From a virus, in the IMG/VR virus record IMGVR_UViG_3300023179_003528, positions 12,455 to 76,454 of that record: DNA of 64,000 nt. The stretch is one strand, 5' to 3'. A program made the position numbers and the translations under genes. A model generated the notes under the pieces. That model was given only the letters and a program-made list of their open reading frames with translations, searched no databases and was not told where the DNA came from. Positions 1 through 64,000 of this stretch are shown here, in pieces. Positions within the stretch are counted from its first letter, which is position 1. The number at the start of each line of letters is the position of its first letter.

Positions 1-2
1 AC

Positions 3-188
3 AAATGTGTGCCAGTAGGTGAAGATTCCTATATTGAAAGTCTAATGAATCAATTATACGAAAAGGCTCCCCAAGGTTGGGAAGGCACTGTTAAGGCAAT
101 GAAAAAGCACAAGGAAATAGATAATCCATATGCACTAACGAATTGGATGAAGAATAAAGGTTATAAAAGTCATAAAGCAAAAAAGTAA
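3..188 (+). CDS. 3' end of a gene truncated by the window edge; probable processed head/internal protein
   Basis: Frame 3 is open from 3 to TAA 186-188 (KCVPVGEDSYIESLMNQLYEKAPQGWEGTVKAMKKHKEIDNPYALTNWMKNKGYKSHKAKK). It has V/L-x-E motifs (VGE, LYE) like T4-type prohead protease sites. Confidence 0.7.
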   Translation, partial: KCVPVGEDSYIESLMNQLYEKAPQGWEGTVKAMKKHKEIDNPYALTNWMKNKGYKSHKAKK

Positions 189-244
189 GTGAGCAGGAGC
201 CTCTAGCGCCAATTGATCCTACGGATAATACTCAGGCTCCTGCT
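179..244 (+). other. -1 programmed ribosomal frameshift signal (A_AAA_AAG heptamer plus downstream stem-loop)
   Basis: A AAA AAG at 179-185 lies directly before the stop. After a 6-nt spacer there is a perfect 11-bp stem, AGCAGGAGCCT (192-202) / AGGCTCCTGCT (234-244). Confidence 0.75.
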
Positions 245-427
245 AGTAATAAAATAGTTAGGTTACCAAAACTCCGTCCGGACATGCCTCTTGACTATTG
301 GGATGCTAGATTCCAACAGGCAGATCCAAATCGCTACCATCAATTTAAGAATAAAACACCAGAAAAGAAAAGTCAAATGGCTGTAGCTGCTCTAAAACAG
401 GCTAGAGAGAAGCCAAGAAAAGTTTGA
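179..427 (+). CDS. -1 frame extension (~80 aa) of the upstream gene
   Basis: Frame 2 is open from 176 to TGA 425-427 (KKVSEQEPLAPIDPTDNTQAPASNKIVRLPKLRPDMPLDYWDARFQQADPNRYHQFKNKTPEKKSQMAVAALKQAREKPRKV), with no start codon near its 5' end. Confidence 0.65.
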   Translation, partial: KKVSEQEPLAPIDPTDNTQAPASNKIVRLPKLRPDMPLDYWDARFQQADPNRYHQFKNKTPEKKSQMAVAALKQAREKPRKV

Positions 428-452
428 CATTATTAATTTAAGATTGTATCAT
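424..452 (+). promoter_or_regulatory. sigma70-type early promoter
   Basis: TTGACA 424-429, 17-bp spacer, TATCAT 447-452; AAGGAG RBS follows. Confidence 0.75.
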
Positions 453-471
453 ATAACACAAGGAGATATAA

Positions 472-747
472 ATGAGTAAAGCATTTGGCGCCCCTGAACA
501 GGCTAAAATTAAACAGATTGTAGCCGAAGGTGTTACAGTAATGCAGGAAATTCAAGACCTAACTGAGGGTTTAAATGACACAATTAAAGCAGTAGCTGAA
601 GAACTAGAAGTAAAACCTAGTGTAATTAAACGAGCAATTAGAATTGCACTAAAAGATCAATGGAACCAAGTTTACAAAGAATTTGATGATTTAGAAACCA
701 TTGTTAATATCAGTGGTCACGCAAATATGCGTGACGATGAAGAATAA
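472..747 (+). CDS. small dsDNA-binding protein (T4 DsbA-like)
   Basis: 91 aa helical protein, IKAVAEELEVKPSVIKRAIRIA pattern, strong RBS. Confidence 0.5.
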   Translation: MSKAFGAPEQAKIKQIVAEGVTVMQEIQDLTEGLNDTIKAVAEELEVKPSVIKRAIRIALKDQWNQVYKEFDDLETIVNISGHANMRDDEE

Positions 748-750
748 TAA

Positions 751-756
751 TAAATA
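751..756 (+). promoter_or_regulatory. T4-type late promoter core (TAAATA)
   Basis: Intergenic TAAATA upstream of the polymerase leader; the same hexamer recurs in many intergenic gaps and a gp55 homologue is present. Confidence 0.4.
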
Positions 757-765
757 TTTTTGGGT

Positions 766-824
766 AAGGTTCAGCAAGCCACAAATTGCTATTCGAAGGT
801 CAGTGAGCCATAAATCACAAGGAG
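766..824 (+). promoter_or_regulatory. tandem hairpin element over the DNA polymerase RBS; putative autogenous translational operator
   Basis: AAGGT-TC-AGCAA[GCCACAAA]TTGCT (766-790) and AAGGT-CA-GTGA[GCCATAAA]TCAC (796-818), immediately followed by AAGGAG (819-824). Confidence 0.6.
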
Positions 825-830
825 AAGAAT

Positions 831-3500
831 ATGAGCTACGTAGATGCCATCTGGGATCGAGAACAAGACACCGTTCGTGTGGTTGAACGCGATAATAAAA
901 AAGGTCGTTTATTTCAAGATTACCCTGCCAAATATATTTTCTACTACCCTGATCCAAAAGGCAAATATAAGTCTATTTTCGGAGAAAGCCTTAGTAGAGT
1001 CTTATCAAGAAATTTTAAAGAATTTGTAAAAGAACAAAAAATTCATAGTAATCATAAACTTTATGAAAGTGATATGAATCCTGTATTCCGTTGTCTAGAG
1101 GAAAACTATCTAGGCAAGGATGCACCAAAACTAAACGTAGCATTTTTCGATATCGAAGTGGGGTTTGACCCAGATCGTGGATATGCGTCGCCAGATGATG
1201 CATTTATGCCTATCACTGCTATAGCAGTTCATCTACAATGGTTAGACACATTAGTATGTCTCAGTGTGCCACCTAAAACACTTACTTTAGAACAGGCACA
1301 GGAGCAGGTAAAGGATTTTCCTAACACACTATTATTCGAATCAGAATATGAAATGTTGGACACATTTCTTACCTTAATTGAAGATGCAGATGTATTGAGC
1401 GGATGGAACTCAGAAGGATATGATATTCCATATACGGTTAATCGTGTGACAAAGGTATTAAGCAAAGAAGATACTCGGAGATTTTGTCTATGGGATCAGT
1501 ATCCAAAAAAACGTGAATATGAAAAATATGGTAAAACTGCCCTTACTTACGATCTTGTTGGTCGTGTCCATGTTGATAGTTTGGAGTTGTACAGAAAGTA
1601 TACATATGAGGAACGACATTCCTATAGATTGGACGCAATCGGCGAGATGGAAATCGGAGAAACCAAAACTGTATATGAAGGAACTTTAGATCAACTTTAT
1701 AATAATGATTATCGTAAGTTTATTGAATATAACAGGCAAGATTGTGCCTTGTTAAACAAATTAGATCGCAAACTTAAATTTTTAGATTTAGCCAATACAA
1801 TTGCACATGAAAATACTGTTTTACTACAGACCACAATGGGCGCGGTTGCTGTAACAGAACAAGCAATTGTAAATGAAGCGCACCATCGAGGCATGATTGT
1901 TCCAAGTCGTCCTCGTAGAGATGAATCTAGAGACAATCAAGCAGCAGGTGCTTATGTAGCATATCCTAAAAAAGGACTACATGATTGGATTGGATCAATG
2001 GACATTAATTCACTGTATCCATCGGTAATTCGTGCTCTTAATATGGGTCCTGAAACTATTGTAGGACAATTGCGTCAAGACTACACACAGGCCTATATTG
2101 AAGGCGAAATGGCCAAAGGTAAAAGTTTTGCGGCAGCATGGGAAGGACGTTTTGGATCTCTCGAATATGAATTCGTAATGAACAAGGATCGTGCTAACGA
2201 CATTACCATAGACTGGGAGAATGGTGAAACTTCAATAATGAGCGGGGCTCAAATCTATGAACTTATTTTCGACAGTAGTAAACCTTGGATGTTATCTGCC
2301 AATGGCACAATCTTTACACACGAACACGAAGGCATCATTCCCGGATTACTTAAACGCTGGTATGCGGAACGTAAGGAAATGCAGGCTAAACTTAAAGAAG
2401 CTGTCAAGGCAGAAAACAAAATTGAGGAAGAGTATTGGGATAAACGGCAATTGGTTAAGAAAATTAATCTTAATTCCTTATATGGTGCTATTCTTAATGC
2501 TGGTTGTAGGTTTTTCGACAATCGTATCGGTCAATCTACCACACTTACAGGACGCCAGATTGCCAAACATATGGCTAGTAAAATTAATGAAGTCGTCACT
2601 GGAGAATACGACCACGTTGGAAAAGCAATCATATACGGAGATACAGACAGTGCCTATTTCTCAGCCTACAGTAGTCTCAAAAACGAAATCCAAAAAGGTC
2701 AAATTCCGTGGGACAAAGAAACAGTTGTAAAACTTTATGACAATGTAGCAGAAGAAGTTAATTCAACATTCCCACAATTCATGCTAGAAGCATTTCATTG
2801 TCCCAAGAGCAGAGGAGAAGTTATTAAAGCAGGTCGTGAAATTGTAGCTGCAAAAGGATTGTTCATAACTAAAAAGCGTTATGCTGTATTGTATTATGAC
2901 AAAGAAGGCAAACGGTTAGACATCGAAGGTAAGCCTGGAAAAATCAAAGCCATGGGGTTAGATTTGAAACGCAGCGATACTCCAGAATTCATGCAGGACT
3001 TTCTCAGTGAAGTTCTAGAACGTGTGCTAAATGGTGCAAAAGAAAAAGAGATTCTAGAACGTATACAAGAATTTCGAACAGAATTCAAAGCACGACCTGG
3101 ATGGGAGAAGGGTTCGCCAAAACGTGCTAACAATATTACAGAGTATCAAGAAAAAGAAGCCAAAGCAGGTAAGGCTAACATGCCTGGACATGTCCGCGCC
3201 AGTATTAATTGGAATACTCTCAAGCGTATGCACGGAGACAAATACAGTATGCAGATTGTAGATGGTATGAAGGTCATAGTATGCAAACTTAAATCAAATC
3301 CTTTGGAATATGCTTCAGTGGCCTATCCTGTAGATGAACTTAGGTTACCCAAATGGTTTCAAGATTTACCATTCGATCATGCAGAAATGGAAACAGTTAT
3401 TATTAATAACAAACTGGAAAACCTAATCGGTGTTTTGGAATGGGATTTAGAATCTACCACAGATACTAATACATTTAATAGCCTGTTCAGTTTTGAATAA
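831..3500 (+). CDS. gp43: family B DNA polymerase (T4 gp43-like)
   Basis: Exonuclease motifs FDIE, GWNSEGYD and YNRQD; polymerase motifs DINSLYPS, KINLNSLYG, YGDTDS and KKRY. Confidence 0.97.
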   Translation: MSYVDAIWDREQDTVRVVERDNKKGRLFQDYPAKYIFYYPDPKGKYKSIFGESLSRVLSRNFKEFVKEQKIHSNHKLYESDMNPVFRCLEENYLGKDAPKLNVAFFDIEVGFDPDRGYASPDDAFMPITAIAVHLQWLDTLVCLSVPPKTLTLEQAQEQVKDFPNTLLFESEYEMLDTFLTLIEDADVLSGWNSEGYDIPYTVNRVTKVLSKEDTRRFCLWDQYPKKREYEKYGKTALTYDLVGRVHVDSLELYRKYTYEERHSYRLDAIGEMEIGETKTVYEGTLDQLYNNDYRKFIEYNRQDCALLNKLDRKLKFLDLANTIAHENTVLLQTTMGAVAVTEQAIVNEAHHRGMIVPSRPRRDESRDNQAAGAYVAYPKKGLHDWIGSMDINSLYPSVIRALNMGPETIVGQLRQDYTQAYIEGEMAKGKSFAAAWEGRFGSLEYEFVMNKDRANDITIDWENGETSIMSGAQIYELIFDSSKPWMLSANGTIFTHEHEGIIPGLLKRWYAERKEMQAKLKEAVKAENKIEEEYWDKRQLVKKINLNSLYGAILNAGCRFFDNRIGQSTTLTGRQIAKHMASKINEVVTGEYDHVGKAIIYGDTDSAYFSAYSSLKNEIQKGQIPWDKETVVKLYDNVAEEVNSTFPQFMLEAFHCPKSRGEVIKAGREIVAAKGLFITKKRYAVLYYDKEGKRLDIEGKPGKIKAMGLDLKRSDTPEFMQDFLSEVLERVLNGAKEKEILERIQEFRTEFKARPGWEKGSPKRANNITEYQEKEAKAGKANMPGHVRASINWNTLKRMHGDKYSMQIVDGMKVIVCKLKSNPLEYASVAYPVDELRLPKWFQDLPFDHAEMETVIINNKLENLIGVLEWDLESTTDTNTFNSLFSFE

Positions 3501-3508
3501 TTATGCTA

Positions 3509-3537
3509 TTGACATTACAACATTTTCTAAATATAAT
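3509..3537 (+). promoter_or_regulatory. sigma70 consensus promoter with overlapping TAAATA
   Basis: TTGACA 3509-3514, 17 bp, TATAAT 3532-3537; TAAATA at 3528-3533. Confidence 0.85.
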
Positions 3538-3554
3538 TTAACAAAGGAAAAATC

Positions 3555-4289
3555 ATGAAAGACATTTTACAAGACATCGTTGGACATACAAATAAATTAG
3601 GGTTCCTTAATATTGTCAAGGTTACAGGAACTAAAGACAAGACACAAATCGACTCGATGGCAGAAGATAGATCTGTAATCATGCATGCCGAAACTGCTGA
3701 CCCGTATCCAGATATGATTGGTACATTTGGTATGCCTCAACTTGAAAAACTACGCTATCTATTAGATGGTAAGGAATATCAAGAAGATGCTAAAATTGAA
3801 TTAACCACAGCGGTTCGTAATAATGAAACTATTCCTATTGGACTTCATTTTGAAAACAAAGATGGCGACTTTAAGAATGACTACAGGTTTATGAACCAAG
3901 ATCTTATCAACGAAAAACTTAAAACAGTTAAATTTCGTGGAGTTAAATGGGATGTAGAAGTTGAGCCAAGCATTGCTTCTATACAAAGATTTCAATTTCA
4001 AGCAGGTGCTAACACAGAACATACTATATTTTTAGCCAAGACAGAAGATAAAAAACTGGTATTTACTTTCGGTGATGCTTCCACACACGGTGGAGAATTT
4101 GTATTTGCCACAGATGTTGTAGGCAAGTTAAACAAGGGATGGACTTGGCCTGTATCTCCAATTCTCAGTATTCTTAAGATAGCAGATACAAATAATACAA
4201 AAATGAGTTTTAGTAATGAAGGTGCCATGCAGATTACACTAGATAGCGGACTGGCTACCTACCAATATATTGTTCCAGCCCAGGCATAA
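3555..4289 (+). CDS. DNA polymerase sliding clamp (gp45-like)
   Basis: 244 aa, directly after the polymerase, with clamp-like beta/alpha periodicity and C-terminal YQYIVPA. Confidence 0.6.
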   Translation: MKDILQDIVGHTNKLGFLNIVKVTGTKDKTQIDSMAEDRSVIMHAETADPYPDMIGTFGMPQLEKLRYLLDGKEYQEDAKIELTTAVRNNETIPIGLHFENKDGDFKNDYRFMNQDLINEKLKTVKFRGVKWDVEVEPSIASIQRFQFQAGANTEHTIFLAKTEDKKLVFTFGDASTHGGEFVFATDVVGKLNKGWTWPVSPILSILKIADTNNTKMSFSNEGAMQITLDSGLATYQYIVPAQA

Positions 4290-4304
4290 TGATATTGAGT
4301 TGAA

Positions 4305-5858
4305 ATGAAAAAACCACCAATTAATCTAACACCGTTACAAAAAGACTATGCGGTTTTTCTTCCCGCAATCTCGTCGTTCTACAGTACCTATGTGGCAAAA
4401 CAACGACTAGAAGAATTTGTTCCAACAGATCGAATTCCTAAAGATTTCGACCGTGGCATTGAGGGTATGAACTTTCTCAATCCCGAGGAAGGCTATTTTA
4501 CCTATAAATATGCGCTATATTCAGCAGGTCATGCTCAATTAGATCTGCAAAAAAGTCTTGTTCAAGAATCTATGATCCAACAGAGGGATCGCAATGCCAC
4601 AATGATTTTAGGTGATTCGGGAGGATATCAAATTGGTAAAGGTGTTCTAAAATTTGATTGGTTAAATTTTGAAGGTGCAAAAGCCAACGCTGTTAGACAG
4701 CAAATTCTAGAATGGTTAGAACTAACTGCAGACTGGTCCATGTTTTTAGATGTGCCAACTTGGGCCTGTGATCATATTCATAGCCCAAAAACAGGACTTA
4801 AAACTTTTCAAGATTGTTTAGATAAAACTCGTTTTAATAATGAATATTTTTTAAAGAATAGGCTGGGACAAACAAAATGGCTTAATGTTCTGCAAGGTAG
4901 CGATTGGGATAGCGCAGAAGAATGGTATGATGGTGTTAAAGAGTTTTCAGATCCTACTGTATGGGAAGATCGAGCCGCAGAAGGGTGGGCCTTTGGAGGT
5001 GCCAATATGTGTAAAATGGACATCACCCTTAAAAGATTAATCACTATGCGTGAGGATGGATTACTTACCAATAAAAATTGGATTCACTTCTTGGGCACCG
5101 CTCAATTAGATTGGAGCTGTTATCTTACCAGTATCCAAAGGCAAATTAGGAAACATATCAATGAAGAAATTACCATATCTTTTGACTGCGCCTCACCGTT
5201 TATCGCAACAGCGCATGGACTCGTCTACACCAATGCCCAGCACACTCAAAAACGTTGGAGCGTTATTATGGACAAAGCCCCAGACCTCAAAACTCTTGCA
5301 GGAAGCGATATCCCATTCCCATTTGAATCAGAACTAGGACGCAGAATGACCATGGGAGATATTTGCCATTATGCTCCTGGTATGCTAAACAAAATTGGTA
5401 AGGAAGGTAAAACTTCTTGGGATAGTTTTTCATATGCTCTAATGATGGGTCATAATGTCTATTGCCATATTGTTGCTGTACAACGTGCTCAACAGTTGAT
5501 GGACATTGAAGTTGCTAAAACTAAAGGAAAAATTCGCTGGCGTCATTGGAAAAAAGTCAAAGCAGATGATAAGAGTGACGAATATTCAGAATGGGTTCCA
5601 CGTAATATCTTATATTTTAACAATTTTGTAGAAGATCTATTCAATACCAAAACTAAACAAGAAGCATTCAATATTATGGATGAGGCGGGTCCTTTTCTAA
5701 GATCGTTGGAAGGAGCAAGGCTGCGAGGAGGTCCTGCTCAAAATACTTTTAATAGACATTTTGATGTAGAAGAAATCACCAAAGCAGTAGAAATAGATTT
5801 GGAAAATCCCGAAGATGAAGAACTTAGGAAATTGGAAGATAGTCTTCTTGACAGTTAA
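4305..5858 (+). CDS. dpdA: TGT-fold guanine transglycosylase, DpdA-like (7-deazaguanine insertion into DNA)
   Basis: TGT motifs in order: DSGGYQ, LDVP, VLQG, HFLG, SFDCASP, GHN. Linked to QueD-like and QueE genes. Confidence 0.75.
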   Translation: MKKPPINLTPLQKDYAVFLPAISSFYSTYVAKQRLEEFVPTDRIPKDFDRGIEGMNFLNPEEGYFTYKYALYSAGHAQLDLQKSLVQESMIQQRDRNATMILGDSGGYQIGKGVLKFDWLNFEGAKANAVRQQILEWLELTADWSMFLDVPTWACDHIHSPKTGLKTFQDCLDKTRFNNEYFLKNRLGQTKWLNVLQGSDWDSAEEWYDGVKEFSDPTVWEDRAAEGWAFGGANMCKMDITLKRLITMREDGLLTNKNWIHFLGTAQLDWSCYLTSIQRQIRKHINEEITISFDCASPFIATAHGLVYTNAQHTQKRWSVIMDKAPDLKTLAGSDIPFPFESELGRRMTMGDICHYAPGMLNKIGKEGKTSWDSFSYALMMGHNVYCHIVAVQRAQQLMDIEVAKTKGKIRWRHWKKVKADDKSDEYSEWVPRNILYFNNFVEDLFNTKTKQEAFNIMDEAGPFLRSLEGARLRGGPAQNTFNRHFDVEEITKAVEIDLENPEDEELRKLEDSLLDS

Positions 5859-5876
5859 TTAAAATTATATTAAACT
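5848..5876 (+). promoter_or_regulatory. sigma70-type promoter
   Basis: TTGACA 5848-5853, 17 bp, TAAACT 5871-5876. Confidence 0.7.
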
Positions 5877-5882
5877 TAAATC

Positions 5883-6395
5883 ATGCAAAGAATTTATCAA
5901 AATAACAGCGACAATTTACCAGATCTCTTTATAGGTAAAGAAATTGAGCATACTCCTGCTTATGGTAAAGCAACACTATTTGTAGTAGGAATACAGGTTA
6001 TTGAAGATATTTCAGAAAATCTTTTAGGTATAGAACATATTTTCTTCGGAGCTAACCATAGCTTTAACCCAAAAACATCAACTGAATGGAAACTTTGGGA
6101 AGAAATGATTTCTTATTTTTTAGATAAAAATTATCTCTGTTCATTAGATATCCCTATATCGGTTGTCGAAGAATTCCACGAGGGAGGACTCGGTGAATAT
6201 GATAATTTTATTCCACAGATACGGGTTCCAATTCCCTATATTAGATTGTGGAATTATAATACTATGTTAAAAATAGATGACATAGGATTTGATAGGACTA
6301 ATCCAGGTGTATGGTCACACAGTCTACATACATTATTGGATCGTAATAAATTCACAGACTGGTCTAAATATAAAGAGGATAAAATTATCAAATGA
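5883..6395 (+). CDS. hypothetical protein in the deazaguanine cluster
   Basis: 170-aa ORF with motif-like stretches GKEIEHTPAYG, HIFFGANHSF and TNPGVW; ATGA overlap with the next gene. Confidence 0.75.
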   Translation: MQRIYQNNSDNLPDLFIGKEIEHTPAYGKATLFVVGIQVIEDISENLLGIEHIFFGANHSFNPKTSTEWKLWEEMISYFLDKNYLCSLDIPISVVEEFHEGGLGEYDNFIPQIRVPIPYIRLWNYNTMLKIDDIGFDRTNPGVWSHSLHTLLDRNKFTDWSKYKEDKIIK

Positions 6396-6580
6396 TTACA
6401 GGTAAAATTATTAAAAAAGAGTTAGCACAACAAGGAACTACAGAAGAGCGACTTTTTAAACTACTAGAAAGTATGGATTGGAAGCTCTGGGAAATGTATC
6501 AAATTATGAAATCACAATCTAATGATACTCAAAAGCCTGGAATTAAAACTAAACCTGTCAAAAAAACGGACGAAGAATAA
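6392..6580 (+). CDS. hypothetical protein
   Basis: 62 aa, translationally coupled on both sides. Confidence 0.7.
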   Translation: MITGKIIKKELAQQGTTEERLFKLLESMDWKLWEMYQIMKSQSNDTQKPGIKTKPVKKTDEE

Positions 6581-6960
6581 TGGATAAATCAATGATCTGG
6601 GTAACCTTTCGTAAGGAAGGTATTCATAAATATCCAGCAGCACTGACGGATCCTAGGTTAAAAACAGGTGATGAGTATGACGTTTCTTTTTTGGGTTATC
6701 CCCATCGCCACATTTTTCATTTCAGGGTGTGGATCAGTGTAGAACACTCGGACCGGGCAATTGAATTCATTCAATTCAAACGCTGGCTTGAAAATCTCTA
6801 TAATCAAGCAACACTACAGTTAGACTACAAATCCTGCGAGATGATGGCAGAAGATTTATACGCTCAAATCTCCGCAAAATATCCAGGACGAGAAGTTTGG
6901 ATTGAAGTGTCGGAAGACAACGAAAACGGTTGCTTTATTAAATTTCCACCAACTAATTAA
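6580..6960 (+). CDS. QueD/PTPS-fold paralogue (DpdL-type; candidate CDG decarboxylase)
   Basis: T-fold pattern H...LGYPHRHIF...SCEMMA...VSE. LxxxHRHxF replaces the canonical QueD CxxxHGH. Confidence 0.7.
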   Translation: MDKSMIWVTFRKEGIHKYPAALTDPRLKTGDEYDVSFLGYPHRHIFHFRVWISVEHSDRAIEFIQFKRWLENLYNQATLQLDYKSCEMMAEDLYAQISAKYPGREVWIEVSEDNENGCFIKFPPTN

Positions 6961-6970
6961 TTTTATTATT

Positions 6971-7198
6971 ATGGCACTTTCATCTAGTATAACTAAAACT
7001 CTTCGTTTCAAACCAGAAGTTAACAAAATCTTTGATGATCTAGAAGCATGGCACGATTATTGCAGAATGGAACTGATTGATTTTAATCCTGCTCATCTTT
7101 ATAAATCTAGAGAATGGAGAGAATTCAATAAAACTAGAGAATATTTAGATCGTAAGGTTAAACGAGAACAAAAACAAAATAAAAAGAATCATGGCTAG
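6971..7198 (+). CDS. hypothetical protein
   Basis: ATG 6971 chosen over the GTG at 6902, which lies inside the upstream gene; overlaps the start of the next gene. Confidence 0.65.
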   Translation: MALSSSITKTLRFKPEVNKIFDDLEAWHDYCRMELIDFNPAHLYKSREWREFNKTREYLDRKVKREQKQNKKNHG

Positions 7199-8297
7199 AA
7201 TATTTATAATAGATTTAGAAAGTGTAGAAACTAGATATACAGCACAATGGAAAGAACATGTTCCAAAAATTCTTAAAGAACAAGGACATGAAGTTCACAT
7301 GGTTTCTGGTCCGGAAGATATTCCTCGAGCCACTACTCCTGGCGCCTTTCTTAACTTTGGCGGGACTAATGTCTATAAGTCTAGACAAGTTGAAGAATTT
7401 AGTCGCCTATTTACCTCCGGATCAATTAATTCTGGCGATCATTTTTTGTTTTTGGATGCTTGGCACCCAGGAATTATAAACTTAAAATACATGAGCAGTC
7501 TTCTTAATATTCCAATTAAGATACATGCTCTTTGGCATGCAGGGTCATATGACCCCCAGGACTTTTTAGGTAGGCTTATTGGTTCCGCTCCTTGGGTAAG
7601 ACATGCAGAGAAATCATTCTTCCATGCCATTGACCATAACTACTTTGCCACAAATTTTCATATTGAAATGTTTATGCGCAATCTTCTTAACAACGGCATG
7701 GAATCTGAAAATCCATGGTTTGAAGAAGATGTCGCAGAAGCCCTGGCAGGTGAGCGTCCGTGGCTAGTAAGATCAGGTTGGCCCATGGAATATATGCCAG
7801 AAACACTGGCTCCTTATAAAGGTAAAAGAAAACGTGACCTAATTCTTTTCCCACATCGCATAGCACCAGAGAAACAGGTTGATATCTTTAGAGATTTGGC
7901 TCTACTGCTGCCTCAATTTCAATTTGTTGTCTGTCAAGAGCAGACTCTTACCAAAAAAGAATATCACAATTTACTAGCCGAAGCCAAAATGATATTCTCA
8001 GCTAATCTTCAAGAAACTCTAGGCATAAGTTGTTATGAAGGTGTATTGCTTGACGCTATTCCATATGTTCCGGACAGATTATCCTATACAGAAATGTATC
8101 ATAAAGAATTCAAATACCCTTCTAAGTGGACAGAAAGTTGGAATAGTTATCTTGATTATCGTGCTGATATTTGCTATAATATAATATCATTGATGAATAA
8201 TTATGAACAACATAAAAGCCAAATGGCCAGTCAAGCAAAAGATTTATCTGAAAATTACTTTAGTGCCAACAAACTTTTATCAAACCTTTCTAAATAG
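7191..8297 (+). CDS. GT-B retaining glycosyltransferase (GT4-like; candidate DNA glycosyltransferase)
   Basis: FPHRIAPEK plus an E-x7-E signature (ETLGISCYE). Confidence 0.8.
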   Translation: MARIFIIDLESVETRYTAQWKEHVPKILKEQGHEVHMVSGPEDIPRATTPGAFLNFGGTNVYKSRQVEEFSRLFTSGSINSGDHFLFLDAWHPGIINLKYMSSLLNIPIKIHALWHAGSYDPQDFLGRLIGSAPWVRHAEKSFFHAIDHNYFATNFHIEMFMRNLLNNGMESENPWFEEDVAEALAGERPWLVRSGWPMEYMPETLAPYKGKRKRDLILFPHRIAPEKQVDIFRDLALLLPQFQFVVCQEQTLTKKEYHNLLAEAKMIFSANLQETLGISCYEGVLLDAIPYVPDRLSYTEMYHKEFKYPSKWTESWNSYLDYRADICYNIISLMNNYEQHKSQMASQAKDLSENYFSANKLLSNLSK

Positions 8298-8305
8298 GTA
8301 AATTT

Positions 8306-10321
8306 ATGAAACTAAAAATCTTAGCAGCAAGTCTAGCGATTGCCTATGGGTCATTACATGCTCAAGTTCAAACAGGAGCATGGTTAACCAGCGAATATGA
8401 CAAAGGTAGAACGCTAAGTGGTATCAATGCAGCCTGGGCATATTCTCGTGGATATAGTGGCAAAGGCAGCACAATTGCTATTATTGATTCTGGAATAGAT
8501 GCCAAATCTGCAGAATTTCAAAATAGAATCAAGGCTGTTTATGATTTTACTAGCTCAGGATCTATCAACGATACTCTAGGACATGGCACCCACGTAGCTG
8601 GTATTGCGGCTGCTGCCAAAAACAACATAGGAACTCATGGGGTAGCCTTTAACGCAGACCTCTTGGTTGCCAAGGTAACCACAAGTGGCCTGGTTACAAT
8701 GACCACTGTGAATAAGGCGGCAGCGTGGGCTAATAGTTATAGTGCAGATGTTGCTAATTTTAGTCTAGGCTTTAGTCTTAGAGATAGTGCAATTGCTCCC
8801 ACTCTAGTTAGTCCAGGGATTTACAAAACCAATGCTACCAATACAGGAAAAACATTAGGAGGTTTAGATCTAGCATCTTGGCGTTCTGCTGTAAATGGAG
8901 AAATGCTTCTAGTGGTAGCGGCTGGCAATGATAATACACCGTGGTCTGGATCTTTGTCTCAGTTAGCCACAGCAACCGATACTAATGGTAATTTACTATT
9001 GGGAGGTCGTGTGATTGTTGCGGGTAACTGGAACAGTCAAGGTGTTACCAAAGCAGGTAAAACAACCTACAGCACAGGACCAAATAATAATGGTTCAGCC
9101 ACTCTATGTATGGTTATGGTAGGCACAGTTTGCCAAGATAAATTCAAGGTCAGTGACTTTTATCTACTTGCACCGGGCACAGGCATTACCAGCACTTTTC
9201 CTATAGATAAGAATAGAACTGGATTGTCCACGCTTACCGGAACTAGTCAAGCAGCTCCTGCCATCAGTGGTGCGGCAGCAATTGTTAAAGAAATGTGGCC
9301 TCAAATGACTGGTAGTAATATTGTAAAATTACTTTTAGTGACTGCTAATAAAAATATTGAGGGTTATAACGTCTATCTGCATGGTCAAGGTTTATTAGAT
9401 CTAGATAAGGCCACACGCCCAGTAGGTAATTTAGGTATTCCTACTACAGGCAGGTTAACTGGACCTCGAGCACTTCCTACAAACCCCATACTAGTCACAG
9501 GCGGCAGTGCAAGCACAGGGGGAGTTGGCAGCATTATTGTGTTAGATGATTTTGACAGAGATTTTGGTATAGATGCAAAATTCTTTACAGCAAGAAAAAC
9601 TACAAAAGAATTTAATCCTGTTCAGGCATTCATGCCTTATGACTCAAAAAACTCTTACAGTCTGCTTAATAACTACAATCAAAGACTAAGTTCAGCATCA
9701 GGAAATCTAGAGTTATCTGTTTATCAAGATACTAATAATGCAAACTTTCAAGTGCCTGGTATGATTGAAGTCGCTTATAAAGTACACGATTTTAAATTTA
9801 CGGCTGCTCATTTTACAGAACAATCTACATGGCTAAGCAATTCATTTGTAGGTTCTAATAGAGAAAGCTCTACCTTGGTGTTAGGATTAGGTATAGATAC
9901 ACCATTATCTGAAAAAAGTAGGGTATACGCTAATGCTATGAATGGCATTACTTCAATAAAAAGTTTTAGCGATAAGGTTACTGGACTGGATACAGCCTAC
10001 AGTTGGTCTTGGACAGCTGGATTAGAAAGAGATCTTGATAAGATTGGTACAATTGGATTAATGGCATATCAACCAGTAAGTGTATATAATGCCAGTGCCA
10101 ATGTTAATATGCCTGTAGGCATAGATCAAAACTTGAATGTTATTCAATCAACTCGGACCAATCTTGCCGCAGATACTAAAGAAACTAGGTTAGGTCTTTA
10201 TTGGAAATATACAGATAATAACAGTTATGCATCTGCATTTGTAGAAACAAGATACAACTATCAAGGAGAAAATGGACAAAAAGACACAGCGGTTGCCTTC
10301 CGAGTTGGAAAAACTTTTTGA
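8306..10321 (+). CDS. exported S8 subtilisin-like serine protease with C-terminal beta-barrel-like domain
   Basis: Signal peptide MKLKILAASLAIAYGSLHA; triad IIDSG, GHGTHVAG, GTSQAAP; oxyanion AAGN; amphipathic beta C-terminus ending in Phe. Confidence 0.88.
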   Translation: MKLKILAASLAIAYGSLHAQVQTGAWLTSEYDKGRTLSGINAAWAYSRGYSGKGSTIAIIDSGIDAKSAEFQNRIKAVYDFTSSGSINDTLGHGTHVAGIAAAAKNNIGTHGVAFNADLLVAKVTTSGLVTMTTVNKAAAWANSYSADVANFSLGFSLRDSAIAPTLVSPGIYKTNATNTGKTLGGLDLASWRSAVNGEMLLVVAAGNDNTPWSGSLSQLATATDTNGNLLLGGRVIVAGNWNSQGVTKAGKTTYSTGPNNNGSATLCMVMVGTVCQDKFKVSDFYLLAPGTGITSTFPIDKNRTGLSTLTGTSQAAPAISGAAAIVKEMWPQMTGSNIVKLLLVTANKNIEGYNVYLHGQGLLDLDKATRPVGNLGIPTTGRLTGPRALPTNPILVTGGSASTGGVGSIIVLDDFDRDFGIDAKFFTARKTTKEFNPVQAFMPYDSKNSYSLLNNYNQRLSSASGNLELSVYQDTNNANFQVPGMIEVAYKVHDFKFTAAHFTEQSTWLSNSFVGSNRESSTLVLGLGIDTPLSEKSRVYANAMNGITSIKSFSDKVTGLDTAYSWSWTAGLERDLDKIGTIGLMAYQPVSVYNASANVNMPVGIDQNLNVIQSTRTNLAADTKETRLGLYWKYTDNNSYASAFVETRYNYQGENGQKDTAVAFRVGKTF

Positions 10322-10330
10322 AATATACAG

Positions 10331-10807
10331 ATGATTTCATTCCTTTCTAAATATTTTTTAGACTGCCTAGACAAATTGGGCAGAAAACGCATAGTATTAG
10401 ATCGGCAAAGTGCAGAGCCTTACCTAGAAAGGTATTATATTTTTCTAAAGGATAGAACTTGGTTTCCTTTTAATATTTTTTTACACAAATTCCTCAAAAG
10501 CGATCCGGATGATGTTCATGATCATCCTTGGCCATATACTACTCTAATATTAAAAGGTGGTTATTACGAATGGCTTCCTGAATTTAATGTATATGGAGAA
10601 CAAGTTGGAGAGAAACGTTTATGGAGGGGTCCTGGTCATTTTCGTTTTAGTACTGCTCACAGTTTTCATCGTATAGAATTAAAACAAGGTATAGAATGTT
10701 GGACACTGTTTATGCCAGGACCTCAACGCAGAGAGTGGGGATTCCTTGTAAATAACAACTGGATACATCATTCACAATATCTAGAGGAGAAAAAAAATGC
10801 CACATAA
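10331..10807 (+). CDS. cupin-like protein
   Basis: HDHPW...GGYYE...FHRIE metal-binding cupin pattern. Confidence 0.6.
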   Translation: MISFLSKYFLDCLDKLGRKRIVLDRQSAEPYLERYYIFLKDRTWFPFNIFLHKFLKSDPDDVHDHPWPYTTLILKGGYYEWLPEFNVYGEQVGEKRLWRGPGHFRFSTAHSFHRIELKQGIECWTLFMPGPQRREWGFLVNNNWIHHSQYLEEKKNAT

Positions 10808-11033
10808 AAAAGAAAAGGTTGTTAATACATATGACCAAGATGACGGTCCATTGACCGAAGAGCAATTAGCTCAACTACCTGTTCAACCAATTCAACAATT
10901 TGAAATAGATTGGGACAAGATCGCAGAAAATGTTCGTGCAGCAGATCTGCTGATAAAAACTAAACCAATTGTAAAACAAGTAGAAAAACCTAAAAAAATT
11001 AAAGTCTCATCTAAACCTAAAAAAAATGTATAA
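10797..11033 (+). CDS. hypothetical protein
   Basis: 78 aa, GAGGAG RBS, overlaps both neighbours. Confidence 0.65.
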   Translation: MPHKKEKVVNTYDQDDGPLTEEQLAQLPVQPIQQFEIDWDKIAENVRAADLLIKTKPIVKQVEKPKKIKVSSKPKKNV

Positions 11034-11424
11034 TTCTAGAAAGATATTCGACGGACCTGAAAAAATAGAGGAGCATGACCCTACTTGGACAGGAATTTTA
11101 CAAGAAGATTTTCATGTCATAGTATATAGAGACAAATACCCCGTAACTAACGGACATATGCTATTTGTTCCTAAATACAACACAATTGATATTCTTAAAC
11201 AGGCCTTTGAAGGTGCTGTTAGATATGGCAAGGACAAAGTTATAAAAAAAGAATGGGACGGATTCAATATAGGTTTAAACTACGGACTTGCTGCAGGACA
11301 GACTGTGGAATGGCCTCATATACATCTTATTCCTAGACGTCATGGCGATGTAGAAGACCCTGTAGGCGGTGTAAGGAATATAATTCATGGCAAGGGCAAT
11401 TACAAAACAACTAATCAAATTTAG
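11026..11424 (+). CDS. HIT-family nucleotide hydrolase
   Basis: DKYPVTNGHMLFVPK and GFNIGLNYGLAAGQTVEWPHIHLIPRR. Confidence 0.88.
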   Translation: MYNSRKIFDGPEKIEEHDPTWTGILQEDFHVIVYRDKYPVTNGHMLFVPKYNTIDILKQAFEGAVRYGKDKVIKKEWDGFNIGLNYGLAAGQTVEWPHIHLIPRRHGDVEDPVGGVRNIIHGKGNYKTTNQI

Positions 11425-12271
11425 TAATCAGCTGGTCCTCTTCATTTAAACAGGCCTGCATGGTACATATCTGAGCAGATGTGGGCGGTAACCATCCATG
11501 ATTCCAAATATTGCCTAGGGGTTGATTTCTACAATAAGCTCCGCTTACAAAACCATTAGTGTCTATAATGAGTTTTTCTATGCCTGCGTTGCACAATTTA
11601 CCAGTATATATATGGTCGCTTTGAGATATATTCTCATGTAATCTTTCTACTACAGTTGTTTGTTGAAACTTAATATTCTCTTCTATAAGATATTCATCGC
11701 CACTCATTATTCTTAGTTGTCTTTCTGTGTAGGGGTATTGACCTCCGTCTTTACTGGCTCCGTGGTATAATACAGATTTTCCTACTATAAAATTATATTT
11801 TTTTTCAATTTCAAGTGCTCTGCTCCAATCTTCATCAAAATGATTAGGCCTCATAGGCACTTCAACATGTATTTCTTTTTCTTTGTCTAGAAAAACAGAT
11901 ATAATATAATCTATTAATGAAGGATTTTGCCAATAATGATAGGACAAAAAAAGTCTATCAATGTAAGGTTCAATAGCCCACCAATCTAACCATAATCTGC
12001 CACCGTTTGTGATTAGATCACATTGTCCATTTAAGGTCTTACACTCTTTTAGTAAAGCAGGAAAATAATCAGTGTCCAATGGTTCTCCGCCATCGAAATA
12101 CCAATCAGTTATTCGTCCCAAGGATTCTGCCCATTCATTAATAATTTTGGCCACTTTGATATAATCATTGATATGTTTGGGTTCTTCTCCTCCACGCAGT
12201 CTTCCTGGACAATAGGAACATTCTGCTTTACAGAAAGTATGAATTTGCCATCTAATTTTAGTTTTAAGCAT
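11411..12271 (-). CDS. radical SAM protein with C-terminal SPASM/twitch-like cysteines
   Basis: CKAECSYC (CxxxCxxC), GGEP and TNG motifs; CNAG...YC...C...C at the C-terminus; ATG 12271 preceded by AGGT. Confidence 0.85.
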   Translation of the reverse strand: MLKTKIRWQIHTFCKAECSYCPGRLRGGEEPKHINDYIKVAKIINEWAESLGRITDWYFDGGEPLDTDYFPALLKECKTLNGQCDLITNGGRLWLDWWAIEPYIDRLFLSYHYWQNPSLIDYIISVFLDKEKEIHVEVPMRPNHFDEDWSRALEIEKKYNFIVGKSVLYHGASKDGGQYPYTERQLRIMSGDEYLIEENIKFQQTTVVERLHENISQSDHIYTGKLCNAGIEKLIIDTNGFVSGAYCRNQPLGNIWNHGWLPPTSAQICTMQACLNEEDQLITKFD

Positions 12272-12298
12272 TGACAAACCTAAATAATTGTGTATAAT
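12271..12298 (+). promoter_or_regulatory. sigma70-type promoter for queE with embedded TAAATA
   Basis: TTGACA 12271-12276, 16 bp, TATAAT 12293-12298; TAAATA at 12281-12286. Confidence 0.65.
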
Positions 12299-12317
12299 TA
12301 CTTATCAAGAGGTGCTC

Positions 12318-13163
12318 ATGAAAAAACTTAAGGTATCAGAACTTTTTTATAGTATACAAGGAGAAGGTCGCTACATGGGTGTTCCTTCTATATTTTTACG
12401 GGTATTCGGCTGCAATTTTACCTGCGATGGATTTGGAATGCCTAGAGGAGAACGATCAAATGAACGGAACTTGGTTGCAAATAGCATTACAGAGTTTAAG
12501 CAGTATAGAGATTTACCACTTGTTCATTCCGGTTGTGATTCTTACGCTAGTTGGGATCCTAGGTTCAAAGACTTTTCACCACTACTTACAACAGATGCCA
12601 TTGCGGAATCGATTAGAGAACTTCTTCCGTTCAAAAAATGGAAGAGGGAACATCTAGTAATCACAGGTGGAGAGCCATTACTGAGTTGGCAACGCAGTTA
12701 TCCTGAACTGTTAAATCATCCCTATATGGATGATCTAACAGAAATTACTTTTGAAACCAACGGAACTCAAAGACTTCATGAGGATTTTAAACTATATTTG
12801 GAATTATGGTCTAATAGAACAGACAGAGAAATTACATTCAGTGTCAGTGCCAAACTTCCAGGTAGTGGTGAGAGATGGGAAGATGCAATTAAACCTGATG
12901 TTATCTGCGATTATGAATCAGTGGGTTGGACTTATCTCAAGTTTGTGGTTGCCACGGAACAGGATATTAAGGACGCTCTTAACGCTGTAATCGAATATCG
13001 CAATGCAGGATTTAAGGGAGAAGTCTACATGATGCCGGTTGGTGGTGTCGAAAGTGTTTATAGTCTAAATAATAAAAACGTGGCCTTGGCCTGTATGGAA
13101 CACGGACTAAGATACAGTGATAGACTTCAGGTGCCACTCTTCAAGAATGAATGGGGTACGTGA
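12318..13163 (+). CDS. queE: 7-carboxy-7-deazaguanine synthase
   Basis: SELFYSIQGEG, FLRVFGCNFTC...CDS, VITGGEP, ETNG and RLQV motifs; ATG 12318 follows GAGGTG. Confidence 0.88.
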   Translation: MKKLKVSELFYSIQGEGRYMGVPSIFLRVFGCNFTCDGFGMPRGERSNERNLVANSITEFKQYRDLPLVHSGCDSYASWDPRFKDFSPLLTTDAIAESIRELLPFKKWKREHLVITGGEPLLSWQRSYPELLNHPYMDDLTEITFETNGTQRLHEDFKLYLELWSNRTDREITFSVSAKLPGSGERWEDAIKPDVICDYESVGWTYLKFVVATEQDIKDALNAVIEYRNAGFKGEVYMMPVGGVESVYSLNNKNVALACMEHGLRYSDRLQVPLFKNEWGT

Positions 13164-13552
13164 TGAAAAACTTTTTTAAAAAACTATTTGGCTTTGAAGA
13201 AATAGACAGGGCCATTGAAAATATGCAGTCTTCGCCGGACCCACAGACTCATGAGCCTACACCAAAAGAACGTGCTACTCAAAATAAAGAACCATGGGTA
13301 GCTGTTCTAGAAACGCATGTTAATAAAGATAACATTAGGAACGGTTTTTTTGAACTTGACTGGAACGAATATTTTGTGCTACAATTAAGAAGTGCTGGAT
13401 ATAAAGGCGACACAGACGAGGCGATTGTTAATCAATGGTTTACTGAACTGTGTCGCAATGTAGCCGCAGAAGAGGGTATAGACATGAGCCGCAGAGGTAC
13501 TGGCTATATAAATGTAAATAACTTAGGAAACGGACGTTCCGAGGTCAGTTAA
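13163..13552 (+). CDS. hypothetical protein
   Basis: TGATG coupling to queE and TAATG coupling to the next gene; GFFELDWN motif. Confidence 0.75.
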   Translation: MKNFFKKLFGFEEIDRAIENMQSSPDPQTHEPTPKERATQNKEPWVAVLETHVNKDNIRNGFFELDWNEYFVLQLRSAGYKGDTDEAIVNQWFTELCRNVAAEEGIDMSRRGTGYINVNNLGNGRSEVS

Positions 13553-14556
13553 TGACGAAAACATATATACTGGTAGATACCGCAAATTGTTTTTTTCGAG
13601 CCCGACATGTGGTTCGAGGTAATCTAGAAGATAAAATTGGTATGAGCATACATACCGTATTAGGTAGTGTCCGCAAGGCGTGGCGTGATTTTAAAGGCGA
13701 TCATGTTGTATTTTGCCTGGAAGGCCGCTCGTGGCGCAAAGATTTTTACGAGCCCTATAAGCGTCAACGTTCCGAGGCACGTGCTGCCCAAAGTCCCCGC
13801 GAAGCTGAAGAAGATCGCGTGTTTTGGGAAACGTTTGATCAGTTTAAAGAATTTATCGCTAACAAGACAAACAGTACAGTTCTACACCATCCCCAATTAG
13901 AAGCAGATGATTTAATTGCAGGTTGGATTAAATCACACCCCAATGATCGTCATATTATTATTAGCACAGACGGGGACTTTGCTCAACTTATTAGTCCAAA
14001 TGTAACACAGTATAATGGTGTCATGGGGATCACTATCACCCACGAAGGTTACTACGACGAAAAAGGCAAACCTGTTGTAGACAAAAAGACCAAAGAAGTG
14101 AAACCTGCACCTAATCCTGAATGGTTATTGTTTGAAAAATGTATGCGCGGTGACACTTCAGATAATATCTTTAGTGCCTATCCGGGTGTTCGAGAAAAGG
14201 GCACTAAAACCAAAATTGGCCTACGTGAAGCATTTGTAGACAAACAAAATAAAGGTTATGCTTGGAATAATATGATGTTGCAGCGTTGGGTAGATCATGA
14301 AGGCAAAGAACATAGAGTTATAGATGACTACAATAGAAATGTTCAATTATGCGATCTTAATGCTCAACCAAAGCATATTAAAGATATTATTAAAGAAACT
14401 ATCAATAATGAAATAAATCAAAACAAAAATATAGAACAAGTAGGTATTAGACTCATAAAGTTTTGTTCAAGTTATGATTTACAAAAAATTGCTGAACAGG
14501 TTCAAAGTTATGCAGAACCTTTAAACTCGAGGTATATACATGAACCCATCTGCTAA
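13552..14556 (+). CDS. rnh: RNase H / 5'-3' exonuclease (T4 rnh-like)
   Basis: LVDTAN, WRK..Y..YK..R, EADD, STDGDFAQL and GDTSDNI motifs. Confidence 0.9.
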   Translation: MTKTYILVDTANCFFRARHVVRGNLEDKIGMSIHTVLGSVRKAWRDFKGDHVVFCLEGRSWRKDFYEPYKRQRSEARAAQSPREAEEDRVFWETFDQFKEFIANKTNSTVLHHPQLEADDLIAGWIKSHPNDRHIIISTDGDFAQLISPNVTQYNGVMGITITHEGYYDEKGKPVVDKKTKEVKPAPNPEWLLFEKCMRGDTSDNIFSAYPGVREKGTKTKIGLREAFVDKQNKGYAWNNMMLQRWVDHEGKEHRVIDDYNRNVQLCDLNAQPKHIKDIIKETINNEINQNKNIEQVGIRLIKFCSSYDLQKIAEQVQSYAEPLNSRYIHEPIC

Positions 14557-15025
14557 GGTCTTAATTCCAAATAAGGAATGGATTATACAAGAAAATAACA
14601 ATAAAATAGGAAGTGTCAGTAAATTTAAACGTGGATATATTTTTATTAAAAACGGTCAGTCTTTGTTTTTTAAAAATCTAGAAGAAATCAATTCTAGATT
14701 TGGCATCAATATAAATGAAAATAATGTCCATAAATTTGTAGCATCAGATACAAAGGATTATAAAATATACGATTTTTCATGCAGCTCGAAACCATACGAT
14801 CCTGTATACAATATAAAGAAGAAATTGCCGTTATTTGCAAAAAGTTCAAAAAGTAAAAGTCAATACTGTGCAGGATATTATGTTATCAAATTCCGTAAAG
14901 GGTGGGTCAAAAGTTTCTGTCCTAAACTAATTACACTAGAAAGATATCCGTTTTTTGGTCCATACAAAACAGAAATGGAAATGAAAAATCAATTAAATAT
15001 AATTAACAGATATGAAACCACTTAA
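14540..15025 (+). CDS. hypothetical protein
   Basis: 161 aa, GAGGT RBS, overlaps neighbours. Confidence 0.7.
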   Translation: MNPSAKVLIPNKEWIIQENNNKIGSVSKFKRGYIFIKNGQSLFFKNLEEINSRFGININENNVHKFVASDTKDYKIYDFSCSSKPYDPVYNIKKKLPLFAKSSKSKSQYCAGYYVIKFRKGWVKSFCPKLITLERYPFFGPYKTEMEMKNQLNIINRYETT

Positions 15026-15233
15026 CACGTTACCTATTGAAGAATTTCTTAATAAAGCTCGTGTAGCCCTAAAAGCTAATCAAAAAGATATGACCTTAAG
15101 TATTAAAGAAGTAGCTGACCTACAGAATAGCCTAAGTATAGTAATGACAAGACTAACAGGAGAACTAGATCAAATTGCATCTCAATCTGGTAGTGGAGAT
15201 ATTCAAATTAAAATGAACGGCGGATCTTGGTAA
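15012..15233 (+). CDS. hypothetical protein
   Basis: 73-aa ORF in operon. Confidence 0.65.
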   Translation: MKPLNTLPIEEFLNKARVALKANQKDMTLSIKEVADLQNSLSIVMTRLTGELDQIASQSGSGDIQIKMNGGSW

Positions 15234-15267
15234 AAAACGGCTAAATATATACGCACTTATCGGAGAT

Positions 15268-15573
15268 GTGTATATGAGCAGGCCTAAACCAAAAGTATTA
15301 TTAGAAATAACAAATAAAAAAACCTATAAAACTGAACAGGTATTAGAAGCCGACGCCATTTGGGCTGTTTTTTATAAGGACAGTCCCATAAATCTTAAAA
15401 CTAATAGTATGATTGCAGGGCATATAAGTCCAAAATATAAAAAAGTCAGTTTCTCAAATAGTGGTCACGCCTTCAATTTGGCTGAAAAACTTAATAAATT
15501 GTTTTCTACATCTGACTTCGGCGTTGTCAAACTAATCACTGGAGAAAAAATATCCGATGAAGATCAAGCATGA
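15268..15573 (+). CDS. hypothetical protein (start may be ATG 15274)
   Basis: TAAATA at 15242-15247 and GGAGA RBS upstream. Confidence 0.7.
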   Translation: MYMSRPKPKVLLEITNKKTYKTEQVLEADAIWAVFYKDSPINLKTNSMIAGHISPKYKKVSFSNSGHAFNLAEKLNKLFSTSDFGVVKLITGEKISDEDQA

Positions 15574-15949
15574 TCTTACACAGATTGTGGCTCTATCATT
15601 GGGTCTTCCTATTGAGCCAAAAAATGTAAAAAAATACATAGGCCTATGGTGGTGGAGTCCTATTGAAAAACAAGGGGGAGGACTCAAACTTAAAGAACAA
15701 GGCTTAGAGGCACTGGTAAAAGCAGACATAAAACATCACCGCATAACAGTGGAAAATTTTCCAGATGCTACCAATAAAAATATCATATACTTGGACAACT
15801 ATATTGACTGCCCGTGGTATTTAAACAACAGGTATATCTATGTTTTCAGTGAAAGAATGGCAATCCAATTAGTTTTGTATTCTGGTAATCTACAGAAATT
15901 CTTGGAGGCAAAAGCCTACAGGAACAGATTGACAGCGAGTAAGGTTTAG
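15557..15949 (+). CDS. hypothetical protein
   Basis: 130 aa, GGAG RBS. Confidence 0.65.
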   Translation: MKIKHDLTQIVALSLGLPIEPKNVKKYIGLWWWSPIEKQGGGLKLKEQGLEALVKADIKHHRITVENFPDATNKNIIYLDNYIDCPWYLNNRYIYVFSERMAIQLVLYSGNLQKFLEAKAYRNRLTASKV

Positions 15950-15957
15950 CATATAAT
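15929..15957 (+). promoter_or_regulatory. sigma70 consensus promoter
   Basis: TTGACA 15929-15934, 17 bp, TATAAT 15952-15957. Confidence 0.85.
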
Positions 15958-16011
15958 ATACATATATTGAAACAGTCAATATATATCTTAAATATTTTTT
16001 AGAGAGCAGCT

Positions 16012-17091
16012 ATGTCAGAAAAATTATCAGCTAACCGCACTGTTACTCCTAACGAAGCCAAGCGTTCGCTTCGTAAGTGTATTAAAATTCAACGCCCTGT
16101 GTTTATGTGGGGTCCTCCAGGTATTGGCAAATCAGATATCGTTAAACAAATTGGCCAAGAATTCAATCGCGAAGTTATTGATGTTCGTTTAAGTTTATGG
16201 GAGCCCACAGACATCAAGGGTATTCCATATTATAACAGCCAAGCCAACACAATGAGTTGGGCACCACCTGCAGAACTGCCCACTGACCCAGAATCTAGTG
16301 CTATTCTGTTCCTTGATGAGCTTAATTCTGCGGCTCCTGCTACACAGGCAGCGGCTTACCAACTTATTTTAAATCGTCGTGTAGGTACTTATGTTCTTCC
16401 AAAAGGTGTAGCAATCATTGCCGCGGGCAATCGCGAAACTGACAAAGGTGTTACCTATAGAATGCCTTCTCCGTTGGCCAATCGTTTTGTACATTTAGAG
16501 CTGCGTACTGACTACGACGATTGGTTACAATGGGCTACTAATAACCGCTTGCATGAACAGGTTGTAGGCTACGTTGGTTTTGCCAAACAAGATCTCTACG
16601 ACTTCGATCCACGTTCTTCAAGTCGATCATTTGCTACTCCCCGATCATGGAGTTTTGTCAGTGACCTTTTGCACGACGACGATTTAGATGAAGGCACACT
16701 CACAGATTTGGTTGCTGGTGCCGTAGGTGAAGGTCTGGCTGTTAAATTTATGGCACATCGTAAAGTATCTAAACAGATGCCTAAACCAGAAGAAATTCTT
16801 GTAGGTAAAGTTAAGAAATGCGAGATTAAAGAAATCTCTGCTATGTATTCATTGACTGTTTCTCTCTGTTACGAGCTTCAAACCGCACATCAAAAGAAAT
16901 CCAAGAACTGGGACGAAATGGCTGACTACTTCTTTGAATTTATGATGGATTGTTTTCCAACAGAGTTAGTGGTTATGGGTGCCAAAGTTGCCCTTACTAG
17001 CTATCAGTTGCCCTTTGATGCCAGCAAACTCAAGAACTTTGATAGGTTCCACGAGAAGTATGGTAAGTTCATTATCCAGGCAATGGAATAA
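16012..17091 (+). CDS. MoxR-like AAA+ ATPase
   Basis: Walker A GPPGIGKS, Walker B LFLDE, AAGN sensor and PLANRF arginine finger. Confidence 0.9.
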   Translation: MSEKLSANRTVTPNEAKRSLRKCIKIQRPVFMWGPPGIGKSDIVKQIGQEFNREVIDVRLSLWEPTDIKGIPYYNSQANTMSWAPPAELPTDPESSAILFLDELNSAAPATQAAAYQLILNRRVGTYVLPKGVAIIAAGNRETDKGVTYRMPSPLANRFVHLELRTDYDDWLQWATNNRLHEQVVGYVGFAKQDLYDFDPRSSSRSFATPRSWSFVSDLLHDDDLDEGTLTDLVAGAVGEGLAVKFMAHRKVSKQMPKPEEILVGKVKKCEIKEISAMYSLTVSLCYELQTAHQKKSKNWDEMADYFFEFMMDCFPTELVVMGAKVALTSYQLPFDASKLKNFDRFHEKYGKFIIQAME

Positions 17092-17116
17092 AAAAAGGCC
17101 CATTAGGGCCTTTTTT
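17091..17116. terminator. bidirectional intrinsic terminator
   Basis: AAAAAAGGCCC-ATTA-GGGCCTTTTTT. Confidence 0.85.
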
Positions 17117-17117
17117 A

Positions 17118-17146
17118 TTGACAATTGTATGTTTAGACTGTATAAT
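17118..17146 (+). promoter_or_regulatory. sigma70 consensus promoter
   Basis: TTGACA 17118-17123, 17 bp, TATAAT 17141-17146; AAGGAG RBS follows. Confidence 0.85.
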
Positions 17147-17175
17147 AGATATATAATGTTAACAAGGAGTGCAAA

Positions 17176-18411
17176 ATGGCTGTAATGAAGTCTGAAAAAA
17201 CTAGTAAGATTGAGGCACGTGAATTTAGTCAATCTGAGAAAAATAAAATAGTTGAAAAGCTGGTAACCGCTCGAATCGGTCTGCTACTGCGTCATCCGTT
17301 TTTTGGCAATCTTGCCACACGTATGAAACTAATTGATGCTACAAATTGGTGTCCTACATTGGCCACAGATGGTCGTAATTTTTACTATAATAATGATTTC
17401 GTAAATAAACTGACTCCTAAACAGGCCGAGTTTGGATTCGCACACGAAGTTCTACACAACATATTTGACCATATTGGTCGTAGAGAAAACCGCGACCCGC
17501 AACTCAGTAACATTGCCGCAGATTTTGCAGTCAATCAAATCCTAAAAGATGAACGTATCGGCGAAGTACCAGATTGGATCAAAATTTTCCAAGACAACAG
17601 ATACCGTGGCATGAGCTATGAGGAAATCTATTCGGACCTTGAAAGCCGCGCCTGTAAAATAAATATTGGTTCTCTAGGAGAACTGTTAGATGAGCACCTA
17701 GACGGTGAAGGCGACGGTGAAGGTGGTGATGAAGATGGTAAGGGTCGTCCTAAACTTACTCCAGATGAAAAGAAAGCCATACGAGATGAAATCAAAGAGG
17801 CCATGATAGCGGCTGCACAGGCCGCTGGCGCAGGAAAAGTGCCTGCGGGAATCGCCCGTCTTATCAAAGACTTTACTGAACCTAAAATGGATTGGCGCCA
17901 ATTGCTGCGTATGAATATTCAAAGTATTATCAAAAGTAACTACAGTTTTAGCCGCCCGAATCGTAAAAGCCAGCATTGCGGTGCCATATTACCAGGTCTA
18001 TTAAATGAAGAAACCATTGACGTATCAGTTGCGATTGATATGAGTGGCAGTATTTCAGATTCACAGGCCAAGGACTTTATCAGTGAAGTAAAGGGTATCA
18101 TGGAGGAATACAAAGACTTCAATTTAGATCTCTGGTGCTTTGATACTGAGGTTTATAATTATGCCAAATTCACCGGTAATACTGCTGACGATATCATGTC
18201 ATACCAAATTAAAGGTGGCGGTGGTACACTGTTCGAAGCAAATTGGGAATTTATGAAAGAAGAGGGCATTGAGCCAAAACGTTTTATTATGTTCACAGAC
18301 GGCTATCCTGGAGGCTCTTGGGGCGATGAGGACTATTGCGAAACCCTGTTTGTAATTCATGGTAACGAAACCATAATTGCACCGTTTGGCCAGACTGCCT
18401 ACTATAAATAA
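17176..18411 (+). CDS. HExxH metallopeptidase-like plus vWA domain protein (DUF2201-type MoxR partner)
   Basis: ATDG, AHEVLH, MIDAS DMSGS, GGGGT and FTDG motifs. Confidence 0.88.
   Translation: MAVMKSEKTSKIEAREFSQSEKNKIVEKLVTARIGLLLRHPFFGNLATRMKLIDATNWCPTLATDGRNFYYNNDFVNKLTPKQAEFGFAHEVLHNIFDHIGRRENRDPQLSNIAADFAVNQILKDERIGEVPDWIKIFQDNRYRGMSYEEIYSDLESRACKINIGSLGELLDEHLDGEGDGEGGDEDGKGRPKLTPDEKKAIRDEIKEAMIAAAQAAGAGKVPAGIARLIKDFTEPKMDWRQLLRMNIQSIIKSNYSFSRPNRKSQHCGAILPGLLNEETIDVSVAIDMSGSISDSQAKDFISEVKGIMEEYKDFNLDLWCFDTEVYNYAKFTGNTADDIMSYQIKGGGGTLFEANWEFMKEEGIEPKRFIMFTDGYPGGSWGDEDYCETLFVIHGNETIIAPFGQTAYYK
18403..18410 (+). promoter_or_regulatory. T4-type late promoter TATAAATA
   Basis: Exact T4 late consensus at the gene boundary. 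Confidence 0.6.
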
Positions 18412-18423
18412 ACTTAGTAGATA

Positions 18424-18717
18424 ATGTCTTTAAGTAGAGGTGAACTTAATCCGTTGGGTGTTTTGGGACAAAGAAAGTTAACTTTCATTCCAAAACACTT
18501 TGTTAAAATATCTATTCCTATATATTTTTCTATTGAAATAGATAATTGGATTAACTACAACCTTAATGGAAGATATGCTATTAAACATAAACTAGTTATA
18601 GATCAATCTAACAAACTAATTGAAACATTAGAAATCGGACTAGAAGATCCTATGGAACTTACCATGTTCACATTAGGATGCCCATATTTACATGAAAAAG
18701 GAAAGGATTTATTTTAA
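18424..18717 (+). CDS. hypothetical protein
   Basis: 97 aa, coupled to the next gene. Confidence 0.65.
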   Translation: MSLSRGELNPLGVLGQRKLTFIPKHFVKISIPIYFSIEIDNWINYNLNGRYAIKHKLVIDQSNKLIETLEIGLEDPMELTMFTLGCPYLHEKGKDLF

Positions 18718-18914
18718 TGGAAAATCAAACTGCTCAACCAGAACTTAGCCTCACTGATCTTGCCAATATTAGATCAATTATTGATACTGCCTCACGCAGA
18801 GGCGCATTTCATGCCGCCGAAATGAGTGCTGTAGGTTCCGTATTTGATAGGCTCAATAACTTCTTAACTGCGGTTACACCTAAACCATCAGAAGAAGCAG
18901 CACCACAAGAATAA
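18717..18914 (+). CDS. hypothetical protein
   Basis: 65 aa, IIDTASRRGAF motif. Confidence 0.7.
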   Translation: MENQTAQPELSLTDLANIRSIIDTASRRGAFHAAEMSAVGSVFDRLNNFLTAVTPKPSEEAAPQE

Positions 18915-18924
18915 GGAATATAAA

Positions 18925-19572
18925 ATGAAGCATGTAGGTAAGATGAAAAACAACGGAGCAAAAATAGTCATTGTATATAGGACTATCCCTGGCGATTCTA
19001 ACAGTGCTCTGGTAGTTGGCACCAATGGTTTAGGTGAAAGTTATCACGATGCTCTTATGAGTTTAATACAAGATTCAGCAGGACAAAATGCACATGAGTT
19101 AGCAGATATTCTATCTGTAAGATCTTTCCCAGATGGTTCTAATATGTTGCAATTTTTGCACACAAGAGGACATCTTAAAAAGGTTCCTACAAATGGTGTT
19201 TTGGTTACTCCTACACCAAATGACAGCATACCACTGAGCGAACTCAATATTCTAATTGCAGAACAAAAAGGCATTACAGTAGATGAACTGGCAGTAACCG
19301 ACGGTTCAAAATCCAAAAAGAAAAAAGACGATGTAACAAAAACTACTTCATCTAGTGTATCAGGTGAAGACTATCACGAAGAACTGCCTGTAGACGTCAA
19401 ACCTACAGATGTTAAGGTTACTTCGGATATAGATACACCTGTTACTGCTTCTGCTCTACGTACAATGGCAGATAAACTGTTTAAAGAAGCACAGGCATTA
19501 AGGAAAAAAGCTGAGGAAATGGAACCTTCTATAAAGAAAGAACGATCAACAAAAACAGCCAAGGTATCTTAA
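18925..19572 (+). CDS. hypothetical protein
   Basis: 215 aa, TAAGGA RBS. Confidence 0.8.
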   Translation: MKHVGKMKNNGAKIVIVYRTIPGDSNSALVVGTNGLGESYHDALMSLIQDSAGQNAHELADILSVRSFPDGSNMLQFLHTRGHLKKVPTNGVLVTPTPNDSIPLSELNILIAEQKGITVDELAVTDGSKSKKKKDDVTKTTSSSVSGEDYHEELPVDVKPTDVKVTSDIDTPVTASALRTMADKLFKEAQALRKKAEEMEPSIKKERSTKTAKVS

Positions 19573-19757
19573 TGAATTTTAAAGTAGGCGACCGGGTAGT
19601 TAAAGTATCTGGTTATACTTGGCCTGGTGTGGTAGTCAGTGTGTTTGATACACTGAAAGGTGAACGAAGAGTTGTTGTAGAATGTACCGTAGCAGAAGTA
19701 GCAGGCGCACTTCATATCTATAATGAAAATCAACTAAAACTGTCAGACAATGACTGA
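19572..19757 (+). CDS. type II (R67/DfrB-like) dihydrofolate reductase homologue, SH3-like fold
   Basis: FKVGDRVVKVSGYTWPGVVV...VVE...GALHIY aligns by eye with R67 [20 protein letters not shown]...AVE...GSVQIY; overlaps thyA. Confidence 0.7.
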   Translation: MNFKVGDRVVKVSGYTWPGVVVSVFDTLKGERRVVVECTVAEVAGALHIYNENQLKLSDND

Positions 19758-20631
19758 ACAATCATATCTAAATACACTTCAAGATATTTTAGATAATGGT
19801 GAATATAGACCTGACAGAACAGGGATAGGAACCATTTCAAAATTTGGTTTAAATATGAAGTTTGACTTAACCAAAGGATTTCCTGCGATCACAACAAAGA
19901 AATTGGCTTGGCTAAGTGTGGTAAGCGAATTACTTTGGTTCATTGAAGGCAGCGGAGATGAATATAGGCTAAAAGAAATACTATATGGAGAACGGTATGA
20001 TAGCCGTAAAACCATATGGACTGATAATGCTACTGCACCTTATTGGACGTCTAGAAAAGTTGCAAGACATGCAGGAGACCTAGGTAGAATATACGGTGTT
20101 CAATGGCGTAGATGGCGTAAGCCACTAATCAGAGTCAATAAGGTTATATTAGCCAACCATGATCAACTATTAGATCTAGTGGATGGGATTAAAAAAGATC
20201 CTTATAGTAGAAGACATATTATCACAGCGTGGAACCCAGGTGAACTTGAATTAATGGCTTTACCACCTTGCCACATGATGGCACAATTTTATGTTACAAA
20301 CGATAAAAAATTAAGTTGTCAGATGTATCAGCGTAGTGCGGATATGTTTCTGGGGGTGCCATTTAACATCGCTAGTTATGCCTTGTTTACACATATGCTT
20401 GCTCAAACATGTAATCTCGACGTAGGGGAATTAACTATCGCTCTAGGGGACGCTCACATTTACACTAATCATATAGATCAAGTAAAAGAACAACTACTTA
20501 GACAACCTTTAGATATGCCAAAACTTGAATTGAATTCGGATGTAAAAGATATAACTAAGTTTACAATGAAAGATATATCTTTAGTAAATTACAAACACCA
20601 TGACGCCATAAAAGCAGATATGGCTGTTTGA
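19750..20631 (+). CDS. thyA: thymidylate synthase ThyA
   Basis: DRTG, TTKK, ELLWF, YGVQWR, SRR, ALPPCH, QRSAD..LGVPFN and GDAHIY motifs. Confidence 0.97.
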   Translation: MTEQSYLNTLQDILDNGEYRPDRTGIGTISKFGLNMKFDLTKGFPAITTKKLAWLSVVSELLWFIEGSGDEYRLKEILYGERYDSRKTIWTDNATAPYWTSRKVARHAGDLGRIYGVQWRRWRKPLIRVNKVILANHDQLLDLVDGIKKDPYSRRHIITAWNPGELELMALPPCHMMAQFYVTNDKKLSCQMYQRSADMFLGVPFNIASYALFTHMLAQTCNLDVGELTIALGDAHIYTNHIDQVKEQLLRQPLDMPKLELNSDVKDITKFTMKDISLVNYKHHDAIKADMAV

Positions 20632-21399
20632 TTACCAAAAATGTGCCCCTAAATTTATTTTTCTCCAACTATTAGTGGCGGTGCATACATACAAAAATCC
20701 ACCGTCCCAAACCATAGTTCCCTTTTTTCCTGTAGAGTTCGATGCTGTAGGAACAGTAACATCTAACCCAAATTGAACACTACCGCTAATCTGAATATTA
20801 CCTAAAATATTCAATCCGGCTACAGTTTGCGTGGTGTGGTCAGTAATATAATTATAGGCAGAACTATCACTTACGTTAAAAGATTCGTGAGTAATATAAC
20901 CTATAACATTGTCGTAATTCTTTATTAAGGTTACGTCTCTAGGATCATCATCTATGTCATTAATTACAGTAGAGGGCAAAACCCAACCATTTTCACCAAC
21001 TTCTGCAGGAAATGCTGGTCCGACAAGATAGACAACTCCATCATAATAAGTTTTTAATTGTTCATCGGTTGTATCCCACCACAGATCCCCAGAATTCAAA
21101 TTATCAGGCTCTTGATCTGCGGTAATAGCTCCGGCAACAGGTTTAAATGATCCATCATATACCTTTAATCTCTGTGCTGTGGTATCATACCAAAGTTGTC
21201 CTGTTAATGGATTTTGAGGAGGGTTGTTAGTGGACGAAGCATTATTAGCCAATAATTTTATAAGATTATTATTATAAATCTCTCCGTATCCACTATAATT
21301 TTTACCAACCAAAGTCAAACTAGTAGATAATTTATCAATAGTTTTGTCTGCCAATGTTACTAAAATTGTTCCATCTGTGTTTAGTATGGTATAAGCCAT
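20632..21399 (-). CDS. baseplate/fibre-associated structural protein
   Basis: TSLTLVGKNYSGYG...GQLWYDT module shared with the neighbouring gene; C-terminal YVC..N.W module. Confidence 0.6.
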   Translation of the reverse strand: MAYTILNTDGTILVTLADKTIDKLSTSLTLVGKNYSGYGEIYNNNLIKLLANNASSTNNPPQNPLTGQLWYDTTAQRLKVYDGSFKPVAGAITADQEPDNLNSGDLWWDTTDEQLKTYYDGVVYLVGPAFPAEVGENGWVLPSTVINDIDDDPRDVTLIKNYDNVIGYITHESFNVSDSSAYNYITDHTTQTVAGLNILGNIQISGSVQFGLDVTVPTASNSTGKKGTMVWDGGFLYVCTATNSWRKINLGAHFW

Positions 21400-21400
21400 A

Positions 21401-22867
21401 TTATTCTACCTTAATTATGTAATAGGTTACTTTAGATCCAATGTTAAAATATAGGTTAGGTAAACTAAACAATGGATCGACTCCACCGTAATAAGTTCCT
21501 ATTACATTAAACAAATCAGGATAATTGGTTTTGTTTAAAACTGCACCTGTACATACCATCCATCCATCCGGTATAGCATTTGTCACTGTAGATCCCGCAA
21601 ATAATTGTAATGTGCCTGTACTGGAATAATAATTGCGGGCATATACATTTCTGGCATGTATATCTCCAAATGGCTGAGATTTTGTTCCTATGCTATTTGT
21701 AGACGTTGTGGCTCTTACGTTATTAACAAACAATGTATTAGAACTAGTAGTAATACCTGTTAAACTTACTGCTCCACTTACACTCACTCTCCCTGTTAAC
21801 GTAGTTTCACCAGTAACAGTCAACGAACCTAGTGTTGCAGCACTTGTTACAGTAAAGTTTCCTGTTACCTTAGTATTCTTTTTTAGATTAATTTGTGTAA
21901 GATCTACATCAACTATTGGGTTCGAATCACCTAATAATTTAACTAAAAATTTACCACTTGCTTTGTTATTATAAACAACTGCATCATCTGAATCTTTGTA
22001 AAATTGAACATATTCAGTTGTAGGTGTGCCATCAATTCTTATTACAACACCATCTCTACCTTTTGCCGCTGTTTGGTTTGATGGCGTATTATAAATGATA
22101 CTGCCAGTTATTAACTGTCCATTAGCCGTACTATCATTTTTTCTAAGATAACTTGTAGCAGCGAATTCTCCCAACTTATCTGCATTAGTTGCTGTGCCTT
22201 GAAATTTCGCCACAGTTCCAACGACACCAAATGAGGATGTAGATAAATTTACACCTGGTTTGATGCTGTCAAAACCTTCATAAACAGGCAAATAAGAATT
22301 TATTGTAGCAGTAGATGTTATAGAAATTACATTACCATCTGCCCACGTAAACACACAATCATGTTTTATAGATGTATCACTAGCGTCGGTAATTTCCTCA
22401 ACTGTAACACCAGATTGTTCTGCTCCTCCCGATGACGGTCCTACCGTAATCCAATTATTATTGCTAAACAATTTAATTTGATTATATGCAGTATCAATCC
22501 ATAAGTCACCGTCTTTCAATGCCTCAGCGCCGTATATTCGTGGATCAGTTCCTTGCTGATATAACCCTGTAGCAGATGGCCAACGAGTCAACGTCGATGA
22601 GCCATCCATAATTCTTAGAACTTTACGATTAGGATTGCTAGTATCATACCATAATTGTCCTTGTATAGGATTTTCAGGCGGTATTGGTCCAGCAAAGTTT
22701 TCTAGTAAACTTAAAAAATTCTGAGCATATTTCTCACCGTAGTTAGGATAACCTCTACCTAACAGGCTTAAACTTGTATCAACTGTGTTAATGCCCGGAG
22801 GCATTGGTGGAACAACTACTGTAGAAGTATTTGTAGGATCCGAAAATCTAAGAGTATATCCTGACAT
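21401..22867 (-). CDS. tail fibre/baseplate protein with C-terminal tail-collar domain
   Basis: IPDGWMVCTG...YPDLFNVIG..YGG...FSLPNL...YIIK collar motif. Confidence 0.75.
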   Translation of the reverse strand: MSGYTLRFSDPTNTSTVVVPPMPPGINTVDTSLSLLGRGYPNYGEKYAQNFLSLLENFAGPIPPENPIQGQLWYDTSNPNRKVLRIMDGSSTLTRWPSATGLYQQGTDPRIYGAEALKDGDLWIDTAYNQIKLFSNNNWITVGPSSGGAEQSGVTVEEITDASDTSIKHDCVFTWADGNVISITSTATINSYLPVYEGFDSIKPGVNLSTSSFGVVGTVAKFQGTATNADKLGEFAATSYLRKNDSTANGQLITGSIIYNTPSNQTAAKGRDGVVIRIDGTPTTEYVQFYKDSDDAVVYNNKASGKFLVKLLGDSNPIVDVDLTQINLKKNTKVTGNFTVTSAATLGSLTVTGETTLTGRVSVSGAVSLTGITTSSNTLFVNNVRATTSTNSIGTKSQPFGDIHARNVYARNYYSSTGTLQLFAGSTVTNAIPDGWMVCTGAVLNKTNYPDLFNVIGTYYGGVDPLFSLPNLYFNIGSKVTYYIIKVE

Positions 22868-22869
22868 AA

Positions 22870-23532
22870 TTACATTCCATCAGTTAGACTCTGTATTCTA
22901 ACTGTATAATCAATCTGTATCATTCTGTTCAGAGATTTTTGAACAGGATGAAAAATTACATGTGTTAACAAATCTCCTTGGCCTTCTCCGTCTGGACTAT
23001 AAGAACGTAAACCTAACTCGTCAAAAACATATGTTCCTTCTGAGTTGGTAGCATTATCAAATGCCGCCTGCCCTGCTGGTTCTCCAAAATCTAATAGACA
23101 ACTTACTAGAATATCACTGTAGGTAGTGCCTAATACGTGTCTTACTTCCATAAAATTTCTAGCAGGATCTATACTACTAGACTGCTTTGCATCTACGACT
23201 TTGTAATAAGTTTCATTATAAAGCGCACTATTTAGACCAACAGTGTTTGGTGTTAGATAGGTAATTATTCCAGTTTCGTCAACTCTTGTTCCACCATTAC
23301 CAAAAACCATTTCACTAATAGTGCCGAAACCTTGATTACTTATACTCCTCGCCAGGGCCAAACTAAAGTTCTCATAATGAATAGCATTACGCTTATCTAT
23401 GAACACTTCTTTTGTCATAGGATCAAATATCTTAATATGACCTTGAATCCTAACTGAACCTTGCTCGTTAGGCTTCTTTTCTTGTTGATTTTGCACAGTA
23501 TTAGACTGGTTTTTGTTGTCTTTATTATTCAT
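22870..23532 (-). CDS. virion structural protein (baseplate region)
   Basis: ~220 aa, FDELGL...THVIFHPVQKSLNR motif; start is 23532 or 23535. Confidence 0.6.
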   Translation of the reverse strand: MNNKDNKNQSNTVQNQQEKKPNEQGSVRIQGHIKIFDPMTKEVFIDKRNAIHYENFSLALARSISNQGFGTISEMVFGNGGTRVDETGIITYLTPNTVGLNSALYNETYYKVVDAKQSSSIDPARNFMEVRHVLGTTYSDILVSCLLDFGEPAGQAAFDNATNSEGTYVFDELGLRSYSPDGEGQGDLLTHVIFHPVQKSLNRMIQIDYTVRIQSLTDGM

Positions 23533-23553
23533 CATAATATTTATTCCGCTATA

Positions 23554-24447
23554 TCAAGGCCATGTTAGGTCAAAGGGTGCCCTGCCCCATAGGTTAACAC
23601 CAACACAGACATAGAGATATCCAGTGTCATAGGCTATTTCACCTACAGATCCGTTACTACTGGGAGACAACGGCACAGCAGAAACTACCAAGGTGTTAGG
23701 TCCAGTAGCACCTGTAGCACCTGCACCTGTTGGTCCCTGTGGCCCTGTGGCCCCTGTGACCCCTATAGGCCCCTGTGGCCCGCTAGGTCCTTGTGGTCCT
23801 GTTATACCAATTGGTCCGCTAGGTCCTTGTGGTCCTGTTATACCAATTGGTCCGCTAGGTCCTTGTGGTCCTGTTGCTCCAGTAGGCCCTTGTGGACCGG
23901 TTGGGCCACGAAAACCCGGAAGACCTTGAGACCCTGTTGGACCATCTACACCGCTAGGTCCACTGGGTCCTTGTGGTCCAGTTGCCCCTGTAGATCCTTG
24001 TGGTCCTTGAGGTCCTTGTGGTCCACCGCTGGGTCCTGTGGGTCCAGTTATACCAATTGCGCCGCTAGGCCCGCTTGGTCCTTGAGGTCCTGTGGCGCCA
24101 GTGGCGCCTGTGGCTCCCGACCCTGTAGCACCAATTGATCCGCTTGGTCCCTGAGGTCCTGTGGATCCTGTAGATCCAGGTACGCCATATCCAATAGGTC
24201 CTTGAGGTCCGCTAGGTCCTTGTGGACCGGCTACATTACTGGCAGCACCAGTAGCTCCTGGCGCACCGGTAGCTCCTGTCTGACCTGTTATGCCAGTTGG
24301 ACCCGTTGCACCCATGAAATCATTGCCCTGTATCTGATTAATAAGAGTTTGAAATCTAATTCTCTTAGCTAAACCATAATCAGATACAACAAAAAATGTT
24401 TCGTTGGTAGCGGTATTCAGTAATTGTATTTGCGATATTTTTGGCAT
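23554..24447 (-). CDS. collagen-like (Gly-X-Y) fibre protein
   Basis: About 200 aa of [12 protein letters not shown] triplets between short globular ends. Confidence 0.9.
23780..23875. repeat. 36-bp perfect tandem repeat (2.7 copies) in the collagen gene
   Basis: CCGCTAGGTCCTTGTGGTCCTGTTATACCAATTGGT at 23780 and 23816, partial at 23852. Confidence 0.9.
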
Positions 24448-24448
24448 A

Positions 24449-27400
24449 TTATAATTCCTCTAGCGGCTCATTATCTTGGTCTGTTAGGGCAAATCCTCCC
24501 TCATTAGTGATTGCAACATCGCCACCATAATAGTAACTATCTGGCAATTCAGCAGGTCTAGCCTGTAAGAATCTTGCAGGCACTGTGGTGCTGGTCATTA
24601 GTGAATATGTAGATGTGCTATTTACTACATCGTTCCATACATCCTCTGCATCAAATTCACGTTTAATAATCACTAACTTAATATTCTGCTGCACACTCTC
24701 TTTAATATTTAAACTAATAGTTTGATCTTTTATACTAAACTCAGGTGGTAAATAATCTATGCCGCTGTATTCATAACCGTTGAACGAACCATATTTGTCA
24801 GAGTTAGTATAAACCCAAACTTGGTTAGTAGAAGTAATAACATAGGCAGTGCCTAATACTGTAGTTTCTGGAAGATAGGACACTTCAGATATCCATCTAT
24901 TTTTACGGCCTTCCTCAGAATTCTTTATGGAATTTTCAATTTCCTCATCAGTCAATGAACCACTATTCCCTACATAATTAGACACCCAATAGTTTAATTC
25001 GCCTTGGTCTGGATTTCTATTAAAATACTTTAGATAATATCCAATTACCGTAGGAGCATAATTAGATGGATCAGCAACAGAAACAGTGACACTTGTGCCG
25101 TAAATGGGAGGTTTAGGAATATTTAAAAAGTACGGTGTATCATAGGTAAACTCTATGTCCTGCCTAAATGTTCCAACTTTGTTCAATACTCTACCGCCGT
25201 AAACAACTGTAACTTGGTCCTCTAATCTAATCGGATTTGGCACTGAGGTTGTTGTGTTTATTGTATTTAAAATTATTCCATCGTTGGTCAGTGTGCTATA
25301 CGAAACTGTTTGACCAAGATAATTTGTGCTTACTGTAGATGTAGTAAACGACAATGTACTAATGTAGTAGGTATTACTATTTGCCTGTGTATAATGCACC
25401 TGTTTTAAAATTCTTTCAGTAAATGGTATTGTCTGTTGACTACCTTGATCAATAACTTTTGTATTTTCACGTGAATAAAAACTTGGGCTTGTTCCTAGCG
25501 TTCCTCTTCTTAGCTGAGACAATACATTGCTAGCAACCTTAAAAAATTCAATGCGTTCGGCATCTACAATGATTACTCCTGGAAGATTTTTTTCTATGTC
25601 TGGACTGGTTAAAACTTCTGCATCAGCCACATGAATTTCTAGATCATATACTGATAGAGGTTGAGTAAGATAAGTTGAATTCTCTTTACTTAATCGTTTA
25701 AAATGTGTCCTATTAAAAATATCATTAAAAATTCTATAGCCTAAAATTGTAGTGGCTAACTGCTCATTGCTGAACGTAATTATTGTAACCTCATTAACTT
25801 CTGAATGATAAAATTTATCTGAGATTTGAATAGTTACTGCATCACCTAGTATTTCATAATCATAATGATTAACTAGAGGAACACCATCAACAATAACCCA
25901 GACGTAATCTATGTCTAAAGCAGGACGACTAATCACATAACGTCTAGCAGGGTTACCTCTAAAACGTTCTGTTCTCATCAGCATATCGTCATGATTATTA
26001 TAGGTTATAACTTTTAATTCATAGGGATATGTTGCCGATCCTGGAGGGGCAATTGTCAATTGATTGCCTACAATATCGTAATCATAACTATATGATCCAG
26101 TTTGTGAAATAGCGGCTATGGCTATCACATCACCGTTAACAATAGGCACCAGTATAGAAAAAGTATTAGGAATTCCACTATAAGCATAATCAAAACCTCT
26201 TCTTAGTTCTCTTCCATTTAAATAAGCCCTAACATCTGTAACACTTCCATAATTTACACCGTATGTATCAATTTTATAGGCTGTAATTAAAGCATTGCTT
26301 ACTTTGAAATAAGTTACATCAGGAGGACGCAAAAGTTTTCTTAACCCCGACGAATTAGATTCTACAATAGTTTGAGCCACTACTGGTTCTATGCTTCCCG
26401 GTGGATATGTTAATACCCATGAAACTTCCCCAGCATTATCAACCACCAGTATTTCTTCATTTATTTCATTAAAATATCTTTGAGCTGTTCCAAAAAACCA
26501 TGCTGTTACTGTAGCGGTCGTAGAGTCATCTATATTGTAGACATTAACTGCTGCTCTATTACTGTTTTCATTTGCATAGGTTAATATATAACCATAATCA
26601 GTTGTTGTTGTAACTTCATTAATGGCTGAACCGTTCACTGTAACATAGGCACTTTTAACTGTGCCCAATTGTGCTAAACTTTGCAGTTGAACTGAAGAGG
26701 TATTATTTGCTATGACACTAACTGTATCAATAACACCTGCTTCTTTAAAATCTCTACCTCCACCAACACTTATTATACTCACACCCAATATGCCTTTAAT
26801 ATCCTGAGGAGGAATAATTATGTCATTAGAGGACCATTCTATACTAAACTCTGTAGATGTTGTAAAGTTTGTTGTTGAATTATAGGACATTAGCCTATTC
26901 TCAAACGTTACCACTAAAGAACTACTGTTAGGTGGAGTGATACTCAAATGCCTTGTGCTTAAGGATCCTGGATAGATAACATAGTAGGTATTAACAATAA
27001 TAGGGGCACCTTCAGGATGCTTGGTGTAGACATTTATACCGGTACTTTGATTTATTTCTCCCGGAACTAATTCTTCTGGTGCATAAGTGTGGTTAGGGCT
27101 TATAAATGCTTCGCCATCAATTGTAATATCTTCAGGATTTATTCCTAATGCTGCTATTCTGGTGCTAGTGGTCCAAGATCCGCCTTCTATAGCACTGTCT
27201 AAAATTGTAGTTTCTGTATCATAAGTCCAGAATTCTATACTGGCTATACTGGTTGTGTTAGTGTATGTCCCATCTACAAAAACAGTAGAAATGGTTGCTG
27301 TTAAAGGCAGTCGTGTAGATGTTGTTAATGTAACAGTTCTAGCAGAAGTATTTACAGATTGAACTCGTGGCGTAACATTAAAGAAGCTACCAGAAAGTTG

Positions 27401-30400
27401 TTGTTTGCTAGCACTAATTACGTTAACTAATTGTCCAGGAAAAATACCTGTGGTAGTTGTTAGTGTTAACACCGATGTTCCGCTACTGGCAGTATTGGTA
27501 ACTTCAATATTAGAATAAAATGCAATATCATCAGCCCAAAAACTTATACCGTAAGCACTGGTGGTTTGTGAACCTGTTCTTTGATCCACTAACCAATTTA
27601 TGCCCCACTTAGTTGTATAGTTAAATGGCAGTCCTTCTACAACTGTTCTCGGAAAAGTTATACCTTGCATGAGCTGATCTAAATCAGTACCGGGCATACC
27701 GTCTGTTGGAGCATAATATTCACTAATACGATCAACTGCATTTAGCAATGCTACATTTTTCTTATACCTAACGGTCAATACCTGGTTAGTTTTAGGTGTG
27801 TAATTTAAAAATACCAATTTGGAATATTCTTTCCTATAATCGGTGTTAGCACCAATATAATCTTTATAATAGACCACAGTATAATCACTGCTTAAAACTA
27901 TTTGACCATCTAACGTGGGCCGAATTTGAGCCTTATCTGGAACAGCTATCCATGAAAGAACAAATTCTGTGTCTGCGCCATTACACAAGAATTTGTCCTC
28001 TGTGTCTATTTGTGACACTTCTTGACTTCTAGATGTTCTATCAAACTTCATGCCAAGTGTCAACTCTCTCACTGTGTCATTTGATAACACAGCATAAGCT
28101 GAAGCATTTTCTGTAACTGCTCCTCCTCCTGATATTACTACAACAGGTGGTCTTGTATACCCAGATCCGTAATTTGTAACTTCAAACCCTACTACCTGTC
28201 CTGACCTAATAAATGCTCTTGCAGTCGCTCCAGACCCATTATCTCCTAATTGGTTTACAAGGGTTATTGTAGGCGTTTCTGTATATCCTGCACCGCCTTT
28301 TGACACACGAATACTTCCCACATAATAGGTATAATTATCTACCCATGATTTCCATGGATAAGTTAGCATCCATGTGTTGGTAGAAGTAAATGAACTTGCA
28401 GGAACGGTTGCTGGTATCTCCAATGTATTGAATCCATTCTTAGGATCGTCGTAATATGGAGGAAAATCAAAGTCTGTAATGTAGGTATAACTTGGTTCAG
28501 TTTGATTATATTTGGTTGTAAAATTTCTAATTTGAGTATGATATGGTTTTACTTCTTTAAGGTAATCTTCATAGTATTCGCTGTTTTGAACTTTATATGT
28601 AGATCTTTGATCCAGCGAACCAGCATTATTTGTTACATTTATGAATGAAGTTTTGAATGCCCAATCCAGTCTCTTTTGCTCAGTTAATGCATATTTTATG
28701 GCTTTAAAGAATAAAAGATTATAATGAACTTTTAAATCATTTATAAACAAATCTTCCTTAATAGCTTTAAGTATATAAGATGTTTCTACGTAAGGCTCGT
28801 AACCGCTGTAATTCCAAATCAAATCTTTTATCTGTAATGATCCTTTTTCTAAATAAACTAAATTATAGCCCTTGCTAAATGAGCCAACTGTGTCATCATC
28901 TATTTTTTCTAATATTATATAGTTGCCCTGACCGTTATTATTAACCTTAACATAATCACCTAGATCAATCTGCTCAATAGTTTTTAGTTGATATATTTCA
29001 TCTATGGTATATGCGTAATCAACAAACTTATTATATGTCTCGCTGGTCCAATCAATATAATCCCAATAAAGACTAGTATTATAACTCTGAGTAGCGACTC
29101 TCACCCAGCCTAAAGAATATCCTTGGTATTCATACTTTGACCACTTACCATTTTGAGTATTATCAACTTCAACTATTGCTGTATAAGGTCTTACTGTAAT
29201 GGTAGGGGCAGCAGTAAATCCTTGCCCGGTATTTTTAATTGTAGCTGTAACTACTTGACCTAGACTATCAATCTCTAGGTCAATCTCAGCTCCCTTGTTA
29301 TTTTCAATATTAACTCGAGGTGCATAAACATACCTATATCCAGGTTCAATTATGTTTACTGAAACTATTCTACCGTTATTTAAAGAACAAGATAGTTGCG
29401 CCTGTTTTAACATAGAAGTGTTTAAAAAATCTAATCCTTCAGTATCTTCTAATATTATATCATATCGACCATCGCTTACATGGGGAATTTCTTCTTTAGC
29501 TTTTAAATTACTTAGATTATATTTTTCTGTAATTCTTTCTGTAATAATAATATCATTTACATATTCAATAATGTTTCTGAGTGCTGTAAATCTATCTGCA
29601 AACAGTGTTTGTCTAGGGCGAATTCCTATACCATATTTCTCTCTAAATGTTAAATTAGGATCAGGAACTGGATTACCTAATAAATCTTTACCTAACAGGC
29701 TGTCATATAATTTTTTCTCTAGCAACGCAGGAGGCATGCTGGTGGATGAGCCTTCCTGCATCAATAACCATTCTGTATGTCTAGGAATTGAATTATTAAT
29801 TATATCAGATGAAATATTTAGACTTATTCTATCATCAATTAATATAGGTCCCACATTGGCCAATGCCAGGGCATTTTGATCTATAATTTGACCAAACTGT
29901 ATTCCATACCCAGTGGGGTTTTCAATTATACTGGCCAGCTGAACAGCAGTGACTCTGCGATTTTTCTTATTAGGCAATATAATTCTATTTTTTACCCAGA
30001 AGTAATATACATTGGTAAAACCTCCGGTAGTTGGATTATAAACTTGTTTTACAGAGACAACATCATTTAGAGGATATTTAGGTTGCCCACTTATACCATC
30101 AGTTAAACCTTGTGATGTATCCGCAAGCACTGCCCATTCGCTTGGTAATAACTCGGTGCCTACCCACTCGTATATATCTATTGTAGAGCCAGGAAATAAT
30201 CTACCCCAGTTATTTTTTCTATAACTAAGCTCACCTTGTTCATACCAAACATATTTTACATTGCTGGTATCCCACCATATTTCTCCCACATGCTCATCTA
30301 ACCAGTTTATTTCTGCATCAATAACTACTTCACTATTTCCCACACTGTAGACCGCGGGATCAATATTAGATTTATACTTGATATCTTCATCAGCGATACC

Positions 30401-33400
30401 AGCAATTTTCCCTTTTAATGGATCAATTATATCTAGATGCTCAATAACCTCGTCGTTGAATGTATCATATAATGTTAACTTTTGGACTGTGTTGATATCT
30501 ACCAATTCATCTTGCTGTCTTAAAACACTCCAACTCTTATCAAGAATTTTCTTTTGATACTGATAAAATGCACTTTGAGGAACCTGTTCGCCAATTACAG
30601 TTCTATATGCAGGTGCTCCTACATAAACCGAATTATCATTAACAGCTATACTAAAGCCGAAATTAGTTCCTGTGCTAGGATCTAATATAGGTAATTCATC
30701 TGCTAATCTAAATTTGTTAAGATAACGATTGTAAACATAAGCAGTCCCGCTGTATTTTACCGTGTCAAAAAATGTTGTAGATCCAGAGTCAAATGTTGTT
30801 TCATCTGAAAGGTCTGAGTTAGAATCTTTGACAAACTTTGTTTCGTAAATAGCTTCAGAATTGGCCAATAATGAATCATATCTATCAAAGGTCATTCTTA
30901 GATTTTTATTTGTGCCTTGCGCTGTAATAATCAACTCTGTTGAATCAGAATTAACACCGATGGCCTTGCCAAATTTCATACCTGGGTTAGACACAGGGTT
31001 GTGTATGATAGATTCTAAATTAAATTTAACAGAATCAGTAAGAGTATTTTTATAAACAGCTACCTTGCCATATGATTGATCGGTGTTGCGTGAATCAGGA
31101 GCAGATACAAATAACCAATTGCCATCTGAACTGACAGCTACCGCTTCTCCAAACTTAGCATTTCTTTCAAATGGGCTAGATATAGTCTGTGCCAATGTTA
31201 TATTGGTTGTTGTAAAAATTGATACAAATCCAGTGTTAGTGTAATAACCAGGTGCGGCAATGGCAACAACTTCAGATTTCTTACTACCACTTATAACCTG
31301 TCCCCAGCGTGATCCTGTATTGACTGTTATAGGAGCTGCGATATGTTTTATATATGAAACATTAACCTGATTAGATGCAGTAGTAAAATTATAAACATAG
31401 ACCGTGCCTGTGCCTGCAATAGAAATATTTGGAGCACCAACTAATAATACCTGTGTATTGCCCAAGTCCAGGTTAGAAACATACACACTAGACCCAAAGC
31501 GTTCGTAATTATTAGGGTAAGGGCTAATTAAAGAACCTTGACTGACTTCAGTATTGGTTCCTATAAATGTGCTAATTTTTACCAACCCTTCTTCTAACCT
31601 AGCACTAAACGAACCAGTATTTCCAGCGAATCTTAAACCTCCAGAGCTATAAGATTGGCGAGTGTAACTTACCAAAGGTGCACCGGCAAAAACTATACCA
31701 TATGAACTGGTGTTAAACTTATTCAAATGATAGGCCAATCCTTGACCGAAATTTGTAAACCCTCCGGGCCTATAATAAGTTGTGCTAGGAGAATTCACAC
31801 CGTAACTTGTCACAAGACTTACATCACCTTCAATTTCATTGTATAAAAATACGGTGCCCGTATTCGTTCCTGTTCCTGCGGCCGCGACAACAAAATTATT
31901 ATTAGAATCTTTTTGAGTTATTTTATAACCCAACTGTGTTGTAGTATTTTCTGCAACTGTCTTGATACTATAACTATTGTAATTTTTAATTTTTTCAATG
32001 ACTTGCCAATTATTATTACCATTGTCTAATAGCCAATTCTTTGCGCCGTAGGGCAATCTTAGCAATATATTATCTTTTGGTAAATTATCAAAATCTGCGA
32101 ATTTTGCTGATTGAAATTTAAAAACTAAACCAACATCTTCAGCGGTAAAGCCAGTAAAGAAAAAACTAGATGTAGTAGAAATTACAAATGAGTTTATTGT
32201 AGGAACTTCTACAATTTGATATACACCATTTACTGTGTCTGCAAACTGGCTTATGCTAACCACATCATATCTGTTTATATTATGAGCTTTTTTAGTCTTA
32301 AAAATATATCTATCAGTAGAACCTTCTTGCAGACTAACCGATGATAACGCAGAACTACCTAAAACATATCTATATACATCCCAATCTTTATTTCTCTTAT
32401 TACTGATCCATACATAGTCATCAATCAATAATACTCTATTATTTTCAATATCAGTTAATGAATTTTCGTTATAGGCAGTATAATCAACATCATCAAATCT
32501 AACAAACCCAGCAGTTTCAAGTTTAAATATTTCTGTGTCATTGGTTGTTTTGAATGTAGACGACGACACATATCCATCATATGTAATCAACAAATCTGTT
32601 TGAGTTGTATAATATATTAGAGACTTATTGTCAATTTGTATTTCATCATTGAAAGTCACAATCTGTGGATTATCTACAAACTCTCCTTCACGCAGTGTTA
32701 CTTCAATTTGTTTATAGGTCTCAAAAGAACCAAAATGTCCTATTCTAAATGCCCATTCTTCGTTATAAGAAATTTCACCTTGTAGATTATGAATTGCTGC
32801 TTTGGCTAATTTTTCAATGGCATTACGTGTGCCCTTTTCTCTAATAAATCCTTGATAAAATTTATATTGAGCAATAGGATTAGTAAAAATACTATTAAGA
32901 TACGGTCTAGGAGTATATCCAATCAAATGCTGCGCCATCTTTTGTTGGGCAGAATCAAAGTTATCTATATCTAAACTATAAAAATCTTCGAATTGATTGA
33001 TCTTGTAGTCAAAATTTGGTAACAGTTCTGCTATGGGTTTATCACCTAATAACACCCATTCGGCAAAATCAAACTTATCAGACCCTATAGTACTATTCTT
33101 GGCTGTATAATATTTTCCGTTAAACCTTACTACATCTCCTGCATTGTAATTTGTATAATTTTTCCAATTTCTAATATAGGCAACGTCATAAACAAATCCT
33201 GGGCTAAAATAATCACCGTTCCAATCGCTGGTTCTAAATCCTGTTAATCTAATTCTTTGTTGCCTATATCCTGTTGCAGTGTTGTATATAGTATCATTAA
33301 AAATTGTTGAATTATTTAGAACAATCGCATGTTCTTTTTGAATATTGTTAAGAGTGGCAAAGTATAAACCATCAGTAAAATTTACTGTGTTTATGGTACA

Positions 33401-36400
33401 TAAACCATCTTCTCTGTTAACATTGATATTGTTTTTTGGAATAGGAATACCGTTGGCCTGTAGCAAACTATAGTCATAAAAACTGTCAAAAATATTATCA
33501 ACTACTGTGTTAGGCAGTTTGAACTTTAGAACATCTGCAAAAGGACTTAGTGTGATAACACTATTGTTTGCCCAATTTTGACTTGCCCAATATAAAAACT
33601 CTTCGCCAGTGAATGACCAATCTACAACACGTACAAGATCTGAATTATATACATCAAAAACAAATCCGTGTTCTGTTAACCACTGCCCATAGCCGATTAT
33701 TAAATCATACACTTCTTGAATACTTGTAAGTTCTGTTCCATATGGAATAGTTTCTGTAAAATTATTAAAACTATTCCAACGCTGCACTGTTATTCCACCT
33801 TTAATAGGCAAGTAAGGCATGCGTTGATAATATTGCTCATCAAAATTAGCAGTTGTCTTATGTCTAGTCTTTACACGATAAAATGCATTATTGTATGTTA
33901 CAATTTGTCCAACTTCATATAAAACCCCTCCCGATGATACTGTGGCCGAGGTAGGATCAGTTTGACTTGAACTAGATGTAGGGGCTGTAGACGAGCTCTT
34001 CCAATCCACATAAGGTTCACTAACACCACCTACCGTTAATGTAGGTGTATTAACATTTCTTCTAGGTCTGTATATGGTAAAATATGGATCTTTCTTATCA
34101 TAGCCTTTGATAACAAAATTGCCATTAGATTTTTGAAGAATTATACCACTGATACTGATAGAACTTACAGGATTACTTACATTTAAAATTAGTTTATAGT
34201 CTTCAGGTGGCAATACACTACCTGGACTTGTGCTAGTAGGGTCTATAGCATCAATAACTACCTGCACTTTATCCTTACTAATAAACCCGCCGACTTTATA
34301 AAATAAATTAAAGTCTAAATAATCTAAATCTGATCTTAGATCTGAAACGTAATTTCTTGTTCTTGAAAGACCTACTTCAACAACATATTGACTAAATCCA
34401 GATAGCAATTCAGATGTTTCTGTATGAATCAAAATATTTTTTAATTTGATAAAATCTAATGTGCTACCATAGGTAATTTGGCCAGCAGCATTTGTTGAAA
34501 TTCTGTACGGATCATACATGTATGCTGCGTAGTGCATAGGAGAACATAAGGCCATAATCTTCTGCACGGTAAATGGCCAATAGCTACTTCTGCGCCATGC
34601 AGATTCGGCAGGACCAATATCGCCTACTTTCCAATTATTTTTCCTTTGTCCTAATTTAATACTATCAACAATTAGGTCAGGGGCTACAAGATCTCCTTGT
34701 CCGTCAACTGGTATTAAATTTAATAGACCGTCTCTAGCATAAAGAGTATCTGTTCCTTGTCGTGTTCCTTGCCTAATTATACCCAAAGATAGGTCTTCCC
34801 ATAAGGGAAGATTACCAGATGTATATGGAGCAACTCCATACTCATCATCCCACCATGCAGGTTTTTCTGTGAAGCCTAACATCTCCCAAGGATGAGTATG
34901 AGGACGATCTGTTCCATATAGGTACCTATACACAGATCTCCAAGATCCTGCAACATGAGTATCTATGCTAGAAATATATGCTCCGGTATAGTTCCAGGTC
35001 CAAGGATTATCTTCATCAAAGGCCGTATTTGTTTCAGGATCTATACCATAAAATCCGCTCCATCTAATAAAATCTTTAGTTATAATTTTATTAATATCAA
35101 GTTCACTGAACAAATTATTCTTAAATGCACCTATTAACAATTCATTGTAATCTAAAAGATCTCGTCTAAAATTTACTTTAATATTATTGTAGACTCTCTT
35201 TTCAAATTCTAAAAGAACGTCATCTCTATAATCATTATAACTTCTAATAATACTTCCATCGTGGCATTGGATAACATAAACCGGATCAATATATGTGTCG
35301 TCTAAATATTTTGCAGGAGTATACTTCTGGTAAATCCCTAACTTAGTAGGTGTAGGCGGAACATAAGATCCTACTGTGGATGTATATTCTACAACTTTTA
35401 AAATGTCACCAACAGATGGTGCGAACAATAATTCTATAGCAGCATCATTAGGTACAAAATTATAATCTTGGCCTACTATAAGTTGAACATTATTTAGATA
35501 TATTAATACAGATTTTTCACTTAAATTTAGAAGATTAAATTCACTTGAAATTGGATATTCTAAATTGTTGATGTTAGTAACTGTCCATTCACGAATAGTT
35601 TTATCTGACCCGTATCCTAACATATCAGAGTAATAATAAGAACTTAATAGATCTTTATCTGAATTAAGTTCTTTTAATATTTGATCAACAGCATCAATTG
35701 GTGTTGTGGCATCTGTTATATCTGAAATTTTTCGTAAAAATGCTAATTTAAATTGATTATAATGATCGGATGCTTTATCTAACGCAGTAATAACACTGTG
35801 TTCTTTTTTGCCTATGAAAAATAAACTAAAAGCAATAGGATTAATATTAGAAATTAATCTTTTACCATATTTCTCTATATTGTCAATATCTCTAAGATTA
35901 CTATTGCCAGGAAAATTGCCTACAAAATCAGGGCTGGCATCGATCATTGATTTGAGATGATCAGAAACTTCCGTGAACGTCAGCGTTCCAAATTTTTGAT
36001 TTAAAGGATTATTAGTTAGAGCTAATGGTGATTCCCAATAACCTACCTTTCCTAAATCATTGTCAGTATGTATTTTAATTAATAACTTAGACCCTGAACT
36101 TAGCTCAGTGTCAAATTCTATTTGTGCTGTTTGATTAATTGTAGATACTGTATAATCGCCAGCATCTAACTTTTTATTATCAACAAATACTTCAATTGAA
36201 TAACTAGCAATAGGTATAAAAGATTCTAAAATATACGTAGAGGTTGCTTGATCTAAAACTTTAAATTCTATAATAGGTATACCATACTCTACTGTATCAT
36301 TCCAAGTATTTTTATACACTTCTCCAGACTGATGACAGTATTTTACAAAAGTCTTACTAGTTTCTAAAGTTGTTCCATCTGAATAAGTTATTAGGGAATT

Positions 36401-38176
36401 ATTCAAATAATCTTCAAATATAAATCCGCCTACTCCTTGATTAGAATAATTTATATTAATGTCGAGTATAGAATCTAAATAGGGTCCTTCTTGATAACCA
36501 AATATTTTATTTCCTTGAAAATCAGTGTTTGTAAACTGTTCTCCATCGTTAGTAAATAGGTCAAAAAGTGGTGCTTGATTTAGTGTATCGTGCGATTGCC
36601 CTTGAATCCAATTATCTCCATCGAACCACCAACTTGTTCCTTGATATTTGACCCCACTGTTAACAGCACAGACAACTCCTTGTTGAATCTGAGCAACCTC
36701 GTGTAATTCTATTCTTTTTCTACCCGCTATAAAAACTATATTAACTTGATATATCTTATTTCTAACCTGTTCATCTGTATCAGCAACAAAAATTATTCTA
36801 TTTCCTTGCTCTAAGTGAACTTGATCAGCTATATGAGCAGACCTGCCTTCTACTAAACTAAATGCATCAGTAATATAGTCATCGATTAAATCTACATTCG
36901 GTAGTCCCTCAGTTCCAAAATTGTATAATTTTAGATCGGGTTTAAACTCAATAATAGGACGTTTAGCACGCTTATCATTTGGATATACAGGAACAAGATT
37001 ATTAGCTTCTGCACTTTTTGTTATGACTTCTTTATGAAACCATCTATTGTAACGAGACCACGGATTAAGGTCTCTACTTGAACGGTTTATTGTGATATAT
37101 TCCTGACTGATAGGTAATGCACTGTAATTGTCAAAAGGATATGTGTCAAACGGACTGGAATCAAAATTTTCATCATAGATTTCACTGAGATTAACATTAG
37201 TAATTAGGCTTGCTACATCTATTAATTTAATTGCCTTACCAACTCCTTCAACAAAATATTCTTTATCTATATACGAAGATGGAACAACTGTGCCACCAAA
37301 TCTAATTTTCATTCCATTGGTTAATTCAACACCAGTTCCAGAAGTGTAAAATTGTTTACCTACTATTTCATCTTCTACATTTATAATTGAATCTTCTGCG
37401 ATATTTCTAACTGCGATAATACCTTTGGCCAAACTAGATGCATCTGCTGCATAGTATAAAGTATCAGGCGTGTCATTGTCCACCATCATGGTTAAGGTGC
37501 CTGCACTTACTCCATTATTTGAGATGTTTTGATTATATAAATCATCATTGCCTACACTGGGTTGTGTTTTAATGTAAAATTTATATATAGAATTTATATT
37601 AAAATTATAGGTATTACCTCTATAAAGTATTAGTAAAGGATCTTCTGTAATACCGTCTGGACTAAAAACAAAAGAAGTTTCAGTAGCATTGTCTACAACA
37701 GTAAATGTAGACGTAGAATTTAGTTGTGTTCCAGTAATAGTAACTGTATCAGGTCCATTGACTAGCCAATAATATTCTTGATAATTAACAAATTTGTCAA
37801 GATCTATATGTGGATTGTAGGACGCAAAATGGCTTCTATAAATTTTATCAAAATTCTTGGAATTACCGTTATTGTAGTTAATGGTATTAGTTAAATCATC
37901 AATACCGATAACATCTGTAATCTCACCGGTGTTATCCTTAACCACAAGTGCTGGTTCTAATTGATAATCTCTACGAAGTTGACTTTTTTCAGTGAGATAT
38001 AAATCTTGATTAGGATCGTAATTGGGGACAAGTTTAGATCCTATATAACCATCAATTCTTTCTACACTAGGAGGCTGAACTAGTTGATCGATGGTGCTAG
38101 ATAAAAACTTAGCATTTTTTTCTGAACGAATAAATTCAGGTAGTAAATTGACAGATTTAATACTCTTTTCAGCCAT
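24449..38176 (-). CDS. giant (~4,575 aa) multidomain baseplate wedge/adhesin protein (gp7-position)
   Basis: Continuous 13.7-kb ORF directly after gp6 (ATG 38176), with FG-GAP-like repeats, CBM-like motifs, G.GY...P repeats and a DUF4214-like segment. Confidence 0.75.
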
Positions 38177-38177
38177 A

Positions 38178-41100
38178 CTATGTTCCGGATGTATTAACAA
38201 TATTCGATGAGTTTAATTGAGTTGCGGTAATAGCATCTATCACGTCTATATCATCAGCGGATACATCATTAATAAAAATTTCATTAGATAAACAACTTAC
38301 CTCATATAAACTTCCAAAGTTGCTTGACCTAGGCACAATCACAAAATTTGTTATATCAGGAGATAACAAATTCATGACATATGTAGATAGTTCACTAAAA
38401 TAAAAAGATTGTCCAAAATCCCAATTATCAAGATTAAAGAAATCATTAATAGCCAATAATATTCTACTTTTAATTTCATTATCGCTGCTGGTCCTTGCAG
38501 TATTTTTAACTGCCTTAAAAGAGGCCTGCAGACTAACTGGCGCTTTTTTTCCAAATAATATTTTATACTTAATAGGTTGAAACACTATCTCATCGCTTAT
38601 TGTTTTAATAGGCTCTAGCACACCAGAATAACTTTGTTCAAGGCCGGTGCTGGTTGGCGGTAACGGTTCACTACCAATACCTGTCAATAACCATGATCTA
38701 AATTCTGTATCATATGAACTGGTCAATAGATAGATATCTATTAAATTACTCTTACCCGGATCTATTCTTCTATCCTCGCTGCTATTATGTTCGTAATGAA
38801 ATTTAATACCAGACCTTCCAGGATAAGCCAAATAATCAGATTCATATACCCAAGTTGTGCCATCATATGAATTTACTACATTATAACTGTCATCATAAAA
38901 ATAATAAAGTTGATTTGTAGATGTGCCTTGAGGAACATTATCTGGATTACTATATGCAATAAAACTATCTCTATCTATCAAGGACAATTCCGTTCCGTTG
39001 GTAGATTTTTGAAAATAAACAAATTTATCTAATTGCCAATTTCCATCTAAACCTAACACGGTACCTGTAGATTGAGGTTGAACTACGTTGATAAATGAAT
39101 CTGGATCATCTAATTCACCAAAACTGGTCTTTTCATAAAAACTAACTAGAACTTTTTTAGGATCTACATAACCATCTTGTTCTACAATATTATCATCTAC
39201 CTGCCATACGTAGTCTTTTTCTAGTGCATAAGTTGTCAAAGGATCTTCATTGACAGATAATACTGTGATTCGATCTTTGACAACGGTATTTGATACATAA
39301 TCATAATTTACACTATTCTTATCTATAAAGAAAGCAGTTTCCTGTTCACTTTCAAAAATTAAATCTAAATTTCTTGCCCTTACCCTATAGTTTTTTCCTG
39401 TCCATGTAAACGCAACCAACCAACTGGAATCTAAATTAGCATCATCTAAGTTTCCTTGGTTAGATAAACCAAAAGGACCAACTAGGTCAAGATTTGAATC
39501 TAAAATAATTGTCCATTGTCTAGTTAACTGACTAAAACTTATACCAAAGTTTCTCTGAGCTAGACAAAGATTAACCATTTCATTTTCAAATTGCAAGGTT
39601 AATACGTCAACAAATTTTGGAATAATTTCTGTAGGAATAGCGCCTGTAGGGATGTAGGCGCTGATTGTAATAGGACCAGTTCCGTCATCTAGTTGACCTG
39701 CTCCGGTATTGCTACCATCACCTACAACTTGAACAACCTTAACCCAAACATAGTTTTTAGTTGAATTGCTTTTATTAGAAACTAACTTATTTGAAGATGA
39801 AAAATACTTACCACTAGAAGGTTTAAACTTTACTAAGGCTCCGGGCACTAACCATTTCAAATTATTAGACGTAAAATCTCCAACACTGTAGGCAGTATTA
39901 TCACTATCTTCTAAATATCCCTTGTTTTGTCCTAGCACAGGAGCGTTCCAAGTTAAGTTTAAACTGGATAAATTGGGCCTTGAAAACTTATCTATGTAAA
40001 AAGACTTTAACGAAGGAGCAGCAACTACAGGTTCAACAAGAGTTTTAATGAATCCTAATATTCCGTTACGGTTATTTGATGTAAATTCAAATGATTTTTC
40101 TGTATCTTTCTTATATAATATACCGTCAGATGCAAAAATGTTTGTCTTACTATATTTCCCACTAACATCACTAAGTTCAAAGTACTTGCTAACTCCGCTG
40201 CTTACCCTATTGACACTTTTTACTTTAATAATATCGCTGCCTAAAGTTAGAGGAGCTATATTATAATCTTCAGCAGTTACCATTCTATTCTGAACGTAAA
40301 ACGCCTGTGGTGCTTTATTTTGAATACTTACATTACTTTCTGTTGCAGCACTGTTATTAATTGTGTATTGCAGAGCAAATGTCAGTGTAAGTGTATGGTT
40401 TTGTCCACTTTTGCTTACATATGGTATCTCAACTACTATACCATTCATCTGTTCTGGCTTAATTGTATACGTTAGACCATTACTTTGCCTATAAAATAGT
40501 CTAAATGTGCCCTTAGGTAAATTTCCAAAGTTTCCATCAGCAAAATTTAGATCGATTTGATCTTGATCTCTTGTGGTAACACTAAAAATATCACGCTTGT
40601 CATTCTTCAAACTATTGTATATTACATTGTTGCCTACAACATCAGGAACCTTACTCCACAATGAATCATAAGTGCCGTCGCTATCTAACTTCCATAACCA
40701 CACATCTGTTTGATTGATATTATTAGCATTGATGCCAATTATTTCATTGGCTACAGGATTATCAATTGTAAAGTTACTTGAAGTTAGTTCACCTTGTCTA
40801 AAATGCACAAAGAATCCTGTGTTAACACTTCCAGATCCTTGATTATCATTTCTATAGATAAAACTAAATGTGGATCTTGGTCTAGGAGCTTCTTCATAGA
40901 CAAATAACTTGCCCGAAAATGTGCAGGGAACAATTTCAAATGTCATTGCTGTGCCGTTTATATTCTTTAAAAAGCTATATACAGGCACATCTGTATTACT
41001 GCTATTAATTCTATACTGCTCTGTCAGTATGCCATCGATAGTTTCCCTATCGTAGGGCTTACCAAAACTAAAACTTCCCCCCATGGCACTGTTAAGAATA

Positions 41101-41570
41101 CTAATAAATTGTCCATACCAATTACTATTGGTGCTGTCATTCCATCCTACAGTAACATTAGCCAAGTTTAATCCATTAGAATCGATAACACTATCGGTAG
41201 TTGCCACGCTGGTTAATTTTAAAAACCCACTACCGGGCACGTTACGTGAAGGAACATAACTAATAAGCTGCGCCAAACGTAGGATACTGTCCCTACGTTG
41301 TGCAGTTTCAATGAAATTCTCCCTAGCGTTTAGATCAATTCTAAAACTAAGATTTTGACCTAAAAAAGCAACAAGATCTATTAAAGCTATATATTCACTT
41401 GACTCTATAAAATCATTAAAATCTTCAGGATAATTTTCCTGAAGATACTGTATCATTGTTCTTCTTAGAGTTTCAAAATCATAACTTTGAAAATCTGCAT
41501 TGCGAAAAGATTGATATATCTTTTTCCAATCTTCTGTAACTAATAATTTGTTTGAACTTTTTGGTATCAT
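38178..41570 (-). CDS. gp6: baseplate wedge subunit (gp6-like)
   Basis: DFETLR...FNDF.ESS...LNARENF.ETA.RRDS..RLA..ISY.P and QNRMVTAEDY motifs. Confidence 0.85.
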   Translation of the reverse strand: MIPKSSNKLLVTEDWKKIYQSFRNADFQSYDFETLRRTMIQYLQENYPEDFNDFIESSEYIALIDLVAFLGQNLSFRIDLNARENFIETAQRRDSILRLAQLISYVPSRNVPGSGFLKLTSVATTDSVIDSNGLNLANVTVGWNDSTNSNWYGQFISILNSAMGGSFSFGKPYDRETIDGILTEQYRINSSNTDVPVYSFLKNINGTAMTFEIVPCTFSGKLFVYEEAPRPRSTFSFIYRNDNQGSGSVNTGFFVHFRQGELTSSNFTIDNPVANEIIGINANNINQTDVWLWKLDSDGTYDSLWSKVPDVVGNNVIYNSLKNDKRDIFSVTTRDQDQIDLNFADGNFGNLPKGTFRLFYRQSNGLTYTIKPEQMNGIVVEIPYVSKSGQNHTLTLTFALQYTINNSAATESNVSIQNKAPQAFYVQNRMVTAEDYNIAPLTLGSDIIKVKSVNRVSSGVSKYFELSDVSGKYSKTNIFASDGILYKKDTEKSFEFTSNNRNGILGFIKTLVEPVVAAPSLKSFYIDKFSRPNLSSLNLTWNAPVLGQNKGYLEDSDNTAYSVGDFTSNNLKWLVPGALVKFKPSSGKYFSSSNKLVSNKSNSTKNYVWVKVVQVVGDGSNTGAGQLDDGTGPITISAYIPTGAIPTEIIPKFVDVLTLQFENEMVNLCLAQRNFGISFSQLTRQWTIILDSNLDLVGPFGLSNQGNLDDANLDSSWLVAFTWTGKNYRVRARNLDLIFESEQETAFFIDKNSVNYDYVSNTVVKDRITVLSVNEDPLTTYALEKDYVWQVDDNIVEQDGYVDPKKVLVSFYEKTSFGELDDPDSFINVVQPQSTGTVLGLDGNWQLDKFVYFQKSTNGTELSLIDRDSFIAYSNPDNVPQGTSTNQLYYFYDDSYNVVNSYDGTTWVYESDYLAYPGRSGIKFHYEHNSSEDRRIDPGKSNLIDIYLLTSSYDTEFRSWLLTGIGSEPLPPTSTGLEQSYSGVLEPIKTISDEIVFQPIKYKILFGKKAPVSLQASFKAVKNTARTSSDNEIKSRILLAINDFFNLDNWDFGQSFYFSELSTYVMNLLSPDITNFVIVPRSSNFGSLYEVSCLSNEIFINDVSADDIDVIDAITATQLNSSNIVNTSGT

Positions 41571-41618
41571 AGTGAATTAATTTGATACCGTATTTATTAT
41601 AAAAATAAACTGCTAGTT

Positions 41619-42056
41619 TTATTGAACCGCAAGACCAATCTTCTGATCAAATTGTAATTTCATATTCACGCTTTGATCTGTACCGTTTAATAACAAGGTA
41701 ATTTCTAAGATATAACCTTGATCGTATTCTGTAAGATCTAGTTGAGTAGGGGTAACTCTAGGATCACTGCTACAGATATTTGCAATATCTTCTTGCAAAA
41801 GAGTTCTGGTTTCTTCAGTTAAAGGTTCCATGATTAGATCCCAAATAATGCTTCCAAAGGTAGGATTCATTACTCGTTCACCTTTACGTGTTCTAAAATG
41901 ATTTAGTATATCTTGTTTGATTAAATCAAAATCGTAAAGCCTTACGCTTTGATCTTGATTGGCAATCGTGCTAAATCCTTTGTAAAAATGACTTCTTTTT
42001 ACTGGTTGATTGGCTATAACCCTGCTTGTATTAATGACCTGTGACTTATACGGCAT
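41619..42056 (-). CDS. gp25: baseplate wedge subunit (gp25-like)
   Basis: TRKGERVMNPTFGS...EP...DPRV. Confidence 0.9.
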   Translation of the reverse strand: MPYKSQVINTSRVIANQPVKRSHFYKGFSTIANQDQSVRLYDFDLIKQDILNHFRTRKGERVMNPTFGSIIWDLIMEPLTEETRTLLQEDIANICSSDPRVTPTQLDLTEYDQGYILEITLLLNGTDQSVNMKLQFDQKIGLAVQ

Positions 42057-42061
42057 AAGAA

Positions 42062-42069
42062 TATTTATA
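42062..42069 (-). promoter_or_regulatory. T4-type late promoter TATAAATA
   Basis: Exact consensus on the - strand, 5 nt before the gp25 ATG. Confidence 0.65.
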
Positions 42070-43579
42070 AGTTGGCAGATCCAGTCAAAATGTCAGTATT
42101 TGCTGTGCTATATTTTTCTTTATCAAAGTTTTCATGCTGCGGCCATGGCTCGTGTGTAGGTGCTCGTTGCATGATACTGAGTAGATCATCTGTTACATAA
42201 AACTTTCCGTTGCTCCACCCCACTGTTTTATCTCTATTGGGTAGTTTATAAATCTTTAGACGCACAGGATCGGTAGGAGAATCTGCTGTTTTCGCCTGTT
42301 CAGCAGTTGGACCATTCATATGTATCTGTTTAGCAGTTTCAATATGACTACCTACTGTGGCAATATTTGTGTTTCCATTAGCACTGAAGTTATTATTTTT
42401 TCCTGCCACTATGTTATTATTATTGGTAGTTGTCTGATAATAAGTGTCTAGCACCTTAAGGTGCATGTTTCCAGTAGTTTTAAACATAGTGTCACCACTA
42501 GTAATCACTCCAAGGTTAGCAAAACTTAGTTTACCATCCTTATTGGCTATCAATGTAAATTCATTTTCAACATTAATGTTGATAGAATTTCCTACACTTA
42601 GGTTAAGATTCCTTAGAGCTTCTAGGTTTATATCTCTATCTGCTCTAAAATTAAAATCAGCCTCTGTTCTAATACTGACGCTGTCCTTGGCATATATATC
42701 TATCTTGCCATCACTGGTCATTTCTACCCAAGCAGTGCCCTTGCTGTTAGCAATATAGATTAGATCTTGACTATTATGCAGCAAAATCTGATGTCCAGTT
42801 CTAGTTCTAATACGAACAAGTTCATTTTCCCCATCTACATCACCGTCATCCATAACAAAAGTGCTACCACCTAGTCTACTGATAGGAAACTGTCTATTGC
42901 CTTGATAGCCAAGTTTGCCTTTTTTACCATTAGGATCTGTCGGTCCTGGAGTGCTAATACCAAAAACTAAACTAGGAGTTTCCCTCCTACTGCTGCTACT
43001 AGTTACTCCTCTTACAGTATCCAACAGTAATCCTTGAGCCAATAATCTATCAGCAAATGGATGCACTGCTTTTGGTATACGTGCCGGATCTTTCAGAGTA
43101 TTAAGAGTTTGACTCCCTCGATGAATTTCAGCTACTGGGACATTGGTAGTTCCATATTTTCTTATCTGTTCGGGCGTCATAGACGAATTAAGAGATGAAG
43201 CTACGCCAGGAACCATATGATTTTGAAACTCGTCTGGCACGCAACCTATCCAAAATCCTTGATTAGGGTCGCCTTCAATAAAAATTACTAAGACACTAGT
43301 TCCAATGTCAGGAGGCACCATCCACATTCCATAACTTTTTTGAACATCATTAAAGTCACTGCTGTTATTTCCTTCAAACTTTATACTTGTAACACCATAG
43401 AAAGGACTGAGATATCTTACAGGATGGGTAAGGCTTTGTAGATCAGATGGTATAGCTTGATTTTTTCTTAGAGAAACTTCTATAATCCCCATGTAGGTAG
43501 GATCTAAATTATTAGTAATGTCTGCTAGGTATGGTCCCGAGCTGTTAAATTTGCTGCTACTACGTTTTTCTACTTGCAT
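42065..43579 (-). CDS. gp5: baseplate central spike (gp5/VgrG-like OB-fold plus beta-helix)
   Basis: DP.YMG...PPDIG..VLV.F..GD...FWIG OB-fold, RTRTGHQILLH and a beta-helix repeat C-terminus. Confidence 0.8.
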   Translation of the reverse strand: MQVEKRSSSKFNSSGPYLADITNNLDPTYMGIIEVSLRKNQAIPSDLQSLTHPVRYLSPFYGVTSIKFEGNNSSDFNDVQKSYGMWMVPPDIGTSVLVIFIEGDPNQGFWIGCVPDEFQNHMVPGVASSLNSSMTPEQIRKYGTTNVPVAEIHRGSQTLNTLKDPARIPKAVHPFADRLLAQGLLLDTVRGVTSSSSRRETPSLVFGISTPGPTDPNGKKGKLGYQGNRQFPISRLGGSTFVMDDGDVDGENELVRIRTRTGHQILLHNSQDLIYIANSKGTAWVEMTSDGKIDIYAKDSVSIRTEADFNFRADRDINLEALRNLNLSVGNSININVENEFTLIANKDGKLSFANLGVITSGDTMFKTTGNMHLKVLDTYYQTTTNNNNIVAGKNNNFSANGNTNIATVGSHIETAKQIHMNGPTAEQAKTADSPTDPVRLKIYKLPNRDKTVGWSNGKFYVTDDLLSIMQRAPTHEPWPQHENFDKEKYSTANTDILTGSANL

Positions 43580-43580
43580 A

Positions 43581-46544
43581 TTAACTCATTAACTTTGTTA
43601 ACGGGCTTTGAGCTTTGCTGCCAAAATTAGATGCCAGTGATGTGCTAAGTTGGCCAGTATCATAAGTTCCGCTGGATCTAAGTTTTGCTTCAACTGAACT
43701 TGAATTATTGGTCAATAACGTCATTGCTTGGTCACTAGTAATTGTATTATCTACTGATGTTCTAGACGTGTTTAAGCTAGTTAATGGATTTACAAACTTA
43801 CTAGAACTTTGTAATAGATTTATCGTTGTAGATCTATCAACACCTGTTATACTCGATGGTGTTATTACTCCATAGGCACTGGCTAAACTTGCGCCTCCAC
43901 CTAACTTCATAATATCTGCAAGATCAACTGTGTTAACTTCTGCATTAGGAGCTGATTGGTTAGGAGCCAAAGGTGGAAGATTAACAAGGTTACCTACAGG
44001 AATTTGATTTATAGCCACACCTTTTTCAGCAGCAGCCTTAGGATCTACTCCATCCGGAAATGCTTGTGCTAGAGCACCTAACTGTAATAGTGCCAATGGA
44101 CTTCCAGATTGAAGTTGTTCGGGGCTAATACATAATTTATTGGCAAGTTCTGCGATACTCATACCTACTGCACTGGTAGCATTTGTTATAGCAGCATTAA
44201 TTTGCTGTGCAGTTTGAGCAATAGGGTTAACGATTTTATTAACACCTTGCTGTATTTGTCCTACTGCTGCGTTTATTCCTTGTGCAAGTGGTGCTGTTAT
44301 ACTATTAACAACCTGAGCACCTAATTGGTTAATACGCCCTATTTCTGCTATAACAGACTGGAGTTGTCCAAAAATATTAATACCTATACAAGGATCCCTA
44401 GGTCTGGCCACTGCTCGTGTAATATCACGAACTGGAATAGTCTTTGGGTCGGGTTCAACATAAAAAAAGTCCTCTGGTCTGGTTTCTTTCATTGTAGATT
44501 CTGGTAAGATTTGTCCTGGCATCCTTGTAATCTGAATACGTTGTTTAAACACTCCGTCATTAAACGAGTGAACTACTTCTCTTATCCAAAATATTCCGCC
44601 AAACTGCGCTTTACTAGAGTCAAAAATGTAGCTGCCATTTGGAGCTATATCAACAGGATTTCTAAAATTTATTTTAATGAATACCTGTTGTGTTAGATAA
44701 TTCATCTCTCCTTCTGTGGTAAATCTGTTATCACCTTTGTATACATCTTGAAACTGATTACCATGGCCACTTGTTCCCAAATAAAGAGGATCGCCTATTA
44801 TTTCTATTTCACCGTTTATGCCATTAACTACAGAATTAATAATGCTTTCATGAAGCTGCTTTGATATTACATCAAATGGAGACAGACCTGGAGGTCCAGC
44901 GTTTGGAGTATTGCCCTGATAGGCATTAAGCATAGGTGTTGGTAATCTTTGATTAGTCCCTGGTGTATCCCTTTGAGAATTGTCTGTTGGTGTTCCTCTT
45001 TCTGTAACTTGATTTTTTGTGTCTTGAGCAAGACTATTTTTATTTTGATCAAAATCACTTTGTCCTTTGAATATACTAATGTTTTCAAAGGTAAGATATT
45101 TGTAATCTAGCTTCATGCTAATCAGGTCAGAATTATTACCTGTATAAACATAATTATAAGATCTTAAAACTCTATCTTCTATATCTTCTATGTTCCATTT
45201 TTGTGTGCTAAAACCTGGAACCTTAGTGTAATGCACAGCATATGGTGTGATAATAAATGTATATTCAGTGTAATTTTTATTAGTAGTTGGATCTATTTTA
45301 GGTTTTAGTTTAGTTCTAGGATGAATCATAAACCAATCTACCATACCGTTTTGAGGAACTTCGCCCTGATACATTTTTTCTAAAAGTCGCTTACCGTATT
45401 CACTGTCTCTAATTACAGCCTCTATAACGCTGGTGATGTTGGTATTTTCATTAAAAACACTTACTGAACTAGAATTTTCGCCTGACTTGACTCTACCTCT
45501 GTCATCTACCATATTAGGATCGCCAGCGTCTACTCCTCTAGGCAAGACATAATCTTTGCCTGGTGTTTTCAATTTACTTTTAGAAAAGAAATTATCTTTA
45601 ACAGTTAGGTCAATATTTCCTTTAGCATCGACATCTGCAAATAAAATATTGTAAGTATCTGATTCCGCTGCTAATTCTTTATCTTTGCTCAGTGAATTAT
45701 TTTTCTTTAATTGCTCATTTAGATTTTTTGTAAGGTTATTAAGAACTTCACCCACAGTAGTTCCTTGAACACTCACTGGCATTTTTAATTGATTAGGATT
45801 TCCAAACGCACTCTCGTGGAAGGCAAATCCTTTACAGGAATACTTGATTCCCCTTTCTGTAAAATCTTGTTGTATATCGTTAAACCTAATTACATAATAT
45901 CTATCAGCATACAATATATTTTCCGGATCTGTAATATCTTTACTATCAGGATATCCTTTAAATTCAATTTTAAATAAAAAAGGAGTTCCGATAGGACTGA
46001 TATACCCTGCTCCAACACTGGCCACATGTAATGCTTCAACAAATCCATTTATACTGTAAGGTTCAATAACATCAAATGTAATAGTTTGTCCAAGAGTAGC
46101 ACCTAAAGCATATGTTGATATAGTCTTTAACTCTATATTATTAATATACATATCAAATCTGCCAGGGCTTTTTAGATTAAAATCTTTGATTATTTCTCCA
46201 GCTTCCTTAGCAGAAATTATAGTTGTAGGTGATTGCCCAAGCTCATTTTCATTGTATCTTGTAACATCCACCGCAGCAGTTGCTCTCAGGCCATTGCCAT
46301 CTTTACCTGCTGAATTCAAAACTATAAGGTCCAATTGATCTGTGCCTTCACGCCAGCTATAGGGATTCTCAAGTTTTTCGGCAGACAGGGCTGCTAGTGT
46401 TATATTATAAGTGTACGACCTATACTTATCTAACACATTTCCTAAAACAAAGTCAGGATCTTTTTTCTGAGGATTTATCCTAGACGAAGTTACTATTACT
46501 TTTGCTCTTTTAACTTCAGTTTTGCGCTCTACTTGTTCCGTCAT
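43581..46544 (-). CDS. baseplate hub protein (gp27-like) with long C-terminal extension
   Basis: Lies between gp53 and gp5; IEIIGDP...GGIFWIREVVHSFNDGVFKQ hub-like motif. Confidence 0.55.
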   Translation of the reverse strand: MTEQVERKTEVKRAKVIVTSSRINPQKKDPDFVLGNVLDKYRSYTYNITLAALSAEKLENPYSWREGTDQLDLIVLNSAGKDGNGLRATAAVDVTRYNENELGQSPTTIISAKEAGEIIKDFNLKSPGRFDMYINNIELKTISTYALGATLGQTITFDVIEPYSINGFVEALHVASVGAGYISPIGTPFLFKIEFKGYPDSKDITDPENILYADRYYVIRFNDIQQDFTERGIKYSCKGFAFHESAFGNPNQLKMPVSVQGTTVGEVLNNLTKNLNEQLKKNNSLSKDKELAAESDTYNILFADVDAKGNIDLTVKDNFFSKSKLKTPGKDYVLPRGVDAGDPNMVDDRGRVKSGENSSSVSVFNENTNITSVIEAVIRDSEYGKRLLEKMYQGEVPQNGMVDWFMIHPRTKLKPKIDPTTNKNYTEYTFIITPYAVHYTKVPGFSTQKWNIEDIEDRVLRSYNYVYTGNNSDLISMKLDYKYLTFENISIFKGQSDFDQNKNSLAQDTKNQVTERGTPTDNSQRDTPGTNQRLPTPMLNAYQGNTPNAGPPGLSPFDVISKQLHESIINSVVNGINGEIEIIGDPLYLGTSGHGNQFQDVYKGDNRFTTEGEMNYLTQQVFIKINFRNPVDIAPNGSYIFDSSKAQFGGIFWIREVVHSFNDGVFKQRIQITRMPGQILPESTMKETRPEDFFYVEPDPKTIPVRDITRAVARPRDPCIGINIFGQLQSVIAEIGRINQLGAQVVNSITAPLAQGINAAVGQIQQGVNKIVNPIAQTAQQINAAITNATSAVGMSIAELANKLCISPEQLQSGSPLALLQLGALAQAFPDGVDPKAAAEKGVAINQIPVGNLVNLPPLAPNQSAPNAEVNTVDLADIMKLGGGASLASAYGVITPSSITGVDRSTTINLLQSSSKFVNPLTSLNTSRTSVDNTITSDQAMTLLTNNSSSVEAKLRSSGTYDTGQLSTSLASNFGSKAQSPLTKLMS

Positions 46545-46545
46545 A

Positions 46546-46845
46546 TCAGATACCTATGTCACGCCTTAAGGTAGATAATTTAGGCAAATATATTTGTAAT
46601 CCTGCACGAAAATCAAAAATAGGATCTTTAATAACATTTTTATTTCTTATGGCAAACACCCACCAAAGATTAACATCATTGTAAAGATCAAAGGCCAACA
46701 GGTCTGGTCTAAATTCATATTCCTTAGTTAGATTATAATAAACATCATCAGTTTGAAATTCAAAATCTCTATGAGTCATTACATCTAAGTAATTACCAGT
46801 TGCTAAAGTTGTATAATAAGGACTGGTTTTTGAATAAACAGCCAT
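46546..46845 (-). CDS. gp53: baseplate wedge subunit (gp53-like, LysM-related)
   Basis: RPDLLAFDLY....LWWVFA..N...DP. Confidence 0.8.
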   Translation of the reverse strand: MAVYSKTSPYYTTLATGNYLDVMTHRDFEFQTDDVYYNLTKEYEFRPDLLAFDLYNDVNLWWVFAIRNKNVIKDPIFDFRAGLQIYLPKLSTLRRDIGI

Positions 46846-47609
46846 TATAGATATCCTTGTTTTCTATGATTATCTGTATTAGATAACCATTTGTCTACGC
46901 TATGGTTCAATATTTCTTTCCTGCTATACATTACAATACAGGTTATGGCTATAGTAGACATTGTAGGCACAGCATTTAATCCATAGGCATTAGGTTCTTT
47001 ATTTGTAAAATAATCAACTTGTTCTGAAAGATCTATTCTAAAATTACTAATAGCCACAGGCACATTTTCTAACATAAACTGTCCGTAAGCATATAATCTG
47101 CAGACAGGAGGAGGGCTTCCAGCATATAAATCTTTTCCTACACGCATTTTAGTCAAGGCCTTTAACAAATGCACAGTTGCTAGATAATTTTGAGCATCGG
47201 TTTGATTTTGAACTGTAAATTTTCCTGTAATGTTTATAGGACCTACTTGAGATCTAGTATAAAAATTTTGTCCATAGTTAGAATGAACTGTGTTTAAAGG
47301 ACTGTAGTCGGCTTTGTTGTCATACTGTATCTGAGGAGTGTAAGGAAATATGATTCCTCCAAAATTTTCCAAATTCCCTTCGTTGTGCGTCAATGATGTT
47401 AGATAACTAGAGGGCACCTTTATTCTTACCCTAAGATCGGGTTGCCTTGAAGATATTTGAGGACTGGTAATATTAACCTGAGCAGGTGTTACCTGAGGCC
47501 TCTCTGCTCCTGGCGCTACAGATTTGAATAAAGGTTTTAGTAGTTGATTTAAAATACCTTGACCTAGAGGAAGTGGTTTCCAATTTATGCGCGAATCGTC
47601 ATTACTCAT
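46845..47609 (-). CDS. tail tube initiator / baseplate-tail junction protein (gp48/gp54-like)
   Basis: FPYTPQI...GSPPPVCRLYAYG...VP tube-fold pattern; position. Confidence 0.55.
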   Translation of the reverse strand: MSNDDSRINWKPLPLGQGILNQLLKPLFKSVAPGAERPQVTPAQVNITSPQISSRQPDLRVRIKVPSSYLTSLTHNEGNLENFGGIIFPYTPQIQYDNKADYSPLNTVHSNYGQNFYTRSQVGPINITGKFTVQNQTDAQNYLATVHLLKALTKMRVGKDLYAGSPPPVCRLYAYGQFMLENVPVAISNFRIDLSEQVDYFTNKEPNAYGLNAVPTMSTIAITCIVMYSRKEILNHSVDKWLSNTDNHRKQGYL

Positions 47610-47628
47610 AAATATATTTCCATTTGTG

Positions 47629-47648
47629 TTATTTAATAAATTAAATAA
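47629..47648. promoter_or_regulatory. palindromic back-to-back late promoters
   Basis: TTATTTAA-TAAA-TTAAATAA gives TAAATA on - (47630-47635) and on + (47642-47647). Confidence 0.55.
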
Positions 47649-47668
47649 ACTACCTACTTAATGCATGA

Positions 47669-47696
47669 TTGACATTTGAGTTATAGATGTTATACT
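47669..47696 (+). promoter_or_regulatory. sigma70 promoter with extended -10
   Basis: TTGACA 47669-47674, 16 bp, TGt-TATACT 47688-47696. Confidence 0.75.
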
Positions 47697-47720
47697 GTGA
47701 TAAAGGATACAAAAACTATA

Positions 47721-48638
47721 ATGACCACAGGAATATTCACAACACGCAAAGTAAAATATTTAAACAACAGAGATCTACTTTCAGAGATCCATAAGAGCAA
47801 GTGTAGTTTTTCCAGTTTTTCTAAACCAGATTTCCAACAATATGACATTATTTTAACCAGTTTAACCAAGGTTAATATACGAACAATAGCAGAAGCCAAG
47901 CGCAATCGTGCCAAAAGATTAGGCATACAGGCATTTATACTAGCCAGACATAATGGCGATAAGAAAATTAAACTAGCAGAATGCACTCCAGACTATAAAA
48001 CTATTGCCAAATCTGATATCATAATTCGTATAATGACCTATGACCATATTCCTTTAGCACCCGGACGTAAAAAAACTACCAAAACCACAGCCGACGGTCA
48101 TGAAAAGGTCAACTTTCCTCCGTTTCAACATTGGAAATTTAATGACCAAAACGAATTAGTCTGTGTGGGTAAGAGTCATTGGAAAGGAGGAATTAAAACT
48201 GGCAAGTTCAGTAGAGATCATGGTCGCATAACAGAAGGATTAGGCAGAATGTTTATAAAACTATCTGAACGTTATGCTCAAAGATCAAACTGGCGGGGCT
48301 ACACCTATATCGATGAAATGAAAGGACAGGCTATTCTTCAACTCAGTCAAATTGGTCTGCAGTTTGATGAATCTAAATCAGAAAATCCATTTGCCTATTA
48401 TACCGCGGCAGTTACTAATAGTTTTACGAGAATTTTAAATCTTGAAAAGAAAAATCAAAATATTCGCGATGACATGCTAGAAGAAAACGGACTTACACCA
48501 AGTTCAACTAGACAAAATGCTCATGAATATGCTGAGGAGACTGCTAGACAAGCAGAATTATATAAAAATCTTCGTATGCCTAAAAGTGAAGATGAATTAG
48601 AAGAAGATCCGGAGACTGAGGAAGAAACAGGGACTTGA
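47721..48638 (+). CDS. gp55: late-transcription sigma factor (gp55-like) with N-terminal extension
   Basis: NWRGYTYIDEM...QFDESKSENPFAYYT...SFTRILNLEKK; precedes gp47/gp46 as in T4-like phages. Confidence 0.8.
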   Translation: MTTGIFTTRKVKYLNNRDLLSEIHKSKCSFSSFSKPDFQQYDIILTSLTKVNIRTIAEAKRNRAKRLGIQAFILARHNGDKKIKLAECTPDYKTIAKSDIIIRIMTYDHIPLAPGRKKTTKTTADGHEKVNFPPFQHWKFNDQNELVCVGKSHWKGGIKTGKFSRDHGRITEGLGRMFIKLSERYAQRSNWRGYTYIDEMKGQAILQLSQIGLQFDESKSENPFAYYTAAVTNSFTRILNLEKKNQNIRDDMLEENGLTPSSTRQNAHEYAEETARQAELYKNLRMPKSEDELEEDPETEEETGT

Positions 48639-48664
48639 CAGTTTAACATAAAACCTGTTAAACT
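48635..48664 (+). promoter_or_regulatory. sigma70-type promoter with extended -10
   Basis: TTGACA 48635-48640, 18 bp, TGt-TAAACT; AAGGAG RBS follows. Confidence 0.65.
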
Positions 48665-48683
48665 CATAGAAGGAGAATTTTAT

Positions 48684-49697
48684 ATGAACCTTTTTAAAAA
48701 GGTGGCAGCATTCACAGATCTTCATGTAGGGCTAAAATCAAACTCTACTCTACATCTCAAAGACTGTGAAGATTTTATAGATTGGTATATCGATACAGCT
48801 CAAAAAAATAACTGTGATACAGGAATCTTTTTAGGAGATTGGAGTCACAATCGTAACAGTCTAAATCTAATCACCCTGGATACCAGTATGAGATGTTTGG
48901 AAAAATTAGGCTCTGCATTTGAACAATTTTTTTGGTTTCCTGGCAATCACGACCTATACTATAAGGACAAACGAGACATTCATAGCAGTGTGTTCGGACG
49001 TCACATACCTGGAGTGACTGTGGTAGATTCTGTTACCACTATAGGCAATGTCACCCTGGTTCCTTGGTTAGTTGGTGATGAATGGAAGGACATGAAATCT
49101 CTTAAGAGCAAATACATATTTGGACATTTTGAACTACCGCAGTTTATGATGAATGCCATGGTACAGATGCCGGATCATGGAGAACTACAGGCCATAGATC
49201 TTAAGAGTCCAGACTATGTGTTCAGCGGACACTTCCATAAACGTCAGAACAAGGGCAATGTTTGGTATATAGGTAATGCATTTCCACACAACTTTGCTGA
49301 CAATTGGGACGATGATAGAGGCATGATGATTCTTGAATGGGGAGGTGACCCCGAGTTTATAAATTGGCAAGACTGTCCCAAATATAGAGTTGTAAAACTA
49401 AGTGAATTAATTAACAATCCAGATACAATTATTAAATCCAAGATGCATCTAAAAGTTTTGTTGGATGTTGATATCAGCTTTGAAGAAGCAAACTTTATTA
49501 GAGAAAATTTTGTGTCAAAATATGATATCAGAGATATCAGCCTAGTTCAAGATAAAAATAATTTAGATAACGGATTTGATGATAATATTGATACCAAATT
49601 TGAAAGTGTAGATCAAATTGTAATAGAACAGTTAGTCAACATAGATTCAAATCAAATCAATAAAAACCTACTGTTAGACATATACAAAAACCTATGA
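48684..49697 (+). CDS. gp47: Mre11/SbcD-like recombination nuclease
   Basis: DLH, GD, GNHD, GHFE and SGHFH phosphoesterase motifs. Confidence 0.92.
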   Translation: MNLFKKVAAFTDLHVGLKSNSTLHLKDCEDFIDWYIDTAQKNNCDTGIFLGDWSHNRNSLNLITLDTSMRCLEKLGSAFEQFFWFPGNHDLYYKDKRDIHSSVFGRHIPGVTVVDSVTTIGNVTLVPWLVGDEWKDMKSLKSKYIFGHFELPQFMMNAMVQMPDHGELQAIDLKSPDYVFSGHFHKRQNKGNVWYIGNAFPHNFADNWDDDRGMMILEWGGDPEFINWQDCPKYRVVKLSELINNPDTIIKSKMHLKVLLDVDISFEEANFIRENFVSKYDIRDISLVQDKNNLDNGFDDNIDTKFESVDQIVIEQLVNIDSNQINKNLLLDIYKNL

Positions 49698-50521
49698 TTA
49701 TAGACTGTTTTATTTTCTTCAATGAATATGAAATACTAGAAGGAAGATTAGAATATCTCTATCCTCATGTGGATTATTTTGTTCTGGTAGAATCAAACAT
49801 GACATTCAGTGGTAAACAAAAGCCCATGTATTACATGCAGAACATGTCACGGTTTAAGCCATATCTTGACAAAATTTTATATTTTCCCTTTATTACCAGT
49901 GCTGATAGATATGACTTTACCAAACAGCCTAGACATGATAGAGATTACGCTACCGGACCCTGGGCTGCCGAACATGCTCAACGTCGCTACATGGGTTCTT
50001 GCATTGATCTATTTCAAGATGAGGATATTATCCTATTCAGTGACCTAGATGAAATATGGCATAAAGATTGTATTCCTATCATACGTGAACATCTAGATGC
50101 AGGAACTCCAGCATTGACCATAGAACAAGATCATTTCTGCTATAATTTTAGACAAAAACAGATTATTCCTATTAGAGGTACCACTACCAGTAAGATAAGT
50201 TTTGCTCGTCAAAGAGATCCTCAGGCACAGCGTAATGAAAAATACGGATATCCCTGTATTATTAGAGGAGGATGGCATCTAAGCTATTGGGGTGACACAG
50301 AAAAAATCAAATACAAAATTGAATCATTTAGTCATACAGAATTGGATAGAGATGAGTATAAAAATCCGGATCATATCAAACAACGTATCAAGCTAGGTGC
50401 AGATCTGTTCAATAGAGATAATCCTTATGTAAATGTGGACCCAAGTGAAATACCCCAAGATGTAATGCAAATTTTCGGCAAGTATAATGACTACCTTATA
50501 AAAGAAAATGTTCAAAATTAA
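49694..50521 (+). CDS. GT17-like glycosyltransferase (beta-1,4-GlcNAc transferase family)
   Basis: IIDCFIFFNE..IL..RL......VDYFVLVES..TFSG..KP, SDLDEI and GGWHLSY.G...IKYKIESFSH motifs. Confidence 0.82.
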   Translation: MIIDCFIFFNEYEILEGRLEYLYPHVDYFVLVESNMTFSGKQKPMYYMQNMSRFKPYLDKILYFPFITSADRYDFTKQPRHDRDYATGPWAAEHAQRRYMGSCIDLFQDEDIILFSDLDEIWHKDCIPIIREHLDAGTPALTIEQDHFCYNFRQKQIIPIRGTTTSKISFARQRDPQAQRNEKYGYPCIIRGGWHLSYWGDTEKIKYKIESFSHTELDRDEYKNPDHIKQRIKLGADLFNRDNPYVNVDPSEIPQDVMQIFGKYNDYLIKENVQN

Positions 50522-52289
50522 AACACTCACAGTAAAAAACTTCATGAGCGTGGGCAATCAAACCCAGGCCGTAGACTTTTCTAAACAAAATCTAACCCTT
50601 GTACTAGGATCCAACCTAGACCTAGGAGGAGATGACACCGGTTCACGAAACGGCACAGGTAAAACAACAATCATTAACGCACTAAGTTATGGACTCTACG
50701 GTCAGGCTCTGACAAATATTAGAAAAGAAAACCTAATTAATAAGACTAATGGCAAAAATATGTTGGTCACTGTAGAGTTTGAAAAAGGTAAAAATCATTA
50801 TAGGATAGAACGAGGCCGTAAACCCAATGTGTTAAAATTGTTTGTGAATAACCACGAACTAAAAACTGATCAAGCCGAAGACGAAAGTCAAGGCGACAGC
50901 AGAGAGACACAGAAAAGCATAGAGGACATGCTGGAAATCAGCCACACCATGTTTAAACATCTAGTGGCCTTAAATACCTATACCGAACCTTTTCTTTCTA
51001 TGAAGGCTGCTGAACAACGTGAAGTTATAGAACAGCTACTTGGTATTACTTTATTAAGTGAGAAAGCAGATACTCTAAAAGATCATATAAAACAGACCAA
51101 AGACCTTATACAAACTGAAAACACAAAAATAGAAGCCATAAAAGCAGCTAATGAAAATGTTCAAAAAAGTATAGATAGTTTAAAAATAAAAAGTTCTGCC
51201 TGGGACAACAAACACCAACAAGAGTTAGAAAATCTAGGTCGTGCCATTGTGAATCTTGAATCTGTTAACATTGAAGCAGAAATACAGGCGCACAAAGATC
51301 TGGCCACATGGTTAGAGAATGATCGTAAACTAACACAGCTTAGAAAACAACGTGCTACTCTAGAAACTGCGGTCATGCAGGCTGCTAAAAGTGTAGAAAA
51401 GTATACTTGCGATTATGACATGCTGAAAAACAAAACATGTCCTTCCTGTAAACAGGGTCTGCAGGATCATGATCATGATCATATGATTCAAGAAGTAGAA
51501 AAAAATCTAGTTGATGCCAATGAATATGCAGGCAAGGTCACACATGATTATGGAATAGTTGTAAATGAAATTGAGGCAATTGTAAAACAACCCAAGCGTC
51601 CCGATACATTTTATGATACTGAAGCGGAAGCACAAGGACACAAGCATAATCTTGTAAATTTAGAAAAGACAATCATTGAAAAATCAGAAGAGTCCAACCC
51701 TTATGAAGAACAAATTATAGAATTAACCAATACTGCCTTACAGAGAATAGATTGGACCCATATAAATGAACTATCGAAATTAAGAGATCATCAAGAATTC
51801 CTTTTAAAATTGTTGACAAATAAGGATAGTTTCATACGAAAACGTATTATTGATCAAAACTTGACCTATCTTAATAAGAGACTAGGATACTATATTGATA
51901 GACTCGGACTACCTCATAAGGTCATATTTCAAAATGATCTAAATGTTGAAATTACTCAACTTGGACAAGACTTAGACTTTGATAATCTAAGTAGAGGAGA
52001 ACGTAATAGACTGATCCTATCAATGAGTTTTGCATTCCGTGATGTATGGGAAGGACTATATCAAAATATTAATCTACTGTTCATTGACGAACTTATAGAT
52101 TCAGGCATGGATTCAGCAGGTGTAGAATCAGCATTGGCTATGTTGAAAAAAATTGGACGCGAACGTGGCAAGAATATCTATCTAATCAGTCACAAAGACG
52201 AACTAATTGGTCGTGTCAATAACGTGCTTAGAGTTGTAAAAGAAAACGGATTTACCAGCTACTCAAATGATATAGACTATGTTGAATAA
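50508..52289 (+). CDS. gp46: Rad50/SbcC-like recombination ATPase
   Basis: NGTGKTT, CPSC zinc hook, LSRGE signature, LLFIDE and ISH motifs. Confidence 0.93.
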   Translation: MFKIKTLTVKNFMSVGNQTQAVDFSKQNLTLVLGSNLDLGGDDTGSRNGTGKTTIINALSYGLYGQALTNIRKENLINKTNGKNMLVTVEFEKGKNHYRIERGRKPNVLKLFVNNHELKTDQAEDESQGDSRETQKSIEDMLEISHTMFKHLVALNTYTEPFLSMKAAEQREVIEQLLGITLLSEKADTLKDHIKQTKDLIQTENTKIEAIKAANENVQKSIDSLKIKSSAWDNKHQQELENLGRAIVNLESVNIEAEIQAHKDLATWLENDRKLTQLRKQRATLETAVMQAAKSVEKYTCDYDMLKNKTCPSCKQGLQDHDHDHMIQEVEKNLVDANEYAGKVTHDYGIVVNEIEAIVKQPKRPDTFYDTEAEAQGHKHNLVNLEKTIIEKSEESNPYEEQIIELTNTALQRIDWTHINELSKLRDHQEFLLKLLTNKDSFIRKRIIDQNLTYLNKRLGYYIDRLGLPHKVIFQNDLNVEITQLGQDLDFDNLSRGERNRLILSMSFAFRDVWEGLYQNINLLFIDELIDSGMDSAGVESALAMLKKIGRERGKNIYLISHKDELIGRVNNVLRVVKENGFTSYSNDIDYVE

Positions 52290-52560
52290 GCCTTTAGAAC
52301 AATATTTAGAATTATATTCAGAATATGTAGTCCTTGCTGTATCTCTGCATAATTACCATAGATCCTTTTCAAAAAACCTAGGCTATGAAACTTGCCTAGA
52401 TGTTAAAAAAACTGGACGAAGAATGAATATAGTTTTAAAAGATTTACAAAAAATGGCTAGAGCTGCCTACCTCGAACATAGGAAACAAACAGTAAAAAGG
52501 GGAAGACCTAAAGGAAAAAAAGATGAACAAAACAACAACACAACTACAAAGACTATTTGA
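52279..52560 (+). CDS. hypothetical basic protein
   Basis: 93 aa with AT-hook-like KRGRPK. Confidence 0.55.
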   Translation: MLNKPLEQYLELYSEYVVLAVSLHNYHRSFSKNLGYETCLDVKKTGRRMNIVLKDLQKMARAAYLEHRKQTVKRGRPKGKKDEQNNNTTTKTI

Positions 52561-52720
52561 AGAATATCTAAAAGAAGATGAAAAATTCACAGGAGGTAAC
52601 GCTGCCGCAGGAACTAGAGCTCGCAAGGCTCTGGCAGAAATCAGTAAGGCAGTTAAGACAAGACGTAATGAAATTACAGCAGAAAAGGCTCTTCGTAAAG
52701 AGGCCAAAACTGCAAAATAA
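52523..52720 (+). CDS. small basic histone H1-like (Hc1-type) DNA-binding protein
   Basis: KF..GNAAAGTRARKAL.EI.K..K..R.EI pattern; AAGGA RBS. Confidence 0.6.
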   Translation: MNKTTTQLQRLFEEYLKEDEKFTGGNAAAGTRARKALAEISKAVKTRRNEITAEKALRKEAKTAK

Positions 52721-52723
52721 TCA

Positions 52724-53158
52724 ATGTCTTGGACCTACCAAGGGACGATTATTAATGAATTACCCGAGAACTGTATAGGTTTCGTATATCTCATCACCAA
52801 TACAGTAACTGGCAAAAAATACGTAGGCAAAAAATTATCTAAATTCTCCAAAATAACTTATAAAACTGTAAGACTCAAAAACGGCACTAAAAAAAGAAAA
52901 AGAACTAAAAGCAAAATAGAGTCGGATTGGCAGACATATTATGGCTCAAACGATAATCTCAACCAAGACGTACTCAAATTAGGCACAGAGAAATTTTTAA
53001 GAGAAATACTATACTTTTGTAATTCAAAGGCAGAATGTTCCTATACCGAAGCACGTGAACAATTTACTCGCAAAGTACTAGAATCAGACGAATACTATAA
53101 CGGACAGATATCTGTTCGTGTCCATGGCACCCACATAAAAGGCAAACTTAACGGTTAA
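52724..53158 (+). CDS. stand-alone GIY-YIG nuclease-family protein
   Basis: GFVYLITNTVTGKKYVG, Y.GS, F.REIL, catalytic-type Glu (YTEARE) and YYN; Lys/Arg-rich insert. Confidence 0.82.
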   Translation: MSWTYQGTIINELPENCIGFVYLITNTVTGKKYVGKKLSKFSKITYKTVRLKNGTKKRKRTKSKIESDWQTYYGSNDNLNQDVLKLGTEKFLREILYFCNSKAECSYTEAREQFTRKVLESDEYYNGQISVRVHGTHIKGKLNG

Positions 53159-53570
53159 TGGCTCGCGCAGGCTAACTTCATGCGCCCTAGACCTGGATCC
53201 AGTATCGCAGGGACGGAATGCTCACCGCCGTGGTGAGAACTCGACCACTACCCGAAAGGATGAAGATCACTAAATGCCGTGATTTGGTTGTTTGAATAGG
53301 TTAATTTAAAGGCAAAAAGAAGGATAACTCCCTAACGGACATATAGACGTCTGCGTGTTTATGTGTGCCTGCCGTCGGATAAAGACTGAGCTCGTGGTAC
53401 CGGCCGACCGCCACTGTAATGCTCTAACGCGGAATGACTTGCTAACTCGGATGATGACAAGTACATCTTTGCCCGCTCTGGGCAAAGTATGACCATTTAA
53501 TCTGGATGATAGAAAAGAAAATTGCTTCGAGTCGTTAGACGAAGAAGCAAACGAACGCAGTTCGTTTCAG
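53159..53570 (+). ncRNA. large structured non-coding element of unknown class (strand inferred)
   Basis: ~450-nt gap with no ORF in the track; about 49% GC by hand count (175/360 for 53161-53520), well above the flanks; at least 8 hairpins, several with G-U pairs on the + strand. Confidence 0.6.
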
Positions 53571-53609
53571 ATTAATAAATAAAATTTGTTAGACTTTTGA
53601 GGAAAGATT

Positions 53610-54119
53610 ATGAAAATCTCTGATGTAATCTCTGAAAACACCGAAACTATTAGTGAATTAGGAACTACTCCTATGGGTTTAGGTCAACGTATGGCTACAG
53701 GAGCTCTGGCGAAACTAGGATCAACCACGGCTCAGGCTAATCTAGATGTAGGAAAAAGAGCTAACGAACTAGAAAAAACTTTTAGACAATGGGCATTGAG
53801 AGCAGGGATTAGTTTAAACATGGCACCTAAAACTGAGTTAGAAAAGTTTTTTCAACAGCAAGGATTACCTTCAATGCCGTTAAGACAGAACATGTATGAT
53901 CTTACAGATCCAAATACATCTAGAGAAGTTTGGAAAGCAGTTGCTCAGAATGCCTATAAGAGTGGAGGTTCAACTGCTGCATCTGCTCCATTAGGACAAA
54001 AATATGGATTAGGTTCTGGATCAAGTAGCAGTAGCGGACAAAATGTTCTGGCTCAAATACAGGGCATGTTGGGCAGCTTGACACCAGCAGAGAGAAACAA
54101 ACTTAAGGCTGCTCTCTAA
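53610..54119 (+). CDS. hypothetical late protein, possibly a processed head protein
   Basis: TAAATA at 53576-53581, GAGGA RBS, N-terminal ISE motifs (MKISDVISENTETISE). Confidence 0.65.
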   Translation: MKISDVISENTETISELGTTPMGLGQRMATGALAKLGSTTAQANLDVGKRANELEKTFRQWALRAGISLNMAPKTELEKFFQQQGLPSMPLRQNMYDLTDPNTSREVWKAVAQNAYKSGGSTAASAPLGQKYGLGSGSSSSSGQNVLAQIQGMLGSLTPAERNKLKAAL

Positions 54120-54334
54120 AAGAAAGGAAGACCACTCTGTTTTGTGGTTTCTAGATTTTCAGCTATAAGTTCTGCAATTATTTCTCTATCGTTAATATCT
54201 AACTGATACATCTGATCCATTGTAAGCGATCCCCGCATAAACCAAGCTAATTTAAATAATTCTTTTTTTAAGGCTTTTGACTCGTTATCTAATTTAACAA
54301 TTTCTTTTTCTATTTGTTCATTAGATAAGGTCAA
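54116..54334 (-). CDS. gp51-like hub/tail assembly chaperone segment, probably expressed by -1 frameshift from the upstream gene
   Basis: L.W.MRG.LT....Y.L...DREII pattern; only a TTG start with no RBS; in the -1 frame of the upstream T_TTT_TTC. Confidence 0.6.
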   Translation of the reverse strand: MTLSNEQIEKEIVKLDNESKALKKELFKLAWFMRGSLTMDQMYQLDINDREIIAELIAENLETTKQSGLPFF

Positions 54335-54339
54335 AAGCC

Positions 54340-55209
54340 TTAGGCGAAAAAATCTGAATCGTTAAAATTAATAGGCATTTCATAGGTCGCAGGAGCACCT
54401 TTAAGTTGTTGTTCTTCTGTTGTGGTAAAAGACAAAGGCTTTAGATCATTATGTTTCTTTAATTCGGCTAGGTGTTTCTGTATTTGGTCAAATATAGACT
54501 TGTCTACATTATCGATAAATTCTCGTAGTGTGTTTCTATCAGATACTTCTGCTTCCATGGTCACAATCTTTTCTATGCTGTCTACCATGAGGTCTGTGGT
54601 TATCTGTGTCATTGTTCTAAAACTTTGATTTACATAGGCCAATTTCTTTTCGTCACTCATAGCATCATCATTTACTACCTGAAGAATCTTTTGTGTTTCG
54701 AAAGTCTTTATGCTCAGCTGAGTCATGTGTTTGTAGGTCAATGGCCTAACAAACACCACTATATTTTCATTGATGACAACTTGATCTATCCAATAGTTTT
54801 GACTCTGTTGATCTAATAATAGTTTTAGATCTATTTCATATTCAACCTCTTCATCGGTATTCGGCACCTTGTGTGTGAAAGGCATACGTTCTCCATAGGT
54901 AGCTAACCTTATGGCCACCAAGATTGTATCTAGGTCTATAGTAGGACATTTCCAAGCGTCCTTAATGTTGGGCAAACAACTCTGAATAACGTCTACGACA
55001 CCTTGACCATTCATTAGAGCATCTGGTGTTTTAAACATAAGCTCATCTCGGGCTGTCATAGAATACACGGGCAACTCATCATTATCTGGCATGAATATAC
55101 TACCTGCTGGCCAAAATTTACCATTACTGGGTAATCTAATATAAATTTTTGGCTGACGCATCCATGCTGCCAATGGGTTGGTCTTGGTTGAAGGGGTGAA
55201 ATGTTGCAT
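54340..55209 (-). CDS. gp26: baseplate hub assembly protein (gp26-like)
   Basis: LPS.G, MTARDEL, DLDTILVAIR.AT.GE, RPLTY and C-terminal DFF. Confidence 0.7.
   Translation of the reverse strand: MQHFTPSTKTNPLAAWMRQPKIYIRLPSNGKFWPAGSIFMPDNDELPVYSMTARDELMFKTPDALMNGQGVVDVIQSCLPNIKDAWKCPTIDLDTILVAIRLATYGERMPFTHKVPNTDEEVEYEIDLKLLLDQQSQNYWIDQVVINENIVVFVRPLTYKHMTQLSIKTFETQKILQVVNDDAMSDEKKLAYVNQSFRTMTQITTDLMVDSIEKIVTMEAEVSDRNTLREFIDNVDKSIFDQIQKHLAELKKHNDLKPLSFTTTEEQQLKGAPATYEMPINFNDSDFFA
54346..54352 (-). other. -1 frameshift heptamer T_TTT_TTC
   Basis: 0 frame: GAT TTT TTC GCC TAA. -1 frame: TTT TTT CGC CTA AGG CTT TTG ACC TTA, continuing into 54334..54116. Confidence 0.6.
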
Positions 55210-55220
55210 TTGAACTCCGA

Positions 55221-55255
55221 TAAATAAGTATTGGACTAGTATGAAATTATTTATA
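55221..55255. promoter_or_regulatory. face-to-face late promoters
   Basis: TAAATA on + at 55221-55226 and TATAAATA on - at 55248-55255. Confidence 0.55.
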
Positions 55256-55282
55256 TACCTAGATTATATCGGACCTTAAACT

Positions 55283-57592
55283 ATGTCAGCAGCCACAGAA
55301 GCTACTCTTGAAGAACTATTATTTGTAGCCCGCAGTCAAAATACTAATTTGAGTAATATTCAACGACTGCTATCTGGAGGTGGTGGCGGAGGTGGTGGAT
55401 CAGGTGCTCAAGCCAACCGTGAAGCAGAAAGAAGTGTGCGAGGACTCAGTGCTGCCGCAGGAGCAGCCAGTGCTGCTCTAGGAGCACTAAAATTAGTAGG
55501 TAATATACTGGGCGGTATTATAGGATTAGTAACTGATGTATTTAAAAAATTGTTTACCGGTCTTACCCAAACCATAATAAATCTAACACAGTTTGGTCAA
55601 GCAGCCATGTTAGGCACAGCAAGACTTAGTGATTTTTATTCTGCTCTAGGAGATCTCCCATTCTTTATGGGCACGATCTTTAAGATGTATGCTGACATTA
55701 TAAGAATTAGAGAAGCTACTCTGGACGCATTTAGCCAGATTAGCCAGAGTGGTGCTACCTTTGGCGGCAGTTTAGAAGCATTTAGAAATAGTGCCTTTCG
55801 TGCAAGACTGACCATGCAGGAGTTTCAAGAGGTAGTAAGAGCCAGCTCAGAAGGATTAGCCAGCGTTGGTATGACTGAAGGTGTAGCTAGATTTGGTAGT
55901 GTTATCTCACAACTTACCAGCGGTCCGTTAGCTCGCACACTTTTTGGATTAGGATATAGTGCTAGGGATCTAGCACAAGGAGCAGGAACTTTTATTACAC
56001 TCATAGGTGGAATGAACAGAGCTAGAGGTATGAGTGATACTCAACTGGCAGAAGGTGCAGGTAACTTATTGTTACAAATAGATCTGTTGGCCAAGGCGAC
56101 TGGAAAAAACAGAGAAGAAATTGAAAAAGAGCTTAAAGAGAAAAAGTTCCAAGGTGCATTTCAATATTATACTCAGTCATTAAGTGACAAAGCTAGGACC
56201 ATGTTAACCACAGTAATAGAAAGGGTAGAAAATCAGGCTGGTCCTGCTGCTGCTAACTTTGTAAAACAGTTTGTAATGACAGGAGGTGGTCCTCTCATAG
56301 CAATGAACGAGGAAATGGGGACTTTATACAGTGCCATAGGACCGACTCTACAAGGAATAGTATCAGGCTTTGCTAGAGCAGGAACAGACATGACTCTAGG
56401 CGCAGTAGAACGAGAAGCTCTGCAGGAGAGACTGTTAGATCAACTGGCCAAGGCATATGATAATAATGTTTTACGACCACTAGGTCAATCAGGAGCTTAT
56501 TTAAATTTAAGTAATAATGCTCTTTTAAACTTATCTCAATTATATAAAAGGCTAGTTATTGCTAATGGTAGAACAGAAGCACAAAGACAAGCACAGGCAG
56601 AGCAATCAGTTGCAGAACAAGAAAAAGCAAGGAGAGCTAGTGCTTCAGCTGCTAGAGAAGCAGAGCTAAGTGTTAGACAATTTGGACAAAATATATTTTC
56701 CATTGTGTCAAATTTTATAACACCTATTGCTCAAAAACTAGAACAGATACTACGTAGTCTGGTAGACTTTGCATTACCCTATGTTAAACGTATCATAGAT
56801 TGGTTATTAGACACGTTTAAACAAATCAAAGACGCTCCTAATATTCAAGAAAGGCTTAAAATATTCTTTGATAAACTTGTAGAAGGTACCGGAAATATTT
56901 GGGAAACTATAAAGCCTGCTTGGATACAAGTTATACAACCTGCCGCTAAAAAAATGTTTGACAGCCTATTGGATTTTGTTCGTCCATACTTCTTAAATAT
57001 GCTAGATGAACTCATGCTTGCTTTGAATAATTGGGCAGTAAGCATAATTGGAGTTCGATTCGGTTTAAAAAATCCAGAACTAATGAGAGCTCAGGTGGAT
57101 TTTAACAAGACAGAAAGAGAGGTTGAAAGGTTAAGTAAATTAATAGCAGATACTAGAAATCTGGGTGAAAATCGTTACAGTAAACAATATCTTGATACAG
57201 TCGAAAAAGAATTAAGCAGTAAAAGAGGGGAATTAATAGAACTACAGGCTAAAATAGATAGGATTAAAGATGGAAATAGCTCTGGGAATAATAGAGGATC
57301 ACCTTTCGCACCTGGCTCCAACCCTTTTCCTAGACATTCTGGCACAATAGGCATGACAGGTAACTGGTGGGAAAAAGAATCTGCTACGTTAAATGTTCAA
57401 GCTGGAGAGACAGTGGCCACACAAGATCAAATCAAACAAATTGTGGATTACGCCAGTAGTGGTGGCAATCAGGAACTGTCACGCTTAAATACATTGATGG
57501 TACAATTAATCAAAGAAACTCAAAGAGTAGCTGATAATACAGCAAATGCTGTAAGGGCCACAAAGGAACTAAGTGGAAATGCTTGGGCTTAA
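55283..57592 (+). CDS. tail tape measure protein candidate
   Basis: 769 aa, Ala/Gly/Leu-rich and helical, with an N-terminal hydrophobic segment; adjacent to the gp26/gp51-like pair. Confidence 0.6.
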   Translation: MSAATEATLEELLFVARSQNTNLSNIQRLLSGGGGGGGGSGAQANREAERSVRGLSAAAGAASAALGALKLVGNILGGIIGLVTDVFKKLFTGLTQTIINLTQFGQAAMLGTARLSDFYSALGDLPFFMGTIFKMYADIIRIREATLDAFSQISQSGATFGGSLEAFRNSAFRARLTMQEFQEVVRASSEGLASVGMTEGVARFGSVISQLTSGPLARTLFGLGYSARDLAQGAGTFITLIGGMNRARGMSDTQLAEGAGNLLLQIDLLAKATGKNREEIEKELKEKKFQGAFQYYTQSLSDKARTMLTTVIERVENQAGPAAANFVKQFVMTGGGPLIAMNEEMGTLYSAIGPTLQGIVSGFARAGTDMTLGAVEREALQERLLDQLAKAYDNNVLRPLGQSGAYLNLSNNALLNLSQLYKRLVIANGRTEAQRQAQAEQSVAEQEKARRASASAAREAELSVRQFGQNIFSIVSNFITPIAQKLEQILRSLVDFALPYVKRIIDWLLDTFKQIKDAPNIQERLKIFFDKLVEGTGNIWETIKPAWIQVIQPAAKKMFDSLLDFVRPYFLNMLDELMLALNNWAVSIIGVRFGLKNPELMRAQVDFNKTEREVERLSKLIADTRNLGENRYSKQYLDTVEKELSSKRGELIELQAKIDRIKDGNSSGNNRGSPFAPGSNPFPRHSGTIGMTGNWWEKESATLNVQAGETVATQDQIKQIVDYASSGGNQELSRLNTLMVQLIKETQRVADNTANAVRATKELSGNAWA

Positions 57593-57595
57593 TAC

Positions 57596-59305
57596 ATGAG
57601 TTGGCGTAAATATTTTACTCCCGTTAATACTTCCGGTAGTTTGAGTCCTATCAGCGGCTCAATGATCAGTTCTGGGCCAAGTGCCAGCAGATCCAACTAT
57701 TCCAGCTATCTACCAGATGTTTATTCAGGTCATCCTAATCGTCTCGAACGGTATGGTCAATATGACACCATGGACTGGGACAGTGAAGTTAATGCTGCTC
57801 TTGATATTCTAGCAGAGTTTTGCAGTCAAGAAAATGTAGAAAACGGAACTCCATTTCAAGTTTTTTTCAAAGAGTCTGCCACAGGTACTGAAATTAGAAT
57901 TATTAAAAAGTATCTGCAACAATGGACTAAGTTAAACAAGTTTCATACTAGAATGTTTAAAATAGTGCGTAATGCCTTCAAATACGGAGATGTTTTCTTT
58001 ATTCGCGATCCTGAAACTCAGTCTTGGATGTATGTAGATCCTGCCAAAGTAGATAAGATTATTGTAAATGAATCAGAAGGAAAAAAACCTGAACAATATG
58101 TTATCAGAGATTGGAATCCTAACTTAGAAAAATTAAACGCCACAGCCATTAATCCTAGCAATGTGCATGGCGGCGGTAGTCAATTTGGTGGCAGCTACGG
58201 AACAGGACAAGGTGGAGCAGGAGGAGCCAGAGGTATGGTAGGATCCTTTCCTACATCCACTAATGCCAGCAGGTTTACACAAAACCAAAATCAATATACC
58301 TTAAATGCTGAACATGTTATTCATATATCTATGAGTGAAGGATTAGACAATAACTATCCTTTTGGCAACAGTCTTTTAGAAAGTATTTTTAAGGTATTCA
58401 AACAAAAAGAATTACTAGAAGACGCGATTATCATATATCGTGTTCAACGTGCTCCAGAACGTCGTGTGTTCTATATTGATGTGGGTAACATGCCCAGTCA
58501 CTTGGCAATGGCATTCGTTGAACGTGTAAAAAATGAAGTAAACCAAAGACGTATACCAAGTAGCACAGGTGGATCACAAACAGTCATTGATTCGGGCTAT
58601 AATCCACTATCAATAAATGAAGACTATTTTTTCCCACAAACAGCAGAGGGGCGAGGCAGTAAGGTTGAAATATTACCAGGTGGAACTAATCTAGGAGAAA
58701 TTGATGACCTTAAGTACTTTACTAATAAACTTTTTCGTGCTCTACGCATCCCTAGTAGCTATCTACCTACTGGCCCCGATGACGGGGGAAGTAATTTTAA
58801 TGATGGAAGGGTCGGAACCGCTTATATTCAGGAACTTAGATTTAACAAATATTGTGAAAGATTACAATCCCTAATGCATGAAGTATTTGATACAGAATTT
58901 AAATTATACCTATACAAAAAAGGTATTAACATAGATAATAATATCTTTGATATCAAGTTTAATCCTCCGCAAAATTTTGCCAGCTACAGGCAGGCTGAGA
59001 TGGACACTGCTCGTGTTAATACATTTGGCACACTGGCAGAAGTTCCATACCTTAGCAAGAGGTTCTCCATGAAACGCTTCCTAGGCCTAACCGCTGAAGA
59101 AGTAGCAGAAAATGAGCGTATGTGGAAGGAAGAAAACATCGATGATGACGAAGATTTAAGCGCTGGTGCTCAGATGCGTGGGGGCGGTATTAGTGCTAAT
59201 GCTATAGGTTCAGAACTAGGATCTGCCACTGCCAACACTGCGGAATTGCCCGATGAACAAGGTCAAATGCCTGAAACTCCGCCCACGGAGCAACCTCAAG
59301 TTTGA
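57596..59305 (+). CDS. gp20: portal protein
   Basis: LLEDAIIIYRVQRAPERRVFYIDVGNMP, EDYFFP...GRGS and ELRF.K motifs. Confidence 0.96.
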   Translation: MSWRKYFTPVNTSGSLSPISGSMISSGPSASRSNYSSYLPDVYSGHPNRLERYGQYDTMDWDSEVNAALDILAEFCSQENVENGTPFQVFFKESATGTEIRIIKKYLQQWTKLNKFHTRMFKIVRNAFKYGDVFFIRDPETQSWMYVDPAKVDKIIVNESEGKKPEQYVIRDWNPNLEKLNATAINPSNVHGGGSQFGGSYGTGQGGAGGARGMVGSFPTSTNASRFTQNQNQYTLNAEHVIHISMSEGLDNNYPFGNSLLESIFKVFKQKELLEDAIIIYRVQRAPERRVFYIDVGNMPSHLAMAFVERVKNEVNQRRIPSSTGGSQTVIDSGYNPLSINEDYFFPQTAEGRGSKVEILPGGTNLGEIDDLKYFTNKLFRALRIPSSYLPTGPDDGGSNFNDGRVGTAYIQELRFNKYCERLQSLMHEVFDTEFKLYLYKKGINIDNNIFDIKFNPPQNFASYRQAEMDTARVNTFGTLAEVPYLSKRFSMKRFLGLTAEEVAENERMWKEENIDDDEDLSAGAQMRGGGISANAIGSELGSATANTAELPDEQGQMPETPPTEQPQV

Positions 59306-59316
59306 TAAATACTCGT

Positions 59317-59568
59317 ATGTTATTGCGTGAATTTGTTTATGTGAACCGAACATCATCTGATTTTTATCAAGATGATAATCGCTATATTTCCAGTAATGAC
59401 ACTTCAATTCTCCGTGATACTGATGTTAGAAAAACTAGATTGACCTTAAAAATGTTGGGAGAAATACGTAGATCTAATGAAGCACATCAAGCAGAACGTA
59501 GGGAAGAATTAATATTAGTTAGAAAAATGTATGCTGCACCACCACCTGAGGCAGGTCCTCAGGTTTAA
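59317..59568 (+). CDS. small head-module protein
   Basis: ATG 59317 lies 5 nt after TAAATA (59306-59311); RKTRLTL motif. Confidence 0.65.
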   Translation: MLLREFVYVNRTSSDFYQDDNRYISSNDTSILRDTDVRKTRLTLKMLGEIRRSNEAHQAERREELILVRKMYAAPPPEAGPQV

Positions 59569-59603
59569 AAATTAGTCAATCAGGGCTGAAACTCTGTCAA
59601 CTC

Positions 59604-59640
59604 TAGGCCAAAATGAGTCATTTTAGGCCTATTTCGTGTT
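59604..59640 (+). terminator. inverted repeat, possible terminator or operator
   Basis: TAGGCC-AAAATGA-G-TCATTTT-A-GGCCTA followed by TTTCGTGTT. Confidence 0.4.
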
Positions 59641-59658
59641 AATTATATTACAACTCTG

Positions 59659-59664
59659 TAAATA
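59659..59664 (+). promoter_or_regulatory. late promoter for the prohead/capsid operon
   Basis: TAAATA upstream of TAAGGAG RBS. Confidence 0.55.
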
Positions 59665-59707
59665 TACTGGACAGCCTTGCCGCTAGAGTTTAAGGAGAAT
59701 AACGGAA

Positions 59708-60730
59708 ATGTCTAAATTTGAACAATTATTAGACTATCTTGTGAATGAAGAAATGGATAAAGCCAATGAGCTTTTCCACGAGATAGTTGTAGAAAAAAGC
59801 CGAGATATTTATGAAAATTTAATCGCTGAAGAAGAGCAAAACGCAGAAGTTGATGAAGCTGCCGACGAAGAAGTTGATGAGTCTGACGAAGAAGTAGACG
59901 AATCTGCTGATGATGATGTAGATGAGTCCTATGACGAGGACATGGAAGAAGCCGAAGAAGAGGAACTTGAAGATTCATACATGATGGATGGCGACGACAT
60001 GCCTGGTGATGAAGAAACAGGTGACCTAGGTGCCGAAGTAGGCGATGCTGGTGAAGAAATGCCCATGGATGCCGAAGAAGAAGTTAAAATGGATATTATG
60101 GCTGCTATCGAAAAACTAGAACAGGCATTCGCTGCAATGGGTGGCGGTGCAGGTGACGATGACATGGACCATGACATGGACCATGATATTGACCATGATA
60201 TTGACCATGATAAACCTGCTGAAGATATGATGGGTATGCCTGCTTATGAAAATCGTCGTGTTACCAGAGAATATGTTGAAAAAGTTGGTAATGACTGGGA
60301 TAAAAACAGCCAAAAAAATCAAGGTGCTATTGTAGGTAAAAACACAGGCGACGGTATGCCAACAGGTGAAAACACCAAGAGCCCTATTAGCTCGGGCAAA
60401 GGCAAACCTACAACTGGTGCTACAGCACACAATATTCTAGGCGGTAAAGGCGGTATGGAAGGTGGTCATAACACTGGAACCAGTCCTAACAAGCCAGTAA
60501 AAGGTATTAATCCAGAAAGTGGTGAGAAATTCACAAAAGGTGTAACCACAAACCTAGACGGTTCTACAACTGGTGTTAAGAAATTAAGCAAGGTTGCAGG
60601 CGGTCACGGTGCTGAAAAGAAAGGTGCTGGTCCAGGTCCAGTAGGTTCTGGAACAGGTGACAAGGCTGGTCAAACCAGTGTTGGACAGGTCAAGAGCCCA
60701 ATTAACGGTGCTCCGGGACGTAATGCCTAA
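59708..60730 (+). CDS. acidic prohead core protein
   Basis: Very Asp/Glu-rich N-half with repeated V/L-x-E sites; lies between portal and protease. Confidence 0.65.
   Translation: MSKFEQLLDYLVNEEMDKANELFHEIVVEKSRDIYENLIAEEEQNAEVDEAADEEVDESDEEVDESADDDVDESYDEDMEEAEEEELEDSYMMDGDDMPGDEETGDLGAEVGDAGEEMPMDAEEEVKMDIMAAIEKLEQAFAAMGGGAGDDDMDHDMDHDIDHDIDHDKPAEDMMGMPAYENRRVTREYVEKVGNDWDKNSQKNQGAIVGKNTGDGMPTGENTKSPISSGKGKPTTGATAHNILGGKGGMEGGHNTGTSPNKPVKGINPESGEKFTKGVTTNLDGSTTGVKKLSKVAGGHGAEKKGAGPGPVGSGTGDKAGQTSVGQVKSPINGAPGRNA
60161..60211 (+). repeat. 12-bp tandem repeat encoding (D-M/I-D-H)x4
   Basis: GACATGGACCAT x2 then GATATTGACCAT x2. Confidence 0.85.
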
Positions 60731-60742
60731 TAGAGATAATTG

Positions 60743-61372
60743 ATGAAACTGGCCTATCTTCGTGAACATCTAAGTTTTGATCAGGCTCAAGCTGTGCTTG
60801 AGTCTGATGACAAGGATGGCAAAAGCCTTTATCTAAAAGGCATAGCGATTCAAGGAGGTATACGCAATGCCAACCAGAGAGTTTATCCTGTTGATGAAAT
60901 TGAACGTGCAGTTAAAACACTTAACGACCAGATTCAAAACGGATATTCTGTTCTAGGCGAAGTTGATCATCCTGATGATTTAAAAGTTAATTTGGACCGC
61001 GTATCACATATGATTACTCAGATGTGGATGGAGGGTCCGAACGGATATGGAAAGATGAAAATCCTTCCAACTCCAATGGGTAACTTAGTTCGTACCATGC
61101 TGGAAAGCGGTGTAAAACTTGGTGTAAGTTCTCGTGGTAGCGGCAATGTTAACGACATGAACGGCCATGTGTCTGATTTCGAGATTATCACGGTAGATGT
61201 AGTTGCTCAACCAAGTGCGCCCGGTGCGTATCCTACTCCTGTTTATGAACATCTCATGAATTCACGTAATGGATATCGTACTATAAAGGTAGCACAAGAA
61301 GTAAAAGAAGATCCAAAGGCCCAGAAATATTTGAAAGAATCACTTCTTACAATTATAAAAGGTCTAAAATAA
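60743..61372 (+). CDS. gp21: prohead protease
   Basis: NANQRVYP, LGEVDHP, VSH, GVSSRGSG and DVVAQPSAPGA motifs. Confidence 0.95.
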   Translation: MKLAYLREHLSFDQAQAVLESDDKDGKSLYLKGIAIQGGIRNANQRVYPVDEIERAVKTLNDQIQNGYSVLGEVDHPDDLKVNLDRVSHMITQMWMEGPNGYGKMKILPTPMGNLVRTMLESGVKLGVSSRGSGNVNDMNGHVSDFEIITVDVVAQPSAPGAYPTPVYEHLMNSRNGYRTIKVAQEVKEDPKAQKYLKESLLTIIKGLK

Positions 61373-61390
61373 GCCCGAGGAGAAAAGTAA

Positions 61391-62476
61391 ATGTTGGACG
61401 CATTCAAAAAGCTAGTCGAAAGTGGAGTTCTATCAGAAGAAGTTGGATCTGAATTAGAAACTGCTCTGGCTGCTAAAATTCAAGAGAATCGCGACCAAGT
61501 AACTGCTCAACTTCGAGAAGAATTTGCTACAAAATATCAACATGATAAGCAGTTGATGGTTGAAGCTATCGACAAGATGTTAAGCGAGAGACTGGCCGTT
61601 GAAATGGCCGAATTGCATGAAGACAAAAAATCTCTAGCAGAAACAAAAGCAGCATACAAGGCAAGAATTGCTGAAGATGCCAAGAAGCTAGAAGGTTTTG
61701 TAATCAAGCAGCTAGGTAAAGAACTAGTAGAATTCCAAGGCGATCGTAAGAAAGTCAGTGAGAATTTTGCCAAGTTAGAGCAATTTGTTGTTCATGCTCT
61801 AGCTAAAGAAATTTCAGAATTTGCTCAAGATAAGAAAGATCTTGCAGAGACCAAGGTTAAACTTGTTCGTGAAGCAAGAGCAAAGTTTGAAGAAATAAAA
61901 GCCGATTTTATCAAGCGAGGTGCTAAGGTTGTTGAAAACGCTGTTACTAAAAAACTTACAAGTGAAATTACTCAGTTGAAAGAAGATATTGACAGTGCTC
62001 GCAACAATTCATTTGGCCGTAAGATTTATGAAGCATTTGCACAAGAGTATTCCGCATCATTCCTTAATGAAAAATCAGAAACAGCAAAACTGTTAAAAAT
62101 TATTCAAAAGAAAGATCAAGAATTATCTGAAGCAAAACAGGCTATTGCCCAAAAAGCTAACATTGTGGAATCTAAAGAACGCGAAATTCGTGTTACTAAA
62201 GATTTAATGGAACGCAAACAGGTAATGGCAGAACTATTAGCACCGTTGGGAGCTGATAAGAAGGAGCTTATGAAGCAGTTATTAGAAAGTGTTCAAACTT
62301 CTAAGCTTCAAACAGCTTTTGACAAGTACCTACCAACAGTAATGGAAGGTGAATTCAAAAAACCAGCCAAGTCTGTATTAACTGAGGGAACCGAAGTTAC
62401 TGGGAATCGTGAGACAAAGCCAGAGGTAGGCTTAGATAATATATTAGATATCCGTAAGTTGGCGGGTCTAAAATAA
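61391..62476 (+). CDS. gp22: prohead scaffold protein (gp22-like)
   Basis: Coiled-coil, Glu/Lys-rich, GRKIYEAF motif; lies between protease and capsid. Confidence 0.8.
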   Translation: MLDAFKKLVESGVLSEEVGSELETALAAKIQENRDQVTAQLREEFATKYQHDKQLMVEAIDKMLSERLAVEMAELHEDKKSLAETKAAYKARIAEDAKKLEGFVIKQLGKELVEFQGDRKKVSENFAKLEQFVVHALAKEISEFAQDKKDLAETKVKLVREARAKFEEIKADFIKRGAKVVENAVTKKLTSEITQLKEDIDSARNNSFGRKIYEAFAQEYSASFLNEKSETAKLLKIIQKKDQELSEAKQAIAQKANIVESKEREIRVTKDLMERKQVMAELLAPLGADKKELMKQLLESVQTSKLQTAFDKYLPTVMEGEFKKPAKSVLTEGTEVTGNRETKPEVGLDNILDIRKLAGLK

Positions 62477-62494
62477 TTCAAGGAGACAAAAGAA

Positions 62495-63676
62495 ATGTCA
62501 CAACTATTAAATGAAAGATGGTCAGAGACCAAAGAAGCTCTGCTTGAAGGCCTATCTGGTAACCGTCGTGCATCTATGGGCGTATGCTTAGAAAATACAC
62601 GTAAGTACTTGGCTGAAAGCGCAACAGCTGGGGCAACCAGCGCTGGTAATATTGCCACATTAAATCGCGTAATTTTACCGGTTATCCGTCGTGTTATGCC
62701 CACAGTTATTGCTAACGAAATCATTGGCGTTCAGCCAATGACAGGACCTGTTGCCCAGATCCACACGCTACGTGTTCGTTATGCAGACAGTGGTGATAAT
62801 GTAGTTGCAGGTGAAGAGGCACTTAGCCCATTCAAGATTGCTGCTGCTTATTCTGGAAATAATGTTGACAGCGCACCTAAGGCGCAGACAACTGCAAACT
62901 TAGAAGGTCAACCAGGTAAGCGTATGAGCATTCAGATCTTAAAGACACCAGTAGAAGCTAAGAGCCGCAAGCTATCAGCTCGCTGGACCTTTGAGGCTGC
63001 TCAAGATGCGCAAGCACAACAGGGTATTGACATTGAGGCAGAAATCATGGCTGCTTTAGCTCAAGAAATAACAGCTGAAATTGACCAAGAAATTCTAGCT
63101 TCTCTACGTAGTTTAGCCAGTGTAGAAGAAACATATGACCAGTCATTAGTTTCGGGAACTGCTACATTTGTTGGTGACGAACATGCTGCTCTGGCAATTC
63201 AAATCAACCGTGTTAGTAACTTGATTGCTCAGCGTACACGTCGTGGCGCTGGTAATTGGGCAGTTGTCAGTAACCAGGCTCTAACAATTCTACAGAGCGC
63301 AACAACTAGTGCATTTGCTCGCACCACAGAAGGCACATTTGAAGCTCCCACAAACACCAAGTTTGTTGGGACATTGAATGGCGCAATGCGTGTCTATGTA
63401 GATGCATACATGGCTGACACAACAGCACAGAATGACAACCAAATTCTTGTTGGTTATAAGGGTTCAAGCGAAGCTGACGCTGCTGCTTTCTACTGCCCCT
63501 ATATTCCTCTTATGAGTTCTGGTGTTGTTCTAGACCCGGCAACATTTGAGCCAGTAGTTGGCTTCTTAACACGTTACGGCTATGTTGAGTTAACAAACAC
63601 AGCATCTAGCTTAGGTAACGCTGCTGACTATCTAGGTAAAGTTTCTATTACTACAGCTAACGTTAGCTTCAAGTAA
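62495..63676 (+). CDS. gp23: major capsid protein
   Basis: RRVMP..IA..I.GVQPMTGP, AKSRKL.A.WT.E.AQD, EI..EID.E, GYKG.SE.DA..FYCPY.PL and TRYG motifs. Confidence 0.96.
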   Translation: MSQLLNERWSETKEALLEGLSGNRRASMGVCLENTRKYLAESATAGATSAGNIATLNRVILPVIRRVMPTVIANEIIGVQPMTGPVAQIHTLRVRYADSGDNVVAGEEALSPFKIAAAYSGNNVDSAPKAQTTANLEGQPGKRMSIQILKTPVEAKSRKLSARWTFEAAQDAQAQQGIDIEAEIMAALAQEITAEIDQEILASLRSLASVEETYDQSLVSGTATFVGDEHAALAIQINRVSNLIAQRTRRGAGNWAVVSNQALTILQSATTSAFARTTEGTFEAPTNTKFVGTLNGAMRVYVDAYMADTTAQNDNQILVGYKGSSEADAAAFYCPYIPLMSSGVVLDPATFEPVVGFLTRYGYVELTNTASSLGNAADYLGKVSITTANVSFK

Positions 63677-63702
63677 TTTAGAAAAAGTTGTTTTATGGAG
63701 AT

Positions 63703-63731
63703 ACAAGAACCCGCTTTGGCGGGTTTCTTGT
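63703..63731 (+). terminator. intrinsic terminator after the major capsid gene
   Basis: ACAAG-AACCCGC-TTTG-GCGGGTT-TCTTGT. Confidence 0.8.
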
Positions 63732-63737
63732 TAAATA
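63732..63737 (+). promoter_or_regulatory. late promoter TAAATA
   Basis: Immediately after the terminator and before the next structural gene. Confidence 0.55.
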
Positions 63738-63798
63738 CACTGTCTAATTATGCGGCACCAACCGCGTAGACCTCGAACGTCATAATAAGGAGAAACAA

Positions 63799-64000
63799 AT
63801 GGGACGTCCAATTAAAAAGAAATTTTTCGGTAACCTAAATCAAGGTTCAACTAGCACCACAACTGACAACGGAATTGGTGGTGAAGGAGTAGCTAGTGTA
63901 ACCATATTAACAACTGGTTCTGGTTTTAATAGCACAACTACAACAGTTACATTTACAGCACCACAATTACCTGGAGGCGTTACAGCTCAAGGATCGGCAA
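63799..64000 (+). CDS. 5' part of a virion structural protein (truncated by the window edge)
   Basis: TAAGGAG RBS; MGRPIKKKFFGNLNQGSTSTTTDNGIGGEGVASVTILTTGSGF..., open to the end of the window. Confidence 0.75.
   Translation, partial: MGRPIKKKFFGNLNQGSTSTTTDNGIGGEGVASVTILTTGSGFNSTTTTVTFTAPQLPGGVTAQGSA

Follow-up and report, generated by a model that had tools for sequence, protein, structure and literature searches.

A programmed -1 ribosomal frameshift at the end of a gene encoding a 670-aa phage protein is the best explanation for the arrangement described here, and the comparison of related viral sequences makes this explanation very probable. The window that we analyzed (64,000 nucleotides, bases 12455-76454 of the source record) belongs to a 76.5-kb viral contig in IMG/VR, which represents an uncultured giant phage from a lake (freshwater) and has a CheckV completeness of about 20%. 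The gene is modular; it starts 1.8 kb before the window and was read from the whole contig (G000:C1:10630-12642, identical to L002:10630-12642), and its 3' end, the last 61 codons and the TAA stop codon, occupies positions 1-188 of the plus strand. According to the proposed mechanism, ribosomes on this gene would arrive at the last two sense codons, AAA AAG, where a hairpin located 6 nt downstream would resist unwinding, and in a fraction of the ribosomes the two Lys-tRNAs would move back by one base and pair with AAA AAA. Non-slipping ribosomes would terminate at the adjacent TAA, yielding the 670-aa form, and those that slip would translate 80 more codons, yielding a 750-aa form with a flexible linker and a helical C-terminal domain. 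The occurrence of slipping and its rate are what we infer from the sequence pattern; the frameshift would presumably set how much C-terminal domain is made per protein body and, in some relatives, how much of the further modules.

The heptamer, the 6-nt gap and the 11-bp stem that the initial annotation had claimed are all present at the end of the gene. The slippery heptamer A_AAA_AAG (179-185, plus strand) is in the X_XXY_YYZ phase, with the zero frame reading GCA AAA AAG (177-185), and is directly followed by the zero-frame stop codon TAA (186-188), which terminates the short form. A spacer of 6 nt (186-191) separates the heptamer from a hairpin (192-244) that is the candidate stimulator; its arm 192-202 is the exact reverse complement of 234-244, which gives 11 base pairs and a loop of 31 nt. 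The inner ATCC/GGAT hairpin that had also been claimed (216-219/223-226) does fold in the window but is not conserved among relatives. The folding energy of the hairpin is -21.4 kcal/mol, compared to a mean of -6.0 (sd 2.7) for 2000 synonymous recodings in which the extension peptide was kept and the phage's own codon usage was applied; since this corresponds to z -5.7 and only 1/2000 recodings was as stable, the stem is not a mere consequence of the encoded peptide. The excess over plain dinucleotide shuffles was modest (z -1.8, 11/200), and a search of positions 100-500 against Rfam (E-value up to 1) gave no match to a frameshift element.

It should be noted that the AGGAG in the 5' arm was considered as a ribosome-binding site and rejected: there is no start codon downstream, and many of the related cassettes described below have AGGAA instead. 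Readthrough of the TAA codon was rejected as well, as the zero frame meets a TAG after five more codons and readthrough would add five residues only.

The -1 frame opens at position 176, after a TAA codon at 173-175, and runs to the TGA at 425-427; the first ATG, GTG or TTG in it is the ATG at 284. The claim of a -1 frame of about 80 codons that lacks an early start is thus borne out: the extension (185-427, plus strand) has 80 codons (185-424) followed by the TGA, and is reached via the shift only. The transframe product would be 750 aa long, with the junction ...HKAKK-VSEQEPL.... Extension residues 1-29 (185-271) form a linker rich in Pro, Ala, Glu and Gln, which starts V-S-E and also encodes the hairpin, and residues 30-80 (272-424) form a conserved C-terminal domain with the motif D-x-W...F-Q-x-A-D-P-N-x-Y-H-Q-F-K-N-K-T-P-E-K-K. 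If the frameshift operates, the 47 codons that gene callers annotate as an ORF starting at the internal ATG (284-427, plus strand) are an artefact. The unit ends at a sigma-70-like promoter of the next gene (TTGACA-17-TATCAT, 424-452, plus strand, 11/12 matches), the -35 hexamer of which overlaps the TGA, and the open frame fills the space up to this promoter, as had been proposed; no plus-strand terminator was found between the end of the 670-aa gene and the promoter-like site. In the -1 frame of the long genes of this phage, stop codons occur with a frequency of 0.107 per codon; therefore, 84 open codons have a probability of about 1e-4. The combination of an open -1 frame and a stable hairpin is unlikely to arise by chance. 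Elsewhere in the long ORFs of the window, AAAAAAG is found in phase at three sites, and the -1 frames there extend for merely 4-18 codons.

In E. coli, no heptamer is more prone to shifting than A_AAA_AAG, at which the dnaX frameshift takes place. A high rate of shifting at this heptamer depends on a host in which a single tRNA-Lys(UUU) decodes AAA as well as AAG, which applies to about half of bacteria (PMC5009743). No tRNA was found in a scan of the window.

A protein-level search of viral contigs with the 80-residue extension detected 41 loci with 53-92% identity, many of which align from residue 1. Relative to a long upstream ORF, the extension lies in the -1 frame at 28 of these 41 loci, and all 28 have the heptamer followed by TAA; a search with the 670-aa protein detected 2 further frameshift loci. 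An exact DNA pattern (six A, a purine, TAA, a purine, any base, and GAGCAGGA) produced 64 matches at 48 unique sites. True cassettes, in which a zero-frame ORF of up to 962 codons precedes the site and the -1 frame encodes the domain, account for 30 distinct cases, and the other 18 of the 48 sites were rejected as chance matches within ordinary reading frames. The heptamer, the adjacent stop codon and the hairpin are common to the 30 distinct cassettes, consistent with the dnaX/IS3-type signal that had been claimed, and the heptamer is kept in all of them: the six A's are fixed and the seventh base is either G or A. The invariant columns of an 18-sequence DNA alignment are the six A's, the TAA and GAGCAGGA, and the flanks before the heptamer and after the 5' arm vary. 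At least six unrelated upstream module endings abut one and the same cassette (...KSHKAKK, ...AWKAKNKAKK, ...FESLRAKVEELAKK, ...LIAALESKK, ...LPEKKPKK and ...LEEQTKK), and in 23/23 aligned relatives each of the two Lys codons of the -1 frame is AAA.

All 30 cassettes have an uninterrupted helix of 7-12 bp that starts 5 or 6 nt after the heptamer, with loops of 15-33 nt that are unrelated in sequence. Covariation of the stem was observed in part. There are two compensatory changes, G-C to A-U in a cassette with a perfect 12-bp stem (L086) and C-G to G-C in another (L104), and a single G-U change (L120), all of them beyond stem positions 2-7; on the other hand, positions 2-7 are invariant, and therefore uninformative about covariation, and an A-C mismatch occurs at stem position 9 in ten cassettes. 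Conservation of the arms may be partly driven by the peptide, as they encode E-Q-E-P and P-A. Constraint at the nucleotide level is apparent from codon choice. The string AAA AAA GTA AGT GAG CAG is essentially invariant, i.e., synonymous sites are frozen in extension codons 1-6 and the 5' arm. For example, Gln is encoded by CAG in 22/22 cases in the frozen region and by CAA in the domain (18:1 and 21:1), where conserved Lys, Glu, Pro and Ala codons vary freely. Likewise, between the window and its nearest relative (L022), synonymous differences are found at 4.5 of 19 sites in the linker and 23 of 30 sites in the domain. Reduced synonymous variability is known to mark -1 frameshift sites (PMC4066793). 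An upstream Shine-Dalgarno-like stimulator is not conserved among the cassettes; GAGG located 7 nt upstream is found only in the group ending '...EELAKK' and is absent from the window.

The substitution pattern further indicates that the extension is under purifying selection as a coding sequence. The comparison of the domain between the window and L022 gave 23 synonymous and 4 nonsynonymous differences (dN 0.03, far below dS), and the pooled pN/pS is 0.32. An AlphaFold2 model based on the 41-sequence alignment predicts that linker residues 1-18 are disordered (pLDDT <50) and that residues 31-70 form a small helical domain (pLDDT 87-93), with helices at 36-44 and 59-75. A Foldseek search of the model against the PDB gave no match with an E-value <7, and the ESM Atlas gave no feature match, the extension being present there only from residue 34, as the ORF starting at ATG 284. 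One idea considered for the C-terminal domain is that it may resemble a scaffold-type, coat-binding helix-turn-helix.

The same domain is also found without a frameshift. It is in frame with a long upstream ORF in 13 of the 41 loci; in L054 and L057, the upstream module is the window's own '...NPYALTNWMKNKGYKSHKK' / '...GWEGTVKAMKKHKEIDNPYALTNWMKNKGYKSHKK', after which come, in the same frame, a short helix-like linker and the domain. When 1.84 billion cluster representatives were searched with a profile, 242 proteins were detected, 127 of them with an E-value <1e-10. Among the best 150 of the 242, about 120 are proteins of 110-1139 aa with the domain at the very C-terminus, and about ten start at profile position 31, corresponding to the truncated ORFs that gene callers predict from the internal Met. 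Most homologues have the 45-residue helical domain fused in frame at the extreme C-terminus; because most representatives end with the domain in frame, the distribution suggests that C-terminal fusion is the ancestral and commonest state and that the -1 cassette is the route of one sublineage to the domain. The claim of a short and a long isoform is strongly supported by comparison, namely by the conserved cassettes, the selected extension and the in-frame fused homologues.

Transcriptional slippage is the first of the alternatives to programmed frameshifting that have to be considered. RNA polymerase could add one A within the A-run, and standard translation would then produce the same 750-aa protein; the protein products of the two processes are identical, and slippage is known to occur at runs of nine A (PMC5009743). 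One variant fits this description: L049 (1849-2028) has nine A's followed by G and then TAA, lacks the GAGCAGG hairpin and the Pro/Ala linker, and its -1 frame enters the domain almost at once (KKVSERQLEP...). Slippage may replace or add to ribosomal slipping in this variant. In all 30 cassettes, however, the A-run is only six or seven nucleotides long, and slippage would not need the hairpin, which is conserved at frameshift spacing together with the frozen synonymous sites. We consider slippage an improbable explanation for the family.

It is slightly less probable still that the domain belongs to an independent small gene and is made alone, either from ATG 284 (47 aa) or from an ATG upstream in the -1 frame, with the heptamer being incidental. 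Gene callers do report the ORF starting at 284. Furthermore, the -1 frame of P0002 and P0096 contains an ATG located 8-9 codons ahead of the heptamer: their upstream module ends ...AWKAKNK..., the ATG is derived from A+TGG of the Ala-Trp codons, and an ORF of 83-87 aa starting ME[GS]... is reported, so that a separate start is possible in phages of this type. Against this alternative, no Shine-Dalgarno sequence precedes position 284, the internal Met (window ATG 284) is missing in the L005 and L046-L048 types, residues 1-33 upstream of the Met are conserved in frame, and a TAA located one codon ahead of the heptamer blocks the -1 frame of the window. For most cassettes an independent start can be excluded, since only 1-3 codons of the frame are open ahead of the heptamer and some types lack the internal Met; moreover, a small gene would leave the invariant heptamer, stop codon and stem, as well as the fused homologues, unexplained. 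Finally, no recoding would be needed if a gene that used to be in frame had suffered a dead frameshift mutation or had been misassembled; the existence of in-frame homologues and the homopolymer at the site suggest this, but it is highly improbable given that the arrangement recurs in 30 distinct cassettes, that the extension is under purifying selection with nucleotide-level constraint over the site and the stem, and that assemblies from three studies agree: their contigs cover 1-680 or 74-207, differ by 0-1 substitutions and are free of indels at the A-run, which also excludes the homopolymer error envisaged in the initial annotation.

Programmed frameshifting remains the preferred explanation, and the gene in which it would operate is of a class for which no such site had been annotated. 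The window contains a T4-like gene set, including the portal (57596-59305), a prohead protease of the T4 gp21 type (Peptidase_S77; 60740-61372, plus strand; 93 bits to PF03420; phrog_207) and the major head protein (62495-63676; phrog_138), along with a baseplate hub-lysozyme, tail genes and a family-B DNA polymerase. The 670-aa gene is located in a cluster of genes without assigned function that adjoins replication genes. Comparison of the 670-aa protein and its extension to Pfam and PHROGs revealed no Pfam family and only marginal PHROG matches, and its homologues, all annotated as 'hypothetical' (248/248), are mosaic and match only module by module. A megablast search of the phage collection with the first 3.5 kb gave no match, and neither did tblastn of the extension against the 50,697 records of this collection, in which no cultured phage carries the extension. 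The sole match of the 670-aa protein in the collection is a module of 60-90 residues in a hypothetical protein that the Synechococcus phages S-SM2 and S-SCSM2R encode between g16 and g17. In S-SM2 (L063:4698-6824), the module, which corresponds to residues 98-159 of the 670-aa protein (...AWQQSKITKAADYL...), is part of a 708-aa mosaic hypothetical protein encoded between g16 and g17, the terminase genes of T4-like cyanophages.

The initial annotation described the 670-aa product as a probable head protein. In the sense of the major head protein this has to be discarded, as that protein is encoded by the gene at 62495-63676, and no capsid family in Pfam or PHROGs matched the 670-aa protein. It is plausible, judging from indirect signs, that the protein is instead a capsid-targeted cargo processed by the gp21-type protease that the phage encodes. 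Proteases of T4-type and related giant phages cut after Glu, and T4 internal proteins bear a targeting leader (PMC5694885, PMC9958956). In this family, a conserved N-terminal leader ending Y-I/V-L-E is found in 13/14 relatives, and [V/I/L/M]-x-E precedes the C-terminal domain in 19/19 aligned frameshift and in-frame versions: [V/I]-x-E follows the shift in all cassettes (V-S-E in the window), and [V/L/M]-x-E is found in the in-frame relatives. This conserved motif fits a predicted protease site; it should be noted that the V-S-E codons also carry the zero-frame stop codon and the spacer. Hydrophobic-x-Glu motifs are not enriched in the 670-aa protein (8 observed versus 7.4 expected). Repeated QGVAEG linkers connect swappable modules in relatives, and none are found in the window's own protein. 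In a complete 221-kb phage (L018), the shared '...GWEGTVKAMK...NPYALTNWMKNKGY' module ends a 155-aa protein that is encoded two genes past the protease gene, where other small genes have leaders of a similar kind.

Short amphipathic leaders that end in Glu were also observed in neighboring genes. Upstream of the window (L002:5669-10637), the leaders MKIQELLQEAE and MRAKEFLSE resemble the T4 capsid-targeting sequence, as do MKPIKLKGLIKE and MIRLKDLLKE beside the protease gene of L018 (1128-4148).

In three relatives, L024 (2995-3864), L028 (2995-3396) and L086 (minus strand), the -1 frame continues past the domain, for 133-289 residues in total, and the extra modules are joined by ...NENFVAE... 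or ...ENFADGK...; the frameshift in these phages would give access to extra modules that are candidate cargo. A different observation concerns more abundant related phages in the same lake samples, the contigs of which match only the core of about 25 nt and diverge exactly at 177 and 201. This divergence fits the core being a recombination joint or an assembly-graph junction.

A broader interpretation, which we advance tentatively and regard as rather unlikely as a whole, is that protease-processed head-cargo polyproteins use the cassette as a portable dosing valve. The protein would be cut at V-S-E, the frameshift rate would fix the number of capsid copies of a small basic C-terminal peptide per body (and of further modules in L024, L028 and L086), and the invariant 25-nt core would double as a recombination joint for upstream modules. 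If the protein is a gp21-cut head cargo, the site would show by what means large aquatic phages control the relative amounts of the proteins that they package.

The window contains a second candidate frameshift. A gp26-like baseplate-hub gene (phrog_150; 54116-55209, minus strand) ends GAT TTT TTC GCC TAA, with the heptamer at plus-strand positions 54346-54352, and its -1 frame extends for 78 codons through a 72-aa ORF (54116-54334). The T_TTT_TTC heptamer is kept at the end of the baseplate-hub gene (N/D-F-F) in 10 distinct related viral loci, in which the -1 frame contains the downstream ORF and opens only 9-20 codons earlier. Because the gene adjoins a tape-measure-like gene, this may be a G/GT-like chaperone frameshift of T4-like phages.

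The cassette appears to be a well-supported new case of a known type of recoding, in a class of phage genes without a previously annotated site. Both here and in dozens of public contigs, automated gene callers annotate the unit as two pieces, a 670-aa gene and an orphan ORF of 47 aa. The family also provides natural controls, as it includes versions with the domain in frame, frameshift versions with A6G or A7, and one version with A9G that lacks the hairpin.

Several known systems share parts of this arrangement. T4 internal proteins IPI-III and Alt combine a capsid-targeting sequence with processing by gp21; the phage described here encodes a gp21-family protease, and the protein family has a conserved leader ending V/I-L-E and a hydrophobic-x-Glu before the C-terminal domain. 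The T4 internal proteins are single, small and not frameshifted, unlike the 670/750-aa pair. In retroviral Gag-Pol, a frameshift doses the distal part of a protease-cut polyprotein (PMC5009743), and the phage cassette would be an analogue only if the cargo interpretation holds. The T7 10A/10B, Lactobacillus phage A2 gp5A/5B and lambda gpG/gpGT pairs likewise depend on a -1 shift near the 3' end of a gene, which generates two products with a common N-terminal body in a set ratio (PMC5009743, PMC10885494); the 670-aa gene differs from these in being neither a major head protein nor a tail chaperone gene, and its gene family is new.

The slippery site itself has its counterparts in bacterial genes. 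In the IS3 family (IS911, IS3), the orfA-orfB frameshift likewise uses A_AAA_AAG or A_AAA_AAA near the end of the upstream frame, followed by a downstream structure and accompanied by reduced synonymous variability (PMC4066793). The phage gene is not a transposase gene, however; its stimulator would be a plain hairpin, not a pseudoknot or a three-way junction, and its extension is a short terminal domain, not a catalytic one. The E. coli dnaX gene (tau/gamma) likewise has A_AAA_AAG with a simple stem-loop a few nt downstream, whereas the phage cassette lacks a conserved upstream Shine-Dalgarno stimulator and the protein is unrelated. A reversed dnaX layout has been predicted in some bacteria, e.g., Chlorobium, in which the zero-frame stop codon directly follows the site and the long product needs the shift (PMC5009743), as is the case for the phage gene described here.

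Follow-up and report, generated by a model that had tools for sequence, protein, structure and literature searches.

In bacteriophage T4 the frd and td genes form a pair in which a FolA-type dihydrofolate reductase (DHFR) adjoins thymidylate synthase. In the 64,000-nt stretch of viral DNA analysed here (the window), the thymidylate synthase gene thyA is immediately preceded by an open reading frame (ORF) coding for a protein of 61 amino acids, and the locus raises the question of whether this short protein takes the part of the reductase. An earlier note on the same DNA had seen in it a homologue of R67 DHFR (DfrB1; PDB 1vie, 2rk1, 2p4t), the type II trimethoprim-resistance enzyme of plasmids and integrons, and had proposed both a native role in the phage thymidylate cycle and a possible relation to the ancestry of the resistance genes.

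The thyA block and its phage

The features of the locus, in the order in which they occur, are the following:

17118..17146, + strand: sigma-70-type promoter consensus (TTGACA, 17 nt, TATAAT), matched at 12/12 positions
17176..18411, + strand: DUF2201 metallopeptidase/VWA-like gene (Pfam DUF2201_N, DUF2201), which opens a tightly packed block
within 17176..18914, + strand: a 97-aa ORF and a 65-aa ORF of the same block (from the ORF list), conserved in gene order
18925..19572, + strand: ORF of 215 aa, PHROG 15894 (unknown function), its stop overlapping the DfrB-like start
19572..19757, + strand: DfrB/R67-like SH3-fold protein of 61 aa (from the ORF list), cluster II-like, with the B4 motif LHIY; putative type B dihydrofolate reductase
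19750..19757, + strand: 8-nt overlap, read in the sequence, with the junction ATGACTGA; the thyA ATG falls within the final codons of the DfrB-like ORF
19750..20631, + strand: thyA, canonical thymidylate synthase of 293 aa, of the dihydrofolate-producing type (Pfam Thymidylat_synt, E=1.4e-102)
20632..22867, - strand: convergent tail-fibre-like genes (from the ORF list), with a Phage Tail Collar domain in a 488-aa protein

The genes of the block follow one another without gaps in the order DUF2201 / 97 aa / 65 aa / 215 aa / 61 aa / thyA, and the block ends where the thyA stop abuts the tail-fibre-like genes with zero intergenic bases. The consensus at its upstream end is, from its letters, a candidate promoter of this block ending in dfrB-thyA.

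The overlap of 8 bp between the 61-aa ORF and the start of thyA, which the earlier note had pointed out, was borne out by the coordinates (19572-19757 versus 19750-20631), and it suggests that the DfrB-like gene and thyA are translationally coupled. At its other end the ATG of the DfrB-like gene overlaps the stop of the 215-aa ORF in the sequence TAATG. The junction is identical or nearly abutting in the relatives L007, L027, L012, L014 and L020, and the 215-aa ORF occupies the same place at all 8 loci with the window-type gene order. No close DNA relatives were returned when the locus was compared by megablast with the phage collection. Comparison of the 61-aa gene with its relatives gave dN/dS values of 0.03-0.2 with dS saturated, which indicates strong purifying selection.

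The identity of the synthase is secure. Its scores lie beyond three NCBIfam equivalog cut-offs (NF002497, 345.1 against 327; NF002496, 343 against 325; TIGR03284, 341.8 against 108), and the translation shows the PPCH nucleophile motif as well as RSAD and PFNIASY. Being canonical by these scores and motifs, the window ThyA should yield dihydrofolate. The alternative assignment of this neighbour as a dUMP/dCMP hydroxymethylase was ruled out by the thymidylate synthase equivalog scores and by the Asn of PFNIASY; a hydroxymethylase instead of ThyA would have removed the need for a DHFR.

The window belongs to an IMG/VR record of 76,454 b, for which CheckV gave a completeness of about 20%, corresponding to a genome of about 380 kb, and the same estimate followed from a related record of 263,709 b, 69% complete. 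Relatives are represented by contigs of 330-350 kb. The phage is T4-like: its markers include the major capsid protein Gp23 and the portal Gp20, a DNA polymerase of family B, SMC and Metallophos proteins resembling gp46/47, and a T4 baseplate protein. A tRNA scan of the 64,000-nt window found none.

Relation of the 61-aa protein to R67 DHFR

The earlier note had recognised the R67 core by eye, with equivalents of K32 and W38 and with LHIY in place of VQIY, and the HMMER alignment agrees with that reading. Residues 2-51 of the protein were aligned on residues 23-70 of R67, K11 and W17 being paired with K32 and W38, respectively, and L47-H48-I49-Y50 with V66-Q67-I68-Y69. The loop ahead of the beta-4 motif is 2 residues longer than in R67, and neither W45 nor H62 is present. 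Among PDB sequences the best match was 2p4t, a Q67H mutant of R67 in which the motif likewise contains HIY.

The search with the DHFR_2 profile that the earlier note had put forward as a check gave a divided result: DHFR_2 (PF06442) was the sole Pfam match of the 61-aa protein (E=1.3e-3, profile positions 24-69 of 78), but the score of 18.9 bits fell below the Pfam gathering score of 25 bits. A relative with 70% identity (P0300) clears this cut-off with 26.7 bits. The NCBIfam model NF000331 (trim_DfrB) gave 20.4 bits (E=3.5e-4), far under its cut-off of 137. When the family profile, taken from alignment A1 with its 27 members, was compared with the PDB sequences, the top four matches were all R67 entries (2p4t, E=7.6e-5; 1vie, 6ny0 and 3sfm, about 2e-3), and DHFR_2 was the top Pfam match for 25 of the 27 members. 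Within this alignment no variation occurs at K11, L47, H48 and I49, and at least 90% of the members share W17 and Y50. The FolA-type profile DHFR_1 (PF00186) did not match the 61-aa ORF, which resembles frd solely in its position and presumed role.

The AF2 model of the protein, with a pLDDT of 90.6, contains five strands. In the Foldseek search of the PDB, ranks 1-7 were all occupied by R67 DHFR, with TM values of 0.80-0.85, rmsd of 2.0-2.3 A and 30-32% identity; SH3, Tudor and PWWP folds followed behind at TM 0.74-0.76, the Tudor and PWWP folds with about 20% identity. A generic SH3/Tudor/KOW protein was set aside as an identification, R67 outranking these folds in both structure and identity and the profiles singling out DHFR_2. 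Among the predicted viral structures of BFVD the top match was A0A6J5PTB3, with TMq 0.87, rmsd 1.1 A and 46% identity over 59 columns. The features shared with R67 are thus the predicted SH3-like fold of five strands, the K32 and W38 equivalents, the GD-V-K--G core and the beta-4 pore motif. R67 differs in having VQIY together with W45 and H62, at an identity of only about 30%, whereas the window protein is devoid of the disordered N-terminal tail and is encoded in a phage operon rather than in an integron cassette. Judged from the sequence and the model together, the homology of the 61-aa protein with R67/DfrB is real but remote.

A frame for reading these residues is given by the study of Lemay-St-Denis et al. 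2025 (PMC12486381), in which 20 viral DfrB homologues were found among 386 homologues. Lys or Arg at position 32 was the most conserved residue of the active homologues, the beta-4 motif followed a nonpolar/polar/nonpolar/aromatic rule with VQIY exclusive to cluster I, and activity was best predicted by a predicted tetramer (PMC12486381). In the window protein LHIY fits the beta-4 rule, K11 supplies the positive residue (K or R) of position 32, and W17 is the counterpart of W38, the tryptophan of the dimer-dimer interface in R67.

The characterised protein closest to the window protein in predicted structure, A0A6J5PTB3 of an uncultured Caudovirales phage, belongs to cluster II; it is a tetramer by SEC with a kcat of 1.07 s-1, is insensitive to trimethoprim and confers trimethoprim resistance, but its kcat/KM was the lowest of the set and it was described as closer to a binder than to a catalyst (PMC12486381). 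It resembles the window protein in its viral origin, in its nearly identical B4 motif (LHIF versus LHIY) and in the 46% identity, and differs in being longer, its 174 aa including an additional N-terminal region that the bare 61-aa domain of the window lacks. The motif LHIY itself occurs in a DfrB-TS fusion (bitBiome BBD027md-00173_03685) of ordinary efficiency, for which both activities were demonstrated (PMC12486381). In common with the window, this fusion has LHIY and a DfrB domain paired with a ThyA-type synthase; unlike the window, where two genes overlap by 8 nt, it is a single polypeptide.

Gene neighbourhoods and the thymidylate cycle

Linkage of the homologue to thyA was found to recur in four arrangements, none of which is a copy of another. 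The window-type overlap or abutment is present at 8 of the 67 IMG/VR loci, these 8 sharing the gene order. Another is found in Pelagibacter phage Kolga, where gp36 ends 4 nt before thyA. In the Rhizobium phages RHph_N1_10 and RHEph10 the DfrB-like domain is fused in frame to ThyA, and at locus L070 a MazG-like gene and thyA lie upstream of the homologue, thyA being about 600 nt away. Kolga gp36 (QLF88482.1, annotated as 'hypothetical protein') resembles the window gene in having thyA next to it and in its C-terminal domain, 52% identical to the window protein; it differs in its length of 150 aa, in an N-terminal DUF1599-like ('nucleotide modification associated') domain, in reading LHVY, and in carrying F at the W38 position. 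The thyA gene of Kolga is only 26% identical to that of the window.

The survey of thyA neighbourhoods that the earlier note had called for therefore supports the linkage in its four arrangements but not its generality, as thyA is adjacent in only 8 of the 67 IMG/VR relatives. Most of the close relatives (75-82% identity, on jumbo-phage contigs) stand away from thyA, and two other gene orders dominate. In one of them the homologue is found about 3 kb downstream of folE (GTP cyclohydrolase I) and is directly followed by a MazG/PRA-PH pyrophosphohydrolase gene; in the other the homologue comes after an ATP-dependent DNA ligase, and in the sole long record of this kind thyA is 135 kb away. Nine phages or proviruses of 35-61 kb, 86-100% complete, encode homologues with 62-73% identity and neither ThyA nor ThyX, the homologues being placed among helicase, PD-(D/E)XK nuclease and polymerase genes. 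Homologues within an identity range of 61-74%, shared with these small phages, occur also at 11 bacterial loci, mostly of Bradyrhizobium and otherwise of other Alphaproteobacteria, and thyA was present within 4 kb at none of the 11. Since phages free of thymidylate synthase and bacterial loci carry homologues, the family cannot everywhere serve a phage ThyA; where the phage synthase is absent, the homologue may top up the folate cycle of the host or do something else. The longer members of the family (220-429 aa) were searched for a ThyA domain and none was found, their N-terminal parts belonging to an unknown family. The family is thus much larger than in the published survey with its 386 homologues, 20 of them viral: one search gave 255 proteins at 90% clustering, and in another no fewer than 1,587 clusters were obtained at 50% identity (E<=1e-3), with identities of 60-85% across unrelated phages.

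The statement of the earlier note that the window contains no FolA-type DHFR holds also for the entire 76,454-b record, about 20% of the genome. Neither a FolA-type DHFR (PF00186) nor ThyX (PF02511) was found in this record or in those of 27 relatives, the 28 records searched for the former including the 264-kb record that is 69% complete. Because the record covers about 20% of the genome, a FolA-type gene may still lie elsewhere in this phage. The same combination has been described for viral homologues of cluster II, which were near thyA in four of four cases, in one of them '5 base pairs' off; FolA was lacking from these four genomes, and three of the four proteins were active in tests (PMC12486381). 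A thymidylate-cycle role of DfrB homologues in viruses that have ThyA and no FolA was proposed on that occasion (PMC12486381).

Considering all these data, we regard the 61-aa protein as likely to be a type B DHFR that works in conjunction with the phage ThyA. The ORF would then code for a dihydrofolate reductase of type B (R67/DfrB-like) from the divergent 'cluster II', whose four SH3-like protomers would form a homotetramer surrounding a central pore. The pore is predicted to be walled by the beta-4 motif LHIY, with K11, the equivalent of K32, at its mouth, and to hold NADPH and dihydrofolate together, so that hydride could be transferred directly from one to the other. The DfrB-like gene is probably translationally coupled to the overlapping thyA, and its product could be coupled to ThyA in vivo, converting the dihydrofolate released by the synthase into tetrahydrofolate and sustaining dTMP synthesis during replication of the phage genome of about 380 kb. 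The window phage resembles T4 in that a reductase gene, here a putative one, immediately precedes the thymidylate synthase gene, and differs in that the reductase has an unrelated fold and no PF00186 match; a FolA-type DHFR has probably been replaced by a non-homologous protein at the frd-td position.

The native thymidylate-cycle role advanced in the earlier note is therefore supported by the sequence, the predicted fold, the gene order, the lack of FolA and ThyX in the records searched and the published viral homologues, while the pairing with thyA proved less general than had been implied. The idea is not new, as it is stated explicitly in PMC12486381; what is new here is a lineage of T4-like jumbo phages in which a bare domain of 61 aa overlaps thyA.

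Several other explanations of the locus have to be weighed against a reductase that serves ThyA. That the frame arose by chance, or is an artefact of a 5' extension of thyA and is not expressed, could be thought of in view of its length of only 61 aa and of its lack of annotation in some phage records; it is already refuted by conservation, as seen in the 255 close homologues, the 1,587 clusters at 50% identity and the dN/dS of 0.03-0.2 with saturated synonymous sites, to which the confident predicted fold may be added. It is a good deal less far-fetched, and in our opinion still improbable, that the protein is a non-catalytic SH3-like module for binding or oligomerisation, like the DfrB homologues of clusters III-V, that binds nucleotides, DNA or protein and stands beside thyA by an accident of gene order. 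SH3, Tudor and PWWP folds are indeed close behind R67 (TM 0.74-0.76), most close relatives lie in replication and repair surroundings (DNA ligase, SNF2 or DEAD helicase, PD-(D/E)XK nuclease, HhH-GPD glycosylase), nearly complete small phages keep homologues with no thymidylate synthase, and binding has been proposed as the ancestral function of the family (PMC12486381). However, little or no variation is seen at the residues that set the catalytic clusters apart (the equivalents of K32 and W38, and a B4 motif of a permitted form), and the nearest characterised proteins are those of the catalytic cluster II and not of clusters III-V. The overlap with thyA or fusion to it, which came about independently at least four times, speaks against an accident, and the non-catalytic viral homologues of the literature co-occur with ThyX, which is absent from the records searched here.

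Slightly less probable again is a DfrB-like NADPH-dependent reductase or binder with another pterin or a nucleotide as its main substrate, for example in a 7-deazaguanine/pterin branch, for which the dihydrofolate of ThyA would be secondary. Such a substrate would suit the common gene order with folE about 3 kb off and MazG/PRA-PH directly after the homologue, the fusion of Kolga gp36 to DUF1599, and the retention of the family in phages devoid of thymidylate synthase; but the publications consulted offered no biochemical precedent for a different substrate, the immediate partner in the window is thyA, with overlapping codons, and the fusion in the Rhizobium phages is to ThyA itself. A wider reading of the family, to which we assign more weight than to either of the two preceding proposals and which nevertheless seems rather doubtful, is that the LHIY clade is very large, mostly phage-borne and largely missed by surveys of protein databases, and that its core role is broader than the service of phage ThyA (a boost to the folate cycle of the host, or binding of other pterins or nucleotides), the thyA overlap of the window then being one of several independent recruitments.

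Annotation and the clinical resistance genes

With the putative type B reductase beside ThyA as the preferred reading, the locus is a clear case in nature of an unrelated SH3-fold protein, probably an enzyme, that stands in for a FolA-type DHFR at the frd-td position of a T4-like jumbo phage. The locus also lends support to the published view that the native metabolic role of DfrB-type reductases is older than trimethoprim.

The suggestion in the earlier note that such genes are a reservoir or the ancestor of clinical dfrB was not sustained. The identity to R67 is about 30%, the trim_DfrB score is 20.4 against a cut-off of 137, the motif is LHIY and not VQIY, and the origin of the clinical dfrB genes has been traced elsewhere, to chromosomes of Burkholderiales (PMC11662351). 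The gene is part of a conserved T4-like phage operon, where it lies between DUF2201-family genes and tail-fibre genes, free of any integron, plasmid or mobile-element setting, and the locus does not directly bear on where the clinical resistance genes came from.

The main use of these data is in annotation. In a 2025 survey, dfrB accounted for 8 of 1,961 dfr genes of phages, and genes of the present type appear to be far commoner in phage metagenomes than identity-based screens report; they also represent a natural sequence diversity that could be used to study the evolution of minimal enzymes. Most of these ORFs are 'hypothetical' or uncalled. The DfrB-like domain of the two Rhizobium phages is likewise unannotated; it has its own AAGGA and TTG start and runs without a stop into the annotated thyA.

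Probable fusion of a DfrB-like domain to thyA in Rhizobium phages

In two cultured Rhizobium phages the DfrB-like domain and thyA were found in one frame (coordinates here and below are local to each homologue-bearing locus, unless referred to the window).

L002, 3001-3996: DfrB-like domain and thyA in one frame, Rhizobium phage RHph_N1_10 (MN988505.1)
L006, 3001-4017: DfrB-like domain and thyA in one frame, RHEph10 (JX483881.1)

The annotated start of the thyA CDS is an internal Met in both phages, and the DfrB-like domain is located in-frame 5' of it, with zero stops between. The domain, which contains the LHIY motif and has F at the W38 position (R67 numbering), possesses its own AAGGA Shine-Dalgarno sequence and TTG start, and RHph_N1_10 differs from RHEph10 by synonymous changes. 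The separate start signals, the open frame into thyA and the synonymous differences suggest that both phages encode a fused DfrB-ThyA protein, about 331 aa long, which the annotation misses. This putative fusion resembles the one DfrB-TS fusion described by Lemay-St-Denis et al. 2025 (PMC12486381), which comes from a single-cell genome. RHph_N1_15 and N2_6 gave tblastn matches as good as those of the two phages described.

Gene contexts of other homologues

In Pelagibacter phage Kolga the homologue forms part of a larger protein.

L001, 2713-3165: Kolga gp36, 150 aa, annotated 'hypothetical protein'

It consists of two domains, a weak match to DUF1599 ('nucleotide modification associated domain 1') followed by the DfrB-like domain; its end is separated by 4 nt from the start of thyA, 3' of which a MazG-like gene is found.

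Gene order B is one of the two commonest arrangements lacking an adjacent thyA among jumbo-phage relatives, and examples, to which similar loci exist, are:

L013, 206-1042: gene order B
L021, 4179-4541: gene order B

In many of these contigs a MazG/PRA-PH-type pyrophosphohydrolase lies directly 3' of the homologue and GTP cyclohydrolase I (folE) about 3 kb upstream; the setting is that of pterin and nucleotide genes, not of thyA. The 82% identical homologue of L085 occurs on a 95,604-b contig (JAIXQO010000008.1) of a 'Proteobacteria bacterium' MAG; this contig may derive from a jumbo phage and have been assigned to the bacterial genome during binning.

Homologues with 62-73% identity were also present in phages and proviruses of 35-61 kb and 86-100% completeness (records G017-G025; loci L055, L057, L059, L062, L065, L067, L072 and L073). 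None of ThyA, ThyX and FolA was found in these near-complete genomes, where the neighbours of the homologue are SNF2 or DEAD helicase, DUF2800 PD-(D/E)XK nuclease and DNA polymerase genes.

Other features of the window

Two sites matching the sigma-70 consensus at 12/12 positions (TTGACA, 17 nt, TATAAT) show a likeness to T4-type early promoters.

15929-15957, +: perfect consensus promoter before the AAA ATPase gene; promoter function putative
17118-17146, +: perfect consensus promoter before the DUF2201 gene; promoter function putative

The following genes were also recorded.

8306-10321, +: subtilase, 671 aa (Peptidase_S8, E=1.2e-34)
11026-11424, +: HIT-domain gene, overlapping the end of the next
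11411-12277, -: radical SAM gene, Pfam match near or below cut-off
12288-13163, +: second radical SAM gene, in divergent orientation to the first, Pfam match near or below cut-off
24449-38200, -: single ORF of 4,583 aa, structural-gene region

The subtilase gene is carried by a T4-like phage genome, and the 4,583-aa ORF is followed on the same strand by large ORFs of 1,130 and 987 aa.

What the first reader, a model, noticed from the sequence alone, without database searches (positions are those of the whole stretch)
52724..53570. Minimal GIY-YIG protein followed immediately by a ~410-nt highly structured non-coding element: candidate nuclease-RNA system
Seen: this is the largest gap in an otherwise tightly packed window and starts at the GIY-YIG stop codon. 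It is about 49% GC and densely paired: GCGCA/TGCGC (53165-53185), CTCACCG/TGGTGAG (53221-53237), CC-GAAA-GG (53252-53259), ATCAC/GTGAT (53266-53283), ACATATAGAC/GTTTATGTGT (53339-53366, G-U pairs), nested GAGC-GTGG-CGG/CCG-CCAC-GCTC (53388-53424) and CTTTGCCC/GGGCAAAG (53467-53487). The 144-aa protein has no C-terminal DNA-binding domain but has a very basic insert (KTVRLKNGTKKRKRTKSK). I could not match the element to tRNA, tmRNA, RNase P or intron consensus. Inference: a large ncRNA cotranscribed with, and perhaps bound by, the nuclease (RNA-guided, RNA-inhibited or mobile RNP). A replication or packaging cis-site processed by the nuclease is an alternative.
Basis: partly seen in the sequence, partly recalled or inferred. 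Interest (0 to 1): 0.85.

Follow-up and report, generated by a model that had tools for sequence, protein, structure and literature searches.

The report
Twin-box phage RNA, extended Polynucleobacter-1
The gene-free gap behind a small nuclease gene of this uncultured T4-like phage encodes a real, roughly 410-base, doubly knotted non-coding RNA whose first third is the catalogued orphan motif Polynucleobacter-1; the rest carries the same short variable word twice, and its job is still unknown.

Summary
Window 53160-53567 (+) is a conserved, structured, non-coding RNA gene.

It is not wholly new. Positions 53160-53293 match Rfam RF01718 (Polynucleobacter-1) at 106.8 bits against a cut-off of 37. 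Weinberg et al. 2010 already placed this motif behind the same gene family and drew part of the 3' "tail".

New relative to Rfam and the paper:
- The RNA is about 410 nt long and has two pseudoknots.
- A 3' core is shared with a second 5'-domain type and with Polynucleobacter chromosomal copies.
- Two boxes, CUC+7 nt and UCU+7 nt, lie 55 nt apart. The 7-mers are identical in every copy with both boxes aligned and change together (17/17 and 10/10 independent pairs).

The "nuclease-RNA system" reading is only partly supported:
- 74 of 76 unbiased phage loci have a GIY-YIG or, mutually exclusively, a PDDEXK_15 nuclease gene within 1.5 kb of the RNA on the same strand.
- The GIY-YIG family occurs in hundreds of phages, and the three examined have no room for this RNA behind the gene.
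- The bacterial copies have no such nuclease beside them.
- No nuclease residue covaries with the boxes.

The function is unknown. This scan has reported the same RNA family before on other genomes.

The parts
52724..53158 (+). GIY-YIG nuclease gene, 144 aa, catalytic domain only (family phrog_447, often mis-named 'NAD synthetase'; same family as P-SSM2 PSSM2_218)
   Evidence: Pfam PF19835 E 2.6e-32. phrog_447 E 4.6e-35. 35% identity to PSSM2_218, E 8e-21. Fold Z 8.2 to the I-TevI catalytic domain. Invariant Y22, Y33, E109, N126 and near-invariant R93.
53160..53293 (+). 5' domain = Rfam RF01718 Polynucleobacter-1 (helices P1, P2, P3, P4, P4a, P4b)
   Evidence: cmscan 106.8 bits against gathering score 37, model positions 1-141. 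The helices are 80-100% paired in the alignment; all but the invariant 2-bp P4a show compensatory changes.
53321..53333 (+). P5 hairpin (AGG/CCU in the window; 5 bp in most relatives)
   Evidence: Helix 7. MAFFT misaligns the window's subgroup by 2 columns.
53339..53366 (+). P6 hairpin, 10 bp; its 8-nt loop is the 5' strand of pseudoknot PK1
   Evidence: 10 of 10 pairs show changes on both sides (helix 8).
53350..53433 (+). PK1: UCUGCGU (53350-56) pairs with ACGCGGA (53427-33)
   Evidence: 99.5% of cells paired; 4 of 7 pairs have compensatory changes (helix 9). Probably the pseudoknot in Weinberg's 'tail'.
53374..53408 (+). PK2: GUCGG (53374-78) pairs with CCGAC (53404-08), inside the near-invariant core GGUACCGG-NNN-ACCGCC (53396-53412)
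   Evidence: 98.6% paired; 3 of 5 pairs compensatory (helix 10). The core was used as a search pattern and recovered about 90 elements.
53388..53424 (+). P8 (GAGC/GCUC) and P9 (GUGG/CCAC)
   Evidence: Helices 11 and 12 (96% paired). L029 and L009 carry a roughly 50-nt extra hairpin in the internal loop.
53437..53462 (+). P10 hairpin whose loop presents box 1
   Evidence: Seen in each sequence. Poorly aligned by MAFFT (helices 13 and 14).
53446..53455 (+). Box 1: CUC + GGAUGAU
53467..53487 (+). P11 hairpin between the two boxes
   Evidence: helix 15 (84% paired).
53501..53510 (+). Box 2: UCU + GGAUGAU, the same 7-mer as box 1, 55 nt downstream
   Evidence: MI is 1.06 and 1.0 bit between 53449 and 53504 and between 53453 and 53508. 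At least 14 different 7-mers occur, always identical in both boxes. Independent pairs agree 17/17 and 10/10.
53524..53566 (+). P12 (GNRA-capped hairpin) and P13 hairpin; likely 3' end of the RNA
   Evidence: Helices 16-18; P13 is 99.5% paired with 6 of 7 pairs compensatory.
53574..53581 (+). AAUAAAUA, a T4-type late-promoter-like word before the next gene (53610-54119)
   Evidence: Read from the sequence. Similar ATAAATA words lie upstream of the next gene in many, not all, relatives. The promoter role is inference from T4 biology.

Best explanation
**Shown.**
- 53160-53567 (+) is a gene for a non-coding RNA of about 410 nt. It has a complex fold of about 17 helices, including two pseudoknots.
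- Its 5' third is the Rfam orphan motif Polynucleobacter-1.
- Its 3' two-thirds form a core shared with a second phage type that has a different 5' domain, and with accessory chromosomal copies in Polynucleobacter-like bacteria.
- The RNA lies at the 3' end of the gp47-gp46-Hc1-nuclease gene row and ends before a late-promoter-like word.
- It presents the same variable 7-8-nt word twice. One copy is in the P10 loop and one is 3' of hairpin P11.

**Inferred.**
- The RNA is made as the tail of that early or middle transcript. It then acts as a stable trans-acting RNA or RNP scaffold, not as a cofactor made for the GIY-YIG protein.
- The two boxes are most simply two docking sites for one and the same short partner sequence, either two copies of it or one partner used in two states. 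Only a shared base-pairing partner readily explains why any change in one box is mirrored in the other.
- The partner is not within the element or its flanks, and no consistent one was found elsewhere in the seven phage records searched.
- The neighbouring nuclease is best read as a fixed neighbour, perhaps in the same pathway of DNA breakage or recombination.
For: - **Family match:** RF01718 at 106.8 bits.
- **Conservation:** similarity runs over gap positions 1 to about 430 in relatives.
- **Structure:** 55 RNAalifold pairs, 29 compensatory. A manual structure with two pseudoknots gives 89.8% paired against 37-41% in slid controls, a covariation score of 0.395 against 0.06-0.085, and 0 of 500 shuffles as high.
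- **Strand:** G:U 134 against A:C 64.
- **Breadth:** type B relatives give 87 pairs, 37 compensatory, with the same core and boxes. Bacterial copies have the full architecture and identical boxes.
- **Boxes:** identical in all 124 unique elements with both boxes aligned; positions change at least 30 and 20 times on the tree and always together.
- **No cis partner:** no covarying third column (MI at most 0.35). No complement within about 3 kb, nor a consistent one in whole phage records.
- **No protein link:** no covarying GIY-YIG residue.
- **RNA without the nuclease:** in bacteria, and in L231 and L295.
- **Nuclease without the RNA:** in the three isolate phages examined the homologue is followed by 148, 88 or 0 nt.
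- **Transcription hint:** contigs of an aquatic RNA library cover the ORF end plus 5' domain, and also the 3' domain.
Against: - No partner for the boxes was found, so the docking idea is inference only.
- Transcription, RNA ends and stability are not shown. The one RNA library gives contigs only and may hold DNA.
- Adjacency to a small nuclease is very strong (74 of 76). It survives a swap of nuclease family and a change of gene order. A direct functional link would also explain this.
- No isolate phage carries the RNA, so nothing is tested experimentally.
Confidence: 0.55

Rival explanations
1. Nuclease-RNA system: the RNA is a cofactor of the adjacent small nuclease. It could act as a guide, activator, inhibitor or antitoxin. 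The twin boxes would address the enzyme, perhaps a dimer, to a short sequence.
For: - 74 of 76 unbiased loci have GIY-YIG or PDDEXK_15 within 1.5 kb on the same strand.
- The two unrelated nucleases are single-copy and mutually exclusive in near-complete genomes.
- In L217 the order is RNA then PDDEXK.
- The RNA starts 1-50 nt after the stop codon.
Against: - In the three isolate phages examined the GIY-YIG homologue has 148, 88 or 0 nt behind it, too little for this RNA.
- The protein family has 2134 clusters.
- Bacterial copies, L231 and L295 lack a neighbouring nuclease of these families.
- No protein column covaries with the boxes.
- The boxes are 7-8 nt and of limited variety, and no target was found.
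- The adjacency may be plain synteny within one phage lineage.
Confidence: 0.13
2. Cis-acting 3' UTR: the structure stabilises, processes or terminates the gp47-gp46-nuclease transcript and has no trans function.
For: - It sits at the end of a same-strand gene row.
- P12 and P13 are GNRA-capped or stable hairpins just before a late-promoter-like word.
- One RNA-library contig bridges the ORF and the RNA.
Against: - About 410 nt with two pseudoknots and many invariant unpaired nucleotides is far more than a terminator or stabiliser needs.
- The same RNA stands alone in bacteria, divergent from its neighbour gene.
- Extra genes can lie between the nuclease gene and the RNA.
- The twin boxes stay unexplained.
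Confidence: 0.1
3. Self-processing RNA: a ribozyme or unconventional splicing substrate. The two identical boxes would be the two sites cut, or joined, by one active site. This is analogous to twin splice-site loops, and would remove the roughly 55-nt P11 module.
For: - Size, pseudoknots and invariant junction nucleotides are typical of ribozymes.
- Identical words flank a hairpin module.
Against: - No Rfam ribozyme or intron model matches, even at E up to 10.
- No internal guide complementary to the boxes was found.
- No joints were seen in the few RNA contigs (uninformative).
- L209, the one copy lacking the module, also lacks the PK1 strand and looks like a deletion.
Confidence: 0.07
4. Relic of a mobile cassette, like T4 gene 60 with mobA. 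The roughly 45-nt P11 module would be an insert flanked by a duplicated word. It would protect the RNA gene from the neighbouring endonuclease, and the boxes would be kept equal for a bypass-like reason.
For: - There is a formal likeness to the gene 60 gap: matched triplets, a hairpin, about 50 nt, and an endonuclease gene next door.
- Most phage boxes read NNN+UGA/UAA.
- The gene 60 comparison rests on my own knowledge.
Against: - There is no ORF through the boxes: in-frame stops lie upstream in 5 of 28 sequences, and frames are not kept.
- L241 (AUGAAGAG) and the bacterial boxes (RGCGAAAG) have no stop codon.
- The module is universal and old.
- The nuclease is single-copy and fixed, not sporadic.
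Confidence: 0.05
5. A DNA-level element: a replication origin, packaging site or recombination site, with the boxes as protein-binding direct repeats.
For: - Direct repeats lie five helical turns apart.
- The site is next to recombination genes.
Against: - Pairing is kept through G:U pairs on the + strand: 134 G:U against 64 A:C.
- Long-range and pseudoknot helices covary.
- A protein whose specificity changes 20-30 times is implausible.
Confidence: 0.03

Closest known systems
Polynucleobacter-1 RNA motif (Rfam RF01718; Weinberg et al. 2010, Genome Biol 11:R31, PMC2864571)
   Same: - The 5' 134 nt match the full model at 106.8 bits.
- The context is the same: downstream of the GOS11034 / PSSM2_218 gene family, shown here to be this GIY-YIG family.
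- The authors' raw alignment already draws P5, P6, P8, P9 and one pseudoknot as a 'tail' that is 'not always detected'.
   Different: - Rfam keeps only 141 nt.
- The following are not in the paper or in Rfam: PK2, P10-P13, the twin boxes, the type B 5' domain, the placement in T4-like phage genomes (the paper found none in purified phages), the identification of the neighbouring gene family as GIY-YIG, the PDDEXK replacement, and the defence-island context in bacteria.
- The function is unknown in both.
OMEGA / HEARO-type guide RNAs of IscB and TnpB (RNA encoded next to a small nuclease gene)
   Same: A structured RNA of several hundred nt lies directly beside a compact nuclease gene. HEARO came from the same 2010 survey and was long an orphan (my own knowledge).
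   Different: - There are no transposon ends and no terminal hypervariable guide.
- The nuclease family occurs mostly without the RNA, and the RNA occurs without the nuclease.
- GIY-YIG and PDDEXK are not RuvC or HNH enzymes.
Large orphan bacterial and phage ncRNAs (GOLLD, ROOL, OLE, raiA)
   Same: They share size, many helices with pseudoknots, conserved unpaired nucleotides, presence in phages and mobile islands, and unknown biochemical role (my own knowledge of these classes).
   Different: There is no sequence or model match. The twin boxes, identical in sense, are not described for those classes.
IS110 bridge RNA / IS1111 seekRNA (two loops that address two DNA partners)
   Same: One RNA carries two separate short specificity segments and is encoded next to a DNA-cutting or DNA-joining enzyme. 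The resemblance is recalled from the literature and was not tested.
   Different: - The two boxes here are identical rather than addressing different partners.
- No DEDD/serine recombinase is present.
- No complementary DNA site was found.
T4 gene 60 translational bypass with the mobA cassette
   Same: Matched words flank a roughly 50-nt gap with a hairpin, next to an endonuclease gene in a T4-like phage (my own knowledge).
   Different: The boxes are not inside an ORF, and some boxes have no stop codon.

Membership tests
Rfam RF01718 Polynucleobacter-1 RNA | Covariance-model score at or above the curated gathering score, over the whole model | tested here: met
   106.8 bits against 37; model positions 1-141 of 141; E 3.7e-22.
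Rfam RF01718 Polynucleobacter-1 RNA | Model helices kept by compensatory changes in relatives | tested here: met
   P1, P3, P4 and P4b are 97-100% paired with 3-4 compensatory pairs each; P2 is 80% paired with 2 compensatory pairs; P4a is invariant.
Rfam RF01718 Polynucleobacter-1 RNA | Context described by the authors: downstream of the GOS11034 / PSSM2_218-like gene | tested here: met
   The window's GIY-YIG is 35% identical to PSSM2_218, E 8e-21.
GIY-YIG nuclease superfamily (Pfam PF19835 SegE_GIY-YIG) | Profile match over the catalytic domain | tested here: met
   E 2.6e-32, profile positions 1-123 of 123.
GIY-YIG nuclease superfamily (Pfam PF19835 SegE_GIY-YIG) | Conserved catalytic residues (two Tyr, Arg, Glu, Asn) | tested here: met
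   Y22, Y33, E109 and N126 are invariant and R93 is near-invariant in 81 sequences. Assigning them to catalytic roles is inference.
GIY-YIG nuclease superfamily (Pfam PF19835 SegE_GIY-YIG) | GIY-YIG fold | tested here: met
   The model (pLDDT 96.5) has four GIY-YIG nucleases as its top hits: I-TevI Z 8.2 (rmsd 2.8, 83 aa), PD-T4-3 Z 7.1, UvrC-N Z 5.5, T4 EndoII Z 5.5.
Free-standing homing endonuclease (Seg-type) | Sporadic distribution and a DNA-binding domain beside the catalytic domain | tested here: not met
   The protein is 144 aa, catalytic domain only. It is single-copy at a fixed position after gp46 in nearly all relatives, at 57-87% identity.
T4 endonuclease II (DenA) orthologue | Sequence or closest structural relationship to DenA; position beside nrdB | tested here: inconclusive
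   No sequence match to any PDB chain. The fold match to 2wsh is Z 5.5, lower than to I-TevI. The Melnitz homologue follows nrdA-nrdB, separated from nrdB by one small ORF, but the window's gene follows gp46.
RNA-guided nuclease system (OMEGA/CRISPR-like) | Nuclease and RNA always co-occur | tested here: not met
   The nuclease family is in 519 isolate-phage records; in the three examined the gene is followed by 148, 88 or 0 nt. The RNA occurs without the nuclease in bacteria, L231 and L295.
RNA-guided nuclease system (OMEGA/CRISPR-like) | A freely variable guide segment with matching targets | tested here: not met
   The boxes are 7-8 nt and of limited variety. No consistent complementary site was found in the loci or in seven whole phage records.
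RNA-guided nuclease system (OMEGA/CRISPR-like) | Physical binding of the RNA by the nuclease, and RNA-dependent cleavage | not testable with these tools
   This needs biochemistry. The complex predictor takes no RNA chain.
Type III toxin-antitoxin (ToxIN-like) | Tandem repeats of an antitoxin RNA, processed by an adjacent endoribonuclease toxin | tested here: not met
   Only two short boxes occur inside a large unique fold. The neighbour has a DNase-type GIY-YIG fold, and PADLOC models do not match the RNA's bacterial neighbours.
Group I/II introns and known ribozymes | Match to an Rfam intron or ribozyme model | tested here: not met
   A permissive cmscan of 52600-53800 up to E 10 lists only RF01718 and two chance snoRNA hits.

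The most novel reading that the evidence does not exclude
The twin boxes would be a bivalent guide. The RNA would hold two nucleic-acid partners that share the same 7-8-nt core, for example two DNA duplexes or ends to be cut, exchanged or joined. It would do this for a branch- or junction-processing enzyme encoded beside it: GIY-YIG, a RusA/Hjc-like PDDEXK_15 nuclease in phages, or a short tyrosine recombinase in one bacterial island. This would be an RNA-programmed synapsis or homing device distinct from CRISPR, OMEGA and bridge RNAs.
Probability: 0.04. Interest if true: 0.95.

Novelty: new variant of a known kind. Interest (0 to 1): 0.6.

Why it matters
Large, intricately folded bacterial and phage RNAs are rare, and those solved so far have turned out to be ribozymes, guides or cages. 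This family is abundant:
- 556 relatives of the neighbouring gene in IMG/VR
- about 90 elements among the first 120 pattern hits
- copies in Polynucleobacter defence islands

Only a third of the RNA is catalogued. The two boxes change often and always in step. That is a clear, testable handle for finding the partner by compensatory mutagenesis, pull-down or crosslinking. If the link to small nucleases and recombinases is functional, the family could be a new RNA-dependent DNA-transaction system. If not, it is still a well-defined new target for RNA structure and phage-host biology in freshwater systems.

Tried and rejected
**Searches for a partner or a function of the boxes**
- Translational bypass or a mini-ORF through the boxes is rejected. 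In-frame stops lie upstream, frames are not kept, and the stop-like TRA is missing in L241 and in bacteria.
- A peptide between the boxes is rejected because P11 is read in different frames.
- CsrA-type GGA sites, C/D-box k-turns, T-loop or anticodon-loop mimicry and sigma-70 -35/-10 spacing were each compared by eye. All are rejected because common box variants break them.
- A box-2 palindrome (AUCURGAU) as a dimerisation site fails for GAAU, ACAU and the bacterial boxes.
- The invariant U-rich strand GUUGUUUGA (53288-96) can pair with RRAURAU boxes by A-U and G.U pairs. It cannot explain the transversion variants.
- Complementary sites were searched in seven whole phage records. Only chance-level hits appeared, with no homologous context. 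A second apparent pair in G004 is not an element.
- No GIY-YIG residue covaries with the boxes.

**Searches that came back empty or uninformative**
- tRNA/tmRNA scan: none.
- Promoter and terminator scans: at chance level.
- Single-sequence folding: not better than shuffles.
- blastn against 50,697 isolate-phage records: no match for type A or type B.
- The genome contigs pattern scan was swamped by high-GC chance hits and found no element.
- The RNA library X1 gave only contigs of relatives. Parts without cover say nothing.
- DUF6641, the bacterial neighbour: the model has pLDDT 78, the fold search gives only generic helical matches (Z 5 or less), there are no PADLOC hits and no papers. It is absent from five phage records.
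- PDB sequence searches with the protein and with its profile: no hit. Foldseek gave only weak I-TevI rows.
- Literature search for RNA-guided GIY-YIG systems: nothing relevant.

**Not done**
The wider test of RNA adjacency to DUF6641 homologues was therefore done only on genomes reached through the genome search.
Full report
**What the window is.** It belongs to a 76-kb IMG/VR virus record with estimated completeness of 20%. The region has T4-like genes:
- a gp46-like SbcC/Rad50 ATPase (50508-52289)
- an Hc1-like basic protein (52523-52720)
- a 144-aa GIY-YIG protein (52724-53158)
- an ORF-free gap (53159-53609)
- an unknown gene (53610-54119)
- a T4 baseplate gene on the other strand

The gap is the largest ORF-free stretch in the window. 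It is 47-50% GC against 31-40% around it.

The GIY-YIG protein has 556 relatives in IMG/VR. In these contigs the order gp46 - (Hc1) - GIY-YIG - gap - variable gene - baseplate is kept. The non-coding gap is as conserved as the genes, with blastn similarity running over gap positions 1 to about 430.

In a 28-sequence alignment (A1), RNAalifold finds 55 pairs, 29 with compensatory changes.
- 89.8% of cells are paired, against 37-41% when the 3' partners are slid by 1-3 columns.
- 58 pairs have changes on both sides.
- The covariation score is 0.395, against 0.06-0.085 slid and 0.157 shuffled.
- 0 of 500 shuffles reach any observed measure.

G:U pairs outnumber A:C by 134 to 64, so the + strand is the RNA. 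Folding of the single sequence is not better than shuffles. The evidence is therefore comparative.

**Part of it is known.** cmscan places Rfam RF01718 (Polynucleobacter-1) on 53160-53293 at 106.8 bits, against a gathering score of 37.
- Weinberg et al. 2010 (PMC2864571) wrote that most examples lie downstream of gene family GOS11034, possibly homologous to PSSM2_218 of cyanophage P-SSM2.
- They also wrote that the 3' half is not always detected, and that no purified phage had the motif.
- PSSM2_218, annotated 'NAD synthetase', is 35% identical to the window's GIY-YIG (E 8e-21).
- Their raw alignment already marks P5, P6, P8, P9 and one 7-bp pseudoknot as a 'tail' subfamily. By column arithmetic this is the P6-loop pairing, my PK1. 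I could not count the columns exactly.
- Their unaligned flanks even contain the two boxes in the Polynucleobacter genome.

Rfam kept only the first 141 positions.

**What is added here.**
1. *PK2.* GUCGG (53374-78) pairs with CCGAC (53404-08) inside the near-invariant GGUACCGG-NNN-ACCGCC. Three of five pairs are compensatory.
2. *Helices P10 to P13.* These carry the RNA to about 53567, just before an AAUAAAUA late-promoter-like word.
3. *A search with the core word.* It recovered about 90 more elements in viral contigs. 61 were full type A. 29 had only the 3' core by profile.
4. *Type B.* Those 29 have a different but equally conserved 5' domain. In an alignment of 18 type B sequences RNAalifold finds 87 pairs, 37 compensatory. 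RF01718 does not match the 12 type B loci that were scanned.

The 3' core is therefore the wider family. Polynucleobacter-1 is one of its 5' modules.

**The twin boxes.** Box 1 (CUC+GGAUGAU, 53446-55) lies in the loop of P10. Box 2 (UCU+GGAUGAU, 53501-10) lies 55 nt downstream, after hairpin P11.
- In 140 loci holding both boxes, at least 14 different 7-mers occur, including transversions such as ACAUGAA, GCAUAAU and UGGUAAU. In each case they are identical in both boxes.
- L241 has AUGAAGAG twice. Bacterial copies have RGCGAAAG or AGCGAUG twice, with one mismatch in L360.
- Mutual information between the two variable purine positions and their box-2 counterparts is 1.06 and 1.0 bit. The next best column reaches 0.31 or less.
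- On a tree of 124 unique elements, built without the box columns, these positions change at least 30 and 20 times, always together. Independent pairs agree 17/17 (p = 1.5e-5) and 10/10 (p = 0.002).

This is covariation that preserves identity, not complementarity. I found no third, complementary segment:
- none in the element
- none within about 3 kb, apart from an invariant U-rich strand that cannot explain the transversions
- none at a consistent place in seven whole phage records

Coding, bypass, protein-site and promoter readings were each tried and fail on some variant (see Tried and rejected). The simplest remaining reading is that both boxes dock the same short partner sequence, and that the partner lies elsewhere. 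This is inference.

**The nuclease.**
- The protein matches Pfam PF19835 over the whole catalytic domain and phrog_447.
- Its family has 2134 clusters at 50% identity, mostly 135-150 aa.
- Y22, Y33, E109 and N126 are invariant, and R93 is near-invariant.
- The AF2 model (pLDDT 96.5) shows the basic insert as a beta-hairpin at residues 40-66.
- Its four best structural matches are all GIY-YIG nucleases: I-TevI catalytic domain Z 8.2, PD-T4-3 Z 7.1, UvrC-N Z 5.5 and T4 EndoII Z 5.5.
- It is single-copy and fixed in position, with no DNA-binding domain. It does not behave like a mobile homing endonuclease.

**Is the RNA tied to the nuclease?** In the unbiased, pattern-found set, 76 loci have enough upstream sequence:

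| Arrangement | Loci |
|---|---|
| GIY-YIG directly upstream | 62 |
| GIY-YIG upstream with another gene between | 6 |
| PDDEXK_15 (PF24608) directly upstream | 4 |
| PDDEXK_15 upstream with a gene between | 1 |
| PDDEXK_15 directly downstream | 1 |
| Neither | 2 |

PHROGs calls the PDDEXK_15 relatives 'RusA-like Holliday junction resolvase'. In near-complete genomes the two nucleases are mutually exclusive and single-copy:
- G002 (99% complete) has 1 GIY-YIG and 0 PDDEXK_15.
- G008 (85% complete) has 0 GIY-YIG and 1 PDDEXK_15.

That is notable, but it can also be lineage synteny plus non-orthologous replacement of an enzyme the phage needs anyway. Four points speak against an obligate pair:
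- The GIY-YIG family is found in 519 isolate-phage records. Only 148 nt (Melnitz, where it follows nrdA-nrdB) and 88 nt (S-SRM01) lie downstream, and in P-SSM2 the next gene abuts.
- L231 has a MazG gene directly upstream and an RNase T-like gene about 800 nt downstream; L295 is flanked by amidoligase-like and kinase-like genes.
- The bacterial copies lack both nucleases.
- No protein column covaries with the boxes.

**Bacterial copies.** RF01718 matches 3-4 of 151 sampled Burkholderiales genomes, all of 1.7-1.9 Mb. It matches only 1 of 4 genomes in one genus, so it is accessory. The neighbouring proteins are named as Polynucleobacter in public sources.

Each copy is a full RNA of about 520 nt with both boxes. 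Each is transcribed divergently from a DUF6641 gene (3 of 3). Two loci had enough context to read:
- In G063 the RNA lies between a short tyrosine integrase and a complete type I Zorya system, ZorA-D.
- In G105 it lies beside a DrmD-like helicase, a DNA methylase and a type III restriction enzyme.

DUF6641 is multi-copy. Only the copy next to the RNA has the boxes nearby. It is absent from five phage records. Its fold gave nothing. So in bacteria the RNA rides in defence or mobile islands. Whether the phage copy mimics, hijacks or donated the bacterial one is open.

**Expression.** One aquatic metatranscriptome holds contigs of relatives (80-95% identity). They cover the GIY-YIG ORF, bridge the stop codon into the 5' domain (53098-53248) and cover 53312-53441. 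These are contigs from a library that may hold DNA, so this is a weak hint of co-transcription only.

**Earlier notes of this scan.** After my own analysis I found that follow-up agents had reported the same 'twin-box, extended Polynucleobacter-1' RNA on several other genomes, with the same verdicts. A first-reader note on this window had pointed at the two ATGAC-N10-GGATGAT units. My results agree with them. The scores here rest on what I tested.

**Verdict.** This is a real, large, doubly pseudoknotted phage ncRNA: an extended form of a known orphan motif. It has an unusual and robust twin-box signature and a strong but unexplained neighbourhood of small DNA-processing enzymes. The nuclease-cofactor idea remains possible (about 0.13) but is not supported by any direct evidence.

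Noticed in passing
window 52523-52720 (+): A 65-aa Hc1-like (chlamydial histone H1-like, PF07432, E 3.7e-12) basic protein gene sits between gp46 and the GIY-YIG gene. It is conserved in many relatives.
   Followed up: partly
L250:3963-4484, L241:3893-4423(-), L278:9348-9854, L319:8819-9385, L217:8380-8883: In a sister clade a PDDEXK_15 (PF24608; PHROG 'RusA-like Holliday junction resolvase') gene takes the GIY-YIG slot next to the RNA. In L217 it lies directly downstream of the RNA instead. The two nucleases are mutually exclusive in near-complete genomes.
   Followed up: yes
L053:3408-3835 and 17 other loci (alignment A4): 'Type B' elements have the same 3' core and twin boxes but a different, also covarying 5' domain that RF01718 does not match.
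   Followed up: partly
L364 (G063:C4:63000-82000); L365 (G105:C1:640000-659000): Bacterial copies of the RNA sit beside a divergent DUF6641 gene in islands. One island has a short tyrosine integrase and a complete type I Zorya system. The other has a DrmD-like helicase, a DNA methylase and a type III restriction enzyme.
   Followed up: partly
L295:3911-4304 and 5169-5240: An IMG/VR contig that carries the RNA in a different context also encodes a permuted (alpha-type) tmRNA (RF04321, 92.5 bits) and a tRNA.
   Followed up: no
L029 and L009 (alignment A1, columns 326-388); L067 (columns 271-282): Some relatives carry an extra hairpin in the internal loop between P9 and the 3' strand of P8 (about 50 nt in L029 and L009). 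L067 has a smaller one after PK2. These are variable-length insertions typical of structured RNAs.
   Followed up: no
L209:8275-8644: One relative lacks the segment from the PK1 3' strand through box 1 and P11 (profile positions 267-333). This is a deletion variant or an assembly artefact.
   Followed up: partly
L230, L235, L245, L283 and others: In about 8% of loci one extra gene lies between the GIY-YIG gene and the RNA, for example a 308-aa Methyltransf_9-like protein in L230.
   Followed up: partly
window 53056-53084 (+): A sigma-70-like match (TGAACA-17-TAGAAT, 9 of 12) lies inside the 3' end of the GIY-YIG ORF, about 75 nt before the RNA. It is at chance level in the scan, and its conservation was not checked.
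   Followed up: no
G002:C1:62635-62646 (L332:1501-1512): A 12-nt exact complement of box 2 with its prefix (AATCTGGATAAT) lies inside a DNA-methyltransferase-like coding stretch (DPPF motif) of the 345-kb relative. It is probably chance, and no counterpart was found in the other records.
   Followed up: partly
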